A stretch of DNA of 64,000 bases from an uncultured candidate division Zixibacteria bacterium (GCA_963713865.1 OY970208.1:2336001-2400000), one strand, 5' to 3'; positions 1-64,000 are shown, counted from the stretch's first letter. Program-made: numbers and translations. Notes: generated by a model not told the origin, from the sequence alone.

Positions 1-1269
1 TCTCACATTATTTCCATAAGACCAATCTGAAGTGCCATAATCAACCATGCCATCTGGACCCTTTAGGGTATCTGTCCAGTTGACGGTATTGATATAGTTA
101 TTATAATCAGACCATAAACTATCATCCCCTCTTTCTTCCTTGGTTTCGAAGTAGTTTGTAGATAGGTTATAGAAGGTGTTCTTGCCGAGATTATGGGTCA
201 GGGTGAGATAATACATCTGATTATTTCTCTCCCGTCTTTCCAGATGATTCAGATTATAGCGCCAGAGTATATCAAAAACCTTCCTTTTCTCCTGAAAGTA
301 GTTCATTCCTGACTTTAGCTTCATACTGGGTGTCAAATCGTAGTTTAATTTTACAAATCCGGAACCTCCTCTTAACCAGATTTCCGGGGCATCATCCTGG
401 TGCTGGTATTCAAAGGATGTAAAATATCTCAGCTTATTGCTGAAAAGCGGTCCTCCAAGAGAGGCGTCTGCATTATTGTAGCCATAACCGTTTGTCTCTC
501 CCATAAACGCATCGGTTCTAAGCTCAACCTGTCCAGTAGTCTTTGTCCCGGATTCTTTGGTTACGGTGTTTACAATGCCGGACATAGCCTGTCCATACTC
601 TGCATTAAACCCGCCAGCTAATACTATGACCTCAGCAATGGCATTATTGTTCAACCCGGCACCAACGCCACCAGTTACAAAATCCTGGGTATTGAACCCG
701 TCGATGAAATAATTTACCTCGCCTGGTCTACCGCCCCGGATTTGAATCAAATTCTGTCCCCGATTATCACCCGTTATCACTCCTGTCGATAATTGGGTTA
801 CCGCTTGAAAACCCCTTATTGGCATCTGTTTGAGTTCGTCTGAGGTGATAATTTTGGTAGAACCGGTAACGTCTTTCTCAATTAAAGGCCTTTCCGCCCT
901 GACCGTAATAACCTTCCCTAATTCCACCGCGGCTGAAGTCAGCTCAAAATCCACTTCGCTGGTCAGGTCAGGAACGATAAGGATCTCTTCCTTCCGGACT
1001 GAAGCGTATCCGATTACTACTGCCTCAACGTTCTGCTTCCCTGCAGGAACGTTTATAATGGTGTAACGACCATCCGGTCCTGTGGATGCTCCAATGTTTG
1101 TTCCCGCAACCCTCACTGCTACACCTGGAAGAGCTTCGCCGGTTTGTTTATCTTTGACCACACCGGTAATCTTCCCGGTCGTGCCTGCCAGAAGGGATAT
1201 GGCAAAGATAAAAATTAAAAGAGCGGCCAGCCCTCCTGCCTTAAAAATAAGTTTGTTTAACAAGTTCAT
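1..1269 (-). CDS. TonB-dependent receptor with carboxypeptidase-regulatory-like N-domain and plug (3' part runs off the window)
   Basis: Manual translation from ATG 1269 (SD GGAGG): signal peptide, GTTGKITGVVKDKQTGEALPG, IQIRGGRPGEVNYFIDG, GGFNAEYGQAMSGIVNTVTK; frame open to the window edge. Not in the ORF track because it has no stop in the window. Confidence 0.9.
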   Translation of the reverse strand, partial: MNLLNKLIFKAGGLAALLIFIFAISLLAGTTGKITGVVKDKQTGEALPGVAVRVAGTNIGASTGPDGRYTIINVPAGKQNVEAVVIGYASVRKEEILIVPDLTSEVDFELTSAAVELGKVITVRAERPLIEKDVTGSTKIITSDELKQMPIRGFQAVTQLSTGVITGDNRGQNLIQIRGGRPGEVNYFIDGFNTQDFVTGGVGAGLNNNAIAEVIVLAGGFNAEYGQAMSGIVNTVTKESGTKTTGQVELRTDAFMGETNGYGYNNADASLGGPLFSNKLRYFTSFEYQHQDDAPEIWLRGGSGFVKLNYDLTPSMKLKSGMNYFQEKRKVFDILWRYNLNHLERRERNNQMYYLTLTHNLGKNTFYNLSTNYFETKEERGDDSLWSDYNNYINTVNWTDTLKGPDGMVDYGTSDWSYGNNVR

Positions 1270-1332
1270 CCCTCCTTGTAGTCTTGAGATTAGCTTTCTG
1301 GTTTACAAAATCATTATAAAATAATTTTTGCC

Positions 1333-1343
1333 CTCACCTCCTT
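1333..1343 (-). promoter_or_regulatory. Orphan extended Shine-Dalgarno AAGGAGGTGAG in 5' leader
   Basis: 63 nt upstream of the ATG; the same 11-mer occurs at 15026-15036 (-) and 19805-19815 (+). Confidence 0.5.
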
Positions 1344-1645
1344 CTGATAGATAAAGGTTTAAATTTTAGCCTTCAGTAGACTATTCAATTCAGCCTGTGC
1401 CACTTTTCAAACCATCCCCCGAACTCGAAAAGCTTCCCTGGCGCTGAAAATAACTAATGGAAGATTAGTGCGAGTTTTATATTTTCTATGGCTCTTGTTA
1501 GAGTCTAAGAAAACCTGCGCCCCAAGTTTTTCTTAAACCTGACAACTTCCAGGTGTGGAATTGTCTAAAAGAGTAAAAACATATTATGGATTTGTTAAGA
1601 GAAAAATTACTCACACCCCTAAAAAGTTGTTGAGCTACATTAAAT

Positions 1646-1672
1646 TAATCGGAAAGGGTCAGGAAAACTTTA
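1646..1672 (-). promoter_or_regulatory. Sigma-28 (FliA/WhiG)-like promoter
   Basis: TAAA-GTTTTCCTGACCCTT-TCCGATTA (15-nt spacer), facing the TonB receptor gene. Confidence 0.55.
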
Positions 1673-1821
1673 GGGGGTTATGCCGGGTTCAGAATTTAAA
1701 ACCCCCTGCTTTTAACTATTTCAGAATAGGTTTTTTCCTTACTTTCAAGGAAGGGATTAACATTGATAAGGTTATTCAATAATTTTGTTTACTGTTAAAA
1801 ACGTGGGCCGTTAAGAATTAA

Positions 1822-1942
1822 ACGTCCGGGTCAAATCCGGACGCTAAAAATTTAGAGACGCATACAATGCGTCTCTACCAAGCTTCTTATAAAGGAAAGG
1901 GGACATATTAAAAAAAACGTCCGGGATAAACCCGGACGTTAC
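1822..1942. repeat. Cluster of REP-like palindromes
   Basis: ACGTCCGGG..TCCGGACGCTA, TAGAGACGCA..TGCGTCTCTAC, ACGTCCGGGATAAACCCGGACGTTAC; relatives near 11585, 11689, 38778, 54631, 62231. Confidence 0.75.
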
Positions 1943-2020
1943 ACTTACCATTTTAAACCAGACCTCTATTATTTTATTTTTCCATCTCTCGTCTTACGTC
2001 TTACATCTTACTGCTTTAGA

Positions 2021-3184
2021 TTACAAATCAGCCAAAAACTTCTTAATCCTCTCTAAAGCTTTGTTGATATTCTCCACTGAATTGGCATAAGAGAGTCGCA
2101 GGTAGCCTTCTCCAAATTTACCAAAAGAGGTACCGGATAAAACTGCTACCCCGGCTTCAGAAAGAACAGCATCTGCCAATTTCTTGGTATCCCAGCCAAT
2201 CTTTTTCACATTCGGGAAAACGTAGAAAGCTCCCTTGGGAGAGGGACAGGAAAGCCTGGGTATGGCGCAAAGCCCTTTAACGATTACATCTCTTCTCTTT
2301 CTGAACTCCTTAACCATTTTATCTGCCCCTGATTGATCTCCGGTAATAGCCTCAATTGCTGCCCTTTGCGTAAAACTGGCAGTGCAGGAATTGCAGTTAG
2401 TCATAAGTCTTGCTATATGCGGAGCTAAAGTCTTGTTCATTACCCCGTACCCTATTCTCCATCCAGTCATGGCATAGGTTTTGGAAAGCCCGTCTAAGAT
2501 TATGGTCCTTTCTTTCATATCCGGAAGAGAAGCTATGCTGTGATGTTCCCCTTCGTAAATTATGCGGGAATAGATTTCATCTGAGAGAACATATATATCT
2601 TTGGAGATGGCAATTTCAGCTATTGCTTTTAAATCATCCAGGGTTAAAATACCACCAGTTGGATTTTGAGGGGAATTGATAATTATCAACCTGGTTTTTG
2701 AGGTAACCAGTTTCTTCAGCTCCTTCACATCTAATCTGAAATCGTTTTCCTCACGCAGTTGAATTGGAACTGCTTTGGCGCCGATGAAATCGATTACCGA
2801 TTCATATATAGGAAATCCCGGATTGGGATAGATAACCTCCTCCCCTTCATTCACCAATGCCAGGATAATAAAAAACATTATTGGCTTGGCACCAGGAGTA
2901 ATTACAACTTCCTCGCTATCCACTTTTATCTTCCTGGTATCAGAGATATATTTTGCAATAACTTCTCTCACATCCGGCAGACCAGCCGAAGGTCCGTAAT
3001 GGGTCCACCCTTCTTTCAAGGCTTTAATTGCCGCATCGGTGATGTTTCCGGGAGTATCGAAATCTGGTTCCCCGATCTCCAGGTGAATAATTTCCTTCCC
3101 CTCTTTTTCCAATTTTTTCGCCCTGGCTAAAACTTCAAAGGCAGTTTCAGTTCCCAGGCGTGACATTCTCTGGGCTAATCTCAT
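2021..3184 (-). CDS. PLP-dependent class I/II (aspartate-like) aminotransferase
   Basis: IGEPDF, NSPQNPTG, SDEIY, SKTYAMTGWRIG; start moved to MRLAQRM (ATG 3184, SD GGAG). Confidence 0.92.
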   Translation of the reverse strand: MRLAQRMSRLGTETAFEVLARAKKLEKEGKEIIHLEIGEPDFDTPGNITDAAIKALKEGWTHYGPSAGLPDVREVIAKYISDTRKIKVDSEEVVITPGAKPIMFFIILALVNEGEEVIYPNPGFPIYESVIDFIGAKAVPIQLREENDFRLDVKELKKLVTSKTRLIIINSPQNPTGGILTLDDLKAIAEIAISKDIYVLSDEIYSRIIYEGEHHSIASLPDMKERTIILDGLSKTYAMTGWRIGYGVMNKTLAPHIARLMTNCNSCTASFTQRAAIEAITGDQSGADKMVKEFRKRRDVIVKGLCAIPRLSCPSPKGAFYVFPNVKKIGWDTKKLADAVLSEAGVAVLSGTSFGKFGEGYLRLSYANSVENINKALERIKKFLADL

Positions 3185-3300
3185 ATCATCCTCCGAAAAA
3201 TTTTTTAAATAATCTGACGGGCAGGGTGCCAGCCCTACGAGAACTGATTTAATTCTCATCGTAGGCGGGGCTCCCAGCCCTGCAAATTTTTATTAAAAAA

Positions 3301-5319
3301 TCAACTCCTCTTCTTCCTATCATAAAGCTCTTTAGCCTTTTGGGCGATATGCTCGGCTGAGACCTCGAACTCCTTTATAAGCTCCCAGGGTTGTCCGGAT
3401 TCACCAAACCGGTCTTTCACCCCGACCATCCCGAACAGCACCGGTTTCTGAGACATCTCCTTTGCTTCAAGGATTGAAGAGGCAATCCAGTTCCCTAAAC
3501 CTCCGATCTGGTGTTCTTCTGCAGTAACGACAATCCCGGTTTCCAGTGCTGCTTTGATTATGGTCTTTTTATCCAGAGGTTTCAAGGTATGCAAATTCAC
3601 TATTCTGGACTCAATCCCGAAATCCTCCTTTAAAATCCAGGCGGCTCTCATTGCTTCAGGCACTTCCGGCCCGCAGGCGATTATGGTCAAATCTTCGTTT
3701 TCAGATTGGTACTGCGAGGAAAGTTTCGTCTCAAAGGCGTGAATGAACTCCTCTTCTTCTCCTCTATACCTGATTATATTTGCCTCTCCGAACACGAAAG
3801 GCGTATCCGCAAATGTAACTATAGGAGTTGCCTCTCTGGCAAATCTCAGGAACTTTGGTCCTTTAACATCGAATAAGAGAAATTCAGTTGCTTTTTTGGT
3901 CTCGATCGAATCACAGGGAACTACCACATTCATATTAGGTAATCCGCACATCTGGAAAAGGTCTTCTAAAGCTTGATGGGTGGCACCATCCGGACCCACC
4001 GAGACCCCACCGTGAGCGCCAGCGATGAATACGTTGAAGTTCCCATAACAGACTGTAGTTCTCAACTGGTCTAAATTCCTGCCTGCAGCAAAAACGCCGT
4101 AGGTACCGAAAACCGGGATTTTCCCTTCTTTTGCTAAACCAGCCGCAACTCCTGTTCCGCTCTGTTCAGCAATCCCCATACTCAAAAATCTGTTTTTTCT
4201 TTCAGGATGTTTTTCGTAGAACTGGCTGATGGCTATAGAGCCGGATATATCCGCACCTAAACAGACGATCCTTTTATCATCCCCCTTCTCGTCTAAAGCT
4301 CTGCCAAAACCCATCCTGGTTGGGTCCATCTTCACTTTCATATTCGGCTGTTTGTTCCAGAAATAGTCTTTTTTGAACTTCGGCATTTTCGATTCCAGTT
4401 TCTGAGAGGCTACGGTTTGATAATCCTCAGCTTTTTTGAATAGTCTATCCCTATCCAGGTTCCCTTTAAGCCCCAATTCTTCTAAGGCTTTATCCATCTG
4501 CTCACATAATGGTGATTTTCCATGCCAGCCAGCTACATTCTCCATAAAACTGACCCCTTTACCCTTTATGGTATGAGCAATTATTACTGTGGGCTTCCCC
4601 TTGAAAGATTTTGCCTTCTCAAAAGCATCCAATATCTCTTTCATATTATGGCCATCTATCTCTATGACATTCCAGTTGAAAGCTTTATATTTCTCCACAA
4701 TCGGGCCTATATTCATCACCTCTTCTACCCAGCCATCTATCTGTAAACGGTTTTTGTCCAAGATACAGGTTAGGTTATCTAATTTATAGTGCCCAGCCTC
4801 CATTATCGCTTCCCAGACTTGCCCTTCCTGATGTTCACCATCTCCGGTTAAAGCAAAAACGTGATAATCCTTGTTATCAAGTTTACCTGCTAAGGCGATA
4901 CCATTAGCAATACTTAACCCCTGGCCTAAAGAACCAGTAGAAGCTTCAACTCCGGGTAATTTCAGCCAGTGAGGGTGACCCTGAAAGGGGGAGTAAAGCT
5001 TTCTCAACGTGACTACCTCTTCTATATCAAAATAACCTGAGATCCCCAGCCCTAAATATAAAGCTGGAGCTTTATGGCCGGATGACCAGATGATTCTATC
5101 CCGGTCCTCCCAGAAAGGATTTTTGGGATCGTGACGGGCAACTGAAAGATATAGAGCTGCACAGATATCCATTATGGACATAGTCCCGCCTGAATGACCT
5201 GAGCCAGCCGCACATAATGAGATCATATTATATCCTCTCATCCGATTAGCTGACTCGACCAGCTCTTTTACTGTATAATTTTTCCTTAACTTCCCGGTCT
5301 TTGAATCTAAAATCGGCAT
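3301..5319 (-). CDS. tkt: Transketolase (TPP-binding and pyrimidine-binding/C-terminal domains in one chain)
   Basis: GSGHSGG, GSLGQG, GDGEHQEG, GIAEQ, GPDGATHQ. Confidence 0.9.
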   Translation of the reverse strand: MPILDSKTGKLRKNYTVKELVESANRMRGYNMISLCAAGSGHSGGTMSIMDICAALYLSVARHDPKNPFWEDRDRIIWSSGHKAPALYLGLGISGYFDIEEVVTLRKLYSPFQGHPHWLKLPGVEASTGSLGQGLSIANGIALAGKLDNKDYHVFALTGDGEHQEGQVWEAIMEAGHYKLDNLTCILDKNRLQIDGWVEEVMNIGPIVEKYKAFNWNVIEIDGHNMKEILDAFEKAKSFKGKPTVIIAHTIKGKGVSFMENVAGWHGKSPLCEQMDKALEELGLKGNLDRDRLFKKAEDYQTVASQKLESKMPKFKKDYFWNKQPNMKVKMDPTRMGFGRALDEKGDDKRIVCLGADISGSIAISQFYEKHPERKNRFLSMGIAEQSGTGVAAGLAKEGKIPVFGTYGVFAAGRNLDQLRTTVCYGNFNVFIAGAHGGVSVGPDGATHQALEDLFQMCGLPNMNVVVPCDSIETKKATEFLLFDVKGPKFLRFAREATPIVTFADTPFVFGEANIIRYRGEEEEFIHAFETKLSSQYQSENEDLTIIACGPEVPEAMRAAWILKEDFGIESRIVNLHTLKPLDKKTIIKAALETGIVVTAEEHQIGGLGNWIASSILEAKEMSQKPVLFGMVGVKDRFGESGQPWELIKEFEVSAEHIAQKAKELYDRKKRS

Positions 5320-5408
5320 CTTACCTCCTGTCCTACGGACATGTCTTAGTGAATATTTCTTTTATACAAAATAATAAAGAGCAAACCTTGTGAAATTTTT
5401 AACATAGT

Positions 5409-5437
5409 ATATTACGAAAACTAAGCCTTTTTGTCAA
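5409..5437 (-). promoter_or_regulatory. Sigma-70-like promoter of tkt
   Basis: TTGACA-17nt-TAATAT. Confidence 0.55.
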
Positions 5438-5443
5438 TTTATT

Positions 5444-6034
5444 TCAGAGTAAAAATTTCCATAAAGAAACCGTTTTTCTACTTAATTCCTTTAAGTCCTT
5501 ATCATTTTTTATGATATAATCTGCGTATTTACGTCTGGTTTTATCTTTTATCTGCACCTTAATCCTATTCATAGCTTCCTTCTGTGAATATCCTAAATTT
5601 TCTTTTAGCCTTTTTACCCTGTTTTTAAGAGCCGACTCAACTAAGATGAGATAATCTAATTCTTTCTGTAACCCCCATTCAATAATCAAAGCCGCATCTA
5701 TAACCACAATTCCGGAGCCTTTTTTTCTATATTCTTTGATCTTTTTCTTCAGACTGGAAAGAAGATAGGGATGAACGATTTTGTTTAATTTGTTTCTTCG
5801 TTTAATAGAGGAGAAAGCTATATTGCCCAACTCTCTGCGATTGAGTTTTTTATTCTTATTTAGAATCCCTTTACCGAAAACCTTAACTAGTTTTTTAAAA
5901 ACAGTCTGGTTTTTCTCCACCACCTCTTTGCCGATTTCATCCCCGGACAAAATTTTTGCCCCCAACTTTTTAAAGATTTTCGCCACCTCGGTTTTCCCTG
6001 ACCCAATCCCACCGGTTATGCCGATTATTTTCAT
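5444..6034 (-). CDS. coaE: Dephospho-CoA kinase
   Basis: MKIIGITGGIGSGKT P-loop, LNKIVHP, VVIDAALIIE; follows polA. Confidence 0.93.
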   Translation of the reverse strand: MKIIGITGGIGSGKTEVAKIFKKLGAKILSGDEIGKEVVEKNQTVFKKLVKVFGKGILNKNKKLNRRELGNIAFSSIKRRNKLNKIVHPYLLSSLKKKIKEYRKKGSGIVVIDAALIIEWGLQKELDYLILVESALKNRVKRLKENLGYSQKEAMNRIKVQIKDKTRRKYADYIIKNDKDLKELSRKTVSLWKFLL

Positions 6035-6232
6035 ATCGTGTTTTTCCTTTTCTGTCATTCTGAGGGAACTAAGTGACCGAAGAATCTATAGGGATTCTTC
6101 GCCCGCCTTTAGCGGGATGCCATTTAATGTAGGGACTGCACTATGCGAGGCTGAAAGTCTCAAGACCTTGACGGCCTCGCACTACGTTTTTCCCCTTGAA
6201 CCTTTGAACATTTGAACTTTTGAACCTTTTTA

Positions 6233-8926
6233 TTAACTCGCCTCTAACCAGTTCTTCCCGATTTTTATATCCACCTTAATCGGCACTTTTAATTTCACCG
6301 TATTTTCCATCTTATCTTTGATCATCTCTTTTATTTCTTCTAACTCAGACTTATACACCTCGAAGACCAGCTCGTCGTGCACCTGCAAAATCATCTTCGA
6401 TTTTCTTACTCGAAGCTCTTTAGCTATTTCAATCATCACCACTTTGATCAGATCCGCTGCAGAGCCCTGATGCGGAGTGTTAATGGCTACCCTCTCCGCA
6501 AATTCCCTTTTCTGCCGATTAGTGCTTTCTATTTCCGGGATATATCTTCTTCTCCCCAAAAGGGTAGTCACATATCCATCCTTTCTTGTTTTCTCAATCA
6601 GATTTTCTAAATGAGTTTGCACCTTAGGGTATCTTTTGAAATAGATATCTATGAACATCGAGGCTTCCTGTGGACTCATCTCCGTTTGCTGGGATAACCC
6701 GTAGGCGCTGACCCCATAGATTATGGCAAAATTGGCTGTCTTTGCCTGTCTTCTCTGTTCAGGCGTGACTTTATCAATTGGCACTCCAAAGACCTCGCTC
6801 GCAGTTCGGGTATGAATGTCCTCACCTCTGAAAAAAGATTCCATCAGGATTTCATCCTCTGAGAAATGAGCTAAGATCCTCAGCTCGATCTGAGAATAAT
6901 CTGCTGATAATAAAAGGAAATCTTCATCCCTCGGGATAAACCCCTTTCTGATCTGGCTTCCGATCTCGGTCTTTATAGGGATATTCTGCAGATTCGGGTC
7001 GGAGGAGGAAAGACGACCGGTTGCGGTTACAGTTTGGTTGAAAGAGGTATGCACTCTGCCAGTTTTTTTATTAATCAAAGCTGGCAGGGCATCTATATAA
7101 GTCGATTTCAATTTAAAGAGCTGACGGTATTCCAGAAGTTTCTGCGGAAGGGGATGGATTTTGGCTAATTGCTCTAATACCCCGAAGTCAGTGGAATTAA
7201 TTGTCTTCTTGGCAGTTTTCCTGAGAGGGGAAAGCCTTAAGTCCTCAAATAAAACCTTACTTAACTGCTGGGGTGAATTTATATTGAAATCTTTTCCAGC
7301 TAAATGATAAATCTGGTGGGTTAATTTAGACAACTCTATATCCATCTGGCTGGAAAACTCTTTTAAAAAATCTACGTCGATCGAAATCCCGGTTAATTCC
7401 ATCTCCGCTAAAACCTGAATCAAAGGGAGTTCCACCTTGTAGAAAAGCTCCTCCAGAGAGAAATCCTTTAACTTAGGTTCAAGGATTTCTTTTAGTCTCA
7501 AAGTGTAATCTGCATCTTCACAGGAATATTTAGTCGCAGATTTAATCGGGACTAGGGCAAAACTTTTCTGTTTTTTACCCGAGCCGATCAAGTCGGAGAT
7601 GGGAGTCATCTTGTAATCTAAATGTTCTAAGGCTAAATTGGAGAGACGGTGCTGTCTGGAAGAGGGGTTCAAAAGATATGAGCCAATCATCGTATCAAAA
7701 TGAATTCCCTTAAGCTCAATTCCGTAATTTTTCAGAACCTCGAAGTCAAATTTCAGATTCTGTCCGATTTTTTTTATCTTTTCATCCTCTAAAATCTTTT
7801 TGAAATTTTTCAGCACAAAATCTGTATCTAAGTTTTTATCCTTATCCTCCCCTTTATGTCCGACTGGAATATAAAAAGCCTCTCCTTTTTCCAAAGAGAG
7901 AGAGATTCCTACCAGCTCTGCCTCTATCGGATTTATGGAAGAGGTCTCTGTATCGATGGCAAACTCACCCTTCTGGTTAATCCTGACTAAGAGCTTTTCT
8001 AACTCCTCACTTTTTTCTATGGTTATATATTTTGTTTTCTCTAATGCTTCTCTGGAGGTTATCTCCTGCAGAAATTTTGTGAATTCCAATTCCTTGAAAA
8101 GCTCCTTAAGCTCAGGCAGGTTAAACTCCCTTTTAGAAAGCGAATCTAAGTCCAGATCAAGAGGGACACTGGTTTCGATGGTGACCAGTTTCTTGGAGAG
8201 ACGGGCTAAATCAGATTGCTCTTTTAAATTCTGTGATATGTTTTTTCTTTTTACCTTATCTGCATTCGCTAATACATTCTCCAGATCACCGAACTGCTGG
8301 ATTAACTCTAAAGCAGTTTTCTCTCCTACTCCCGGTATCCCCGGAACGTTATCCGAGGCATCCCCCATCAAACCTAAAAGATCAGTTACTTTTTCCGGGG
8401 GAACTCCAAATTTTTCCTTCACCTTTTCTTCATCATAGATCTCTATCTCCTCGCCGCTTTTCCTCGGATTTAAAACCTTGATATCCTCATCCACCAGCTG
8501 CAAAAAATCTTTATCCCCGGTAACTAAAATCACCTCTAACCCTTTATCTTTAGCTCTCCGGGCTAAAGTCCCCATCAGGTCATCCGCCTCAAATCCATCC
8601 ATCTCTAAGATAGGTATATTCATTGCTGTAATTAATTCCATTATGCGCGGAAGCTGGGCTACCATCTCCTCCGGCATCTTGGCTCTTGTCGATTTATATT
8701 CCTTATAGATCTCATGCCTGAAAGTCGGGGCTTTGGTATCAAAGACCACCCCGATGTAATCCGGCTCCTCTTCTTTCAAAATTTTCATCAAGGAATTGGC
8801 AAACCCGTAAGGGGCAGAGGTGTTTTCACCTTTAGAGTTTATCAAAGGGGTTCGGATAAACGCAAAATAGGAGCGATAGGCTAAAGCTGAGCCGTCGATT
8901 AAAAAAAGCCTTTTTTTCTTCTCCAT
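6233..8926 (-). CDS. polA: DNA polymerase I
   Basis: LIDGSALAYRSYFA 5'-3' exonuclease, AIDTET 3'-5' exonuclease, TGRLSSSDPNLQNIP, DYSQIELR, QVHDEL. Confidence 0.98.
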   Translation of the reverse strand: MEKKKRLFLIDGSALAYRSYFAFIRTPLINSKGENTSAPYGFANSLMKILKEEEPDYIGVVFDTKAPTFRHEIYKEYKSTRAKMPEEMVAQLPRIMELITAMNIPILEMDGFEADDLMGTLARRAKDKGLEVILVTGDKDFLQLVDEDIKVLNPRKSGEEIEIYDEEKVKEKFGVPPEKVTDLLGLMGDASDNVPGIPGVGEKTALELIQQFGDLENVLANADKVKRKNISQNLKEQSDLARLSKKLVTIETSVPLDLDLDSLSKREFNLPELKELFKELEFTKFLQEITSREALEKTKYITIEKSEELEKLLVRINQKGEFAIDTETSSINPIEAELVGISLSLEKGEAFYIPVGHKGEDKDKNLDTDFVLKNFKKILEDEKIKKIGQNLKFDFEVLKNYGIELKGIHFDTMIGSYLLNPSSRQHRLSNLALEHLDYKMTPISDLIGSGKKQKSFALVPIKSATKYSCEDADYTLRLKEILEPKLKDFSLEELFYKVELPLIQVLAEMELTGISIDVDFLKEFSSQMDIELSKLTHQIYHLAGKDFNINSPQQLSKVLFEDLRLSPLRKTAKKTINSTDFGVLEQLAKIHPLPQKLLEYRQLFKLKSTYIDALPALINKKTGRVHTSFNQTVTATGRLSSSDPNLQNIPIKTEIGSQIRKGFIPRDEDFLLLSADYSQIELRILAHFSEDEILMESFFRGEDIHTRTASEVFGVPIDKVTPEQRRQAKTANFAIIYGVSAYGLSQQTEMSPQEASMFIDIYFKRYPKVQTHLENLIEKTRKDGYVTTLLGRRRYIPEIESTNRQKREFAERVAINTPHQGSAADLIKVVMIEIAKELRVRKSKMILQVHDELVFEVYKSELEEIKEMIKDKMENTVKLKVPIKVDIKIGKNWLEAS

Positions 8927-9131
8927 AATCTATCCTTTGGGATATTATGATACAATTTAATTTATCTCAGGTCAATAAATTTATGGGGATATTCCCTCTC
9001 CTTCGAAAGGAGAGGGAAAGGGTGAGGTTATACAAATGATAGGGGCAATTTATGAATTGCCCCTATCAAATTATCAGGACAGACACATGAGTCTATCCTT
9101 ACTTCAATTTTCTTAAAATTTCTGGAACAAA

Positions 9132-9149
9132 TATGTAAGTACTTACGTA
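9132..9149. promoter_or_regulatory. Palindromic operator, probable MarR autoregulatory site
   Basis: TATGTAAGT|ACTTACGTA (8 of 9 pairs), 42 nt upstream of the MarR-GNAT start. Confidence 0.55.
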
Positions 9150-9191
9150 AATATTTATAGTTATTGAGGAGAGTAAAAAAGGAACCTACCT

Positions 9192-10163
9192 ATGGACATC
9201 TTAAGACAGCTGGGACCCTTGGCTATCGCCAGCAGGTTAAGGCGTTTGACCGAGTGGCTCTACAAGGATGGGGCGCGCATTTACCAGGAACAATCTTTGG
9301 ATTTTGAGCCGCGCTGGTTTCCCCTTTTCTATCTTTTGAAGGAATCAGGCGAAATATCGGTTACCCGGGCAGCCCAGTCCTTAGGGCTAACCCATCCCGC
9401 CATCAATCAGATTGCCGGGGAGATGTCACGAAGAGGATTTCTGCAATCGACCAGCGATAAAAAAGACAAACGTAAAAGGCTTTTGCGGCTCACCCAAAAG
9501 GGCAGGAAAGCTTTATCCTCGCTCGAACCGGTCTGGAGAGATTTCGAATCTGCGGCAGACGATTTTCTGAGTGAAGCAGGTGGTGATTTCCTGGGAATAG
9601 TAGGCAGACTGGAGGACGCTTTAAAGGAAAAAGGGATGTATGAGAGAATAACTCAGCGCATTAAAAAGCGTCAGCTCAGGAAAGTTGAAATCATCAATTA
9701 CCAGCCGCGATTTAAAAAATATTTCAGGTCACTTAACTTCGAATGGCTCAAAGAATATTTCGAGGTAGAAAAAGAGGATGAAATACTCTTAAGTAATCCT
9801 TATGAAAAAATTATTAAACCTGGAGGATTTGTTTTATTTGCCCGGCTGGATGGTAAAATCGTTGGCACAACTGCTTTGATCAGATATGATAAATTCACCT
9901 ATGAGTTGACCAAGATGGCGGTTAAAAGAAGTGCTCAGGGTCAACAGGTGGGACGTAAACTTGCACTTTCGGTAATTGAAAAAGCGAAAAATTCAGGTGC
10001 CAGGCGAATAGTTTTGCTCACCAACCCAAGGTTAACAGCGGCATATAATCTCTACCGTTCTTTGGGTTTTATCGAATTATCCGGAGACCAGCCCTGGGCA
10101 ACTCCCTACCGTCGTGGAGGTATTCCTATGAGCCTGGATTTGAAAAACAAACCAAAAACTTAA
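9192..10163 (+). CDS. Bifunctional MarR-type HTH regulator / GNAT acetyltransferase
   Basis: N-terminal wHTH (LGLTHPAINQ, DKRKRLLRLTQKG); C-terminal GNAT (ELTKMAV, QGQQVG, AYNLYRSLGF). Confidence 0.88.
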   Translation: MDILRQLGPLAIASRLRRLTEWLYKDGARIYQEQSLDFEPRWFPLFYLLKESGEISVTRAAQSLGLTHPAINQIAGEMSRRGFLQSTSDKKDKRKRLLRLTQKGRKALSSLEPVWRDFESAADDFLSEAGGDFLGIVGRLEDALKEKGMYERITQRIKKRQLRKVEIINYQPRFKKYFRSLNFEWLKEYFEVEKEDEILLSNPYEKIIKPGGFVLFARLDGKIVGTTALIRYDKFTYELTKMAVKRSAQGQQVGRKLALSVIEKAKNSGARRIVLLTNPRLTAAYNLYRSLGFIELSGDQPWATPYRRGGIPMSLDLKNKPKT

Positions 10164-10176
10164 AAAAGGAGGTATT

Positions 10177-11574
10177 ATGTCTAACGCAAAGCTTAAAGCT
10201 GAGAGCAGACTGCAGCACCTGTTATTAAGAATGGGAGTAATCCTTTTTCTGCTAATAGTGTTGACACTGTTTGGATTGTTCATGAAATCTGCACAGGCAC
10301 AAGCACCCTCGCAAACTCCGCCTGACAGGATAATTGACGCTCAGTTTCAACAGGAGGTCATCGACAGCGTCTCAAAGTCATTGAATGAAGTCTATGTTTT
10401 TCCGGAGGTAGCAAAGGAGATGGAGAAATATCTCCGCCAGCAGTATGGTGATGGAAAATACAAAGACCTGACCAGCCTGGAGCAATTCTGTCAGAAGCTC
10501 ACCCAGGATCTTCAGGAGATAAGTAAGGATAGGCATCTTAGAGTCGTGTTCGCCTCTGAGGAGATGATTGCTCAGTTTGAGGGTGATACACTCACGGATG
10601 AAGGTAAAAAAAGAGAGCTTGAGCAAAGACGTCGGGATAACTTCTGCTTCAAACAGATAAAACTTCTGGAAGGAAATATCGGCTATCTTGATTTCCGCTG
10701 TTTTTCAGAAGCTGCAGATGCAGGACCTACTGCCGTTGCTGCTATGAATTTCTTGGCCTATTCGGATGCTATCATCTTCGATCTGCGTCAGAATGGAGGC
10801 GGCTCTCCCAGTATGATCCAGCTTATCTCCAGTTATCTTTTCAAGGAACCGACTCATCTCAACAGTTTCTATATCCGCAAGTCAGATTCTATCAATCAGT
10901 TCTGGACCCAGGCGTATGTTGAAGGTCCTCGGCTGACAGATGTGGATGTCTATGTCCTTACCAGCAGTTACACTTTTTCCGGGGCAGAGGAATTCACTTA
11001 CAACCTCAAGAACTTAAAAAGAGGCACAATTATCGGGGAAACCACCGGCGGTGGAGCGCACCCAATCGATTATAAGATCTTTCACCATCTTAATGTTGGC
11101 ATGAGCCTGCCCTTTGGCAGGGCAATCAATCCCATAACCGGAACCAACTGGGAGGGAACAGGAATAACTCCTGATATTGAAGTTCCACAGGAGAAGGCAC
11201 TGGATGTAGCCCATCTCAGAGCACTGGAGAAATTGCTGGAAAAAGCCAAAGACCCCAAACGCCAGGCTGAGCTTAAATGGGCAATAGAGGGCAAAAAGAT
11301 ATTGCTCAATCCAGTAACAATCGAGAAAGGCAAGTTAAAGGTGTATGTGGGCGAGTATGGTCCCAGAAAAATCTCGATTGAAAATGGAGACTTATATTAC
11401 CAGCGTGAGAATAGACCTAAATACAAGCTCATACCCATGGGAAATCACTGGTTTATGCTGGATGGTTTGGATTATTTCCGGATTCAATTCGTAGTGGATG
11501 AGAAGGGCAAAGCCACTGAGCTGATCGGTTATTATTCCAGCGGACCTGCGGACAGTAATAAACGCGGTAAATAA
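10177..11574 (+). CDS. Exported S41-family (IRBP-like) peptidase
   Basis: Signal peptide, GNIGYLDF, DLRQNGGGS, TFSGAEEF, GETTGGGAHP. Confidence 0.88.
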   Translation: MSNAKLKAESRLQHLLLRMGVILFLLIVLTLFGLFMKSAQAQAPSQTPPDRIIDAQFQQEVIDSVSKSLNEVYVFPEVAKEMEKYLRQQYGDGKYKDLTSLEQFCQKLTQDLQEISKDRHLRVVFASEEMIAQFEGDTLTDEGKKRELEQRRRDNFCFKQIKLLEGNIGYLDFRCFSEAADAGPTAVAAMNFLAYSDAIIFDLRQNGGGSPSMIQLISSYLFKEPTHLNSFYIRKSDSINQFWTQAYVEGPRLTDVDVYVLTSSYTFSGAEEFTYNLKNLKRGTIIGETTGGGAHPIDYKIFHHLNVGMSLPFGRAINPITGTNWEGTGITPDIEVPQEKALDVAHLRALEKLLEKAKDPKRQAELKWAIEGKKILLNPVTIEKGKLKVYVGEYGPRKISIENGDLYYQRENRPKYKLIPMGNHWFMLDGLDYFRIQFVVDEKGKATELIGYYSSGPADSNKRGK

Positions 11575-11901
11575 CAAATTCTTCAGAGACGCATCGCATG
11601 CGTCTTTACGCGTCTTTGCATTTGCTCGATTTATCGAGCCCGGATGGACCCCATAAATTGGGCAGCTACAGATTGATGCAGATTTTTTCGTAGCGACGCA
11701 TAGTTATGCGTCTCCACACCTCTTGAGTAATCTTGCTATAGTCAAACTCGATCCAAGCTCCAAACTAACAAACGAACAAACTGTTTTAAGAGAGGGTTAG
11801 GTTGAAAATCCCGCCAAAGGCGGGGTGAGTTTACGCCCCTACCATAAAAAAAAATCACCCCGCCACAGGCAAGGGGATTTAATCTATTGGTAAATCCGGG
11901 C

Positions 11902-11938
11902 AAAAAGAACCCCGCCCCGATTTTAATCAGGGCGGGGG
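11902..11938 (-). terminator. Intrinsic terminator after dockerin protein A
   Basis: CCCCGCCCTGAT-TAAA-ATCGGGGCGGGG followed by TTCTTTTT on the minus strand. Confidence 0.7.
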
Positions 11939-11976
11939 ACAATCTCCTTCTCAATCACAAGATTCATCCTGAGGGT

Positions 11977-14955
11977 TTAACAAGGACAGTTCACGCATGG
12001 TATGGGACCACCCTTGAAAAGGTAGTTAATGAGGTAGATAACATCCGCAACATTCACCTTGCCATCGCAGTTAACATCGCTATTCTTTAGTGGGAGTGGG
12101 CCTCCTTTGTAGAGATAATTAATCAAGTAGATGACGTCGTCGACCAAAACTTTATCATCTCCATTAGCATCTCCACACCTATCCACTAAACGAGCCCAGT
12201 TCGGGTCCCCAAACAGACCAGGATTCCGGATCCCAAATGCCTTATATGCTGGATCCACTGATGGTGATTTGTCAAGCCATCTGTTATAATCAATCGGTGC
12301 AGGTCCGCCTGTATTGACAAAGGCAGTCAGATAGGTTACGTCAGCTTGGTTAACGAGACCATCGCCGTTAACGTCTCCCTGATCTGCAAATTCTACTGGT
12401 GACGGCCCGCCTGCGTTTACATAAGCGTTCAAGTACGCTATGTCTTTCGCATCGCACCTGGTATCCTTGTTGACATCACCACGGTAGAACCCTTCCTGAT
12501 GTAATACCTTATAGAGGAAGCATTTCCAGGCTAAATCGCCACCTGAAGCAGAACCCCACTTCAGCCACTTCTCTACCCGGATTCCACCAGCCGGTAAGTC
12601 AAAGCTGCCGTCAGCTATGATGACAGACTTATCCTCAGCTATAGTTGGATCATCCATACCCCAGCCCAGGTTATCCATCCAGTATTTCAGAGAATCAACA
12701 TACTGGCCATCATAGACCCTGGCTGCCTGGCTGAAACCGTAACCGGTTATGGCATCATCACCGACTGTCTGCGGCTTCTTGGTAAATCCGAAGACTTTAG
12801 TCGGAGCGGCAACGTCATACATCCAAACAGATCTATGCTGTTGGTCATAACCAGCTAAATCGCCAGTTCCACCTGTGGATACGTCAAAATCACACCACAT
12901 ACCAGTCTGTAAGCCAACAATAGGAACTGCGCTGGTGTTTTGCAGAACCAATACATCCTCTATAGCATACTCGCAGGCATCAGTTCCACCCTGCGGCACC
13001 CAGACTCCAAAGGCATACTCGGTAAGAGTCAGTCCATCGATGTACCGATGAGCAAATTGGCTGGTAAGCTGATAAACGAGGTAATCTCCAGCAGCTCCAG
13101 CTACAAAGAAGCTGTCCAGAACTGGAGGTCCTAACGGGTCAAAAGTCATCAGTGGTCTATAATCTCCATAGTCACAGCTCAAATCTGCCTGTGAGGTGCC
13201 AGCAATAAATGTCCCATAATAGAGACCATTCTGGAATCCGGCCCCAAAGTCAACGTAGAATGCTTCGATTCCACCATGGTTGTTGTTGATCTCCGCTGAA
13301 CTGCTTCCATCAACCTCTCCTGTCATCTCCCTCAGACCAGGACAAACCACTATCGCTTGCTCCACCTCTACCTGAACTGGTAGTGATGGATTATAAGTTC
13401 CATTATTGGGTAAAGGTCCGGCATTCTGGCCCTGGAAATCTGGCCAGGATAAGTTATAATCCGGAATCCAGACAACTCCACCCGGACTGGCTGAAGGCCA
13501 GGCTACAGAATACTTGTCATAACCTGTGGGAGTAGTAGCCGGGTCGCTGAAGGCAAAAGCGTAATTCATCCAATCAACTCCAGCTAAGGTGACAAAATGT
13601 CCACCAAACCTGGTCCAGGTAGCTCCGTCAAACTGCCAGAACCCTAAGAGCAGAACCACATCCTGACTGAGTCTCAACTGATACTGCAGATACCAGAAAT
13701 CAGGTGCATAAACTGTGGTCTCTGTGAACCACCAGCCGCCATGAGCTTTGATTACACTAATGAGAGCCGCCTCTAAGGCATCGCAGTTAGTCCCAAGAAT
13801 CGGGTCTGTGCCAGCCGAGTCTGCTACTTCATTGACCAGCGCAACCTCCATCCCTGGATCACAACCACCCCACCAAGGTGCAAATTGATTAGCAATACAG
13901 CCAAACCACCAGATTGAATTAGAACCTGCGACTGGGCCGCAATAGGCTGCACCATTATTGGGGAAGACTCCCTGATATTGATAGAAATCAGGCATACCAT
14001 CCTTGTAATACCAGTAATCCGGTGGAGGCACACAGGTGTTCTCAGGCCTGGTATAACCCTGAGTCCTTACCCTTATCGCTCCAGAACATATCGCGTTTGG
14101 AACTACATCAAACCAGCCGTAAGGTAGACCATATTCATAGTAAGGACCCCAATAGCTCTGTCCAACCCTGCCTGAGATATCGAATATCCAGGATTGATAA
14201 TCGGGTATAGCGTTTCCATCTGGACAATAGTCCGGATCCAAACGGTCATCTGTATTCACATAAACCATCACCGCAAACCAGGGCTCATAAAGACAGACCG
14301 GGCCTATGTTCAGGTAGGTCGTGACCGTACCACCGATAAGTGTCATCGTAGTATCCGTGCCAACAGCTATCGGAGCACCAGGATAAGGTAAACCGTCTAT
14401 GTAGACTACGCTCCAGATCTCCGGCCTGAAAACCACGGTGCAGGTATCAGTAGTGTTAAGTGCCATCGCCACCTTCCTTGCCTCAAAAGGATAGATCGGG
14501 TACGGGCATACAGCCATACCATAGCCGTTATTTTCAGGGTCTAAAAAGACAGCAGTACCTACCGCACCATAGCACCTTAAATAGGGATTATCAGGAGTGC
14601 TTCTATAGCAGCAAGGTAACACCTGATTGCCTATGGTGCAAAGGGTTGGGAAAAGCTCCTTTTCGGCTACATCTAAACCCTCAGCCGGCACATTTTCTAA
14701 CTTCCTCTGTTCCAGCATCTCCCGAGTTAGCCCCTTCTTTTCCAACATCAGCTTCTGGAAATCCTCCGTAGTCGGCTTAGTTGGTTTTACCTTGGGCAAT
14801 ACTACTGCTGGAAATGCCTCCGGTCCTGGCTCAGCTTTCTGGATCTGGGTCGGCTGTTGAACGTTCCCCTCGTTCTTCGCTTTTCCAAATGCGAAAACTG
14901 ACCACAGACTAAAGGCTAAAAGAATTACTAATACTACTAAAATACCTTTCTTCAT
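11977..14955 (-). CDS. Secreted papain/C39-like cysteine peptidase-domain protein with two dockerin-like modules (paralog A)
   Basis: Signal peptide; PDFYQ..YCGPVAGSNSIWW, GGHFVTLAG, FSDPA; tails GDVNKD/GDVNGD and CGDANGD/SDVNCD..DVIYLINYLFKGGP. Confidence 0.75.
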   Translation of the reverse strand: MKKGILVVLVILLAFSLWSVFAFGKAKNEGNVQQPTQIQKAEPGPEAFPAVVLPKVKPTKPTTEDFQKLMLEKKGLTREMLEQRKLENVPAEGLDVAEKELFPTLCTIGNQVLPCCYRSTPDNPYLRCYGAVGTAVFLDPENNGYGMAVCPYPIYPFEARKVAMALNTTDTCTVVFRPEIWSVVYIDGLPYPGAPIAVGTDTTMTLIGGTVTTYLNIGPVCLYEPWFAVMVYVNTDDRLDPDYCPDGNAIPDYQSWIFDISGRVGQSYWGPYYEYGLPYGWFDVVPNAICSGAIRVRTQGYTRPENTCVPPPDYWYYKDGMPDFYQYQGVFPNNGAAYCGPVAGSNSIWWFGCIANQFAPWWGGCDPGMEVALVNEVADSAGTDPILGTNCDALEAALISVIKAHGGWWFTETTVYAPDFWYLQYQLRLSQDVVLLLGFWQFDGATWTRFGGHFVTLAGVDWMNYAFAFSDPATTPTGYDKYSVAWPSASPGGVVWIPDYNLSWPDFQGQNAGPLPNNGTYNPSLPVQVEVEQAIVVCPGLREMTGEVDGSSSAEINNNHGGIEAFYVDFGAGFQNGLYYGTFIAGTSQADLSCDYGDYRPLMTFDPLGPPVLDSFFVAGAAGDYLVYQLTSQFAHRYIDGLTLTEYAFGVWVPQGGTDACEYAIEDVLVLQNTSAVPIVGLQTGMWCDFDVSTGGTGDLAGYDQQHRSVWMYDVAAPTKVFGFTKKPQTVGDDAITGYGFSQAARVYDGQYVDSLKYWMDNLGWGMDDPTIAEDKSVIIADGSFDLPAGGIRVEKWLKWGSASGGDLAWKCFLYKVLHQEGFYRGDVNKDTRCDAKDIAYLNAYVNAGGPSPVEFADQGDVNGDGLVNQADVTYLTAFVNTGGPAPIDYNRWLDKSPSVDPAYKAFGIRNPGLFGDPNWARLVDRCGDANGDDKVLVDDVIYLINYLYKGGPLPLKNSDVNCDGKVNVADVIYLINYLFKGGPIPCVNCPC
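12555..14955 (-). repeat. Left arm of ~2.4-kb inverted repeat (partner 19881-22280)
   Basis: Colinear high DNA identity from the ATG to KWLKWG; 13232-13454 is the exact reverse complement of 21382-21604 (223 bp). Confidence 0.9.
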
Positions 14956-15025
14956 TTGTTTTCCTCCTTAGAAAAATCAAAGGTGAAATTTTAATTTCAT
15001 TTCTGCTTTTTTCTTACCCCTGGCA

Positions 15026-15036
15026 CTCACCTCCTT
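15026..15036 (-). promoter_or_regulatory. Orphan extended Shine-Dalgarno AAGGAGGTGAG
   Basis: 70 nt upstream of the paralog A ATG, which has its own AAGGAGG. Confidence 0.5.
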
Positions 15037-15230
15037 AATTAGTCCCCTTTTCTCTAAAAAGATTTGAGTTGTAAATCATGTTAACAGATACTCGTATTCT
15101 ATCTAATAAAAAATTAGATAGACTTCTACCCAAGAGGTTATTGATTAAGATTTAAAATCTTAGAAGGGTTAAAACCAACTCTCTGAAGTTGATATCTGCC
15201 AACCACGGAACAGACATCAACTCATAATAC

Positions 15231-15257
15231 TTATCGGCATTAGCCAGATGGCTTTTA
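15231..15257 (-). promoter_or_regulatory. Sigma-28-like promoter (perfect consensus)
   Basis: TAAA-AGCCATCTGGCTAAT-GCCGATAA (15-nt spacer); a TTGACA sigma-70-like -35 lies at 15289-15294. Confidence 0.65.
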
Positions 15258-15686
15258 GCCAATTATAATATATAAGTTAGATTGAATTTGTCAAGAGAAA
15301 AATTCAAAAAAAGTCATATTATTTTAATGAAAACCTATGGGCTTAAGTTAAGGTAAATTAATAGATTGGGAATATTGAGGTTTTAACCCTTACTTTTAAA
15401 GCTCTTCTCTTTAAATGTCTGATACCTGAACTATGGTAAGACCTATATTACTTAATGAGATACCTGTTACCGGATAATATATTATTATGTGAGGTTTCTG
15501 AAAAACACATTTTGCGGGACAGGTCCGCCGCAGACGCCTGCGTAAGCCTAAGGTGCTTATTTTCCGTCCTATAGATGGATCCGGAGCAAGCCCCCGCAGG
15601 GCAGGCTAAATCGGGCACACCTGTCCAAACGGATCCTTCTGGACCCGACCCCATTCACATTTACTTTTTCAGAGCTCTCTCTACAA

Positions 15687-17792
15687 TTAATCGGTTTTGG
15701 GGAATCTTATCTTATCCTCAGCCGGGGGAAGGTCTTTTGAGGGATGGAGGTTACAGTATTCCTTAGGTTCGGATTTATCTGTAAATAAATCTGTAGCAGT
15801 ATCTGGACATCTGCTTGTGGCTAAAAGCCCGCTTTTCAAACAAACAGTTCTTAAGAAAACCCCTTCAGGTTTTTGAAAACCCGAAGCTTCCATTTTTGAA
15901 GTGGCCGATTTCATAAATTCCGTCCAGATCGGTAAGGCTACTTCCGCCCCGGTTCCATGTTTACCTAAAGTGGTTTTATCATCAAAACCCACCCAGACTC
16001 CCACAGTTATCTGAGGAGTAAAACCGATAAACCAGGTATCCATATATTCGTCTGTTGTGCCGGTCTTACCTCCAGCCGGCCTGTCAAACCCCCACAGACG
16101 TGCAGCATATCCTGTGCCCTGGTCTATAACTGTCTGTAACATAGAGGTCATTACATAAGCAGTCTGAGGGTCTAAAACTTCCTGTTTTTTGACCTGAGTG
16201 TTTTTTTCTAAAATTTTTCCATACCTGTCTTTTATCTGGAGGAAAAATCTCGGCTCTACCCTTACACCCCCATTTGGGAAAACAGAGTAAGCATCAGTAA
16301 GCTCTAAAAGGGTTACCTCAGAGGTACCTAAAGCTATCGAAGGATAAGGGGCAAGGTAAGAGCTAATCCCTAATTGATGAGCATATTTAATCGCCTCTTC
16401 TGGAGTTATTTTCTGCACAAGTTTGACTGAGATGATATTTCTGGAGATTCTCAAACCTTCCCTGAGAGTCATTGGTCCCCTGAAAGTATTGTCGTAATTC
16501 TCCGGCCTCCATTCCGTTCCATCACCAGCCTGAAGAACAACCGGAGTATCATAGATTATATCCGTGGGATTATAACCGCTCTCTAATGCCGCGGTCCAGA
16601 CAAAAGGTTTGAAAGCTGAGCCTGGTTGTCTCAGAGCTTGAATTGCGCGATTGAACTCGCTTTTGGTGAAATCTTTCCCTCCAGCCATTGCCAGAATATT
16701 CCCATTCTGATTATCTAGTGCCACTAAAGCGACTTGCAATTCTTTAAACACTCTTCTCTTTCTAACCTTTCCATTCAGGGTATCGACTACAACTGTAGTG
16801 TAATCCTTATCTTTTAAAGTATGGCTGGATTCAAAGTTTTTCTGCAATAGGGCTAATTGAGATTTAACGATTTCATCTGTAGTTCTCTGCATATCTGAAT
16901 TCAGGGTAGTATAGACCAGGAGTCCCCCGCTGTAAAGGCTTTTCTCCCCATATTTATCTATGAGATATTGCCTGACCATTTCGCAGAAATAGGAGCCCAG
17001 ACCAACTTTTAGAGAGGAAGGTTTAAGATGTAGTGGAAGGACTTTTAAGCTGTCATATTCTGGCTCTCTCAACTTTCCATAATCGACCATCGCCTTCAGA
17101 ACTGAATTTCTTCGACCTAAAGCTAAATCTGGATACTTTAAAGGGGTATATCTATTGGGAGATGGCAAAACCCCGACTAAAAGGGCACATTCGGGTAAAT
17201 TTAAATTCTTGGCATCCTTGCTGAAAAAAACCTGCGCCGCGGCCTCAATACCGTAAGCCCCTTCTCCAAAATAGCACTGGTTAAGATACATTTCTAAGAT
17301 CTCATCCTTGGAATAGGTCCTCTCGATCTTTATAGCAGTTAAAGCCTCCTTGATCTTGCGGGTTAAAGTTCTCTCTGGGGTTAAGAAGAGTGTTCGGGAT
17401 AACTGTTGAGTAATGGTTGAAGCGCCCTGGATCTTCTTAAGGTGTAGAAGGGCAGTTGTCAGAGCACGGGCTGTTCCGGTAAGATCGATACCCCAGTGAG
17501 AATAGAATTTTCTATCTTCAGCCGCCAAAAGAGCATCTACTAAATAAGAGGGCATTTCTTTTAAGGGGATTAAAGTCCTTCTTTCTGTATAAAACTCTTT
17601 TATCAGTTTTCCATCAGCCGCATAGAGTTTGGTAGAGAGATTTGGCTCTATATTATGTAACTGAGCTAAAGAAGGGAGGTCTTTCTTATAGGTCTTATAG
17701 GTCTTAGTCAATAAAATGGTAAGTAACGTAAAAATTAATATAATAACCGCAAGCAATATATAAAATTTCTTTTTATCTTTTATCTTAAACAT
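15687..17792 (-). CDS. mrcA: Class A penicillin-binding protein 1A
   Basis: TM anchor, AEDRKFYSH, GASTITQQL, RKIKE, RQPGSAFKP (SxxK), SRN, GKTGT. Confidence 0.93.
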   Translation of the reverse strand: MFKIKDKKKFYILLAVIILIFTLLTILLTKTYKTYKKDLPSLAQLHNIEPNLSTKLYAADGKLIKEFYTERRTLIPLKEMPSYLVDALLAAEDRKFYSHWGIDLTGTARALTTALLHLKKIQGASTITQQLSRTLFLTPERTLTRKIKEALTAIKIERTYSKDEILEMYLNQCYFGEGAYGIEAAAQVFFSKDAKNLNLPECALLVGVLPSPNRYTPLKYPDLALGRRNSVLKAMVDYGKLREPEYDSLKVLPLHLKPSSLKVGLGSYFCEMVRQYLIDKYGEKSLYSGGLLVYTTLNSDMQRTTDEIVKSQLALLQKNFESSHTLKDKDYTTVVVDTLNGKVRKRRVFKELQVALVALDNQNGNILAMAGGKDFTKSEFNRAIQALRQPGSAFKPFVWTAALESGYNPTDIIYDTPVVLQAGDGTEWRPENYDNTFRGPMTLREGLRISRNIISVKLVQKITPEEAIKYAHQLGISSYLAPYPSIALGTSEVTLLELTDAYSVFPNGGVRVEPRFFLQIKDRYGKILEKNTQVKKQEVLDPQTAYVMTSMLQTVIDQGTGYAARLWGFDRPAGGKTGTTDEYMDTWFIGFTPQITVGVWVGFDDKTTLGKHGTGAEVALPIWTEFMKSATSKMEASGFQKPEGVFLRTVCLKSGLLATSRCPDTATDLFTDKSEPKEYCNLHPSKDLPPAEDKIRFPKTD

Positions 17793-18102
17793 AGTTTCAA
17801 TTTATAATATTTATTCAAGTAGTGTCAAGGAAAATCCAGTTCAAAAAATTCAGGTAAATTTTTGTTAGTTGTCTGCTGGACGACTCTATCTTCGTTGGTG
17901 AGAGCACCAGCGAAGAGCAAAGGGCAAAACTATCCGCCTCTCTGGCTGGGGCAGGGCATTTGCCCTGCCCGACTTTTGAGCTCCACCAAAAGTGGATTTG
18001 GCTTGATTTTTGTCTAAAAATAATTATATATATAAACCAAATGGTTTTCCGATTTCGGATTCATAAGGACTAACTTTAATAACTACGTTAGCAGGAGGCC
18101 GG

Positions 18103-19317
18103 ATGTTAGGAGTAAAAGAGCAGTTAGAATTGATAAGCAGGGGTGCAGTTGAGATTATCCCGGAAGAGGAGCTTATCAAAAAACTGGAACGTTCCATCAA
18201 AGAGAATAAACCCCTCAGGATAAAAATGGGATTCGACCCTACTGCTCCGGACATTCATTTGGGACATACGGTAGGGATCAGGAAACTGAAACAGTTCCAG
18301 GAGCTGGATCATCAAATCGTGCTGATCATCGGGGATTACACCGGGATGGTAGGTGACCCCTCCGGACGTTCTGAGACCAGACCTCAGTTAAGTTATGATG
18401 AAGTTAAAACCAATGCTAAGACTTATCAAATCCAATTTTTTAAAATCCTGGATAAAAAGAAAACCGAAGTCCATTTTAACGGAGAATGGTTCTCTAAAAT
18501 GAGCTTTCAGGAAGTAATGAGTTTAGCTTCTAAATTTACTTTAGCCCGTATCCTGGAAAGGGACGATTTTGCGGAAAGGTATAAAGAGCAAAACCCCATT
18601 AGCCTGCATGAGCTTTTCTATCCGGTAATGCAGGGATACGATTCAGTAGCCATAAAAGCAGACCTGGAGATCGGAGCAACTGAGCAGAAATTTAATCTAT
18701 TAACTGCCCGGCAGATTCAGGAACAATTTGGTCAGGAGCCACAGATTATTTTAACTCTGCCAGTATTGCCTGGAATAGATGGAGTCCAGAGGATGAGCAA
18801 ATCGACCGGGAATTACATCGGGATTGATGAGCCAGCCAATGAAATCTTCGGCAAGATAATGTCTATCCCGGATGAATTAATCTATCTTTACTTTGAACTC
18901 TTAACCGATACTCCTGAAGACGAAATCAAAAAGATTAAGAAGGATTTAGAAAAAAAAGAAGTCAACCCGATGAGCTGGAAGAAAATATTGGGCTTTGAGA
19001 TTGTGAAATTGTATCATAATCAAAAGGAGGCAGAAAAAGCTCAGGCAGAATTTGAAAAAGTTTTCACAAAGAAGGAATTGCCAGAAAAAATCGAAGTTTT
19101 TCATCTAAAATCTGAAAAGCCAGAGATCTGGATTGTAAAATTATTAACCGAAACCAGGCTCTGTTCCTCTTCTTCCGAAGCCCGCAGATTGATCAAGCAG
19201 GGAGGGGTCTATATAGATAATCAAAGAGTAGAGGATGAAAATTTCCAGGTAAAAATCAAAGGAGAAAAACTATTAAGGGTAGGTAAAAGGAAATTTTTGA
19301 AAGTGTCAGGAGAATAA
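18103..19317 (+). CDS. tyrS: Tyrosine--tRNA ligase
   Basis: GFDPTAPDIHLGH, YPVMQGYD, RMSKS, C-terminal S4 domain. Confidence 0.97.
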   Translation: MLGVKEQLELISRGAVEIIPEEELIKKLERSIKENKPLRIKMGFDPTAPDIHLGHTVGIRKLKQFQELDHQIVLIIGDYTGMVGDPSGRSETRPQLSYDEVKTNAKTYQIQFFKILDKKKTEVHFNGEWFSKMSFQEVMSLASKFTLARILERDDFAERYKEQNPISLHELFYPVMQGYDSVAIKADLEIGATEQKFNLLTARQIQEQFGQEPQIILTLPVLPGIDGVQRMSKSTGNYIGIDEPANEIFGKIMSIPDELIYLYFELLTDTPEDEIKKIKKDLEKKEVNPMSWKKILGFEIVKLYHNQKEAEKAQAEFEKVFTKKELPEKIEVFHLKSEKPEIWIVKLLTETRLCSSSSEARRLIKQGGVYIDNQRVEDENFQVKIKGEKLLRVGKRKFLKVSGE

Positions 19318-19620
19318 GCTGAAGCTGTTCAAAACCGTAATGCCCGTAAGGCGTTTTAATTGACCCCACTCTATCCCTCCCCTATAGGGGAGGGTATTTC
19401 TATTCCCTCTCCTCAAAGGAGAGGGTCAGGATAAGGTTATCCTCACTCTCCTGCAACCGGTCTCACATTTACTATTTTTCCTTACAAAATATTTTTCCCC
19501 TTCACATCAAGTCCACCTGACAACCACCCGGAAGATATATTACAGTTTCTAAAATTTCACCTCTACTGAAAATCTACCGATAATATTTGGCTAAAAACTC
19601 CTGGAATTTTATTTTTTTCC

Positions 19621-19649
19621 TTGACAACAATTATTAAAGATTTTATTTT
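19621..19649 (+). promoter_or_regulatory. Sigma-70-like promoter of paralog B
   Basis: TTGACA-17nt-TATTTT. Confidence 0.45.
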
Positions 19650-19804
19650 GAATTTTAATTGAGAGAAAAGGACTTTAATGGAATAAAGTAAAGAGAGGGA
19701 GAGTTTAAGATTTTCCTCGAGCTGTCCAACCAGGTAAAATTCTCCGACAAAAAAGAGTTCCCAATTCACCATTCATTCCTGGTCCGCTTTAAGCGGATCG
19801 GTCA

Positions 19805-19815
19805 AAGGAGGTGAG
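19805..19815 (+). promoter_or_regulatory. Orphan extended Shine-Dalgarno AAGGAGGTGAG
   Basis: 65 nt upstream of the paralog B ATG; no start codon at normal spacing after it. Confidence 0.5.
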
Positions 19816-19880
19816 TATCAAGGGCAAGTAGGAAGGAGAACCAAAACAAAATCTAACCTTTTTAAAAAGGAGGAAATAAA

Positions 19881-22280
19881 ATGAAGAAAGGTATATTAAT
19901 GGTTTTGTTAATCCTTTTAGCCTTTACAGTCTGGTCAGTCTTAGCATTTGGTAAGGCGAAGAAAGAGGAAGTTTCTCCACAGCCGACCCAGATACAGAAA
20001 GCTGAGCCAGGACCGGAGGCATTTCCAGCGGTAGTATTACCGAAGGCAAAACCAACTAAGCCGACGATGGAGGATTTCCAGAAGCTGATGTTAGAAAAGA
20101 AGGGACTAACTCCGGAGATGCTGGAACAGATGAAGCCAAGTAATGTGCCGGTTCAGGATTTAGATGCAGCCGAAAAGGAGCTTTTCCCAACCCTTTGCAC
20201 CATAGGCAATCAGACAGCAGCTTGTTGCTATAGAAGCACTCCTGATAATACCTATTTAAGGTGCTGGGGTGAGGTAGGTACTGCTACCTTTTTAGACCCT
20301 GAAAATAACGGCTATGGTATGGCTGTATGCCCCTACCCGATCTATCCTTTTATGGCAAAGCAGGTGATGATGGCAATTTACACTAGTGATACCTGCACCG
20401 TCACTTTCCGGCCAGAGATCTGGAGCGTAGTCTATATAGACGGTTTACCTTATCCTAATGCTCCGATATTGGTGGGCACGCCAACTACGAAGCAACTTAT
20501 CGGTGGCTCGGACCAAACCTACCTGAGCTTAGGAGACTCGATCTGTCTTTATGAGCCCTGGTTTGCGGTGATGGCTTATGTGAATACAGATGACCGTTAT
20601 GATGCGACATTTTGTCCAAGTGGAAACACTATACCCGATTATCAATCCTGGATATACGATATCTCAGGCAGATCGGGACAGAGCTACTGGACATCCCAGT
20701 ATTATCCTGGCTCCTGGTTTGACGTAGTGCAATACGGGATATGTTCTGGAGCGATAAGGGTCAGGACTCGGGGTTATACCAGGCCTGAGAACACCTGTGT
20801 GCCTCCACCGGATTACTGGTATTACAAGGATGGTATGCCTGATTTCTATCAATATCAGGGTGTCTTTCCCAATAATGGGATGGCATATTGCGGCCCAGTC
20901 GCAGGTGCTAACTCAATCTGGTGGTTTGGCTGTATTGATAGTCTATTTGAACCTTGGTGGGGTGGTTGTGATCCAGGGAATGAGATTCCGCTGATCAATG
21001 AAGTAGCAGACTCGGCTGGCACAGACCCGGTTCTTGGGACTAACTGCGATGCCTTAGAGGCGGCTCTAATTGATATAATCAAAGCTCATGGCGGCTGGTG
21101 GTTCACAGAGACCACAGTCTATGCACCTAATTTCTGGTATCTACAAAAACAGCTGAGAGCCAGTCAGGATGTGCTTCTGCTCTTAGGGTTCTGGCAGACA
21201 GCGGATGGAGGAACTACCTGGACCAGGTTTGGTGGACATTTTGTCACCTTAGCTGGAGTTGATTGGATGAATTACGCTTTTGCCTTCAGCGACCCGGCTA
21301 CTACTCCCGAAGGTTATGACAAGTATTCTGTAGCCTGGCCTTCAACCAGTCCGGGTGGAGTCGTCTGGATTCCGGATTATTACTTATCCTGGCCAGATTT
21401 CCAGGGCCAGAATGCCGGACCTTTACCCAATAATGGAACTTATAATCCATCACTACCAGTTCAGGTAGAGGTGGAGCAAGCGATAGTGGTTTGTCCTGGT
21501 CTGAGGGAGATGACAGGAGAGGTTGATGGAAGCAGTTCAGCGGAGATCAACAACAACCATGGTGGAATCGAAGCATTCTACGTTGACTTTGGGGCCGGAT
21601 TCCAAAATGGTCTCTATTATGGGACATTTATTGCTGGCACCTCACAGGCAGATTTGAGCTGTGACTATGGAGATTATAGACCACTGATGACTTTTGATCC
21701 GTTAGAACCTCCAGTTCTGGACAGCTTCGTGGTAACTGGTTCTGCTGGTGATTACAAAGTTTATCAGCTTACCAACCAATTTGCTCATCGGTACATCGAT
21801 GGACTGACTCTTACCGAGTATGCCTTTGGAGTCTGGGTACCAGTTGGTGGCACTGAGGACTGTGAGTATGCCATAGAGGATGTATTAGTTCTGCAAAACA
21901 CCAGCGCCACTGATATAGTTGGCTTGCAGACTGGTATGTGGTGTGATTTTGATATATCTTCAGGTGGAACTGGCGATTTAGCTGGTTTTGACCAACAGCA
22001 TAACTCGGTATGGATGTATGACACTGCCGTTCCGAATGCAGTCTTCGGATTTACCAAGAAGCCGCAGATAGTAGGTGATGTTCCCATAACCGGTTACGGT
22101 TTCAGCCAGGCAGCCAGGGTCTATGATGGCCAGTATGTTGATTCTCTGAAATACTGGATGGATAACTTGGGCTGGGGTATGGATGATCCAACTATAGCTG
22201 AGGATAAGTCTGTCATCATAGCTGACGGCAGCTTTGACTTACCGGCTGGTGCGATTCGCGTGGAGAAGTGGCTGAAGTGG
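19881..22280 (+). repeat. Right arm of ~2.4-kb inverted repeat
   Basis: See 12555-14955. Confidence 0.9.
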
Positions 22281-22670
22281 GGTTATGGTGATTCGATTCT
22301 GGCAGGCGGAGACCAGAACTGGAGACGCTTCCTGTATGACATATTGCATCAGGAAGGATATTTCCGAGGGGATGTAAATGGAGATAAGAAATTGAGCCTG
22401 GGAGATATCGTCTATCTGATCAACTATGCTTTCAAAACGGGACCTCAGCCTTATGAGTTCATAGATCAGGGTGATGTCAACAATGACGATAATGTAGACC
22501 TTGCAGACATAATCTATTTAATTAACTACATTTTCAAACAGGGACCAGCCCCCATCGACAAGAACCGCTTCTTAATAGAATCACCTTATGTAGATTCGAC
22601 TCATAAAGCCTTAGGTATAAGAGATCCTGGACTATTTGGTGAGCCTGCCTGGATGACCCTCGGTAAATAA
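19881..22670 (+). CDS. Secreted papain/C39-like cysteine peptidase-domain protein with one dockerin-like module (paralog B)
   Basis: Same architecture as 11977-14955; YCGPVAGANSIWW, GGHFVTLAG, FSDPA; GDVNGDKK..DIVYLINY, GDVNNDD..DIIYLINY. Confidence 0.75.
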   Translation: MKKGILMVLLILLAFTVWSVLAFGKAKKEEVSPQPTQIQKAEPGPEAFPAVVLPKAKPTKPTMEDFQKLMLEKKGLTPEMLEQMKPSNVPVQDLDAAEKELFPTLCTIGNQTAACCYRSTPDNTYLRCWGEVGTATFLDPENNGYGMAVCPYPIYPFMAKQVMMAIYTSDTCTVTFRPEIWSVVYIDGLPYPNAPILVGTPTTKQLIGGSDQTYLSLGDSICLYEPWFAVMAYVNTDDRYDATFCPSGNTIPDYQSWIYDISGRSGQSYWTSQYYPGSWFDVVQYGICSGAIRVRTRGYTRPENTCVPPPDYWYYKDGMPDFYQYQGVFPNNGMAYCGPVAGANSIWWFGCIDSLFEPWWGGCDPGNEIPLINEVADSAGTDPVLGTNCDALEAALIDIIKAHGGWWFTETTVYAPNFWYLQKQLRASQDVLLLLGFWQTADGGTTWTRFGGHFVTLAGVDWMNYAFAFSDPATTPEGYDKYSVAWPSTSPGGVVWIPDYYLSWPDFQGQNAGPLPNNGTYNPSLPVQVEVEQAIVVCPGLREMTGEVDGSSSAEINNNHGGIEAFYVDFGAGFQNGLYYGTFIAGTSQADLSCDYGDYRPLMTFDPLEPPVLDSFVVTGSAGDYKVYQLTNQFAHRYIDGLTLTEYAFGVWVPVGGTEDCEYAIEDVLVLQNTSATDIVGLQTGMWCDFDISSGGTGDLAGFDQQHNSVWMYDTAVPNAVFGFTKKPQIVGDVPITGYGFSQAARVYDGQYVDSLKYWMDNLGWGMDDPTIAEDKSVIIADGSFDLPAGAIRVEKWLKWGYGDSILAGGDQNWRRFLYDILHQEGYFRGDVNGDKKLSLGDIVYLINYAFKTGPQPYEFIDQGDVNNDDNVDLADIIYLINYIFKQGPAPIDKNRFLIESPYVDSTHKALGIRDPGLFGEPAWMTLGK

Positions 22671-22693
22671 CTGAACCTGAGATAGTAATAATT

Positions 22694-22732
22694 AAATCCC
22701 TCTCTCGTAAAAAACGGGAGAGGGATTTTTTT
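22694..22732 (+). terminator. Intrinsic (probably bidirectional) terminator
   Basis: AAATCCCTCTCTCGT-AAAAA-ACGGGAGAGGGATTT then a T-run, between convergent genes. Confidence 0.8.
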
Positions 22733-22751
22733 GTTACCTGCAGGAAAAATA

Positions 22752-24086
22752 TTAAACCAAATTTAATCCCCTTTCCCCTCTTTCGTCCATCACACAAAGA
22801 ATTTTCTTCAACTTTTTTGCTTTCGTCTTGGCAATCTTATATCCATTTTTAATTCTATCCTCTGCCCTCCTGCCCTTCTCATAATCATTGGTTAAAATCT
22901 TTGCCATCTCTTCGCCCTTTTCCACCCTATCACCAGTTTTCTTCTTCAGGAGAATCCCCACATCTAAATCCACAGGAGAGTCAAGCTTTACCCTGCCTGC
23001 GCCAAGCTCCACTGATGCTAATCCGACTTCTTTGGCATCTATGAAATTTATGTAACCATTTTTATCAGACTTAACTTCTATCTGATAATTGGTCTTGGGG
23101 AAAAAAGAATAATCATCCACAAATTTAGGATCTCCTCCCTGCTTTGACACCATCTGTTTAAATTTATTCAACCCCTCACCATTATTGATCTTTTCTAAAA
23201 GAAGCTCCCTGCCTTTATGAAAATTACTGGCTTTACCACCCAGGATAAGCATGTAAGAACCCAGTGCTAAAGTTACCTCTAAAAGATCATCTGGCCCTCT
23301 TCCTTTTAAAGTCTCGACTGTTTCAATAACTTCCAGGGAATTGCCCACGGCTTTTCCCAGAGGTTCGTTCATATCGGTGATCAAGGCTACACCTTTTCTA
23401 CCAGCCTTTTTACTAATCCGAATCAAATTATAAGCTAAGGCTTTTGCATCTTCTTTTGATTCCATAAAAGCACCTTTCCCGCATTTCACGTCAAAGACAA
23501 TTGCATCCGTACCAGAGGCTAATTTCTTGCTCAAGATACTGGCGGTGATTAGCGGGATAGAATTGACCGTACCGGTAACATCCCTTAATGCATAGATTTT
23601 ACCATCCGCTGGTGCTATATTTTTTGTCTGTCCCATAATGGCAACTTGAATTTCTTTTAAACTCTCGATAAATTCATCTACCGATAGATCTGTTCTGAAA
23701 CCAGGTATAGATTCTAACTTGTCCAGAGTACCACCAGTATGGCCCAACCCTCTACCTGAGACCATTGGCACTACTACACCGCAGGAAGCAACTAATGGAG
23801 CCAGGATTAATGAGATTTTATCACCTACCCCACCAGTGCTGTGTTTGTCAACTTTTGTGCCGGGGATAAATCCCAAATCCAGGATTTTCCCTGAGTTCAT
23901 CATAATCCAGGTAAGATTTTCGGTCTCCTCTAAATCAAAGCCCCGGATAAAGACCGCCATTAGAAAAGCAGACATCTGGTAATCCTGAATTCCTTCTGAA
24001 AGATAACCTGAGACAATAAACTCTATCTCCTGGCGGCTTAATCTTCCTCCATCTCTTTTCTTGGCTATTATTTCTGCGGTTTTCAT
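22752..24086 (-). CDS. pdp: Pyrimidine-nucleoside (thymidine) phosphorylase
   Basis: KKRDG, DKHSTGGVGDK, SGRGLGHTGGTLDKLESIPG, ILSKKLA. Confidence 0.95.
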   Translation of the reverse strand: MKTAEIIAKKRDGGRLSRQEIEFIVSGYLSEGIQDYQMSAFLMAVFIRGFDLEETENLTWIMMNSGKILDLGFIPGTKVDKHSTGGVGDKISLILAPLVASCGVVVPMVSGRGLGHTGGTLDKLESIPGFRTDLSVDEFIESLKEIQVAIMGQTKNIAPADGKIYALRDVTGTVNSIPLITASILSKKLASGTDAIVFDVKCGKGAFMESKEDAKALAYNLIRISKKAGRKGVALITDMNEPLGKAVGNSLEVIETVETLKGRGPDDLLEVTLALGSYMLILGGKASNFHKGRELLLEKINNGEGLNKFKQMVSKQGGDPKFVDDYSFFPKTNYQIEVKSDKNGYINFIDAKEVGLASVELGAGRVKLDSPVDLDVGILLKKKTGDRVEKGEEMAKILTNDYEKGRRAEDRIKNGYKIAKTKAKKLKKILCVMDERGERGLNLV

Positions 24087-24132
24087 AAAATCCCCTCTTC
24101 CGCTTTATTCAGCTTTATGTTTTTATTTACTC

Positions 24133-24813
24133 TTAGACTATTCTTAAATACTCTTCTATTATTTTCACTCCTGCAGAAGTGCCGATTCTATTCGCACCTG
24201 CTTGAATTAATTCTAAGGTTTTTTTACAATCTCTGATACCACCTGAAGCTTTAACTCCAAAATTCTCACCTACAGCTTTTCTTAACAAAGTAACATCCTC
24301 AACTGTTGCTTCACCTGGACCAAAACCAGTTGAGGTCTTAACGAAATGAGCTCCGCTTTCTTTCACTATCTTAGCTCCGATGATTTTCTCCTCTGAGGTT
24401 AAAAGAGAAGTTTCCAGAATAACTTTCAATATCTTACCTCTTCCCATGGCTTTCAAAATCAACTTTATCTCTTTTTCTATCGAACTATGATCGCCAGATT
24501 TCAAAGCACCTACATTTATAACCATATCGATCTCCGAGGCACCATCTCTGCAACCTGATTCTGCCTCTTTTACCTTTAATTCAGGTTTATTTGCCCCTAA
24601 AGGGAACCCGGATACTGAACAGACCTTTACTTTTGAACCTTTAAGTTCTTCAGATACTAACTTAACATAACAGGGATTCACGCAGATTGTGGCAAATCCA
24701 TATTTTATACCTTCACCACAGAGTCTTCTTATATCATCAGGTTTTGCCTCTGGTTTCAAAAGAGTATGGTCTATCATCCGGGCTAAATCGATTTTGGCTG
24801 TATTTTTCAACAT
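24133..24813 (-). CDS. deoC: Deoxyribose-phosphate aldolase
   Basis: IDHTLLKP, GFPLG, EIDMVIN, VKTSTGF, VKASGGIR, RIGTS. Confidence 0.96.
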   Translation of the reverse strand: MLKNTAKIDLARMIDHTLLKPEAKPDDIRRLCGEGIKYGFATICVNPCYVKLVSEELKGSKVKVCSVSGFPLGANKPELKVKEAESGCRDGASEIDMVINVGALKSGDHSSIEKEIKLILKAMGRGKILKVILETSLLTSEEKIIGAKIVKESGAHFVKTSTGFGPGEATVEDVTLLRKAVGENFGVKASGGIRDCKKTLELIQAGANRIGTSAGVKIIEEYLRIV

Positions 24814-24847
24814 TGAATCCCCATTTATTTTTTCATATCAAGAAACC

Positions 24848-24941
24848 AGCGCAGGGACGTCCAATTGAACGGCCTATCGAATGTGGATGGAGTCCCTAAA
24901 ATCTGGGTTTCGCAAAGCTCAACCAGCTCCACCCCTACGCC
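24848..24941 (-). ncRNA. Candidate structured cis-regulatory RNA between cdd and deoC
   Basis: 9-bp closing stem GGCGUAGGG/CCCUGCGCU, inner GUGGAG/CUCCAU and CUGG/CCAG, alternative UAGGGAC/GUCCCUG; no known family recognised. Confidence 0.35.
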
Positions 24942-24942
24942 A

Positions 24943-25368
24943 TTAGTTCACCTTTCTTTTTCTTTTTTCATATTTAAAAGGATAAGGTAACAACTTCTTA
25001 AGAGAATATTTTTGGGTTCTCCCTTTCATATTTGAGCAGATAACCTTCAGGTCCGGGGAGAATTCAAACAATGCCTGCCTGCACAAACCACAAGGGGTAA
25101 TCGGTTTTTCAGCTGAGGCTACAATCGCGATCTTAATAAAATCCTTTTCTCCAGAGCTTAAAGCTTTATAAAGAGCTACTCTTTCTGCACAAACTGTTAT
25201 TCCAAAAGAAGAATTCTCCAGATTAGCTCCGGTGAACACTTTTCCATCTCTGGATAATAGCGCTGCTCCCACTTCGAAATTCGAGTAGGGAGCATAAGCA
25301 GATTTTATGGCTTTTTTAGCTTCCAAGATGAGATTTTTATCCTCTGCTCCGGCTCTGTTATTTGACAT
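24943..25368 (-). CDS. cdd: Cytidine deaminase (homotetrameric type)
   Basis: [27 protein letters not shown]; start MSNN at 25368 overlaps the deoB end. Confidence 0.95.
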
Positions 25369-26539
25369 AAATCTTCCTCCAGAAACTCTCACCTTTCCCA
25401 GTATCTGGCACTTTAAATATCTCTGCCAGTGTTGCTGCAACATCAGAGAAACTTTTTCTGACTTCTAAATCTATCCCTTTTTTTATTTTTTCACCATAGA
25501 CTAAAACAGGAACATACTCTCTGGAATGGTCAGTGCTGGGAGTAGTGGGGTCACATCCATGATCTGCAGTTATGATAAGTAAATCCTCTGGTTTAAGTAA
25601 ATTTAACACCTCTTTTAATCTTTTATCAAAATCTTCTAACCCTGTAGCAAAACCCTTAAAATCATTTCTGTGTCCCCAGAGCATATCGAAATCAATAAGA
25701 TTGATAAAGATCAAACCTTCTTTTTCCTCTATCATCACTTTAATTAGATTATCCATCCCCTCCGTATTATCTTTAGTATGAATAGACTTGGTTAAACCTT
25801 TTCCAGCGAAAAGGTCCTCAATTTTCCCTATACCTATTACTTCTATCTTCTTTTCCTTAAGAATATCCAGAATCGTCTTCTCTGGTGGAGGCAGAGAAAA
25901 ATCTTTTCTTCTTGCTGTCCTATCAAAAGACCCAGGTTCCCCCTTAAACGGTTTGGCAATAACCCTGGCAACTCCATCTTCACCGGTGAGGATTTCTCTG
26001 GCTATAAGACAAAATCTATATAATCTATTCACCGGGATTTTATCCTCATGTGCTGCAATCTGGAAAACACTATCGGCTGAGGTATAAACGATAGGTTTGC
26101 CGGTTCTGAGATGTTCTTCACCTAATTCTTTTATTATCTCAGTACCGGAGGCTGCTTTATTACCTAAAACTTCTATGCCGATTGCCTTTTTAAATTTATG
26201 AATTATTTTTTCCGGAAAACCATTTGGGTAGACCGGGAAAGGTTTTTTTAAAATCACCCCCGCTATTTCCCAGTGACCGGTGGTGCTATCTTTTCCAGGT
26301 GATAACTCTCCCATTTTTCCATAGCAGGCTAAAGGAGATTTTTGAGGTAAAACCCCTATAATTGGTTCTATATTTCCCAGACCTAACTTTTCTAAATTAG
26401 GGAGATCCAATCCGCCTACTTTTTTTGCAGTATTCCCTAAGGTATTTGAGCCTCGGTCATTATATTTAAAAGCATCTGGAAGTTCGCCCATCCCGCAGGA
26501 ATCAAGCACAATCAGAATTACCCTTTTTCCTTCCTTCAT
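25358..26539 (-). CDS. deoB: Phosphopentomutase
   Basis: [47 protein letters not shown]. Confidence 0.96.
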
Positions 26540-26642
26540 ATTAAATTACCTTTTCAGATAGAGCAATCCTAATGGTCGTTTTTAAAAACCTTGTTGACAA
26601 TTTTCACCAGGCCAATCCTCCGGGGTGGATGCCCTATGCCAC

Positions 26643-26742
26643 TGTCATTGCGAGTCTCGCCACAGGTGGAGCGAAGCAATCCGTTTGCTTTACATATGCA
26701 AATTGCTTCGTCGTCATCGTAGGGAGACTCCTCGCAATGATA
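26643..26742. repeat. REP/MITE-like element TGTCATTGCGAG..GAAGCAATC..ATTGCTTCG..CTCGCAATGA
   Basis: Nested inverted repeats; degenerate copy at 27783-27883; both followed by GGGGCACGG..TGCC hairpins. Confidence 0.75.
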
Positions 26743-26802
26743 CTCTGGAGGGGCACGGTATGCTGTGCCTCTATAGTTATTTTATGTTGTTTTTCTACCA
26801 TC

Positions 26803-27471
26803 TTATTTCAAGAATTTCCAGGATTCCAGCATCTTAGAGCATTCCTTTTCGCTCATAGAAAAGTATTCCCTTTCTCCGGTAAGCTGAATTATATAAAGGT
26901 TATTCCCTTTTTTCAGAACTATTAATTCCCCTATGAAATAATCTTCCCTGGTTACCATATCACTCGCCTCTGGACCATATTTCTCGGATGGATCTGTTAC
27001 AGGTCTGAGATAACGTTTCTTAAAACCATAGACCTTACCTGGAATGCTGTCCAGAGCAATGTCTGCAGTGTTTATCAGCTCATAGGTGGCTATGGTCTCT
27101 AATTTCATCAGAAATTCATTTTTGTTCCTGAAAACCTCCTTACCTTTTATCAGGCTATTCTCGATCTCCTGGAGGGATAATGATGTTGTGTCTGCTAAAA
27201 GTATGATGGTAGGGATGAGTCTTTCCTCCTCCATCTGAGTAGAGCTCTTATTAACTGCATAGTTTTTCTTTATTAGAGTGCTTCGAATTAAAGAGGGTTC
27301 TTTTTCAAATTTTACCTTCCAGTTGGATAAAATATTCAACTTGTATCCATATTTCTGATCTACCAGGGTATCATTTTCCATTTTACCAGTTTTTTCTTGT
27401 TTTGCCTGGAGATGTTCAAAAAGAAAGATTAAAAGAAAAACGATAAAGGTTATTGAAACTATTTTTTTCAT
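26803..27471 (-). CDS. Exported hypothetical protein
   Basis: SD AGGAGG plus MKKIVSITF signal peptide; no recognisable catalytic motif. Confidence 0.7.
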   Translation of the reverse strand: MKKIVSITFIVFLLIFLFEHLQAKQEKTGKMENDTLVDQKYGYKLNILSNWKVKFEKEPSLIRSTLIKKNYAVNKSSTQMEEERLIPTIILLADTTSLSLQEIENSLIKGKEVFRNKNEFLMKLETIATYELINTADIALDSIPGKVYGFKKRYLRPVTDPSEKYGPEASDMVTREDYFIGELIVLKKGNNLYIIQLTGEREYFSMSEKECSKMLESWKFLK

Positions 27472-27782
27472 TTCTCCTCCTTTTTCAGGGTTTATTATAT
27501 ATAATAAATCATCCTTCACTATGCAAATACTTTCTTTAGAGCTTAAATGTTTCAAAAATCATTACTCAATATTTACTAATCAAATGTAAGTCTATGAGTA
27601 TCAATAACTTACGCAAGAATTATAATCAAGCCCTCATATCCGGGATCAGGGGAGAACTCCAATTCTCTTAACAAGTTAAGATAATTGACCCTAAACCTAT
27701 AAGATATTTATGAAACAGGAAAAATTGAAGATATGTAGAAGAGACTGATGGATTGTATTGCTATATGCCCCTAACGTCTCAA

Positions 27783-27972
27783 TGTCTTTACGAGTTCCGA
27801 TTTATCGGAACAAAGCAATCCGTTTACTTTATAAAGACAGATTGCTTCGTCGGCCTCCCTTGGTGAGACTCCTCGTAACGGCATTAAGTAGGGGCACGGC
27901 GCGCCGTGCCCCTATGGTCGTTCTGAAATCTTAATGTGAATCTTTGTAGGGGTTCAAATTTTTGAACCCCTA
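27783..27972. repeat. REP-like element cluster
   Basis: Degenerate copy of the 26643 element, GTAGGGGCACGGCGCGCCGTGCCCCTA and GTAGGGGTTCAAATTTTTGAACCCCTAC. Confidence 0.75.
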
Positions 27973-28014
27973 CTTTTTTCGTAAAGATTTATTCCTTTCA
28001 AATCTCTTTAAAAC

Positions 28015-29115
28015 TTATATTAGAAACTTACCCGCTTTATAAATCAACTCGCCATCCGCATAGATTTCGCCGCCATCATGCATATCACAGAGCATATCCC
28101 AGTGTATGGCAGATTGATTTTTCCCCAGCGACTCTGGAATTGACCTTCCGATGGCAAGATGGACCGTTCCTCCGATTTTCTCATCAAATAACATATGTCG
28201 GGTGAATTTCTGAATGTTGAAATTTGTTCCGATAGCGATTTCACCTATATATCTTGCCCCCGCATCTGTTTCTAAAAGCTGTTGCAACAGTCCCTCGCCC
28301 TTAGCCGCAAAGGCTTTTATCACCTTCCCTTTTTCAAAGGTAAGCTGAATGTCTTCAATTTCTCTCCCTCCAAATATCCCCGGGAAACTAAATCTGATAT
28401 GTCCCTCTGCGGTATCTTCTACCGGTCCTGTAAATAATTCGCCGTCCGGGAAATTCACGTGTCCAGAGCAATTCACCCACTTCCTGCCTTCGACCGACAT
28501 TTTCAAATCCGTATCTTTAGAAACGATTCTGATATTCTTTTTAGTATTAAGGATTTTGCAAATCCTACCCTGCTCCTGCTCTATCTGTCTCCATCTGGCT
28601 ATAGGGTCCGGGCTATCAATATAACCCGAGCCATAGACAAAATCTTCATATTCGGCAAGGGACATACTTGCTTCCTGGGCAGTCGCTCGATTCGGAAACA
28701 TAGTTCCGCACCACCTTAATTCCCCTTTTGCTTCCCTTTCGAACCATATGCTTTTGAATTTGGCCGTTCCCTGAAATTCCAGTTTTAATTTTCCAGGATC
28801 GATATTCGATAGCATTCTGGTGTTGGTCTCGCTCCAGAAAAAAAGATACGCATCTATCGTCTCTATAAGTTTATACATATCTGCTGGCACATATTTTATC
28901 TGTTCATCACTGCCATTTTTCAGTAATATCTCTTTTAGCTCATCGTTAGTTATTCTTACTTGAGTAAGTGCACCCAGCTCAAGTGCTAATCGGTAGCATT
29001 CCTTGAGCAATGGAAGCGCGGATATATCGCCCTGAATCAGCAGCTTTTCTCCTTTTTTAATACCCAGCGAATATTTCAAAAGCACCTCTGCATGTTTTTT
29101 AATCCTGTAATCCAT
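28015..29115 (-). CDS. M29-family aminopeptidase (AmpS/AmpT-like)
   Basis: NFPDGELFTGP, GEIAIGTN, LFDEKIGGTVHLAIG, NQSAIHWDM. Confidence 0.92.
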   Translation of the reverse strand: MDYRIKKHAEVLLKYSLGIKKGEKLLIQGDISALPLLKECYRLALELGALTQVRITNDELKEILLKNGSDEQIKYVPADMYKLIETIDAYLFFWSETNTRMLSNIDPGKLKLEFQGTAKFKSIWFEREAKGELRWCGTMFPNRATAQEASMSLAEYEDFVYGSGYIDSPDPIARWRQIEQEQGRICKILNTKKNIRIVSKDTDLKMSVEGRKWVNCSGHVNFPDGELFTGPVEDTAEGHIRFSFPGIFGGREIEDIQLTFEKGKVIKAFAAKGEGLLQQLLETDAGARYIGEIAIGTNFNIQKFTRHMLFDEKIGGTVHLAIGRSIPESLGKNQSAIHWDMLCDMHDGGEIYADGELIYKAGKFLI

Positions 29116-29520
29116 TTTACCTCCTGAAAAAGTTGTATCTCCAAGCCTTTAGTTTAATTGTTAATTTTTTAAATCTCATCTATATTTTAATACCTTTTAA
29201 GTAAAACCTGTCCATCTTACCATATTTCTTCAAAAAAATCAAGTATTTAATCTTCATTTGTTTTAGCAAGCTTAAAATGTCCTGTCTTACAGATCCGTTT
29301 CCACGTACTCTGTGTCTTGAGATTAACAGGAGCTTTTTTTATTTTTGTTCATAATGTGCAAATTGTGGATTAATCTTATCCGCCTCAGGCGGACCGCCAG
29401 AGATGATCCGCTGGAGGTATCCACGCCTTTTTAAGTGTAAATACGTATGGATTTGGAGAGCTTGGAAGAAATTTAAAAACGTTCGGCTAAGGAGAGTCAG
29501 AACTACGATAATATAAAGAA

Positions 29521-29547
29521 CGTCGGGCGTAAAGCCCGACGCTACAT
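29521..29547. repeat. REP-like palindrome identical to 62332-62358
   Basis: CGTCGGGCGTAAAGCCCGACGCTACAT at both sites. Confidence 0.85.
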
Positions 29548-29688
29548 TTAACCTCACTCTGGCCCTCTCGTTAAAAAAACAAGTTTAAGAGTTCAAAGGC
29601 TTAAAGGTTTAAGGGTAACCTCACCCTAACCTTGTCCTGAGAGGAGAGGGGATGACCTTATCCTCACCCCCACCTGAGAGGGAAAATA

Positions 29689-31113
<1,425 letters not shown>

Positions 31114-31276
31114 TTACTCCTTTATCTTAATAATCAATATTTGATTAAACTCCGCTGGAGTGTATACGCCTGAGACGTATAGTTTTACCTTTAATCCTTT
31201 CAAAAACAGGATAGTTTATTTTGGCAAACCTGAAGGTTTGCACTCCAGAACTTTCAACATACTTTTTCAAATCTCT

Positions 31277-32132
31277 CTATCTCAACGCTTCCACTCCGCT
31301 TGCTATTTCCACCATCTCCTTGGTTATGGCAGATTGACGGGCTTTGTTGCGGAGCAAGGTTAAATTTTCGATCATCTCCTCTGCGTTTCTGGTAGCGGCT
31401 CCCATAGCGATCATCCGCGAGCCCTGCTCTGAGGCGAAAGCTTCGGCCAACGCCATCTGAACCCGGGTCAGGCAATATCGAGGAAGAAGGTCTCCAAAGA
31501 GCTTCTCCGGAGATGGCTCAAAGATATATTCCAAATAACCCTCATTTTTTTCTTCCGGCCTTTCGATATTAAGAAATTTATCTAATGCTATTCGATAAGA
31601 GGTTGTGGAGATGAATCTGGTGTACAGCAGATATATCTCGTCCACTTCTCTGGATTTGAAAAGCTCCTCGAGGTCAGAAGTTATCTTTTTTACTCTGTTA
31701 AGCTCCGATTTACCTCCTATGTCCAGATACTGCAATCTAATTTCCCAGGGTCTTTTTCGATAATAATAAACCCCCTTTTTCCCGATAAGAATCAGTTTGA
31801 TTTTTTCTTGAGGTTCTGTGTTTAAAAATTCTTCTGCTTTTCTGAAAATATTAACATTATAGGAACCACAAAGACCCCTGTCTGATGTAATGATGACCAA
31901 GCCCTTATGCCTGACCTCTCTTTTTTCAAATAGAGGATGAGTTAAAGCAGTTGAAGCTGAAGACAGATTCTCAAGGATGGTCTGCATTTTTGAAGCATAG
32001 GGTTTGGAGGAGACCAATCTGGTTCTGGGCTTTCCTGAGTTTAGCCGCAGAGATTAACTCCATTGCCCTGGTAAGCTGCATGGTGCTGGAAACTGTTCTT
32101 ATCCTGCGTCTTAATATTTTTAAAGATTCCAT
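31277..32132 (-). CDS. atpG: F1Fo ATP synthase subunit gamma (apparent +1 frameshift near 32021-32024)
   Basis: MESLKILRRRIRTVSSTMQLTRAMELISAAKLRKAQ continues in another frame as LVSSKPY..TSDRGLCG..RQSAITKE; removing 1 nt gives 284 aa. Confidence 0.92.
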
Positions 32133-32213
32133 ATTCTAAATCGAATAACTACTTTAGTAAACCTGAAGGTTTACATTCCAGAGATTTGGGTTCGATAAAT
32201 CAAACCCCTACGT

Positions 32214-33729
32214 TTAGCTTTTAGCTAAAAACTCCTGTTTGAACTTCTGGATTGCTTCATTTAGTTTTTTCTCAGTTGTTTCATCTAAAACTTTAGTCTG
32301 AGATATAGAATGTCTTACATCTGGATACTGGGATTCCATAAATTTATGAAATTCAGCTTCAAAGCTTTTTACCTGCTTCAATTTTAGATCATCTAAATAT
32401 CCATGGGTAGCAACATAGATAATCATTACCTGTTTTTCTAAAGGCATAGGCTCGAACTGGACCTGTTTCAAAATCTCAACTGTCTTTTCTCCCCGATTTA
32501 ACTGGGATCTGGTGGCCTCGTCTAATTCTGAGCCAAACTGGGCAAAAGCAGCTAACTCCCGGTATTGAGCTAAATCCAGCCTGAGCTTACCTGCTACTTT
32601 TTTCATAGCTTTAGTCTGGGCATTACCTCCTACCCTGGAAACAGAGATGCCTACATTGATTGCAGGCCTGACACCAGCATAGAAAAGGTCTGCTTCCAGA
32701 TAAATCTGTCCATCAGTGATGGAGATGACATTTGTGGGTATATATGCAGATACATCTCCAGCCTGGGTCTCGATTATCGGCAAGGCAGTTAGAGAGCCAC
32801 CCCCTAAATCGTCCCTTAATTTGGCGGCTCTTTCCAAGAGTCGTGAATGTAGATAGAAAATATCGCCTGGATAGGCTTCCCGGGCCTGGAGGTCTTCTTA
32901 AAAGCAAAGAGAGCTGTCTGTAGGCTTGAGCATGTTTGGAAAGGTCATCATATATTACCACCACATGTTTTTTATTATATAGAAACTCCTCACCCATAGC
33001 GCAACCAGCATAGGGGGCGATATATTGTAAAGGAGCTGGATCTGCAGCAGGAGCAGCTACTACTGTAGTATATTCCATGGCTTTATAATCCTCAAAGATC
33101 TTCACCACTTGAGCTATGGTTGAATCCTTTTGTCCAACAGCCACATAAATACAATAAATGTCAGAATCCTTTTGATTGATTATAGTATCTAAAGCCAGAG
33201 CAGTTTTTCCAGTTTGACGATCACCAATTATCAATTCTCTCTGGCCACGCCCGATTGGAATCATAGAATCAATTGCTTTCAATCCAGTTTGGACCGGCTC
33301 TTTGACCGGCTGTCTCTGCACTACATTTGGGGCTCTTCCTTCGATGGGACGATATTTATCTGTAACGATAGGACCTTTACCATCCAAAGGTTGTCCCAGG
33401 GCATTGACTACTCTTCCAATTAAAGCATCACCTACCGGGACTGAGGCGATCCTGCCAGTTCTTTTTACAATATCTCCTTCTTTTATCTTCTGGTCTGAGC
33501 CAAAAAGGGCGGCTCCTACATTGTCTTCTTCTAAGTTAAGGATTACTCCAATTATATCATTCGGGAACTGGATTAACTCGCTCATCATCGCATCTTCCAG
33601 TCCCCAGATCCGGGCGATACCATCTCCAACCTGGAGAACAACCCCGACGCTTTCCATTTCTAACCTGGTCTTGTATTTCTCTATCTCTTTTTGAATTATC
33701 TGACTGACCTCTTCGGGTCTTAAAGGCAT
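32214..33729 (-). CDS. atpA: F1Fo ATP synthase subunit alpha (apparent +1 frameshift at 32882-32884)
   Basis: [20 protein letters not shown] interrupted by one extra C (GGC C CGG GAA); removing it gives 504 aa. Confidence 0.95.
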
Positions 33730-33762
33730 AATTATTACCTCGCTATTCGCTTTTCGATTTTT

Positions 33763-34308
33763 TTAAACTTTCAGGCTTAGAAGCCTTTCTTTTAGTTTGT
33801 CCAGCTCGGTTCTGATGCTGTGGTCGATTATCTGATTACCGATTATCACCCTGATCCCGCCAATTAATCCTGGATCGATTTTCAAGATCAGACTCACTTT
33901 TTTACCGGCTTTTTTCTCCAGGATTTCCTTTAAGGGAAAAGAAAGTTTTTCATCTAAGCTCAGAACAGTGATAACCTGAGCTTCAACCAGCCCTTCCTTT
34001 TCTTTCAAAAGTTTGTCGTACCGGGTATTTATTCCAGAAATATGCTGCAGTCTGCCTTTATTTAAAAGGAAAAGCAGGAACTGCAAAAGGAGCTCGGAGA
34101 TTCTTCCTCTAAAACTTTCTTGTAGCATTTTTCCCTTCTCTTCATGGGAAATCTGAGGAGCTTCCAGAAAAGCCCTTAGCTCTGCGTTTTTCTCCCAGAA
34201 TTCAGAGATTAGAGACAGATTTTCTTGAATTTCCCGGGTTAAGTTAGCAGATCCAGCTGCATTGAAAAGGGCAAGGGTATACCTTTTGATTACTATCTGG
34301 TCGGTCAT
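33763..34308 (-). CDS. atpH: ATP synthase subunit delta
   Basis: RYTLALF, IDPGLIGGI..IDHSIR; operon position. Confidence 0.92.
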   Translation of the reverse strand: MTDQIVIKRYTLALFNAAGSANLTREIQENLSLISEFWEKNAELRAFLEAPQISHEEKGKMLQESFRGRISELLLQFLLFLLNKGRLQHISGINTRYDKLLKEKEGLVEAQVITVLSLDEKLSFPLKEILEKKAGKKVSLILKIDPGLIGGIRVIIGNQIIDHSIRTELDKLKERLLSLKV

Positions 34309-34790
34309 TCTATTTTCTCCAGCCCCTGAATGAAATCAGAGATAAACTTTCTATCTTTCTCTTCATCCAGTTTCTCCTGGATGATCTTCTCTGCTGCCCG
34401 GAGGCTTAGATCCACTAATTCATTTTTAAGCTGAACTTTTGCCTTTTCAAGTTCCCTCTGAATTTCCTCTTTTGAACGATTCATAATCTCCAGCGCATCT
34501 TTTCGGGCACTCTCTTTTATCTGGCTTGCCATCTGCTGACCTTCTTTTGCCGCCTCTAAAATCTTCTGCCGTGCCAATCCTTCGATATCTTTAAGCTTGG
34601 CTTCATAATCGGAGGAGAGCCCTTTTACAATATTTTTTTCCTCATCGATCTTATCGTATTCTGATTTTATTTTAGACCGACGTTCCTCCAAAATACCCAA
34701 GAGAGGCTTCCAGGCAAATTTCTTGAGGATAAAAAGGGCTAAAAGAAAACCGATAATCTGGGTGATAACCTGTCCGAATTCTAAATTCAT
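34305..34790 (-). CDS. atpF: ATP synthase subunit b
   Basis: N-terminal TM, KFAWKPLL..LEERR, coiled coil. Confidence 0.93.
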   Translation of the reverse strand: MNLEFGQVITQIIGFLLALFILKKFAWKPLLGILEERRSKIKSEYDKIDEEKNIVKGLSSDYEAKLKDIEGLARQKILEAAKEGQQMASQIKESARKDALEIMNRSKEEIQRELEKAKVQLKNELVDLSLRAAEKIIQEKLDEEKDRKFISDFIQGLEKIE

Positions 34791-34905
34791 TTAGATACCT
34801 CTTAGATAAAAAGGGATGGATATCTTAATCATCTTTTCCCCAAAGAAGGAGAACCTATTTGTTAAGGTTATCCTTGGCGACCCTAAAAGGGTCGTACCAT
34901 TTTTT

Positions 34906-35139
34906 TTAACCTATCTTGCCAGATAAGACGAAAACTGTAACTAGGGCATAAATGGTTAGAGCTTCCAAAAGTGCACAGCCGATGATCATTCCTACCTGGA
35001 TTTTTCCCGCGGCTTCAGGCTGTCTTCCCATTGCCTCCATAGCGGCTGAGACGGCTCTACCCAGACCTATAGCAGAACCAAAAGCTGCCAAGGCTAATCC
35101 AAAGGGTAAAGCCAAGGCTAATGCAGTCTGATAAGTCAT
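34906..35139 (-). CDS. atpE: ATP synthase subunit c (probably H+-type)
   Basis: GRQPEA loop and LEALTIY; lacks the Na+ signature Q..ES/T. Confidence 0.95.
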   Translation of the reverse strand: MTYQTALALALPFGLALAAFGSAIGLGRAVSAAMEAMGRQPEAAGKIQVGMIIGCALLEALTIYALVTVFVLSGKIG

Positions 35140-35179
35140 ATTTTTCCTCCTTCATTTAAGAAAAGTTATAGGTTATTAA

Positions 35180-36016
35180 TTAATGATTTTCCTCCTCGTA
35201 TGGCATCATTAGTAAAAAGTATATTGTCGACAGCAGGGTAAACACCAGAGCTTGTATAGTCCCAGTAAGCAAAGCTAAGAAGATAAAAGGGACCTGTAAA
35301 GGCAAACCGATGGGTAGATTTAAAAAGCTCAAAGCTAAAACTCCCAGGCTCACGAAAACAGCTATCAGAATATCCTCCCCGGTGATATTTCCAAAAAGTC
35401 GCAAAGAAAGGCTCATCGGTTTTGCCAGCTCTCCAATGATATGAATTGGCAGGTTTATGGGAACCAGAACCCAGGTGATAAAATCACGGGGACTACCAGC
35501 TAAATGGTCTATATACCCCAGAAGCCCCAGGTTTTTAATCCCGGTGAATTGAACATAGATAAACACGCAGACAGCTAAGGCGACTGTGGTATTCAGAGAA
35601 GATGATGGAGACTTCATCCCAGGGATCAAGCCCAAGAAATTCATACATAGAATATATATGAAAAGAGTACCCAGGAACGGAGTGAACTTTCTTCCTCCCG
35701 GACCCAAAATTCCGCAGATGAAGTTGTCTAAACTTTCAACTGCCATTTCCATTAAGTTCTGTAACTTACCAGGATGAAGCGCTTTTTTCCTTGAGGAGAA
35801 ATAAAACAAAAGTCCCAGGATCAAAATGATTATGAGGGAAAAGACCACATTCTCCCATATATGCAGGAAATGGACAAAGGCGATTTTGCCGTATTTTGCA
35901 TAAAGTAGAGTTATGAAATTAGGCAGTTCTGGCGCACCTTCAGAAGATGCTTCTTTACCAGCATGTTTTACTGTGGTCTCGACTAAAAAAAGAAATCTAT
36001 TTAAAATATAAAACAT
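35180..36016 (-). CDS. atpB: ATP synthase subunit a
   Basis: PGKLQN, NFLGLIP, SLSLRLFGN, IQALVFTLL. Confidence 0.95.
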   Translation of the reverse strand: MFYILNRFLFLVETTVKHAGKEASSEGAPELPNFITLLYAKYGKIAFVHFLHIWENVVFSLIIILILGLLFYFSSRKKALHPGKLQNLMEMAVESLDNFICGILGPGGRKFTPFLGTLFIYILCMNFLGLIPGMKSPSSSLNTTVALAVCVFIYVQFTGIKNLGLLGYIDHLAGSPRDFITWVLVPINLPIHIIGELAKPMSLSLRLFGNITGEDILIAVFVSLGVLALSFLNLPIGLPLQVPFIFLALLTGTIQALVFTLLSTIYFLLMMPYEEENH

Positions 36017-36023
36017 AATTTAT

Positions 36024-36446
36024 TTACTTTTTAATCTTATTATTTGAGTTGGAAGATAAAAGTTTTTTATCTTCTTCCTTAGAGATTCCGGAAAGCACCA
36101 CTCTACCTAAAGCTTTTAAAAAAGTAACTGCAAAGATCAAGGTAAATCCGACAAGTAGGCTTTCTACAGGGAAATATTTAAGCCAGAGGAGTATATATCC
36201 GGTGAAATAAAGCAAGGGAAATTTGACTAACAGGATCAGGACCAGTTTGCTTTTGTTTGGTTTTTTCAAACTAAAAGCCTCAGTTATCAATTGAGTAATG
36301 AAAAAAAGGTTCAGACAGCCCCAGACTGTTCCTAGGAATAGACCCAAACCAAAAGGGAAACTATAATATACCCCGACAAAGAAAAAAGATAGGGCGGAAA
36401 CTATCAAAGAAGTTCGGATTATCCTGTATATAAATTCTATACCCAT
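36024..36446 (-). CDS. atpI: ATP synthase subunit I-like membrane protein
   Basis: Four TM segments, directly upstream of atpB. Confidence 0.7.
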   Translation of the reverse strand: MGIEFIYRIIRTSLIVSALSFFFVGVYYSFPFGLGLFLGTVWGCLNLFFITQLITEAFSLKKPNKSKLVLILLVKFPLLYFTGYILLWLKYFPVESLLVGFTLIFAVTFLKALGRVVLSGISKEEDKKLLSSNSNNKIKK

Positions 36447-36450
36447 AATC

Positions 36451-36702
36451 TCAATTTTTCAAATTGTGATCTTTATCCATTTCCTTCATAGCCTTTTTAG
36501 TTAGGTTGTAGACCTCCTTGCCTGAAGCGATACAACCGAATATCAAAAATAAAATCATTAAATAAGGCTCAGTATGAAGTTTTCTATCCAAGAATTTGCC
36601 TATGAGAAGTCCGATTATTGGCCCGGCAGCTAAGACTATAGGGATAACCGTATAAATCCCTGCCTGCCTTAGATAAGAGTAATACTCATCTTTCTTTTCC
36701 AT
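36451..36702 (-). CDS. AtpZ/AtpI-family small membrane protein
   Basis: GLLIGKFLDRKLHTEP motif, two TM segments, first gene of the atp operon. Confidence 0.8.
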   Translation of the reverse strand: MEKKDEYYSYLRQAGIYTVIPIVLAAGPIIGLLIGKFLDRKLHTEPYLMILFLIFGCIASGKEVYNLTKKAMKEMDKDHNLKN

Positions 36703-36738
36703 TTCGATCTTTTAACCTGCATAGTCTTAAAAATAAAC

Positions 36739-36766
36739 ATTATATATACCAAACTAAAAAAGTCAA
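36739..36766 (-). promoter_or_regulatory. Sigma-70-like promoter of the atp operon
   Basis: TTGACT-16nt-TATAAT. Confidence 0.55.
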
Positions 36767-36984
36767 GAATTTTTAAAAATATGTAGCGGTGGTCTTCAGA
36801 CCTCTATATATTAAAATGATTGCAATGGTTTACTGTTTGCTGGTCTCCTGAGCAACAAACATATCTTCGTTGGTGAGGATACCAATCCTACGGACCCCTG
36901 ATTTTGGGTCTGGATGAAAAATTCGGACGAAGAACGGTTGTAAGGGTAGATGGGGCAGAGCCTGAGTTGCCCCTACTATAAAAA

Positions 36985-38437
36985 ATGAAAAAGTCCAACA
37001 GATATCTGCATTACTTTCTTATAACCATAGCTGGCATCTTAATCTTTTTACCAGGTATTTTCTCCTTTTTCAATTCGGATGATTTTGTTCTGGCTAAAAA
37101 ATTCGCAAAAAATAAGTTTTAATACGATATCATCTTTGGCATCAAATTATGACTCGGTTATTAAGTTCAGACCTTTAGTCCATTTTTTCTTCCAGCTTAT
37201 TTATTCTTTCTCCGCATTAAACCCTTTAGGTTATCATCTGACTGGATTAATTTTCCATTTGTTAAACGCCCTTATTTTCTATACTCTGCTCTTGAAATTT
37301 ACCTCCCGTAATCAACTCTCGTTTATCTCTGCATTGATCTTCGTTTCCGGTTTTGCACAGGAAGAAGCTCTTTTCTGGATCTCTGCCATTTCCAGTCTAT
37401 TGGTTACTTTCTTTTACCTCTGTTCAGTCTGGTCTTTCTGGACCTATCTGGAGAATAAAAAGATTGGATTTTATATTATTTCCTTTTTATTATCTGTTTT
37501 AGCTTTACTTTCTAAAGAGGATGGGGTTACTATTTTCTTGGCATTGTTTTTATTGGTTTACTTCAAAACTTCAGGGGAGGTTTTATTTAAACTCAAGCAA
37601 GGTTTCAAGTATGCTTTGCCCTTTTTAGGATTGTCCATTTTATACTCCATGACAAGATATTTGACTGTGCCGGATAATATCATGTCTAAGTTTTTAACTT
37701 TTAATCCGGTGGTAATAATTAAGAACATCTGTTATTTTGGAATAAGCTTACTTTTTCCGGTAAGATTTTTCTTTGACTTAGTTGGCTTTCAGGTGCATTC
37801 CTATTTGAATAATATAATTCAATTAAGATTAGATAATTTCTGGGTGATATCGATTTTGATAATAATAAGTTTGATTTTCCTTTTATCATTTCTCTATTTT
37901 AGGAGAAAGAGAATTTCTGGCTTTAAGTTGGGATTGGTTTTGTTTGTTCTGGGGATTCTGCCTTATCTTCCGGTTAACGGAAATGGGCAACGCTTTCTTT
38001 ATTTTCCTTCTTTGGGATTCTCCATGATCTTGGCGAGTTTGCTCCTTTATATTTCAAACAAAGTAAAGAAGATCAAAGTGTTAAATCTGGTAGTCGTGCT
38101 TATCATGATTTTTAATGGGGCAATTCTTTATGAGCGAAGTAGCTGGTGGAGAAAAGCTGGAAGAGTCTGCCAGGAGATTGTTGATAAGGCGGGAAAGATA
38201 GTTTCGTCTGCTCCTGAGAGTTCAAAAATTTATTTTGCTAACCTCCCCCAAAGGATAAATGGAGCCTATACCTTTCATACTGGTTTTGAAGAAGCAATTC
38301 ATCTTTTTTATCCTGAACATAAAGTAAAGGTTTATGATCTGGGACAGTTTAAAGAAGATGAACTTGAAGTTGTGAGGAATAGTTTTAAGGATAACATTTA
38401 TATTTTTAAGAAAGGAGAGTTTGAGAGGGTATTTTAA
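36985..38437 (+). CDS. Polytopic GT-C-like (PMT/ArnT/TMTC-type) membrane glycosyltransferase (apparent +1 frameshift at ~37087-37090)
   Basis: Upstream frame MKKSNRYLH..TM..FNSDDF joins WLKNS..FRPL..YHLTGLIFHLLNA..LLSKE..RFLYFPS; 483 aa if repaired. Confidence 0.65.
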
Positions 38438-38444
38438 TTATAGA

Positions 38445-38840
38445 GCCAGGTTTAAAACCTGCCCTTACAAGTTTTTCCCCCGTCTGGTGGCGACTGGGTC
38501 AGAGTGCCATCCCCAAACTTGTTAGGGATGTTATAAATTTAAACACCCTCAAACGAGTTTGAGGGTACCACCCACCTCATTCCATTTCCCGTCTCCTGTC
38601 AGGAGAGTTAGGGGTATAGTCATATTACTTCGGGTTCGATAAATCGAACCACTACAGAAATCGTAACGCACGACCTTCGTGTCGTGCGTCCTTTATTCGT
38701 CCTATAGAAATGTCGGACATTGCAAGTTTTGCCAAAAACAAAAATGGAAGGCTAAAAGCCTTCTGCTATAAAAAAACATCTGGGATAAACCCAGACGCTA
38801 CTGAATCTCCGTGGTCACGATACACGAATCACGGCCACGT
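38445..38840. repeat. Dense patchwork of different REP-like hairpins between convergent genes
   Basis: ACCCTCAAACGAGTTTGAGGGT, GGTTCGATAAATCGAACC, ACGCACGAC..GTCGTGCGT, GAAGGCTAAAAGCCTTC, TCTGGGATAAACCCAGACGCTAC, CGTGGTCACG..CGGCCACG. Confidence 0.75.
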
Positions 38841-38851
38841 TTTTTTAATCT

Positions 38852-40546
38852 TTAAACCGTAGTCTCAGCAATAACCTCCTCTACAGTAGTAATCCCTTTT
38901 TTTATTTTTTCTATAGCCGCCATCCTCAGAGTCAACATACCATTAGTGACAGCATATTCCTTTATATCCTGACTGGATTTACCCTCCATAATCATCTTCT
39001 CAATCTCCGGGGTTATGGGCATAATTTCAAACAGACCGGTTCTGCCGGAAAAACCGGTATTATTACATTCCTGACAACCCTTACCCTGATAAACCTTGAA
39101 ATCTTTAATCTCGTTCTCCGGAACACCTAATCTCAAAAGTGCTTCCGGCTTCACTTTAACTTCATCTTTGCAAAAATTGCAGATCTTTCTTACCATTCTC
39201 TGAGCCATTATTAATCTTACGGCTGAAGCCACCAGATAACCGGGCACTCCTATGTCTACCAGCCGGTTGATGGTACTCGCCGCATCATTCGTATGCACCG
39301 TAGAGAAAACTAAATGTCCGGTTAAAGCGGCTCGAATAGCTATATCGGCTGTTTCCCCGTCTCTTATCTCTCCCACCATGATAACATCCGGGTCCTGGCG
39401 TAGAAAGGACCTTAAACAGGTGGCAAAGGTAAAACCTATCTCGCTCTTTACCTGCACTTGATTTATCCCATCAAAATTGAACTCAACTGGATCTTCAGCC
39501 GTCATTATATTTATATCCGGTTCATTAATCTGTTTTAAAGCCGAATACAGAGTGGTGGTTTTACCGCTTCCCGTGGGACCGGTTACTAAAACCATTCCGT
39601 AAGGTAACTTGATCGCTTCTGCAAATTGTTTTAATCCCTTTTCCGGAAATCCAAGTTTAGTCAGATCCACCATCAAGCTTCTCGGATCCAGAATACGCAT
39701 AACCACTTTCTCTCCGAAGATAGTTGGCAGAACTGATACTCGAATATCCACTGCCCGGTCTCCTATCTTGACTTTGATCCTTCCATCCTGTGGCAGTCTT
39801 CTCTCTGAAATATCCAAATCTGCCATAATTTTTACCCTGGAGACAATAGCCGGTCGATATTTGAAAGGTAAAGGTGACATCTCCTGCAGGTTACCGTCGA
39901 GTCGGTATCTTACCCTGATCCTTTTTTCGTAGCTCTCAATATGAATATCTGAAGCACCTCTTTTGATGGCATCAGAGATAATTCCATCTACTAATTTAAC
40001 TAATGGTTTATCCTGAACTGCTGAGCGCAGGTCCTGTTCAGTGGGAACCTCTTCGGAAGCTTCGATGACCTCCAGATCCTCATCTTTCATCCCTTTGAGG
40101 ATCTCGTCTATACCGGAACTTTCCTGATAGTAGGCATCGATAGCTTTCTGGATAGCTTTTTCCGGGCTGATGACTGGCTGAATAGAACACCCGGTGATGA
40201 ATTTTACTGCATCTAATACATAGATATTATTGGGATCCGAGATGGCTACAATTAAGGTGCGGCCTAATTTGCTTACCGCAATGACGTTGAATTTCCTGGC
40301 TATATCTGCAGGTATAAGCTTGACCACCTCAGGGTTAAGCTCTATATCCGAAAGCCTTAAAGCTCCTATGTTAAGCTGTCTCCCGATAAATTCAGAGAGC
40401 TCCTCTTCATCCTGGATAGCTCCCATCTTTAACAGGACCTGCCCTAACTTGGCTTCTCCTTTTTTCTGCAGCTCTAAAGCTTTTTCGAGCTGTTCCTGAC
40501 TGATCTTACCAGCCTTGACCAGCATTTCCCCTAATTCCACAGACAT
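38852..40546 (-). CDS. pilB: Type IV pilus assembly ATPase PilB (GspE/PulE family)
   Basis: MshEN-like N-terminus, ASDIHIE, RLPQDG, GPTGSGKTTT, LRQDPD, GHLVFSTVHTN, CxxC..CxxC zinc site. Confidence 0.93.
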   Translation of the reverse strand: MSVELGEMLVKAGKISQEQLEKALELQKKGEAKLGQVLLKMGAIQDEEELSEFIGRQLNIGALRLSDIELNPEVVKLIPADIARKFNVIAVSKLGRTLIVAISDPNNIYVLDAVKFITGCSIQPVISPEKAIQKAIDAYYQESSGIDEILKGMKDEDLEVIEASEEVPTEQDLRSAVQDKPLVKLVDGIISDAIKRGASDIHIESYEKRIRVRYRLDGNLQEMSPLPFKYRPAIVSRVKIMADLDISERRLPQDGRIKVKIGDRAVDIRVSVLPTIFGEKVVMRILDPRSLMVDLTKLGFPEKGLKQFAEAIKLPYGMVLVTGPTGSGKTTTLYSALKQINEPDINIMTAEDPVEFNFDGINQVQVKSEIGFTFATCLRSFLRQDPDVIMVGEIRDGETADIAIRAALTGHLVFSTVHTNDAASTINRLVDIGVPGYLVASAVRLIMAQRMVRKICNFCKDEVKVKPEALLRLGVPENEIKDFKVYQGKGCQECNNTGFSGRTGLFEIMPITPEIEKMIMEGKSSQDIKEYAVTNGMLTLRMAAIEKIKKGITTVEEVIAETTV

Positions 40547-40629
40547 ACTTCCTGCCCTATCCTACGGATCAGTTTCTCTGAAAGATGGTGAAGCTAAGGC
40601 TAACCCGAATCAGAATCTTAAGGTCAGTT

Positions 40630-41118
40630 CTAATCCTTAAAAATATCATTAAGTCTGTCTTCAGCTGACGCGGTGAACCCGGAATCGATTGCCGGCTCGC
40701 TTTTCTTTTTCTCTTTATGAGCCTGCTCTAAAATCGAAGCCAATTCTTCACCGCACTCCTTAGCATAAAGTCTGACCATACCTATGGTAGTGCGATCATC
40801 GAATATAACCACCAGTATCGATCTTTCACCTACCAAAGTGATATGAATATGGTCCCTTTTTCCCTGATGGAAAAGAACTGAAAATTCTGGCTCACCAACC
40901 AGTCGAGCGATTTCCCGCGTAGAGGCAAAACTTCCTGCCAGAAGAGCTGCCAGAGCAGTTGTATCCAGGGAATGGGTAAAACCCTGACGGGTTATCAGGT
41001 GTCCATCTTTATCCACCAAGAGGGCACACTTAGCTTCAGCCCCTTTGATCAGCTTGATCAAAGTCCGATCGATTTTCTCGATCTCCTCCTCATAGATAAT
41101 CAAGCTATCCTCCTGCAA
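40630..41118 (-). CDS. mglB: MglB roadblock protein (GAP-type)
   Basis: TTG start with SD GGAGG; LIIYEEE..ALLVDKDGHLI..LAALLAGSFAST..LFHQG..IGMVRL, Myxococcus MglB-like. Confidence 0.88.
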   Translation of the reverse strand: MQEDSLIIYEEEIEKIDRTLIKLIKGAEAKCALLVDKDGHLITRQGFTHSLDTTALAALLAGSFASTREIARLVGEPEFSVLFHQGKRDHIHITLVGERSILVVIFDDRTTIGMVRLYAKECGEELASILEQAHKEKKKSEPAIDSGFTASAEDRLNDIFKD

Positions 41119-41121
41119 TTT

Positions 41122-42258
41122 TTACCTCCTATCTACTATTTTTCTTATCCATCTCCACCAGAATTTGCCCCAGATGGATTTAGTTCTCTTTTGTTTAAGC
41201 ATAGGAGAAGTGATAATTTTCTCCTGTAAAAGAGGTTTTACTTTTTCAGTTTTAGCTACTTCAGCCGGTTGTTCCAGCACTTCTTTCTCTAAAATCTTCT
41301 CAGTTTCAAGGGCTTCCTTTTCAATTTCGAATTGACCTGGGATTAAAGTTTTCTCTTCCTTTTCACCAACTTCTTCAACTTTCTCTATTCTTTCCTCCTC
41401 GATTTCTATGGTTTTTTCTACTTTCTCTATTCTCTCAACTTTCTCTTCTTTCTCCATTTTCTTTATTGGCTTCTCTTCTTCCATCTTCTTAACTGGCTCA
41501 TACTTCTCTACTGGTTTTTTTTCTAAAACTCCTCTATCCGGAATAATTCTGGAAACTGGCTCTATTTCTATTCTTTCTCTTTCAACTGGAGATGGAACAA
41601 AAAGTTTTGGCTGAGCAACAACTGTAACTTGTTCCTTTTTTACGGATACAAGTTCGGGTTTTTCCTCGGTCTCCGGTTTTCCTCTGGCTTTCTCCAGCAC
41701 TAAATTGCTGATCCCTTTAAGGGTATCGAAAACCCCTTCACCGGTTGACGCCACAGCTTCATAATAAGGTAGTCCTCTGGGGTTCAAAGCCTTCTCCAGC
41801 TCTTCAATAGTTGACACCTCATCTAAGTCTCTTTTATTATATTGCATGATCATCGGAAGCTCTTCTAAGACGTAACCGTACTCTTCCAGGTTCTCCACCA
41901 GATTATTCATGCTTTCGATGTTCTCCTCTAATTTAGCTACTTGCGAATCAGCCACAAAAACTAAACCATCAACTCCTCTTAATACTAACTTACGAGTAGC
42001 ATTATAATAAACCTGACCCGGTACCGTATATAGCTGAAATTTGGTCGAAAACCCCTGCACCGGCCCAATATCCAAAGGTAGAAAATCAAAATAAAGCGTT
42101 CGGTCCGCATCCGTAGCCAAAGAGATCAACTCCCCTTTGGTCTTGGGAGGGGCTTTTTTATGTATATAAATGAGGTTGGTGGTTTTACCACTCAACCCCG
42201 GTCCATAATAAACTATCTTACAGCAGATTTCTCTGAAAGCATAGTTGATCGAGACCAT
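41122..42258 (-). CDS. mglA: MglA small GTPase with ~180-aa charged C-terminal extension
   Basis: KIVYYGPGLSGKTTNL, RTLYFDF, YTVPGQ, QYNKRD; E/K/P-rich tail ending SIWGKFWWRWIRKIVDRR. Confidence 0.92.
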   Translation of the reverse strand: MVSINYAFREICCKIVYYGPGLSGKTTNLIYIHKKAPPKTKGELISLATDADRTLYFDFLPLDIGPVQGFSTKFQLYTVPGQVYYNATRKLVLRGVDGLVFVADSQVAKLEENIESMNNLVENLEEYGYVLEELPMIMQYNKRDLDEVSTIEELEKALNPRGLPYYEAVASTGEGVFDTLKGISNLVLEKARGKPETEEKPELVSVKKEQVTVVAQPKLFVPSPVERERIEIEPVSRIIPDRGVLEKKPVEKYEPVKKMEEEKPIKKMEKEEKVERIEKVEKTIEIEEERIEKVEEVGEKEEKTLIPGQFEIEKEALETEKILEKEVLEQPAEVAKTEKVKPLLQEKIITSPMLKQKRTKSIWGKFWWRWIRKIVDRR

Positions 42259-42271
42259 GTTGCTCTATTCT

Positions 42272-42616
42272 TTAGAAATTCCGCTCTTTAATCTTGGTTG
42301 CAGTATTTTTGATTTCCAGCCGTATCAACCCGATATTCACATTGGGTTCAGTTGTAACCACTAATATCCCGAAGCCAACATCTGTGAAAAAAAGTTTCCC
42401 CTGTTCGCCTTCAATCGTCATCTGTCTCAGGGCAGTAGTTTTTAATCTCTCTAAGGATTTCTGGACCGTGCTGACGATTGATGCCGCTAGAGCTCCCACT
42501 GTCTCATCCTGAAACCGGGTGTCTAAATCTGCGGCAATAATAATGCCATCATTTCCCACCAGCATACTTCCGGTGATACCGCTAGTCTTATTAAGCTCCT
42601 CTAAGATCTGATACAT
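42272..42616 (-). CDS. Stand-alone roadblock/LC7 protein
   Basis: LEELNKTSGITGSMLVGNDGIIIA..MTIEGEQG..NIGLIRLEI; ATG 42616 with SD GGAGG. Confidence 0.85.
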   Translation of the reverse strand: MYQILEELNKTSGITGSMLVGNDGIIIAADLDTRFQDETVGALAASIVSTVQKSLERLKTTALRQMTIEGEQGKLFFTDVGFGILVVTTEPNVNIGLIRLEIKNTATKIKERNF

Positions 42617-43493
42617 TTTTTCCCTCCTCCAATCCCGGGAGTTTTCCATATCTTTCTTTTATGAATTTTTTAAGCATCTCAGCTGCTCTTATTATTCGTA
42701 TACTAAGCAATTCATCTGTATTCCGGCTGGCTATAGTCACCAGGGTGAAATCTAAAACCCGGTTCAAATTTATCCACCTTCCGGATGTGAAAAACTGAAT
42801 CCTATCCACCCTGGATTCTCCTATCTTCTTTAAGATGTCAGAGTTCATCTCCTCCAGGCTTAAAGCTAAAGGAGCAATCTTTTCCCCATCCAACCCTTCT
42901 TCACAATCCTGCCCCACCAACAGACCTTCGGAATCTACTAAAAATGCTCCTTCCACTCCGGAATAATCTTTAAGGTAACTCAACGCATTTTCTAAAGTGC
43001 TCTCCTTTATCTCAGCTTTTGGATGAAGTGGAATTACCTCCTCTTTCACCTCGGGTAGAGGTCTTGATCTTTCAAGTTTTTTTTCTCTTTCCAATTTGTA
43101 GATCTTATCCCCGAATGAGAATTTGAAAATAAAAGGTACTAAAACTATCTGAAACAGAATCGAGGGAAGGTAAGCTAACATTCCCAGCTTCAGAGAAAGA
43201 AGTAAATTATAAGAGAACATAAAAGAAATAAGCACCCCAAAGACAAAACCTATGGTAATCCTTAGGAGGAGACTGAAAAAAGAATATACTAAGATTAGAG
43301 AAAAGGAGAGAAAAGGGAAAAGGAAAAAGTAAACCAGGATATACCATATGAACTCAAACGGAAAAAGAAAAAACGGGTTGATCCCAGTCTCTAAATTCTT
43401 TGGAAAAAAGAGAAGCGGGAAAACCGCCAGAAAAGCAGAGAGTATAAAAAGTTGTCGATATTCTTTAAAACTATCTTTATCAGGTTTTTCCAT
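42591..43493 (-). CDS. Membrane protein (about 4 TM) fused to a C-terminal roadblock domain
   Basis: Hydrophobic N-half; LSYLKDYSGVEGAFLVDSEGLLV roadblock signature. Confidence 0.75.
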   Translation of the reverse strand: MEKPDKDSFKEYRQLFILSAFLAVFPLLFFPKNLETGINPFFLFPFEFIWYILVYFFLFPFLSFSLILVYSFFSLLLRITIGFVFGVLISFMFSYNLLLSLKLGMLAYLPSILFQIVLVPFIFKFSFGDKIYKLEREKKLERSRPLPEVKEEVIPLHPKAEIKESTLENALSYLKDYSGVEGAFLVDSEGLLVGQDCEEGLDGEKIAPLALSLEEMNSDILKKIGESRVDRIQFFTSGRWINLNRVLDFTLVTIASRNTDELLSIRIIRAAEMLKKFIKERYGKLPGLEEGKNVSDLRGA

Positions 43494-43512
43494 CTTTTTG
43501 TCCTTAAATAAA

Positions 43513-44361
43513 TTACTCTTCAGCCAGTCGCCCTAAGATCTGGTCAACCCGTATCTTTAAATACCCTAAATTAGCTTCACTCCTGCATACCAATAACAAA
43601 ATATTTCTTTTTAGTTTAATTGTCCAGAAGCTGAACTCTTCTGCTTCTATCAAAAACTGCTCCAGGTTTCCGAAATTGAGCCTGGGCAAACCTGCTTTTA
43701 TCTCTCTGAAAAGCTCGGCGATAACTGCACCTGAGTTTTCCTGGTTTAAATCGATCTTTAATCTATTTTCTCTAACTAACCCATCCTCACCTACAACCAG
43801 TGCTGCCATAAGATTTGGCAGAGAGGTTAATGAAAAAAGGACTTCTGAAAAAGGTAGATTTTTTTCGACTTTTAGCGGCTCATCTTCTCCTCGAGCCGGT
43901 ACTTCAGGAGGTGTGAATACCACGCCTCTTCTTTTTTCCTCCTTCAAACCTTTCTGAACTTCTTCCAGAAGCGATTTGAGGATTGGGTTCTTTTTGTCAG
44001 TCGATAGAAGTTTTTCAACCATACTTTTCGCCTCTCTAAACTCACCTTTTTTGACCATTATCTGAACAAGAAGCTGTTCTGTAACCCGCGTCCTGCCATC
44101 TGCCTTTATGGCTAAAAGAAGTTCTTTTTCCGCCTCCGAATACATCTCCCGGTCAAAGTTGACCTTAGCCATAATCAGATGGCCAGCTCCATAATCTGGA
44201 TGGTTTTTTAATCCACCCCGGCAAATTTCAAACGACTTGTCCAGCTCTCCTTTTTTCCGGTAAGCTTCTGCCAGAGCGGCAAATATTTGAGAGTCCGGAT
44301 GTTCGGAAAGGATTTTTCGGCACTTCTCTATCCTTTCTTCCAATTCAAGCAATTCTGCCAT
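43513..44361 (-). CDS. TPR-repeat protein fused to a C-terminal roadblock domain
   Basis: FAALAEAYRKKGELDKSFEICRGGLKNHPDY TPR; LPNLMAALVVGEDGLV..ANLGYLKI roadblock. Confidence 0.78.
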   Translation of the reverse strand: MAELLELEERIEKCRKILSEHPDSQIFAALAEAYRKKGELDKSFEICRGGLKNHPDYGAGHLIMAKVNFDREMYSEAEKELLLAIKADGRTRVTEQLLVQIMVKKGEFREAKSMVEKLLSTDKKNPILKSLLEEVQKGLKEEKRRGVVFTPPEVPARGEDEPLKVEKNLPFSEVLFSLTSLPNLMAALVVGEDGLVRENRLKIDLNQENSGAVIAELFREIKAGLPRLNFGNLEQFLIEAEEFSFWTIKLKRNILLLVCRSEANLGYLKIRVDQILGRLAEE

Positions 44362-44396
44362 AATCTTTTCTCTCTAAAAAAGATATACCATAAAAT

Positions 44397-44424
44397 TTAT
44401 CGACAGTTTAAAGAGATAACTTTA
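44397..44424 (-). promoter_or_regulatory. Sigma-28-like promoter of the roadblock-mglA-mglB-pilB genes
   Basis: TAAA-GTTATCTCTTTAAACT-GTCGATAA (16-nt spacer), 35 nt before the ATG. Confidence 0.55.
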
Positions 44425-44484
44425 CTGTAAAAGAATACACTCTACCGGTCCGGGAAACGGATCTGTAGGATATCGTGACAGTTT

Positions 44485-44871
44485 TCAGCCGAGTTTCTTC
44501 CTTATCCGGATGAATCCAAAAACCAGTAGGATAAAGCCAAAAAACTGTAAAAGCAAAACAAAAGCTGAAATGCTATTTATCGCCCCTAAACTGCTCAGGA
44601 ATTCCAGGAAAATGGAGACAAATAAAATCGATAAGGCTATGCTTGATAAAACCCAGGCGGAGGAGAGTTCCCCGCCTTTAAGCAGTGAATGGATTTTGAG
44701 AGCAAAAAATATTCCGCCGCCTAACACTGTTAGGATAAAAATCGATAACAAAGCTCCTGCAAAGGAAACCTCCCCTTTACTCTGCTCCTGAGCCAGACAA
44801 TCTCTTCCGGAGAAAAAAAACAAGACTAAGATCATTAATCCCAGATGAAATTTTGATTTAAGTCTGAGCAA
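44485..44871 (-). CDS. Small membrane protein (signal peptide plus 3 TM)
   Basis: Hydrophobicity pattern; 9 nt downstream of the DUF4388 gene. Confidence 0.65.
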   Translation of the reverse strand: MLRLKSKFHLGLMILVLFFFSGRDCLAQEQSKGEVSFAGALLSIFILTVLGGGIFFALKIHSLLKGGELSSAWVLSSIALSILFVSIFLEFLSSLGAINSISAFVLLLQFFGFILLVFGFIRIRKKLG

Positions 44872-44880
44872 CCATCCCTC

Positions 44881-46086
44881 CTAAGCTATCTCCTCGCCTT
44901 TTAAAGCAAGTTTGAGAATTCTGTACAGATCATCCTCTATATCAAATTTTTTAACGATCTCCATCTCCTTCAAAAAATAATGAGCTGTGCTTTTTTTAAT
45001 CTCGCCAATCATCTTCCGGGTGATATCTTCTCCTACGAAATGATAGGCTAAGGTCAGATAACTTAAAAGCAAACTCTGCAATCCCTGAAAGATCTGATGA
45101 AATCTAATCTCTTCTGGAATCTTGTACAGAGATATATTGCGATAGGCTTCTGTTAATTCCCGGGATTGAATCAAGGTTCCGTTTTTCATTAAATGATTTA
45201 AAACCGGAAATATGGATTTTTTTTGATTTAGAGCTTTATCCCAGAGTTTTTCCTGAACCTTACCTAACTTCTGTACCAGAATTTTGTCCACAACTGAATA
45301 GCTGGTGGAGAATACCTGAAGCAATATCTCGATTATAACTGCTTCTTCTCTTTTTTTATCTTTTTTGGTTTGGGTTTTTTCGCCGGGGATAACCAATCCC
45401 TGATCCAGTAGCCTCAGCAGCGCCCTGGATGCATCGTATTCACCTAACGGGCTTTCCGCTAAAATATCCGGATAAGTTTTATCCCCGTCTACCATAAGCA
45501 GGGTTTTGAATTCACCCAGGCTAAGATTTATGGCATTGGACCCGATTTTAGGATTAGGATTTCCTTTCAGAATCACATTGTCTTTAGGAAGACTTTTCTG
45601 CATCTCCAACATCTCGTCGATTTTCCTGGTTCCTTCCATGATGACATTAATCGTATTCATATTGGTGGTTATCTGTCCCTCGACCGGCTCTTTGCCATCC
45701 TGAAAAGTAAAATCACCTTCCTTCCAGCTAAAAAGATTATAGACGATCTCCTCGATCTGCAGTTTCAAACAGGCCACCAGTTCCTCTTTTTTCAATAAAC
45801 CCATCTCTACAATGGTTACGCCAATCCTCTTGCCCGTAGTCCGGTGAAGTTTCAAGACCTCGTTTAACTCTTGCTGTGAGATCTTACCTAACCTTAAAAG
45901 AAGATTCCCCAGGAGCTCCTCTTCAGCATTAGAGGAAGTAGCATAAACTATATTCCCTTCCTGGAAATAAATTTCTTTTCTCTGAGTCTGGCGCATCAGG
46001 GTGAGCATACCGCTCTTTTTGCTGGAGCTGATCAACTGCAACAGATCAGGAAAAGAGACTGTATTTAGATTCCCCGTTAAACTCAT
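44881..46086 (-). CDS. DUF4388 (PATAN-like) domain protein
   Basis: MSLTGNLNTVSFPDLLQLIS..KSGML..IYFQEGNIVYA..LFSWKEGDFTF..IMEGTRKIDE. Confidence 0.85.
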   Translation of the reverse strand: MSLTGNLNTVSFPDLLQLISSSKKSGMLTLMRQTQRKEIYFQEGNIVYATSSNAEEELLGNLLLRLGKISQQELNEVLKLHRTTGKRIGVTIVEMGLLKKEELVACLKLQIEEIVYNLFSWKEGDFTFQDGKEPVEGQITTNMNTINVIMEGTRKIDEMLEMQKSLPKDNVILKGNPNPKIGSNAINLSLGEFKTLLMVDGDKTYPDILAESPLGEYDASRALLRLLDQGLVIPGEKTQTKKDKKREEAVIIEILLQVFSTSYSVVDKILVQKLGKVQEKLWDKALNQKKSIFPVLNHLMKNGTLIQSRELTEAYRNISLYKIPEEIRFHQIFQGLQSLLLSYLTLAYHFVGEDITRKMIGEIKKSTAHYFLKEMEIVKKFDIEDDLYRILKLALKGEEIA

Positions 46087-46087
46087 C

Positions 46088-48383
46088 TTAAAGCTTACCG
46101 ATTAATTTTTCCTTTCTCAAGGCTGTTTTGATTTGATACTTTGCTTCCTTAACCTCAATTACTACCGCGCCCAGCTTTGAAGTCTCGAAAATCTCTTTAA
46201 GGTCAGCCTTGAAAAAATTAAGCCTCTTATAGCCTGATATAATTAGTTTTAAATCATTTTTTTCATTCAGGTAATGACCTATCCAGCCTGAATCTTCTCC
46301 TTGCAGATTAAAACTTACTATATCGGGTTTTAACTTGATGGCTAAGCTTTCCGGGAAAGAACCTTCAGCCAGCAACAGCTTAAATTTCCCGTAACTCAGC
46401 ATCAAAGGGGGATTATGTTCAAATATCCCCCTTTCAAATTTTTTATCGGGATAAATCGAGAAAACCTTAACTCTTGACCAGAACCTGATTTAACTCTTTC
46501 AAATCTCTGATTCCGACTTTAGCTCCATAAAGTTTTTTTAAAACCGGGCTCCCATCCTCAACCACCCAGATCTCTTTCACCTTTATCTCTCTTAGAAGCT
46601 CGGAAACTTTTTCCTCTAACCTTTTTTCATCTGTAAGGATCAGCCCATCCAGCTGGTTAATCCCTTTTTTATAAAGAAAAGGAAGGATAATCCTTTCCAC
46701 CTCCTGAGGGTCTTCTGATAGATTTATCAATACTTTTTTGCTCTGGGGAGCTTCTACCAGAACTGCCTCACCTGAAGCTGAAAGATAGGTGATTCTCAGT
46801 TCGGATGACCGGTTGTTAAGGGAATTAAAAATCAAAAGAAAACCTACCCAGAAAAAACCCATAAAAGACAATATTAACAAGAATGCTTTTAGACTTTTTT
46901 GAAAAATAGCTGCAAAAAGAGAAAGATAAAAAGTTAAAATGAAAAGATAGGAGGGTGAAGAGACTTTCAAATCTGCATAAGGAAGGGAAGAGAAAAAAGA
47001 TAGAATTCTCAGTATAAGCTCCAAACAAAGCCAGTTGAAAGAAGTAAATACAATAGATAGCTTCAAGCTTAAAAGGCTGATCAGAAGTGAAATCGCCCCT
47101 ACCATAACTACTAAACCGGTGAGCGGTACGATAAAAAGATTAGCCAAAAGGGAATAAATAGAGAATTTATTAAAATAATAAGCTGTAACCGGATAGGTGA
47201 AAAGCTGAGCTGAGAGTGAAACAAAAAAGGGAAGCGCTATATAATATTTGAAGAACCGGTTTTTGAGTTTGGAGAGGAAAAGCTTCTCCAATTTTGGAAC
47301 CCAGAGGATCAAACCCAGGGTAGCCGCAAAAGATAATTGAAAACCGACATCGAAAAGAGAAGATGGATTTGCGAAAAGTATTACCAGGGCCGCCAAAGCC
47401 CAGATATTGATCAAATCCCTTTCCCGCTCGACCAGAAGTGAAATAAGGAAAATTGAGGCCATAATCGAGGCTCTAACCACAGAGGGCTGGTTCCCGGTAA
47501 CAAAAGAGAATATTATGATCAGGAGAAAAACTAAAAGTAATGAGACCTGGTAAGGTATCCTCAAAAGTTTGAAAGCTCCAAAAAAGACAAGAACAACTAT
47601 AGCCACGTTTGAGCCGGATATGGCTAAAAGATGAAGGGTGCCGGTATCGGTGAAAAGCTTATAGACCTCCTGTGGAATACCTCTTCTCTCCCCTAAGACA
47701 AAACCGCTCAAAATTGCTTGGTGAGAGCCGGTCAGGCTGCTCTTAAAGAAATTAAGAATATAATATTTCACTGGAAGAATTATCTTGGAGATAAAAAAAT
47801 TACCTTCCCCCCTCTCTAATATCTTTACTTCAGAATCACTCCGTAAATTCAGGCAACCAAAGATTTCCCTGGTGCTAAGATATTTTCTATAATCAAAAGC
47901 CCCCGGATTTTTGGGAGGGAAAGGAGAGTAAAGATAACCCTTGAGCTGAATCAAATCACCGTAATTGAAAAGGCTGGTCGGCTGTTTGATTTTCAAAAGG
48001 ATTTTACCGGTGGTTTTAATCTTCTTATGATTAAAAGACAATTCCCGGGTATCCATCTCTAAAAATGTTTTATCCTCTCTTATATCCGGGTCTTTACAGA
48101 TGATGCCGATCAGCTCAACCTTGCCATATTGTTTTGTGAAATTAGAGATGTGATTTATGGGTAAGTCCCTGGTTTTTAACTCGTATCTCCAGAATCCGGC
48201 TACGATCAAAAGAAGAGTCAGGAGAATAAACCAGGTCTTCTTTTCCTGACGAAAAAAGAACAGTAGAAAAAGTAAACACAAAATAAGGAAGAGTAAAATC
48301 AGTGTAGACAGGTTCAGGTAATCCCCCAAAAGAATCCCGATAATATAAGCCAGCAGTGCCAGAAGAGCTGGTCTGCGTTTCAA
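46088..48383 (-). CDS. comEC: ComEC/Rec2 DNA-uptake channel (apparent +1 frameshift at ~46478-46484; degenerate MBL domain)
   Basis: NPGAFDY, GTLHLLAISGSNV, SVVRASIM, GFQLSFAAT; the downstream frame VKVFSIYP..PLMLSYGKFKLL matches the MBL-domain tail; 764 aa if repaired. Confidence 0.88.
46443..46469 (-). promoter_or_regulatory. Sigma-28-like promoter inside the comEC 3' region, facing the DUF4388 gene
   Basis: TAAG-GTTTTCTCGATTTAT-CCCGATAA (15-nt spacer). Confidence 0.4.
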
Positions 48384-49963
48384 GTTTTTCCCCTCTTGAA
48401 TCCTAAAATTCCCAATACTCGCTCGACTTCCTTTATCTTCAAAGCTTTGGCAAAGAAAAGATAGCTAAAAAAAGAAACCATAACCATAACGCTTACCAGG
48501 ACCAGTTTCTGGATTAAACTCCCTTTATCTAAATCCACCCGGTAGAGAAAAAGAAAACTCTGCAATAAAATACCCATTAAAAAAGAGGCTAAAAGAATTT
48601 TCAGGAAACTGTCTCTCAAATCTTTTTTATCAAAAGGTCCAACCCTCTTATCCAGTTTATTAAAAAGGATGGACATATTCAGGACAGCCGAAATAGAAGT
48701 AGCTAAAGCCAGTCCACGAAAACTTAAAGAATGCATAAGGACCAGATTCAAGCTGATGTTAGCCCCAACTGCAATAGCACTGCTAATCACCGGCACTTTA
48801 GCTTCACCTAAGGCATAGAAAACCGGTGCTAAAACCCGGACCGAGGCATAGGCGAAAAGCCCGAGGGCATAGAGGATCAGTGCCTGAGAGGTAGCTTGCG
48901 TGTCTGTGTAAATAAATTTCCCATGTTGATATAAAAGGGAGATGATCGGCTTTGCGCCAACTGCTAAAAAGATGGTTGAGGGTAAAGTCAAGAAAAAGAT
49001 AAGTTTCAGAGAAGAGCCGCAGGTGGAGACAAGTTCTTCAAAATTTTTCTGTGCCGCCTTTGCAGCTAAAATCGGAAAGGTAACCGTAGCAACTGCAACC
49101 CCGAAAACCCCTAAGGGGAAATTCATTAACCTGAAACTGTAATTCAAATAGGAAACGCTCCCCTGGGGTAAAAGGGAAGCTATTAAAGTATTGACGAAGA
49201 TATTTACCTGAGTGGAAGCTAATCCTAATATAGCTGGAGTCATCAGCCAGAGGATTTTTTTTACTCCCGGGTCTTTCCAGTCCAGGATCGGTTTGTATCT
49301 ATACCCTGATCTGAACAATACCGGCACCTGGATGAATAGTTGTCCAGCCCCGCCTAAAAGCACTCCCACAGCCATCCCGATGATCGGTGTTTTCAAAAAT
49401 GGGGAGATTAGAAATCCGGCTAAGATCATCCCTAAATTCAGCATTGTCGGGGCTAAAGCAGGTGCTCCAAACTTTCCTAAGGAGTTTAAAATCCCCATAC
49501 AAACCGCGGCTAAAGAGACCAGAAGCAGAAACGGGAACATTATCCGCGTCAAAAGGGTGGTCAGCTCTATCTTCCCTTCGATCTTATTAAACCCCGGAGC
49601 TATTAAATTGACAATCGCAGGGGAAAATATTATCCCTAAAATTATTATGATAGATAAAACGATTACCAGCAGGTTAATCACTAAATTAGTCAAACGAAAA
49701 GCATCTTCTTTCCCCTGAAGAGTTAGCTTTTCAGTGAAAACCGGTATAAAAGCGCTGGAGAGCGCCCCCTCAGCTAAAAGGTCTCTTAATAGATTGGGGA
49801 TGCGAAAAGCCGCCACAAAGGCATCTGTGGCTAAGCCTGCCCCGAAAAGATAGGCGAAAACCTGCTCCCTTATAAGCCCGAAAACTCTGGACAAAAAAGT
49901 AGCAGAGCTGACTACTCCTGTAGACCTGACTATCTTATCTTTTGTTTCCTGAGTCTGCACCAT
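48380..49963 (-). CDS. murJ: Lipid II flippase MurJ
   Basis: SRVFGLIRE, AFRIPNLLRDLLAEGA, RLMNFPLGVFG; stop overlaps the comEC TTG. Confidence 0.95.
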   Translation of the reverse strand: MVQTQETKDKIVRSTGVVSSATFLSRVFGLIREQVFAYLFGAGLATDAFVAAFRIPNLLRDLLAEGALSSAFIPVFTEKLTLQGKEDAFRLTNLVINLLVIVLSIIIILGIIFSPAIVNLIAPGFNKIEGKIELTTLLTRIMFPFLLLVSLAAVCMGILNSLGKFGAPALAPTMLNLGMILAGFLISPFLKTPIIGMAVGVLLGGAGQLFIQVPVLFRSGYRYKPILDWKDPGVKKILWLMTPAILGLASTQVNIFVNTLIASLLPQGSVSYLNYSFRLMNFPLGVFGVAVATVTFPILAAKAAQKNFEELVSTCGSSLKLIFFLTLPSTIFLAVGAKPIISLLYQHGKFIYTDTQATSQALILYALGLFAYASVRVLAPVFYALGEAKVPVISSAIAVGANISLNLVLMHSLSFRGLALATSISAVLNMSILFNKLDKRVGPFDKKDLRDSFLKILLASFLMGILLQSFLFLYRVDLDKGSLIQKLVLVSVMVMVSFFSYLFFAKALKIKEVERVLGILGFKRGKT

Positions 49964-50059
49964 TCTTAATTAATTTTGCAGGGGTAATTCATGATTTACC
50001 CCTGCTTCCTGTCTGAATATAATCTATCTTCAAAACATATAAAACTAAATCTTTTTCAA

Positions 50060-50087
50060 TTGACAAACAAAGATTTTTCTTTATATT
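50060..50087 (+). promoter_or_regulatory. Sigma-70-like promoter of rpsT
   Basis: TTGACA-16nt-TATATT. Confidence 0.5.
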
Positions 50088-50115
50088 TACCCTTCAAAAT
50101 TGCAAAGGAGGAAAT

Positions 50116-50403
50116 TTGCCAGCGCGCAGAGTTACAGTTCATAAAGACGTCATCAAGAGGTTAAGAACCAGTTTAAAAGCCAGGGAAAGTAACCGGGAGA
50201 TCAAGTCACACCTAAAAAATCTGGTAAAGAAGGCGGAGACAAAACCCGATACTGAAAATCTCAAAAACGCATTCTCCCTTCTGGACAAAGCTTCCCGGAA
50301 AAAAGTCATCCCTAAAAACACTGCTTCCCGGATAAAATCCAGAATTTCCAGGCTCTTGAACAAAGCTACCAAACCAGGTGCCGGATCAAAAGCAGAAGCT
50401 TAG
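50116..50403 (+). CDS. rpsT: 30S ribosomal protein S20
   Basis: SD AAGGAGG plus TTG; KRLRTS..N..KS..K, LDKASRKKVIPKNTASRIKSR; divergent from murJ. Confidence 0.9.
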   Translation: MPARRVTVHKDVIKRLRTSLKARESNREIKSHLKNLVKKAETKPDTENLKNAFSLLDKASRKKVIPKNTASRIKSRISRLLNKATKPGAGSKAEA

Positions 50404-51559
50404 GATTTGATTTAAGAATAGTCATCAAAATCTCTAAGGAAGTAAGGCTGTTTAACTCTTTCTTTTCCAGATAGAGTTTTAAAAAGTCTATTACCTCCTC
50501 GAAATCCTCATCTTTCATTTTAAGGTATATCTTCCTGCAGAAAGAATAAAACCTCAACTCTCTCCCTTTTATTTTCATGAACTCCTCTTCATATTTCTTT
50601 AAATAAGCAAGAGGGGCTTCTTTATTCTTCAGATATTCTGAAGTAACCTGCCCGGCGATCCTCCCGGAGAGAAGTGCATTAGCAATCCCGGCACCGGAAA
50701 TAGAGTCAACCACTCTGGCTGCATCTCCTACAAAGAGAAGATTATCCTTAACCAGTTGACTTTTGCGGCTGTAAGCCGGTATCCCTCCAGTCATCCATTC
50801 TTCTACTAAAAAATTTTTGAACCTCTTCATTACAAAAAAATCTAATAGCTCCTTAGCCTTTTCCACCCCGGGCGGATTTCCAGAAACCGGAGTTATGGCC
50901 AAGCCCACATTAGCTGTATTTCTCCCCTTGGGAAAAACCCAGGCATATCCCCCCGGTGCTAACTTTGTGCCTAAATGAAATTCAGTACAATCTTCCTCTA
51001 TACTGTCGCTTTTTAGAAGATATTGATAAGCAGAATCCACCTCATTCAATTTCAGGCTGTTATCTAAACCTGCCCATCTGCCCACTAATGACTCAATCCC
51101 ATCCGCCGCGATAATTACCTTTGCTTGATATTCTAACTCTTTACCATCCTCTTTTACCTTTATACCGCAGATCTTCCCACGGTTATGGATTAAGCCATCT
51201 GCTTGAGTATTGAGTTTCAACCCCGCACCTGAGGATTGGGCTTTTAGAGCTAATTCTTTATCGAACAATTTACGATTAAGGACTAATCCCGCATTCGGGT
51301 AGGAGAATTTCAATTCTTTGCCGGAGGGACTTTTCAAAAGGATTTTATGAATGGGTGAACTTATCCAGGCTGGTTTGACTTCCCCGCAAATTGAAAGCCC
51401 TTTCGGGCTGATAGCTTCGGCACAGCATAAAGGTTGACCTGCCTCTTTATGTTTTTCTATTAAAAGTACATTATGTTGATTTTCAGCTAAGACTAAAGCC
51501 GCCATCGAGCCAGCCGGACCTGCCCCGACTATTATGCAGTCATAACTATCTTTCATCAT
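50366..51559 (-). CDS. Geranylgeranyl reductase-family FAD oxidoreductase (DGGR-like)
   Basis: IIVGAGPAGS, CAEAI, IAADG, APGGYAWVFPKG, VGDAARVVDSISGAGI; start at 51559 or 51556. Confidence 0.88.
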   Translation of the reverse strand: MMKDSYDCIIVGAGPAGSMAALVLAENQHNVLLIEKHKEAGQPLCCAEAISPKGLSICGEVKPAWISSPIHKILLKSPSGKELKFSYPNAGLVLNRKLFDKELALKAQSSGAGLKLNTQADGLIHNRGKICGIKVKEDGKELEYQAKVIIAADGIESLVGRWAGLDNSLKLNEVDSAYQYLLKSDSIEEDCTEFHLGTKLAPGGYAWVFPKGRNTANVGLAITPVSGNPPGVEKAKELLDFFVMKRFKNFLVEEWMTGGIPAYSRKSQLVKDNLLFVGDAARVVDSISGAGIANALLSGRIAGQVTSEYLKNKEAPLAYLKKYEEEFMKIKGRELRFYSFCRKIYLKMKDEDFEEVIDFLKLYLEKKELNSLTSLEILMTILKSNPKLLLLIRHLVW

Positions 51560-51731
51560 CCATCTCCAGCGCACCTGAGGGGCAGAAGATGACGCAGTCA
51601 TTGCATAGAACGCAGAGCTCTTCTTTTATCTTCAAACCCTGACTATCAAGCTCCAGTGCTTCAAAAGCGCAGACCGCTACACATCCACCACATTCCCCGC
51701 ACAGCTCTGGCCTTAATTTTAATTTGTCCAT
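51546..51731 (-). CDS. 2x[4Fe-4S] ferredoxin
   Basis: CGECGGCVAVC and CVLCNDCVIFCP; overlaps the reductase start. Confidence 0.9.
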   Translation of the reverse strand: MDKLKLRPELCGECGGCVAVCAFEALELDSQGLKIKEELCVLCNDCVIFCPSGALEMDDER

Positions 51732-52027
51732 ATCTTATTCAAAAAATGATGGAGTAATTTAACCTTAGCCTTAAAAAAACTCAAGGAATTTTTTGAATTT
51801 ATTTTTATGCATTGGTTTTTTATACGTAGTGCGGCCCAGCTTGTCCCGCCATCGGCGGGATCAGGGTCTCCTGAAAAATATAGAGTCGCATGTGATGCGT
51901 CTCTACAATCTGAAAAAAACGGGAAGGGACAAGCTCCTCCCTTACGAAAACCTCATTTTACATTTTCTATCTTCCTTTTTTCATTTTATTTTTATGGAGG
52001 GCTAAAAAATTTCTCCTTAAAAAAAGC

Positions 52028-52055
52028 TTGACATTTAGAAGAGGATAAATAAAAT
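52028..52055 (+). promoter_or_regulatory. Sigma-70-like promoter of the Rieske/cytochrome b genes
   Basis: TTGACA-16nt-TAAAAT. Confidence 0.55.
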
Positions 52056-52101
52056 ATCAACTGGTTACAATTCTGGATAAATCTACTTTGTTAAACTAAG
52101 C

Positions 52102-52671
52102 GTGCCCAAAAAAAGAGTAATTCAGATGAAAGAAGAACCCCATCTCCGGATGCCTGATAATACTGATAAAGTTGATACAACTCGGCGTAGGTTTTTAAAG
52201 GTAGCCATTGGAATCTTACCCCTTCTGAGTGGCTTTGTATTGGGAATTCCGTTCATCCGGGCTCTGGTAAGTTCAAGGGCTAAAACAGCAAAACAGAACT
52301 GGTCCAGAGTTTTAGAAGTCAACTCTTTACCTGACGGTAAACCGGTAAGATTAAACTTTTCTACACAGACCGAAGATGCCTACCTGTATCAAACCGCAGT
52401 GTCCTCCGTTTGGGTTATTAGAAATTTCCCCACAGAGGTAACTGTATATTCGCCAGTCTGTCCCCACCTCGGTTGTTATTATAATTGGAATCCTCAGAAC
52501 GAACACTTCGAATGTCCCTGCCACAACAGCGTGTTCTCGATTAGCGGAAAGGTCCTGGCTGGACCTTCACCCCGTCCGCTCGATACTTTGTCAAGCAGGA
52601 TAGAAAACGGGACCTTATTCGTCAAATGGGAACAGTTTAAAGCCGGTATCCCTGAAAAAGTCCCGGTCTAG
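52102..52671 (+). CDS. Rieske iron-sulfur subunit of a Rieske/cytochrome b complex
   Basis: Tat motif TRRRFLK, CPHLGC, CPCHNSVF, GPSPRPLD; true start may be 52126 or 52150. Confidence 0.92.
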   Translation: MPKKRVIQMKEEPHLRMPDNTDKVDTTRRRFLKVAIGILPLLSGFVLGIPFIRALVSSRAKTAKQNWSRVLEVNSLPDGKPVRLNFSTQTEDAYLYQTAVSSVWVIRNFPTEVTVYSPVCPHLGCYYNWNPQNEHFECPCHNSVFSISGKVLAGPSPRPLDTLSSRIENGTLFVKWEQFKAGIPEKVPV

Positions 52672-52679
52672 GAGGCTCA

Positions 52680-54620
52680 ATGTTTTCAAGTATCTGGAAT
52701 TGGTTGAATGAAAGATGGCCGTTCTCCTCTCTTTTTCATCTGGCAATAGACGAGGAGATCCCCGGTGGGAGTAGTTTCTCCTATACCATCGGCAGTGCCA
52801 TCCTGACGGTCTTCATATTACAGGCAGTAACAGGCATCATACAACTTTTCTACTACGTTCCTGCAGTTGATCACGCTTATGACAGCATCAGTTTCTTGAG
52901 GACAAAAGTGCCTTTTGGCTGGTTAATCAATGGATTGCATTACTGGGGTGCTAATGCTATGATTGTATTAGTAGCTCTTCATATATTGCGGGTTTTCATC
53001 TGGGGCGCATACAAAAATCCACGGGAATTGACCTGGCTCTTCGGCGTAGGGCTGTTACTCACCGCTATGGGTTTAAGTTTCACCGGTGGACCCCTGTCCT
53101 GGGACCAAAAGAGTTACTGGGAAGCAGAAGTAGGTACCAGTATTGCAGGAGCAGTGCCGGTAATTGGCGATCTGATCAAGCGGATATTGCGCGGGGGTGA
53201 TGGGCTGGGACAATTAACCCTATCTCGCTTTTTCATCGTCCATACCGCCATACTTCCAATTACGCTTTTGACATTGATTGGAGCACATCTTACTGCCCTC
53301 CGCCGTTTTGGGAGTGCTGGTCCCTGGGATAAAACCAGAAGAGAACTCAAAGGTCAATTCTGGCCAGATCAGGTATTCAAAGACGTGTTCATCGTAACGC
53401 TTATTATCCTTTTACTCATCACCTTAACTGTTTTTGCGCCAAAACCTTTTAACGGTCCGGCTGATCCTCTGGACTCCTCTTATATTCCAAAACCGGAATG
53501 GAATTTCCTGTTCCTTTATGAAACACTTAAGTTCTTTCCGGGAAAGCTTGAACCTATCGGCTCAGTTGGCATACCTTTTTTACTGGTTTTGCTGATGGTA
53601 GTCCTCCCCTTTCTTGACCGAAAGCCTGAACGAAATCCTGTCAAGCGTCCTGTAGTAATGATTTCTGCCTTTACCTTGGGGATGATTTTAATCCTGCTTA
53701 CCCTTGCGGGATTGTATAGTAAAGCAGTTGGCGCCGAGACACCAGCTTCCTCATCCACTCCAGCCTCAAAGAGTTCCGCTCTGCAGAATAGCTCTGAAGG
53801 TGCTGGACTGTTCCAATCACTGGGCTGTACTTCCTGCCATCGTGTCAACAATAACGGTGGGACAGTTGGTCCAGACTTGTCTTTTGAAGGGCAGCAGGGT
53901 CGTACCCGTGATTGGCTTATCACCCAGATTAAAAATCCCAGGGCAAATTTTCCAAATACGATAATGCCTTCCTATACCTCGCTTTCTGACCAGCAGATGA
54001 ATGAGCTGGTTGATTACCTTTTGAGCCTGGTTACTACTAAAGGGACAAAATCCAAAATTCAACCTGACGACACCAGCAGTAGAAAACCGACACCATCTGC
54101 CAGCTTATCTAAAACAGTCTCCCCTATAGATTCCTCTTCAGCAGGTTCTACTACTGAGAAAGAAACTGGCCCAGCCGCAAAAATTATCGGTAGTGTTGAC
54201 CGCGGAGCCGAGCTATTTAAAAAAGTGTGTTCCCCCTGTCACGGATCCGAAGACACGGACAAAGTCCCTAATCCCGGGTCAGACGATGGAACAGTGCCAC
54301 CTCTTAATCCAGTTGATAAAGAGTTGTCCAGCCGGGATCCTCAACTGTTTGCTGAAAACGTTGACCGGTTTATCCAGCACGGTTCAATCCCTTCCGGACC
54401 TAACCCGCAGCTCAGGATGCCGGGCTTTGGGGATAATAACGTTTTGACCCAACCCCAGATTGCCAACCTCGAAGCTTATTTATTAAGATTAAACGGGATC
54501 AACCGCACTCAACTGCTCAATCCGGGAATACAGCCACGTCGATTTTTTGCAATAGTTGCCCCATTATATATCCTGTTCTTACTGTTAATAGCTGGCATCT
54601 ACCTGCGCTTATCAAAGTAG
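52680..54620 (+). CDS. Cytochrome b (b6 + subunit IV fused) with two c-type haem domains
   Basis: Four His ligands (LHYWGAN..LHILR; VHTAILP..AHL), FWPD, PKPEWNFLF, CTSCH, CSPCH, C-terminal TM. Confidence 0.9.
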   Translation: MFSSIWNWLNERWPFSSLFHLAIDEEIPGGSSFSYTIGSAILTVFILQAVTGIIQLFYYVPAVDHAYDSISFLRTKVPFGWLINGLHYWGANAMIVLVALHILRVFIWGAYKNPRELTWLFGVGLLLTAMGLSFTGGPLSWDQKSYWEAEVGTSIAGAVPVIGDLIKRILRGGDGLGQLTLSRFFIVHTAILPITLLTLIGAHLTALRRFGSAGPWDKTRRELKGQFWPDQVFKDVFIVTLIILLLITLTVFAPKPFNGPADPLDSSYIPKPEWNFLFLYETLKFFPGKLEPIGSVGIPFLLVLLMVVLPFLDRKPERNPVKRPVVMISAFTLGMILILLTLAGLYSKAVGAETPASSSTPASKSSALQNSSEGAGLFQSLGCTSCHRVNNNGGTVGPDLSFEGQQGRTRDWLITQIKNPRANFPNTIMPSYTSLSDQQMNELVDYLLSLVTTKGTKSKIQPDDTSSRKPTPSASLSKTVSPIDSSSAGSTTEKETGPAAKIIGSVDRGAELFKKVCSPCHGSEDTDKVPNPGSDDGTVPPLNPVDKELSSRDPQLFAENVDRFIQHGSIPSGPNPQLRMPGFGDNNVLTQPQIANLEAYLLRLNGINRTQLLNPGIQPRRFFAIVAPLYILFLLLIAGIYLRLSK

Positions 54621-54881
54621 CCTTACAAAATGTAGCGTCCAGGTTTATCCCGGACGAATTTTGTTATTCAGTTAGAAGCAGTTTTAATTTTCCTTTTTCC
54701 TTTTTCCATCTTCCTTTTCTTATAATGGAGAGTGATAAGGAGAGGTTTCTTTGGTAAGTCAAACATTCCTGTGGCTACGAGCCTGCCCGCCCTTTGGGCG
54801 CCAAGCTTTGCTCTCTGACCCTATAGAACAGACAAGTCCGAGAAGCGGATCCGTAGGAAATGTCTGTTTTACCACAAAAAT

Positions 54882-54905
54882 AAAAAGCCCCCATACGGGG
54901 GCTTT
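54882..54905 (-). terminator. Intrinsic terminator
   Basis: AAAGCCCCC-loop-GGGGGCTTT with a T-run on the minus strand after the beta-barrel gene. Confidence 0.75.
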
Positions 54906-54928
54906 CATCCTTCTCTCACTGACTTATT

Positions 54929-55531
54929 TTAAAATCCGAAAGTTATCCCACCTAATAGAGTAGTATAATGAGAACCCTTGGTTCCGAATTCCTCCTGTTC
55001 AGTCATAATATGAGTATATCTATATTCCGCAAAAATCTCAAAAGGGACTGCCGGGAATTTCAGGGAAACCCCTCCTACTCCATGATAACCCAGTCTATTC
55101 TCATCCACCGGTAAAACGAACGTCGGACCTTCATCTATGGAAGAAGAATAGGTAAGCCAGTGCCAGCCCAGACCAGCCCCGATATAAGGCTTTATCACCG
55201 GCATAAGGTCGATTTTATACTTGGCAGTAACGTTCAGGGATAAATCCCTCACCGTAAAATCAGCTTTCGTGTCCCCGAGCAAAAACTCTTTTTTCTTCCA
55301 GGCCATCTCCGCCGAACCCTCTAAATCGATTATCGGAATAAAACCGAATACCACTTGCGCACCTAACATCGGCATCTCTTTTAAATCCACGGGAAGCGAA
55401 GATTCATCCAGCCCGGGATTGTCATAGTTCTGAACGAACCCTCCTCTGATCCCAAACCCGACTCCAGAGATAGCATAGACTGGCGATGCACAAAGTATCA
55501 GGACTCCGAGCAAAATTACTATTTTTTTCAT
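54929..55531 (-). CDS. Outer-membrane beta-barrel protein (8-stranded OmpA/OmpW-like)
   Basis: Signal peptide, KPYIGAGLG, FAEYRY, C-terminal GITFGF. Confidence 0.85.
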   Translation of the reverse strand: MKKIVILLGVLILCASPVYAISGVGFGIRGGFVQNYDNPGLDESSLPVDLKEMPMLGAQVVFGFIPIIDLEGSAEMAWKKKEFLLGDTKADFTVRDLSLNVTAKYKIDLMPVIKPYIGAGLGWHWLTYSSSIDEGPTFVLPVDENRLGYHGVGGVSLKFPAVPFEIFAEYRYTHIMTEQEEFGTKGSHYTTLLGGITFGF

Positions 55532-55571
55532 CCCTCCTCCTTTCTTTGGTTTAGATCCTCTTATTTTTAAA

Positions 55572-55599
55572 TTATCGGAAATTAAAAAGCCAAACCTTA
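55572..55599 (-). promoter_or_regulatory. Sigma-28-like promoter
   Basis: TAAG-GTTTGGCTTTTTAATT-TCCGATAA (16-nt spacer), 40 nt before the ATG. Confidence 0.5.
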
Positions 55600-55634
55600 A
55601 TCATTTCAGAGAATAAAAACTGGATTATACAGAT

Positions 55635-55716
55635 TGTCATTCTGACCCCCTACGGGGGGAAGAATCTATTTTCTTTTTTTAAATTAGATGCTTCGTCCTG
55701 CGGACTCAGCATGACA
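55635..55716. repeat. REP/MITE-like element TGTCATTCTGA..GAAGAATCT..CTCAGCATGACA
   Basis: Same family as 60961-61037 and the partial copy at 6053-6101. Confidence 0.75.
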
Positions 55717-55849
55717 CTCTAATGTTTAGGCAGGGGTTGTACCCCTGCTCTTTTTCCGGACAGGGTATTTACCCTGTCCGAGCAGAAGGTTTCCGTCAGG
55801 TCAGGGAACCTGACGACCACATGAGCCCCTCCCCTACCATAACTTAAAA

Positions 55850-56611
55850 TCATTTTACCTTCCCCATAAAAGCCACCATCCTGCCAGCTTTTTCTTTATC
55901 CCTTCTGTAAGACTGATAAATCTTGCCTCCACAGAAGGTACAATATTTTGACAATAAGATACTCTCTTCTTTAACTCCTGATTTCAGAAATCTATCTTTA
56001 ACCCATCCCTTCAAATCCAGATATTTTTCTTTCCCCTTTTTCTCAATATATTTATCATCAACCAGAACTGCAAGATTATCAGAGATTTTATAACAGCATT
56101 TCCCGATTGAAGGACCGAAAACTAAATTTATCTCCTCAGGTTTTGAATTAAAAATGTGAAAAGCCTCATTTATAAATTTTTCCGCTATACCCAAAAGAGC
56201 ACCTCTCCATCCGATATGCGCTAATCCTACCAAACCTTTTTCCTGATCAGTTAAAAATACAGATAGACAATCTGCCACCTGAACTACCAAAAAGAGATTT
56301 TCTTGGTCGGTTAGAAGCGCATCCCCTTCCAATCTTACGACTCTCTCTTTCGCTTTCTCCTTGAATATTTTTACCTGAGTCTGATGAACCTGCCTGGGTA
56401 TTACAACTTTAAAATTTTCTTCTGAAATATCCGAAACCATAGAAATCAATCCTGGAATATCTGAAGGATCAAGCTTTGTTCCGTCTTTATGACCTAAGAT
56501 AAGCCCAGCTTTGAGAGATCCAGATTTTTCTAAATGTGCGAATTTCAGATAATTTATCCCCTCATTTTCCTCTATCTCTATTTTCTCACTTACTGCTGAT
56601 CTGCTCTTCAT
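55850..56611 (-). CDS. pgeF: PgeF/YfiH laccase-domain protein
   Basis: RQVH, GDALLT, VADC, HIGWRG, GPSIGKCCY, CT..SYRR..GRM. Confidence 0.9.
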   Translation of the reverse strand: MKSRSAVSEKIEIEENEGINYLKFAHLEKSGSLKAGLILGHKDGTKLDPSDIPGLISMVSDISEENFKVVIPRQVHQTQVKIFKEKAKERVVRLEGDALLTDQENLFLVVQVADCLSVFLTDQEKGLVGLAHIGWRGALLGIAEKFINEAFHIFNSKPEEINLVFGPSIGKCCYKISDNLAVLVDDKYIEKKGKEKYLDLKGWVKDRFLKSGVKEESILLSKYCTFCGGKIYQSYRRDKEKAGRMVAFMGKVK

Positions 56612-58761
56612 CCTTTTTGTCCTTCTTCTAATTCAATCCCCTTGGCTCTTTCGACTTCGATTACCCCTTTGACCCGTCTTACTCTTTTGATCGTCCGGTT
56701 TAAATGTCTCAAATTTTTGACTTCTATGATAAAACTTCCCACCGTAGCTGCCTGTCCTGGTTTTATCTCCGCACCGCGCACGTTGGTGTCTGCATCTGCA
56801 ATAACCTCGGTTATGTCCCTTAACATGTTTTTTCTATCCTCAACTAATATTTCTAACCTCACCATAAAAGATTGATTTTTATCCACATCCCATTCCACCT
56901 CCACCTTTCTGTCGCTGTCTACCATCATCTGTAGGGCATTAAGACAATCTGCTCGATGAACTGAAACTCCTCTACCTCTGGTAATAAAACCAACGATCCT
57001 CTCACCCGGAATGGGCTGACAGCATTGAGCAAATCTGAACATTAGACTCCCCAAACCCTGAATCCTTATACCGCTCCTTCCTCTGGCTTTCTCCACGAAC
57101 TTCTGGATAATACCTTCCTTCGCTTTTGAAGGAGGCTCCTCCGGTAATATTTCAGATAATACATGTCTTATAGAAAGACTCCCTTTACCCAGGGCGGAGA
57201 GAAGTTCCTCCGATGAGGATAAATTAAACCTCATGGCTAAATCCGTAAGCTCGTGTTCCCCCATCATTTTTTGATGATGTCTCCTGAATTCCTTTTCCAG
57301 AAGCTCTTTCCCTAAATTCAAGCTCTCTTCATACTCCTTCTGCTTGAGATAGTGTCTGATCTTGCTTCGTGCTTTAGTGGTTTTGACAATCTTTAACCAG
57401 TCTGAAGTAGGCATTTGATGAGTAGTGGTGATTACTTCTACTCTGTCACCGCTGGAAAGAATGGTATTCAAAGGCACCATTTTGTCATTAACCTTTGCAC
57501 CGGTGCAGTGATTGCCCACATCAGAGTGAACCGCATAAGCAAAATCAAGCGGAGTGGACCCTTTGGGTAACTGCTTCAGCTCACCTTTTGGAGTGAAAAC
57601 GAAAACATCATCCTGGAACAGGTCGATCTTTAAATATTCCAGGAATTCTGAAGGGGTAGAAAGCTCCCTCTGCCACTCTAAAACCTCTCTTAGCCAGATC
57701 ATCTGTTTGTCCGTTTCATCCAACTCTTTTTTCCCTTCTTTGTAGAGCCAGTGAGCAGCAATACCATACTCTGCAGTGCGGTGCATTTGATGAGTCCTTA
57801 TCTGGATCTCTACCATCCTTCCCCGAGGACCAATCACCGTAGTGTGCAGGGATTGATACATATTCCTCTTGGGTGTGGCGATATAGTCCCTGAACCTCTC
57901 TGCCACCGGTGTCCATAAATTATGAATTATCCCTAAAGCTTGATAGCATTCTCCTACTGTATCAACCATGGTCCGGATAGCAAAAAGGTCGTAGATCTCC
58001 TCAAGTGGTTTATTCCGGTCTTTTAATTTATGAGAGATACTGTATAAATGTTTTGCCCTGCCAGTAATTTCAGATTTTATTCCGGATTTCTCCAGCTCAT
58101 CTATCAGGGGTTTTGTCACCTCCTGGACATATTCATCTCGTTCTTCTTTTTTCTCGTTAATAGCATTCAGAAGATCTTTATATGCTTCCGGCTCTAAAAA
58201 CTTAAAAGAAAGGTCCTCTAATTCAGTTTTAACCATTGCCATCCCGAAACGATGAGCTAAAGGGGCATAGACTTCTTTGGTTTCCTGCGCAATCCTCAGC
58301 TGTTTTTCCCTGGGCAAAGCATCCAGGGTACGCATATTGTGTAATCTGTCAGCCAGTTTAATGATTATCACCCGGATATCCTTAGCCATAGATAAAAGCA
58401 TCTTGCGGTAATATTCCGCTTGTTCCTCTTCTGCACTTTCAAATTTAATCTCTCCTATCTTGGTGACTCCGTCCATTAACATGGCAATCTCATCCCCAAA
58501 CTCTTTTTCAATCTCTTCAAGCTTAATGTCGGTTTCTTCGATAACATCATGGATCATCCCCGCAGCAATCGTATCTGTATCTAAATGCTGTTCAGCTAAG
58601 ATAAAGGCGACTTCCAGGCAATGCTGGATATAAGGATCACCTGATTCACGGAACTGCCCCTGATGAGCTTTATTGGAGAACTCGTAAGCTTTCCGTAAAA
58701 GAGGAATATCCACGTTGGCGTTAAACGATTCGATCTTTATCACAAATTCAGCTAAGTTCAT
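56608..58761 (-). CDS. relA: Bifunctional (p)ppGpp synthetase/hydrolase (Rel)
   Basis: HDVIEE hydrolase, KLADRLHNMRTL, YQSLHT, EIQIRT, TGS, CCQP, ACT. Confidence 0.95.
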   Translation of the reverse strand: MNLAEFVIKIESFNANVDIPLLRKAYEFSNKAHQGQFRESGDPYIQHCLEVAFILAEQHLDTDTIAAGMIHDVIEETDIKLEEIEKEFGDEIAMLMDGVTKIGEIKFESAEEEQAEYYRKMLLSMAKDIRVIIIKLADRLHNMRTLDALPREKQLRIAQETKEVYAPLAHRFGMAMVKTELEDLSFKFLEPEAYKDLLNAINEKKEERDEYVQEVTKPLIDELEKSGIKSEITGRAKHLYSISHKLKDRNKPLEEIYDLFAIRTMVDTVGECYQALGIIHNLWTPVAERFRDYIATPKRNMYQSLHTTVIGPRGRMVEIQIRTHQMHRTAEYGIAAHWLYKEGKKELDETDKQMIWLREVLEWQRELSTPSEFLEYLKIDLFQDDVFVFTPKGELKQLPKGSTPLDFAYAVHSDVGNHCTGAKVNDKMVPLNTILSSGDRVEVITTTHQMPTSDWLKIVKTTKARSKIRHYLKQKEYEESLNLGKELLEKEFRRHHQKMMGEHELTDLAMRFNLSSSEELLSALGKGSLSIRHVLSEILPEEPPSKAKEGIIQKFVEKARGRSGIRIQGLGSLMFRFAQCCQPIPGERIVGFITRGRGVSVHRADCLNALQMMVDSDRKVEVEWDVDKNQSFMVRLEILVEDRKNMLRDITEVIADADTNVRGAEIKPGQAATVGSFIIEVKNLRHLNRTIKRVRRVKGVIEVERAKGIELEEGQKG

Positions 58762-58817
58762 TTTTTCCCTTGTCTTTACATATATTTAGACGATTTTTCT
58801 TCTACAAGAAGACAATT

Positions 58818-59783
58818 TTATATTTTAAAAAACAAGCCATACTTTTCTATATCCCGACCTGGACAGCCTAAAAGGTGCCACAGCAAAAGATGAGAATAGC
58901 TAACAAGTTTTTCTTTATATCTTTTTTTTAACCCTAAAGTAACTATTAAAGCTACTAGATTTAATCCCGTGTTAATCATAGTCTTAACAAAACGGAAAAT
59001 CCTCAGGATAATATAGCTGATCAGACTATAATTTTTTTTGAAAAATCTATAATAACTGCGATAATATTCTATCCTCCCCTTGGATTTAAGATCAAGCAAA
59101 CTCTGTCCCTGTTTGTGATAAACCTTCAATTGAGGCAGATGATAGACCTTCCAGCCCATCTTTTTCATCTGAAAACACCAGTCTGTTTCCTCCAGGAATA
59201 GAAAATAATCCGGGTCTAATTCACCTGCTTCTTTAATCGCTTCTGGGCGAACAATCATACAGGCACCGATAACCGAGTCAACCTCAATCGGAGATATATA
59301 TTCCTGATATTTGCTCGGATATTTTCCAGGGAAAAGGAATCTTAGAAGAGATTTGTTGAAAAGCTCCTGGGTCAAACTGGGGAAATTATCAATGGAGTTC
59401 TGTTTGGTCCCATCTGGATTTAATAGCTGAACTCCTGCCAATCCCGCATCTTTATTCTGATCCATAAAATCAACCAGCCCTTTCAATACCCCGGGCAATA
59501 CTTTTACATCCGGGTTAAGCAGAAGGAAGTATCTACCCGTCGCCAGTGCCAGTCCTTGATTTACTCCCCGTGCAAATCCTATATTCTCAGAATTAACCAA
59601 CAGCTTAACCTGGGGGAAATCTTTTTTAATCATCCCCACACTTTGATCCCTTGAATTATTATCGACCACTAAAAATTCAAGCTTGAGGTTTCCTCTGTCT
59701 TCCTCTACTGAGTTAAGACATTCTTTCAAAAGAGAAGTAGTATTGAAATTAACTATAATCACCGAAAGATCTATGGAATTCAT
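58818..59783 (-). CDS. GT2-family glycosyltransferase
   Basis: SVIIVNFN, VVDNNS, NIGFARGVN, LLNPD, EETDWC. Confidence 0.9.
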   Translation of the reverse strand: MNSIDLSVIIVNFNTTSLLKECLNSVEEDRGNLKLEFLVVDNNSRDQSVGMIKKDFPQVKLLVNSENIGFARGVNQGLALATGRYFLLLNPDVKVLPGVLKGLVDFMDQNKDAGLAGVQLLNPDGTKQNSIDNFPSLTQELFNKSLLRFLFPGKYPSKYQEYISPIEVDSVIGACMIVRPEAIKEAGELDPDYFLFLEETDWCFQMKKMGWKVYHLPQLKVYHKQGQSLLDLKSKGRIEYYRSYYRFFKKNYSLISYIILRIFRFVKTMINTGLNLVALIVTLGLKKRYKEKLVSYSHLLLWHLLGCPGRDIEKYGLFFKI

Positions 59784-59803
59784 TTTCTTTATACACCTTT
59801 TTT

Positions 59804-60145
59804 CGTCTTAGGTCTTACATCTCACTTCTTACCTTTTCTTTTTTCACCTTGAACTCTTGAACTTTTGAACCCTTGAACCATCTTTTTTATTTTCCTATTT
59901 GCTACCTGCTCCAGGCTACCTGCTTACTTTCGTCTCCCATTTTACTTCTTACGTCTTACATCTCACCTTTTTCTTTATTTATTTCTTTTGTTTTCCTTTT
60001 TCAACCTTCCCTTTGTCATTTCTCTACTACAGCATCCACCTTTAAAGCAAAGCGGGATTACCATTGTTATTCGATATTCGTTTTTGCTACCAGCTACCTG
60101 CTTACCTTCGTTTCCCGTCTTACCTCTTACGTCTCACGTCTTACT
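59804..60145. repeat. Patchwork of degenerate 7-8-nt tandem repeats
   Basis: TCTTAGG TCTTACA TCTCACT TCTTACC; (C/T)TTGAAC(T/C) x4; GCTACCT-type x3-4; TCTTACC TCTTACG TCTCACG TCTTACT. Confidence 0.75.
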
Positions 60146-60885
60146 TTATTTTTCATCTCCCAGTATTTAGCATATTTAATAAAGATATAAAAAGAGTGAA
60201 TAACGCTCAAAATCAATCCCGGAATTCCATCCCTGAAACCCTGTTTTAGAATATAAATTTTAAAAAACCCGAAGATGGGAGAAAATACTAACTTTAATAA
60301 CCCCCCGGACTTCCCTTTTTCCCTCATATCTAAAGCAGAAAGAGTCGTATAGCTATCTAATTTTTTTAAGTTATGACTCAGGTTTTCAAAAGGGTAATGT
60401 TCGATCTTCCCTTGCAATCTACCGGTTTTTCCTTTTAGGCTTACACCTTCATGTACCCTTTTTTCTTCTAAAATTGCTTTTTCTTTTCTGAAAAGTCTTA
60501 AAACCCAATCTGAATCCCAGGCATGTTCTATCCATCTGCCTAAAAATTTGGAGCGTCTCCTTATCCAGTATCCATCGATTTCAGGAAAAATATCTATCTT
60601 CCTTCTAATCTCCTGAGCTAATTCCGGTGTAACCACTTCATCTGCATCAATATTTAAAACCCATTCAAAAGAAGCCAGATTGCAAGCATACTCTTTCTGC
60701 CGGGCAAACCCCAGCCATTTCTGAATAAAAATCATCTCAGTGTACTCTCTGGCAATGGATACGGTTTTGTCTTTGCTTTCTGAATCGACCACCACGATCT
60801 CATCTGCAAATTTAAGGCTTTCCAGACATCGTTGGATATTTTTCTCTTCATTATAGGTGATAACTACTGCAGAGATTTTGGCCAT
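60127..60885 (-). CDS. GT2-family glycosyltransferase (WaaE/KdtX-like)
   Basis: ISAVVITYNEE, VVDSES, LNIDADE, RVHE, GFRDG. Confidence 0.9.
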   Translation of the reverse strand: MAKISAVVITYNEEKNIQRCLESLKFADEIVVVDSESKDKTVSIAREYTEMIFIQKWLGFARQKEYACNLASFEWVLNIDADEVVTPELAQEIRRKIDIFPEIDGYWIRRRSKFLGRWIEHAWDSDWVLRLFRKEKAILEEKRVHEGVSLKGKTGRLQGKIEHYPFENLSHNLKKLDSYTTLSALDMREKGKSGGLLKLVFSPIFGFFKIYILKQGFRDGIPGLILSVIHSFYIFIKYAKYWEMKNKVRRET

Positions 60886-60960
60886 AATTATAAAATCCTT
60901 TTAAAAATATTTAGTAGCGCGACCCTTTCAGAGAGTGTTGAAAAACTGGAATTATTAGAG

Positions 60961-61037
60961 TGTCATTCTGAGCGAAGCGAAGAATCTTGATATGAATCAG
61001 CGAGATTCTTCGGTCGCTACACTCCCTCAGAATGACA
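60961..61037. repeat. REP/MITE-like element
   Basis: TGTCATTCTGAG-CGAAGAATCT..AGATTCTTCG..CTCAGAATGACA nested inverted repeats. Confidence 0.8.
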
Positions 61038-61079
61038 TGTTGGGGTATTTCAACACTCCCTTTCAAAATTGTCTCAGCC

Positions 61080-62213
61080 TTATGAGTACTCAAAAATACT
61101 CCGATAAAACTCCTCAGTTATACGAGCAAAATTATTTAAAGAGAATTCATTCTCTGTTAAAACCCTTCCCGCTTTACCATAACTTTCTCTTTTCGTCTTA
61201 TCTTTGAGTAACTCCAGAATCGCATCAGTCATATTCCTGATGTTTTTTGGTTTAACAATCAATCCATTTATACCGTCCTTTACGACTTCAGGTATCCCAT
61301 TGATATCAGTCCCGACCACTGGTTTACCCAAAGCCATATATTCTAAAGCCACACGGCACACAGTCTCCGAGCCTGCTGAGGCTACCACTGCAATATCCAT
61401 AAGTGAGATTATCTTCCTTGAATCTTCAGTCCTTCCAATAAAGATAAATTTGTCTGAAACTCCCATTTCCCGAACCAGTTTTTTCAAACGATATGCTTTA
61501 ACTTGGGCATCCTCTCCGGCAATTAAGAATTTGACCGATTGAAAACTCTTCAAAACTTCTACGGCTGCTTGAATGAAATATCTATGACCTTTTACCGGCG
61601 AAAGCCTTCCCAAAATCCCGACAACCAGTTCATCCTTTGAGATGCCTAAGGTCTTTATTAGCTCTGAATCTTTCTCTACGGGGGAAAAATAATCCGGATC
61701 AATTCCCAGGGGAATATTTATTAATCTATTCTCGTCCAGACTAAAATTTTCCGAATAACTTCTATATAATATTTCTGCAGTCGTAATAACCCCATCCGTC
61801 CATCTTTCATTCAGCCATCGATTAAAAATATTATTTTTAGGCATCCTTTGATCCCCTCGAGTGCGGATCAGAATATATTTTTTTTTGAACAACTTTTTGA
61901 GCAAGCCAGCATATAGATGCCCTTCTCCTTGATGAGCGTTGACCAGATTTATATTTCTTTTTTCAATCAGGTCATTTAGCCTTTTCAGATTATAAATAAA
62001 CCTGCCCGGATTCTGATAGGACAGATAAAGGTCCGGGAAAATCTCCAATCCCATCTTCTCTGCAACTTGCAGTGTTGGAGAATTATTATCTCCGGCTAAG
62101 ATCACCTTATGACCTCTTTTTTGCAAACCCGAAGAAAGAGCCACCGCATAATGTGCACAGGCATTATACCATCTGACATTAACCAGTTGCAAAATGTTCA
62201 GAGTTTTTTTCAT
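61080..62213 (-). CDS. GT4-family glycosyltransferase
   Basis: GRLSPVKGH, ETVCRVALEYMALGKPVV, GIPEVVKDGINGL. Confidence 0.9.
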   Translation of the reverse strand: MKKTLNILQLVNVRWYNACAHYAVALSSGLQKRGHKVILAGDNNSPTLQVAEKMGLEIFPDLYLSYQNPGRFIYNLKRLNDLIEKRNINLVNAHQGEGHLYAGLLKKLFKKKYILIRTRGDQRMPKNNIFNRWLNERWTDGVITTAEILYRSYSENFSLDENRLINIPLGIDPDYFSPVEKDSELIKTLGISKDELVVGILGRLSPVKGHRYFIQAAVEVLKSFQSVKFLIAGEDAQVKAYRLKKLVREMGVSDKFIFIGRTEDSRKIISLMDIAVVASAGSETVCRVALEYMALGKPVVGTDINGIPEVVKDGINGLIVKPKNIRNMTDAILELLKDKTKRESYGKAGRVLTENEFSLNNFARITEEFYRSIFEYS

Positions 62214-62382
62214 TCCTTCTTTATGTTTTTTGTAGCGTCAGGGTTTATCCCTGAGGTTATCTTTTTCCTATGGAGTATAAAGCTTTAGCTTTATTTTTTG
62301 TAAACCTGAAGGTTTACACTCCAAGTTTTTTCGTCGGGCGTAAAGCCCGACGCTACATCTTTGATCCATCATCCGCTATCCG

Positions 62383-64000
62383 TCATCTATCATTGTATTT
62401 AAACTGCATCTCATACAGCTTTTTATACAGCCCCTCTTCTTTTATCAAGTCCTGATGCTTCCCTATCTGAACTATTTTTCCATCATCAATGACTACAATC
62501 TTATCCGCATTTTGAATGGTGGAAAGGCGGTGAGCAATTACGAAAGTGGTGCGGTTCTTCATCAGCCGGTCGATTGCCTCCTGCACCAAAAGCTCTGATT
62601 CAGAGTCTAAAGCAGAGGTAGCTTCATCGAAGATTAAAATAGAAGGATTTTTATATAGAGCCCGCGCAATGGCAATTCTCTGCCTTTCACCACCGGAAAG
62701 CTTGACTCCCCTGTCACCGATTACCGTTTGGTATCTCTCCGGAATATTCTGAATGAAATCATAAGCATTAGCCATTTTAACTGCTTCTTCTACTTTCTCC
62801 AGTTCAGCTTTTTCATCGCCGTAGGCGATGTTATTCCAGATCGTATCATTAAAAAGTATGGTCTCCTGAGTAACTATCCCCATCAGGTTACGCAGAGAAT
62901 TCAAATCTATATCTCTTAAATCTATTCCATCAACTTCTATAACCCCTTCAGTCGGATCATAGAAACGGGGAAGCAAATCTACTAAAGTCGATTTGCCTGC
63001 ACCCGAAGGACCCACCAGTGCAACTATTTCTCCGGCTTTCACCTCCAGATCGATTTTATCTAAAGCAATCTTCTTGCTGTCATATCTGAATGAAACCTTT
63101 TTAAATCTAACTCCTTCGTTTAAGCTTTCGAGCTTTTTACCATCAACCGGGCTTTTTATTTTTGGCTGGGTATCCAGAACCTCGAAAATCCTGGTAGCTG
63201 CCGCTAATCCCTGCTGAATATCGATATTCACGTGGCTCAATATTTTCAAAGGCTGCATTAAAGAGAACATCGCTACCAGAAAGAGAAAGAACCGGTCCGG
63301 AGTAAGCCCTCCACCTGCCAGGATACTTCTTCCTCCGAACCAGAGGATCAAAACTCCCGCAATCACGCCAAAAAATTCAGTCAAAGGTGGAGCCAGGGAG
63401 CCAACCCTGGTCAGCCGTACCATCGTCTTGAAATAATCCCGGGTATAACTAAAAAATTTCCTGGTTTCAAACCCTTCCATCGCAAAAGCTTTGACTACTT
63501 TTATCCCGGAAACGGTCTCCTGTAAAACAGAAGTGATATTACCCATCTTCTGCTGGGACAAAATACTTCTGGAGCGTAATTTTTTTCCTATTTGAGTGAT
63601 TATTAAAATGCTGGGTGGAAGAAGAAGCATAGCAACCAAAGTTAATTTCCAGCTTGCCCAGATAACCAGGAAAAGATATGCAATCACTAAAAAAAGCTCA
63701 CGCAATCCACCGGCAAATCCTGAAGTAACCGCACCCCTTACCAGAGTAACATCATTGGTCACTCTGGAGATTAAAACGCCAGTCTTTTTCCCGTGAAAAT
63801 ACTCTAAGGGCAGAAGATGGTAATGAGCATAAAGCTTATTCCTCAGGTCCCGCACCACCCCTTCCTGGACCAGCACCATAAGATAATTCTCTAAATACCA
63901 GAAAATATTCTTAAGTAAGAAGATTATTAAGATAAAGACACACAACCGCTTAAGACTATCGACTTTATCTTTTCCTTTAAGCCAGAAATCAAACTTTTCC
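62383..64000 (-). CDS. MsbA-like ABC exporter (5' end outside the window)
   Basis: TM domain, GPSGAGKST, LSGGERQRIAIARA, IFDEATSALD, IAHRL; frame stays open to 64000. Confidence 0.9.
   Translation of the reverse strand, partial: EKFDFWLKGKDKVDSLKRLCVFILIIFLLKNIFWYLENYLMVLVQEGVVRDLRNKLYAHYHLLPLEYFHGKKTGVLISRVTNDVTLVRGAVTSGFAGGLRELFLVIAYLFLVIWASWKLTLVAMLLLPPSILIITQIGKKLRSRSILSQQKMGNITSVLQETVSGIKVVKAFAMEGFETRKFFSYTRDYFKTMVRLTRVGSLAPPLTEFFGVIAGVLILWFGGRSILAGGGLTPDRFFLFLVAMFSLMQPLKILSHVNIDIQQGLAAATRIFEVLDTQPKIKSPVDGKKLESLNEGVRFKKVSFRYDSKKIALDKIDLEVKAGEIVALVGPSGAGKSTLVDLLPRFYDPTEGVIEVDGIDLRDIDLNSLRNLMGIVTQETILFNDTIWNNIAYGDEKAELEKVEEAVKMANAYDFIQNIPERYQTVIGDRGVKLSGGERQRIAIARALYKNPSILIFDEATSALDSESELLVQEAIDRLMKNRTTFVIAHRLSTIQNADKIVVIDDGKIVQIGKHQDLIKEEGLYKKLYEMQFKYNDR

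Follow-up and report, generated by a model that had tools for sequence, protein, structure and literature searches.

The closest described counterpart of the locus presented here is the polarity module of Myxococcus xanthus (MglA, MglB, MglC, RomR-RomX, RomY; SgmX). In this bacterium, MglA and the TPR protein SgmX are reported to stimulate type IV pili (PMC7519303). Group 1 MglA proteins are characterized by an intrinsic arginine finger and a TVPGQ G3 motif (PMC4316618; PMC10933270), and PATAN genes are described as occasional neighbours of their genes (PMC4316618). The MglA survey covers a span of 150-240 aa, sequences above 240 aa being excluded there (PMC4316618; Wuichet & Sogaard-Andersen 2014), and the bacterial MglA family has been called cytosolic (bioRxiv 10.64898/2026.07.23.738820).

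The locus lies in a 64,000-nt stretch of DNA (the window) from an uncultured candidate division Zixibacteria bacterium. Like the M. xanthus module, it encodes an MglA of the Group 1 type, whose Arg finger is intrinsic, the cognate MglB including its C-terminal helix, and an extra roadblock paralogue (MglC in M. xanthus). Both also have TPR and PATAN proteins in the orbit of MglA and the type IVa pilus (PMC11580455), and the output proposed here, PilB-driven pilus extension, would be alike. Unlike in M. xanthus, three extra roadblocks are present instead of one, of which one is integral to the membrane and one is fused to TPRs; the free one is not detectably MglC-like (none of its 38 PDB matches is named MglC), and no RomR or RomX is seen. 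In MglA, the G domain is extended by a long linker that ends in a cationic amphipathic tail; mglB is located downstream of mglA, and all these genes adjoin pilB(-pilT-pilC) in a single run.

Gene calling on the window gives a co-directional minus-strand run of ten genes, from 49963 to 38852, in the order murJ, comEC, PATAN/DUF4388, small membrane protein, TPR-roadblock, 4TM-roadblock, roadblock, mglA, mglB and pilB (Table 1). The tight series announced by a sequence-only reading of this DNA is thereby borne out: the reading frames of murJ and comEC overlap by 4 nt, 13 nt separate the roadblock gene from mglA, and mglB begins 3 nt after the mglA stop codon. The hairpin behind pilB is the probable end of the transcription unit, although it is a consensus match only, in a region where a scan gives 20 sites of this kind, with 13.1 expected. 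The comEC gene is in two pieces because of a one-base indel, a surplus T near position 46483 in comparison with locus L002. In 12 of 13 relatives the gene is one uninterrupted ORF (756-771 aa), and the indel is probably an assembly error.

Table 1. Features of the ten-gene run, in order of transcription, with subdivisions below each gene.
Feature	Coordinates	Strand	Evidence
murJ (lipid II flippase), first gene of the run	48380..49963	-	PF03023 E 1.4e-123; TIGR01695 445 bits, cut-off 235.55
comEC (DNA-uptake channel)	46088..48383	-	DUF4131 and Competence domains; TIGR00361 192.8 bits, cut-off 190.05
comEC, ORF of 638 aa	46467..48383	-	
comEC, ORF of 105 aa	46088..46405	-	
PATAN (DUF4388) protein, 401 aa	44881..46086	-	PF14332 E 1.6e-33; NF053729 43.6 bits, cut-off 38
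PATAN protein, helical insert (residues 55-119)	45730..45924	-	helices in AF2 model
Small membrane protein, 128 aa	44485..44871	-	signal-peptide-like N-terminus and about three hydrophobic segments (3-4 in total), hydropathy
TPR-roadblock protein, 282 aa	43513..44361	-	TPR_19 and TPR_14 E 1e-7
TPR-roadblock, TPR part (about residues 1-140)	43942..44361	-	Pfam
TPR-roadblock, roadblock part (172-281)	43519..43848	-	hhalign to stand-alone roadblock profile, 98.4%, E 1.1e-14
Integral-membrane (4TM) roadblock protein, 300 aa	42591..43493	-	Robl_LC7 E 0.0033, below cut-off; hydropathy
4TM-roadblock, roadblock domain (167-282)	42648..42995	-	hhalign to roadblock profile, 95.8%, E 7e-9
Stand-alone roadblock protein, 125 aa (longest ORF)	42272..42649	-	Robl_LC7 E 1.1e-14
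Stand-alone roadblock, probable start (Met12)	42616	-	matches most orthologues
Extended MglA, 378 aa	41122..42258	-	E 6.8e-79 to solved MglA 6hjh
MglA, G domain (1-195)	41674..42258	-	
MglA, E/K-rich disordered linker	41191..41673	-	
MglA, tail (last 22 aa)	41125..41190	-	
MglB (predicted roadblock GAP of MglA), 162 aa	40630..41118	-	Robl_LC7 E 1.2e-13
PilB, type IVa pilus extension ATPase, 564 aa	38852..40546	-	TIGR02538 731 bits, cut-off 675.65
Terminator-like hairpin	38775..38799	-	10 pairs then T run; 53 nt past the pilB stop codon

Sixteen related loci were compared, which carry conflicting taxon labels (8 Zixibacteria, 6 Ignavibacteria/Ignavibacteriaceae, 1 Terriglobales and 1 unassigned). 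In the MglA proteins, the P-loop G19-P-G-L-S-G-K25-T26 and the guanine-specificity motif N141-K-R-D144 (NKxD) are invariant in all 14 orthologues, as are the arginine finger R53 in switch I and the G3 motif T78-V79-P80-G81-Q82 with its catalytic Gln. By these motifs, the GTPase is a true, Group-1-type MglA with intrinsic arginine finger and catalytic glutamine. Its length, 314-649 aa in 16/16 clade loci, departs from the norm of a single-domain small GTPase. Among 64 other MglA loci, an automatic pass gave 57 complete ORFs, 56 of them of 189-384 aa, and six further ORFs read by hand measure 192-197 aa; outside the clade, a long MglA occurs as an exception in L017 and L045, both Fibrobacterota loci. 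The mglA product of the window, with its 378 aa, is not the small GTPase of some 195 aa that might be expected.

The statement that four roadblock proteins serve one GTPase is correct, since the roadblock domain was verified in all four by Pfam, profile-profile comparison and one AlphaFold model. MglB matches the solved MglB 6izw (E 1.1e-42) over profile positions 5-161, the region of the C-terminal helix included, and has a mean column identity of 79%; with the Thermus-type model NF052242 it reaches 97.7 bits, under the 200-bit cut-off. In the TPR-roadblock protein, Pfam detects the TPR only, and the roadblock follows a variable linker. This protein has 509 homologous clusters at E<=1e-5 and, among the 120 listed, all named organisms are Zixibacteria. 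In the 4TM protein, a disordered linker (144-163) connects four long helices (residues 6-142) to the roadblock domain, for which AF2 predicts the alpha-beta-beta-alpha-beta-beta-beta-alpha order (pLDDT 73.6); in the three Atlas clusters listed as its look-alikes, the commonest phylum is Zixibacteria. The stand-alone roadblock is the most conserved accessory protein (mean column identity 68%). It probably starts at Met12, judging from the orthologues, and would then share 26 nt with the 3' end of the gene before it. Its nearest solved relative is a prokaryotic roadblock, 7yh1 (1e-13), with MglB at just 1.5e-4. The three accessory roadblock paralogues, one integral-membrane, one TPR-fused and one free, are co-conserved with MglA, directly upstream of pilB; an extra roadblock was found by profile comparison in only 2 of the 64 other MglA loci.

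A membrane component, also foreseen from the sequence, is present as the 4TM-roadblock and the small membrane protein, to which the likely membrane-binding tail of MglA can be added. The small protein has no Pfam or NCBIfam match, and an equivalent hydrophobic ORF of 86-135 aa occupies the same position in all 15 loci covering it. As the block contains two membrane proteins that are conserved but fall into no known family, it could be a transmembrane signalling unit instead of a device for polarity or pilus positioning; both proteins would then sense an envelope or external cue and signal to MglA, with PilB as one of several outputs. Such a unit would be comparable to a conservon-like or receptor-coupled G-protein system. 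Actinobacterial conservons (CvnA-D / Mfp) likewise encode together a membrane protein, described as kinase-like, a roadblock protein and an MglA-family GTPase (PMC4316618). Moreover, a Longimicrobiales cousin of the module is set among cheA, cheC/X, cheR, cheD and cheB, and a sensor histidine kinase comes next after pilC in 5 of the 6 deeper loci. However, Pfam and NCBIfam reveal neither a sensor domain nor a histidine-kinase ATPase domain or DUF742 among the block proteins, and a histidine-kinase-like CvnA and a DUF742 CvnC are both absent. In the AF2 model, the four helices of the 4TM protein have short connections and no folded extracytoplasmic domain is seen, and the G3 motif is TVPGQ (Group 1) rather than the GTPGQ of conservon GTPases (Group 2). 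A signalling unit is an unlikely reading, and MglA control of the pilus motor from a membrane platform is preferred.

The MglA tail is basic-aromatic and amphipathic: Phe, Trp and Leu, spaced as in a helix, lie between lysine- and arginine-rich flanks, and the net charge is +4 to +10, with 3-5 aromatics, in 14/14 orthologues. Lipid-binding amphipathic helices such as those of MinD and FtsA typically have this composition. Such a tail is kept by 116 of the 120 best long MglA homologues, and it probably binds the membrane. Alternatively, it might be a short linear motif held by a partner, such as the TPR domain of the TPR-roadblock protein, and provide a tether within the molecule or the complex. 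Terminal peptides are common ligands of TPR domains, tail and TPR-roadblock protein occur together in 15/15 loci, and the hydrophobic moment of the tail exceeds the linker maximum in only 9 of 14 orthologues, being unexceptional in the other 5. Against this stand the composition itself and a Chitinivibrionia MglA (L045), whose linker is likewise long and whose tail is basic, in a locus where profiles detect no TPR-roadblock; a purely partner-bound tail is considered very unlikely.

A membrane-binding tail would bring this MglA close to MinD and to the archaeal ArcoA/DipA GTPase, in which the nucleotide switch has a short amphipathic helix for lipid binding, putative here, and an activating partner. 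A Ras-superfamily GTPase of the ArcoA/DipA type is reported to oscillate in Haloferax (2026 preprints, including bioRxiv 10.64898/2026.07.23.738820). The ArcoA helix is N-terminal, adjoins the G domain and has a SepF-like partner. The helix of the present MglA, on the contrary, is C-terminal and set apart from the G domain by a variable disordered stretch of some 100-430 aa, a layout that speaks against nucleotide-gated membrane binding.

The PATAN protein resembles the cyanobacterial PatA-type PATAN-REC regulators (PixE, PixG, LsiR) in its N-terminal PATAN/DUF4388 domain with a helical insert; the PF14332 match spans residues 4-158 for a profile of 122 positions. Unlike in these regulators, a helical C-terminal domain replaces the CheY-like receiver domain (no Response_reg match at E<=0.01 in Pfam), and MglA/roadblock takes the place of a Che-type phosphorelay as the partner system. 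After the insert, the AF2 model (pLDDT 84) contains a winged-helix-like segment and then the all-helical C-terminal domain, which Pfam, AF2 and Foldseek assign to no known family. The insert is homologous to the MshEN c-di-GMP module: the MshEN model NF053729 scores above its cut-off, its profile matches PilF 6f8l (5.5e-14) and MshE 5htl (5.1e-8), and a local Foldseek search with the model retrieves the GSPII-A domain of PilF 9g1w (rmsd 1.5 A, 56 columns). PilB, which is assigned by a higher score with TIGR02538 (731 bits) than with GspE (608.8 bits), has an N-terminal MshEN module as well (PF05157 E 6.5e-19; NF053729 at residues 5-57, E 1e-13), and BLASTP aligns the PATAN protein with this N-terminus at E 4e-9. 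By homology, an MshEN-type module is thus common to both proteins. In the PATAN protein, the second motif and the 5-residue spacer agree with the published motif (Wang et al. 2016). The first one has Leu, Met or Ile for the leading Arg and lacks the final Gln, replaced by His in most orthologues, which places it outside even the relaxed pattern of that study; therefore, c-di-GMP binding by the PATAN protein appears doubtful. For Synechocystis PixE, the PATAN domain is reported to bind PilB1 residues 1-366 and the N-terminal domain of PilC in yeast two-hybrid assays, and the PATAN domain alone localises to the membrane (bioRxiv 10.1101/2021.06.11.447907).

Synteny across related genomes had been named as a check of the cluster, which proves to be conserved through a deep clade: the order from PATAN to pilB is retained in 16/16 loci, as far as the contigs extend. 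The 4TM-roadblock, roadblock, MglA, MglB and PilB were found in all 16, and the PATAN protein, TPR-roadblock and small membrane ORF in the 15 whose contigs cover them. The arrangement is more than chance, because this order is kept in every locus, although the identity of the accessory proteins drops to 25-40%. In all six deeper relatives tested, pilB is followed by pilT and pilC; in the subclade of the window these are no longer beside pilB, and no other pilus gene was detected among the 46 of 56 window ORFs scanned.

This order might also be inherited without joint function, so that murJ, comEC, the MglA block and pilB would be separate, and the block would regulate gliding, cell-envelope growth, division or another process; in Myxococcus, MglA is reported to drive gliding too (PMC4508894). 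The synteny upstream of murJ and comEC also takes in rpsT, in 11 loci, and a geranylgeranyl reductase, in 9, housekeeping genes with no plausible link to the module, so gene order alone overstates function. Furthermore, wider gaps precede the TPR-roadblock gene (123 nt) and pilB (83 nt), and a promoter scan of the region is uninformative (21 sites vs. 21.5 expected). On the other hand, the mglB-pilB junction is preserved in 16/16 loci, with identities of 64-96% for MglB and 68-98% for PilB, while the context past the pil genes is not conserved. The experimental tie of PATAN domains to PilB and the module shared by the two proteins also speak against mere inheritance, which is judged improbable. 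The interpretation made from the sequence is supported in part, its hetero-roadblock complex being hypothetical. Of the coupling proposed there, the part concerning PilB is supported by gene order, its gene adjoining the module in every locus. The part concerning MurJ and ComEC is weak: both belong to the larger syntenic block including rpsT, and although murJ lies 5' of comEC in 12 of the 13 loci reaching that far, L009 has comEC without murJ. The position of comEC suggests, by this weak link, that the pilus may serve DNA uptake too.

The best reading, considered somewhat more probable than not, is that the block is a lineage-wide operon for an expanded MglA polarity module, which is associated with the membrane and controls PilB, the extension motor of the type IVa pilus. 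The tail would tether MglA by a long leash to the inner face of the cytoplasmic membrane, and MglB would turn it off. The accessory roadblocks may form a membrane-bound platform setting where MglA stays GTP-bound, to which the 4TM protein would give the anchor and the TPR protein an arm for recruitment, in a role akin to that of MglC or RomR-RomX in Myxococcus. MglA-GTP and the PATAN protein would then recruit or activate PilB at the chosen site, and the MshEN-like modules of PATAN and PilB could be a route for c-di-GMP input or for a contact between the two.

A counter-point to the role of PilB comes from Longimicrobiales (Gemmatimonadota; loci L073 and L079), where a TPR-roadblock, a roadblock, which scores highest on the stand-alone roadblock profile, an MglB-like roadblock, MglA and a PATAN-TPR protein are encoded in one run. 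This related module is located inside a che operon, without TM-roadblock and without pilB, so the output of the module need not be PilB. It also includes a DnaA-like AAA protein, its MglA has 202 aa and no tail, and mglB is upstream of mglA. No description of this locus was found in the literature searched.

The comparison with the eukaryotic Ragulator-Rag system, made in the sequence-only reading, holds as an analogy only. Here as there, several roadblock-fold subunits on a membrane would form a platform for small GTPases, and the free roadblock has a distant sequence match to LAMTOR2 (E about 1.6e-3). Rag GTPases, however, work as heterodimers and bear roadblock domains of their own at the C-terminus, and the Ragulator anchor is a lipidated scaffold instead of a 4TM protein. 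The C-terminal part of MglA is of low complexity and has no roadblock match, and no LAMTOR1-like protein or lipidated scaffold was found. By this analogy, the likeness is a resemblance of design, not membership.

The presumption that the arrangement is undescribed agrees with the open literature searched, in which no account of it was found. The locus would represent an expanded form of a known motility switch, combining a probably membrane-anchored MglA, four roadblocks and PilB in a way not described so far. A more far-reaching version is distinctly unlikely: a bacterial counterpart of eukaryote-style membrane G-protein platforms, in which the leashed, lipid-binding MglA, the membrane-embedded multi-roadblock scaffold and MglB would self-organise in a MinD/MinE- or Arco/Dip-like manner and mark the site of PilB, perhaps for DNA uptake, with c-di-GMP read by the MshEN-type modules of PATAN and PilB. 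If true, this lineage would use a Ragulator-like scaffold design, and the site of pilus building would be set by membrane self-organisation.

All ten genes between 49963 and 38852 of the window lie on the minus strand, and their spacing from murJ to pilB is that of a probable operon: murJ shares 4 nt with comEC, the free roadblock gene reaches into the 3' end of its upstream neighbour, and gaps of 13, 3 and 83 nt separate roadblock from mglA, mglA from mglB and mglB from pilB. Strand, order, gaps and overlaps thus bear out the co-directional, tightly spaced run described in the sequence-only reading. A scan for promoters returned 21 sites where 21.5 were expected, i.e., not above chance, so the operon starts cannot be placed from it. 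Against Rfam, no riboswitch and no other RNA was found over 38000-50600; the sole match was to a sub-threshold snoRNA model.

Features of the window and of three MglA loci fetched from other genomes (L073, L045, L017); the last column counts the loci of the window's clade that carry the gene, among those reaching that far.
Feature	Position	Strand	Transcription order	Match or content	Clade loci
Ten-gene run	49963-38852	minus
murJ		minus	1st	PF03023, E 1.4e-123	12/13 (missing from L009)
comEC		minus	2nd	DUF4131 and Competence domains; TIGR00361 score barely exceeds cut-off	14/14
PATAN/DUF4388 protein, 401 aa	44881-46086	minus	3rd	E 1.6e-33	15/15
Membrane protein, 128 aa		minus	4th	no known family	15/15
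TPR-roadblock protein, 282 aa		minus	5th	predicted roadblock C-terminus (profile comparison)	15/15
Hydrophobic 4TM-roadblock protein, 300 aa		minus	6th	predicted roadblock C-terminus (profile comparison, AlphaFold)	16/16
Free Roadblock/LC7 protein		minus	7th	E 1.1e-14	16/16
MglA GTPase, 378 aa		minus	8th	match to solved MglA	16/16
MglB		minus	9th	E 1.2e-13	16/16
PilB		minus	10th	TIGR02538, 731 bits vs. cut-off 675.65	16/16
Terminator-like hairpin	38799-38775			3' of pilB
Membrane protein, 452 aa	37079-38437	plus		many hydrophobic segments; gene convergent to pilB; no Pfam/NCBIfam family
atpA	32713-33762, 32214-32897	minus		F-type ATP synthase, two frames
atpG	31277-32053, 31971-32135	minus		F-type ATP synthase, two frames
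rpsT (S20) and geranylgeranyl-reductase-family flavoprotein	50116-51601			just upstream of murJ; identity down to 38%
Rieske protein, then 646-aa protein	52102-54620	plus		cytochrome b/c-type cytochrome fusion (SoxX-like, CxxCH matches)
Protein of 992 aa	11977-14955	minus		no NCBIfam family; C-terminal type I dockerin, E 1.2e-17
Protein of 929 aa	19881-22670	plus		no NCBIfam family; C-terminal type I dockerin, E 9.8e-8
L073, chemosensory operon (also in L079)	1787-17460			584-aa DnaA-type AAA protein (PF00308, E 2.1e-91) between mglA and PATAN
L045 (Chitinivibrionia), long MglA	10001-12439
L017 (Chitinispirillum), long MglA	8812-10738

Relatives were collected by a G-domain scan with one genome per species, which gave 406 confirmed loci, and the best 80 of the 406 were fetched. 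The window's clade comprises the top 16 (70-98% identity), whose taxon labels disagree (eight Zixibacteria, six Ignavibacteria or Ignavibacteriaceae, one Terriglobales, one without taxon); the clade is taken as Zixibacteria because all named organisms among the 120 matches listed for the TPR-roadblock belong to this phylum, which is also the commonest in the three Atlas look-alike clusters displayed. The accessory proteins fall to 25-40% identity with the gene order unchanged. Synteny, the check proposed for the original claim, thus finds the cluster conserved, with the order from PATAN to pilB intact in the clade loci as far as the contigs reach.

The deeper loci extend the association with type IV pili. 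In all six tested of the nine deep loci (L008, L009, L010, L011, L015 and L016), pilT and pilC are the two genes after pilB, and in five a PAS-type sensor kinase comes after pilC. This points to an ancestral state in which the MglA block heads a pilB-pilT-pilC cluster. In the window's subclade the arrangement is broken: pilB is followed by a divergent membrane protein without known family and then by the ATP synthase operon. Among the relatives, only the closest, L001, has that membrane protein (85%) next to pilB; in L010 (35%) it is displaced. Gene order in these loci ties the block to type IV pili more firmly than the window alone does.

The block also continues upstream of murJ, with rpsT in 11 loci and the geranylgeranyl-reductase-family gene in nine; therefore, conserved order here does not on its own indicate a common function. 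The distance between comEC and PATAN is often only 0-22 nt. Of the proposed coupling to PilB, ComEC and MurJ, the PilB part is supported by gene order, with pilB in all 16 loci and pilT and pilC in the deeper ones, but the murJ/comEC linkage is weaker, as the synteny runs on into rpsT. That the run reflects inherited gene order only, with a different output, is an unlikely reading; this continuation speaks for it, the mglB-pilB junction kept in all 16 loci against it. L017 and L053 likewise carry a gene for S20 close to mglA. Farther upstream in the window, the 646-aa protein following the Rieske protein is a fused bc-type complex subunit, and two large proteins elsewhere end in type I dockerins, which are unusual outside cellulosome-forming Firmicutes.

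In the window, comEC is split by one extra T relative to the clade locus L002, near 46483. Three genes are frame-shifted within the 64 kb (comEC, atpA and atpG), two of them essential. Because atpA and atpG are also affected, the split of comEC is read as an assembly indel, which the data suggest for all three genes; a true pseudogene, or decay of comEC, is less likely for the same reason.

With Pfam, only TPR repeats are found in the 282-aa protein, and the roadblock match of the 300-aa protein is sub-threshold (E 0.0033). Profiles were therefore built from alignments of orthologues from related loci and compared with each other. Against the free roadblock profile, residues 172-281 of the TPR protein match with 98.4% probability (E 1.1e-14) and residues 169-275 of the 300-aa membrane protein with 95.8% (E 7e-9), and the two fused domains match each other at 97.4%. 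In the AlphaFold model of the 300-aa protein (pLDDT 73.6), four long helices (residues 6-142) and a disordered segment (144-163) precede an alpha-beta-beta-alpha-beta-beta-beta-alpha unit (167-282). Profile matches and model together argue that both doubtful domains are real, and the count of four different roadblock proteins for one GTPase, made at first sight of the DNA, holds on this evidence. In the automatic JGI annotation, the TPR-roadblock proteins already bear the name of roadblock-family regulators; the roadblock domain itself is thus not hidden.

The free roadblock is highly conserved (mean column identity 68%). It matches the MglB profile weakly (80%, E 1.3e-5), and it scores 56-71 bits with the TPR-roadblock profile vs. 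17-26 bits with that of MglB, where scored. The three accessory roadblocks thus group together as paralogues, apart from MglB. An assignment of the free roadblock as MglC was dropped, no MglC chain being among its 38 PDB matches. Complex prediction of the TPR-fused and free roadblock domains with the 4TM roadblock domain gave 0.25 vs. a mark of 0.32 in a single run without controls, a score that counts neither for nor against a complex. A conservon-like transmembrane signalling unit is a reading of the block that we regard as improbable.

Outside the clade, mglB is directly upstream of mglA in 61 of the 64 other loci, downstream in one (L045) and undetected in two (L017 and L022). An extra roadblock occurs in only two, L073 and L079, both Longimicrobiales. 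By Pfam, L073 encodes, in order, cheA, cheC/X, a large TPR protein, PATAN-TPR, TPR-roadblock, roadblock, an MglB-like roadblock, an MglA of 202 aa, a DnaA-like AAA protein, PATAN-TPR, cheR, cheD and cheB. A smaller, related module thus exists in another part of the FCB group, wired there to chemotaxis genes instead of pilB.

Residues 1-195 of the window's GTPase match the solved MglA of M. xanthus (E 6.8e-79) and of Thermus (E 1.2e-72). The P-loop, Arg53, Thr78-Val-Pro-Gly-Gln82 and NKRD, given as Group 1 MglA hallmarks in PMC4316618, are kept in all 14 aligned orthologues. This is MglA proper, although its tail is unusual. Past residue 195, the alignment is lost in a low-complexity linker of ~100-430 residues, rich in Glu/Lys or in Pro/Ser/Ala, and returns at the C-terminal end, where a short Phe/Trp/Leu/Ile stretch lies between Lys/Arg flanks. 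The last 22 residues carry a net charge of +4 to +10 and three to five aromatic residues in 14/14 orthologues. The best 11-residue hydrophobic moment of the tail is 0.57-0.97 vs. linker means of 0.21-0.34, and exceeds the maximum of its own linker in only 9/14. The pattern is reminiscent of MinD and FtsA, whose C-terminal helices target the membrane. Binding of the tail to a partner, e.g., the TPR domain, and not to lipid could be imagined from the orthologues in which the linker equals or surpasses it; given the charge and aromatic residues common to all 14, this is the least probable of the alternatives considered.

Among the 64 other loci, MglA is mostly short. In an automatic pass over 57 complete ORFs, 54 measured 189-226 aa, one 240, one 384 and one 660 aa; the 384- and 240-aa ORFs reflect upstream starts (L079 and L029, each 202 aa from the MglA start), and six more read by hand were 192-197 aa. 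The two exceptions, L045 and L017, are both Fibrobacterota. The L045 MglA, 656 aa from the MglA start, carries a basic tail behind a linker that is acidic/Pro-rich, and mglB lies downstream of it, as in the window. The MglA of L017 has Pro/Gln repeats, an ORF open at the contig end and a PATAN gene directly upstream. No accessory roadblock was detected with the roadblock profiles in either locus. A database search limited to 207-662 aa, which leaves out the ordinary ~195-aa MglA, scored 8000 candidates, of which no fewer than 7999 clusters match at E <= 1e-20. The tail (net charge >= +3, at least two aromatics) is present in 116 of the best 120 long homologues, and of the other four, three look amphipathic all the same. 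MglA proteins that are long and end in a conserved, cationic and amphipathic tail are thus not rare.

The PATAN protein lacks a receiver domain and scores 43.6 bits with NF053729 (cut-off 38). In its AlphaFold model (pLDDT 84, pTM 0.51), four helices (residues 55-119) are inserted into a beta-sheet core, and a small helix-strand unit leads on to a C-terminal half made of helices only. The insert matches Thermus PilF (5.5e-14, three repeats) and V. cholerae MshE (5.1e-8) in profile comparison, superposes locally on the PilF GSPII-A domain (Foldseek, rmsd 1.5 Å over 56 columns) and shares 36% identity over 44 residues with the N-terminus of the window's PilB (E 4e-9). The helical insert is, by sequence and model, homologous to the MshEN c-di-GMP receptor module. 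Set beside the MshEN motif of PMC5013675, the second half-site agrees, as does the 5-residue spacer; in the first half-site, the leading Arg is missing and the closing Gln usually so. The main text of that paper mentions neither PatA nor DUF4388, and its supplement may list PATAN-MshEN architectures. No equating of the two was found in the part of the literature on MshEN with PATAN or DUF4388 that was covered, and it may be stated elsewhere. For PixE of Synechocystis, the PATAN domain by itself binds residues 1-366 of PilB1 as well as the N-terminal domain of PilC, and it reverses phototaxis (bioRxiv 10.1101/2021.06.11.447907). The homology of the insert suggests how PATAN proteins might meet PilB or sense c-di-GMP.

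The whole PATAN model has no PDB match at E <= 0.001 in Foldseek; its rows include GATOR1 subunits (9o5a, 7t3a and others) at E 0.2-0.5, too weak for a longin- or roadblock-like core to be retained. For the C-terminal part, the ESM Atlas offers, as a lead only, look-alike clusters in Acidobacteriota, Thermodesulfobacteriota and Myxococcota, one with PatA_N on 21% of its members.

Protein identities, architectures and co-conservation are observed; on balance, they favor a mechanism in which a membrane-tethered MglA, MglB and a roadblock platform, with PATAN, position or activate PilB. The tail would keep MglA at the membrane on a flexible leash, with MglB as its off-switch. The three accessory roadblocks would form a membrane-bound platform, the 4TM protein being the anchor, the TPR protein a recruiting arm and the free roadblock, given its conservation, the subunit likeliest to contact MglA or MglB. 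This platform would set the site where MglA stays active, and MglA-GTP with the PATAN adaptor would bring PilB there or activate it. C-di-GMP may enter via the MshEN-type modules.

MglA/MglB is the model of a bacterial Ras-like polarity switch and, to our knowledge, has been studied almost solely in Myxococcus, where MglA is soluble and the regulators are dispersed in the genome. In this lineage, on the contrary, the switch, four roadblocks, two membrane proteins, an adaptor of the PilB-binding type and a pilus motor stand in one conserved run. Already known are the MglA-MglB pair, the extra roadblock paralogue MglC, the TPR effector SgmX and occasional PATAN neighbours (PMC4316618, PMC11580455, PMC7519303). 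A 2014 survey of 1,611 genomes counted no more than two MglB homologues for each MglA, with GTPases >240 aa excluded (PMC4316618). Searches of the literature on MglA with roadblock, PATAN, Zixibacteria or membrane targeting yielded no four-roadblock MglA, no TM-fused or TPR-fused roadblock and no tail-anchored MglA, in line with the suggestion that the arrangement is possibly undescribed; survey supplements may list long MglA. A preprint of 2026 about Arco, an archaeal GTPase, explicitly terms the bacterial MglA family cytosolic (bioRxiv 10.64898/2026.07.23.738820), a recent picture to which a tail-bearing MglA runs counter. As the organisms are uncultured, any test would have to be heterologous, and the one-run gene set is a short inventory of parts from which the system could be reconstituted in vitro or in a model host.
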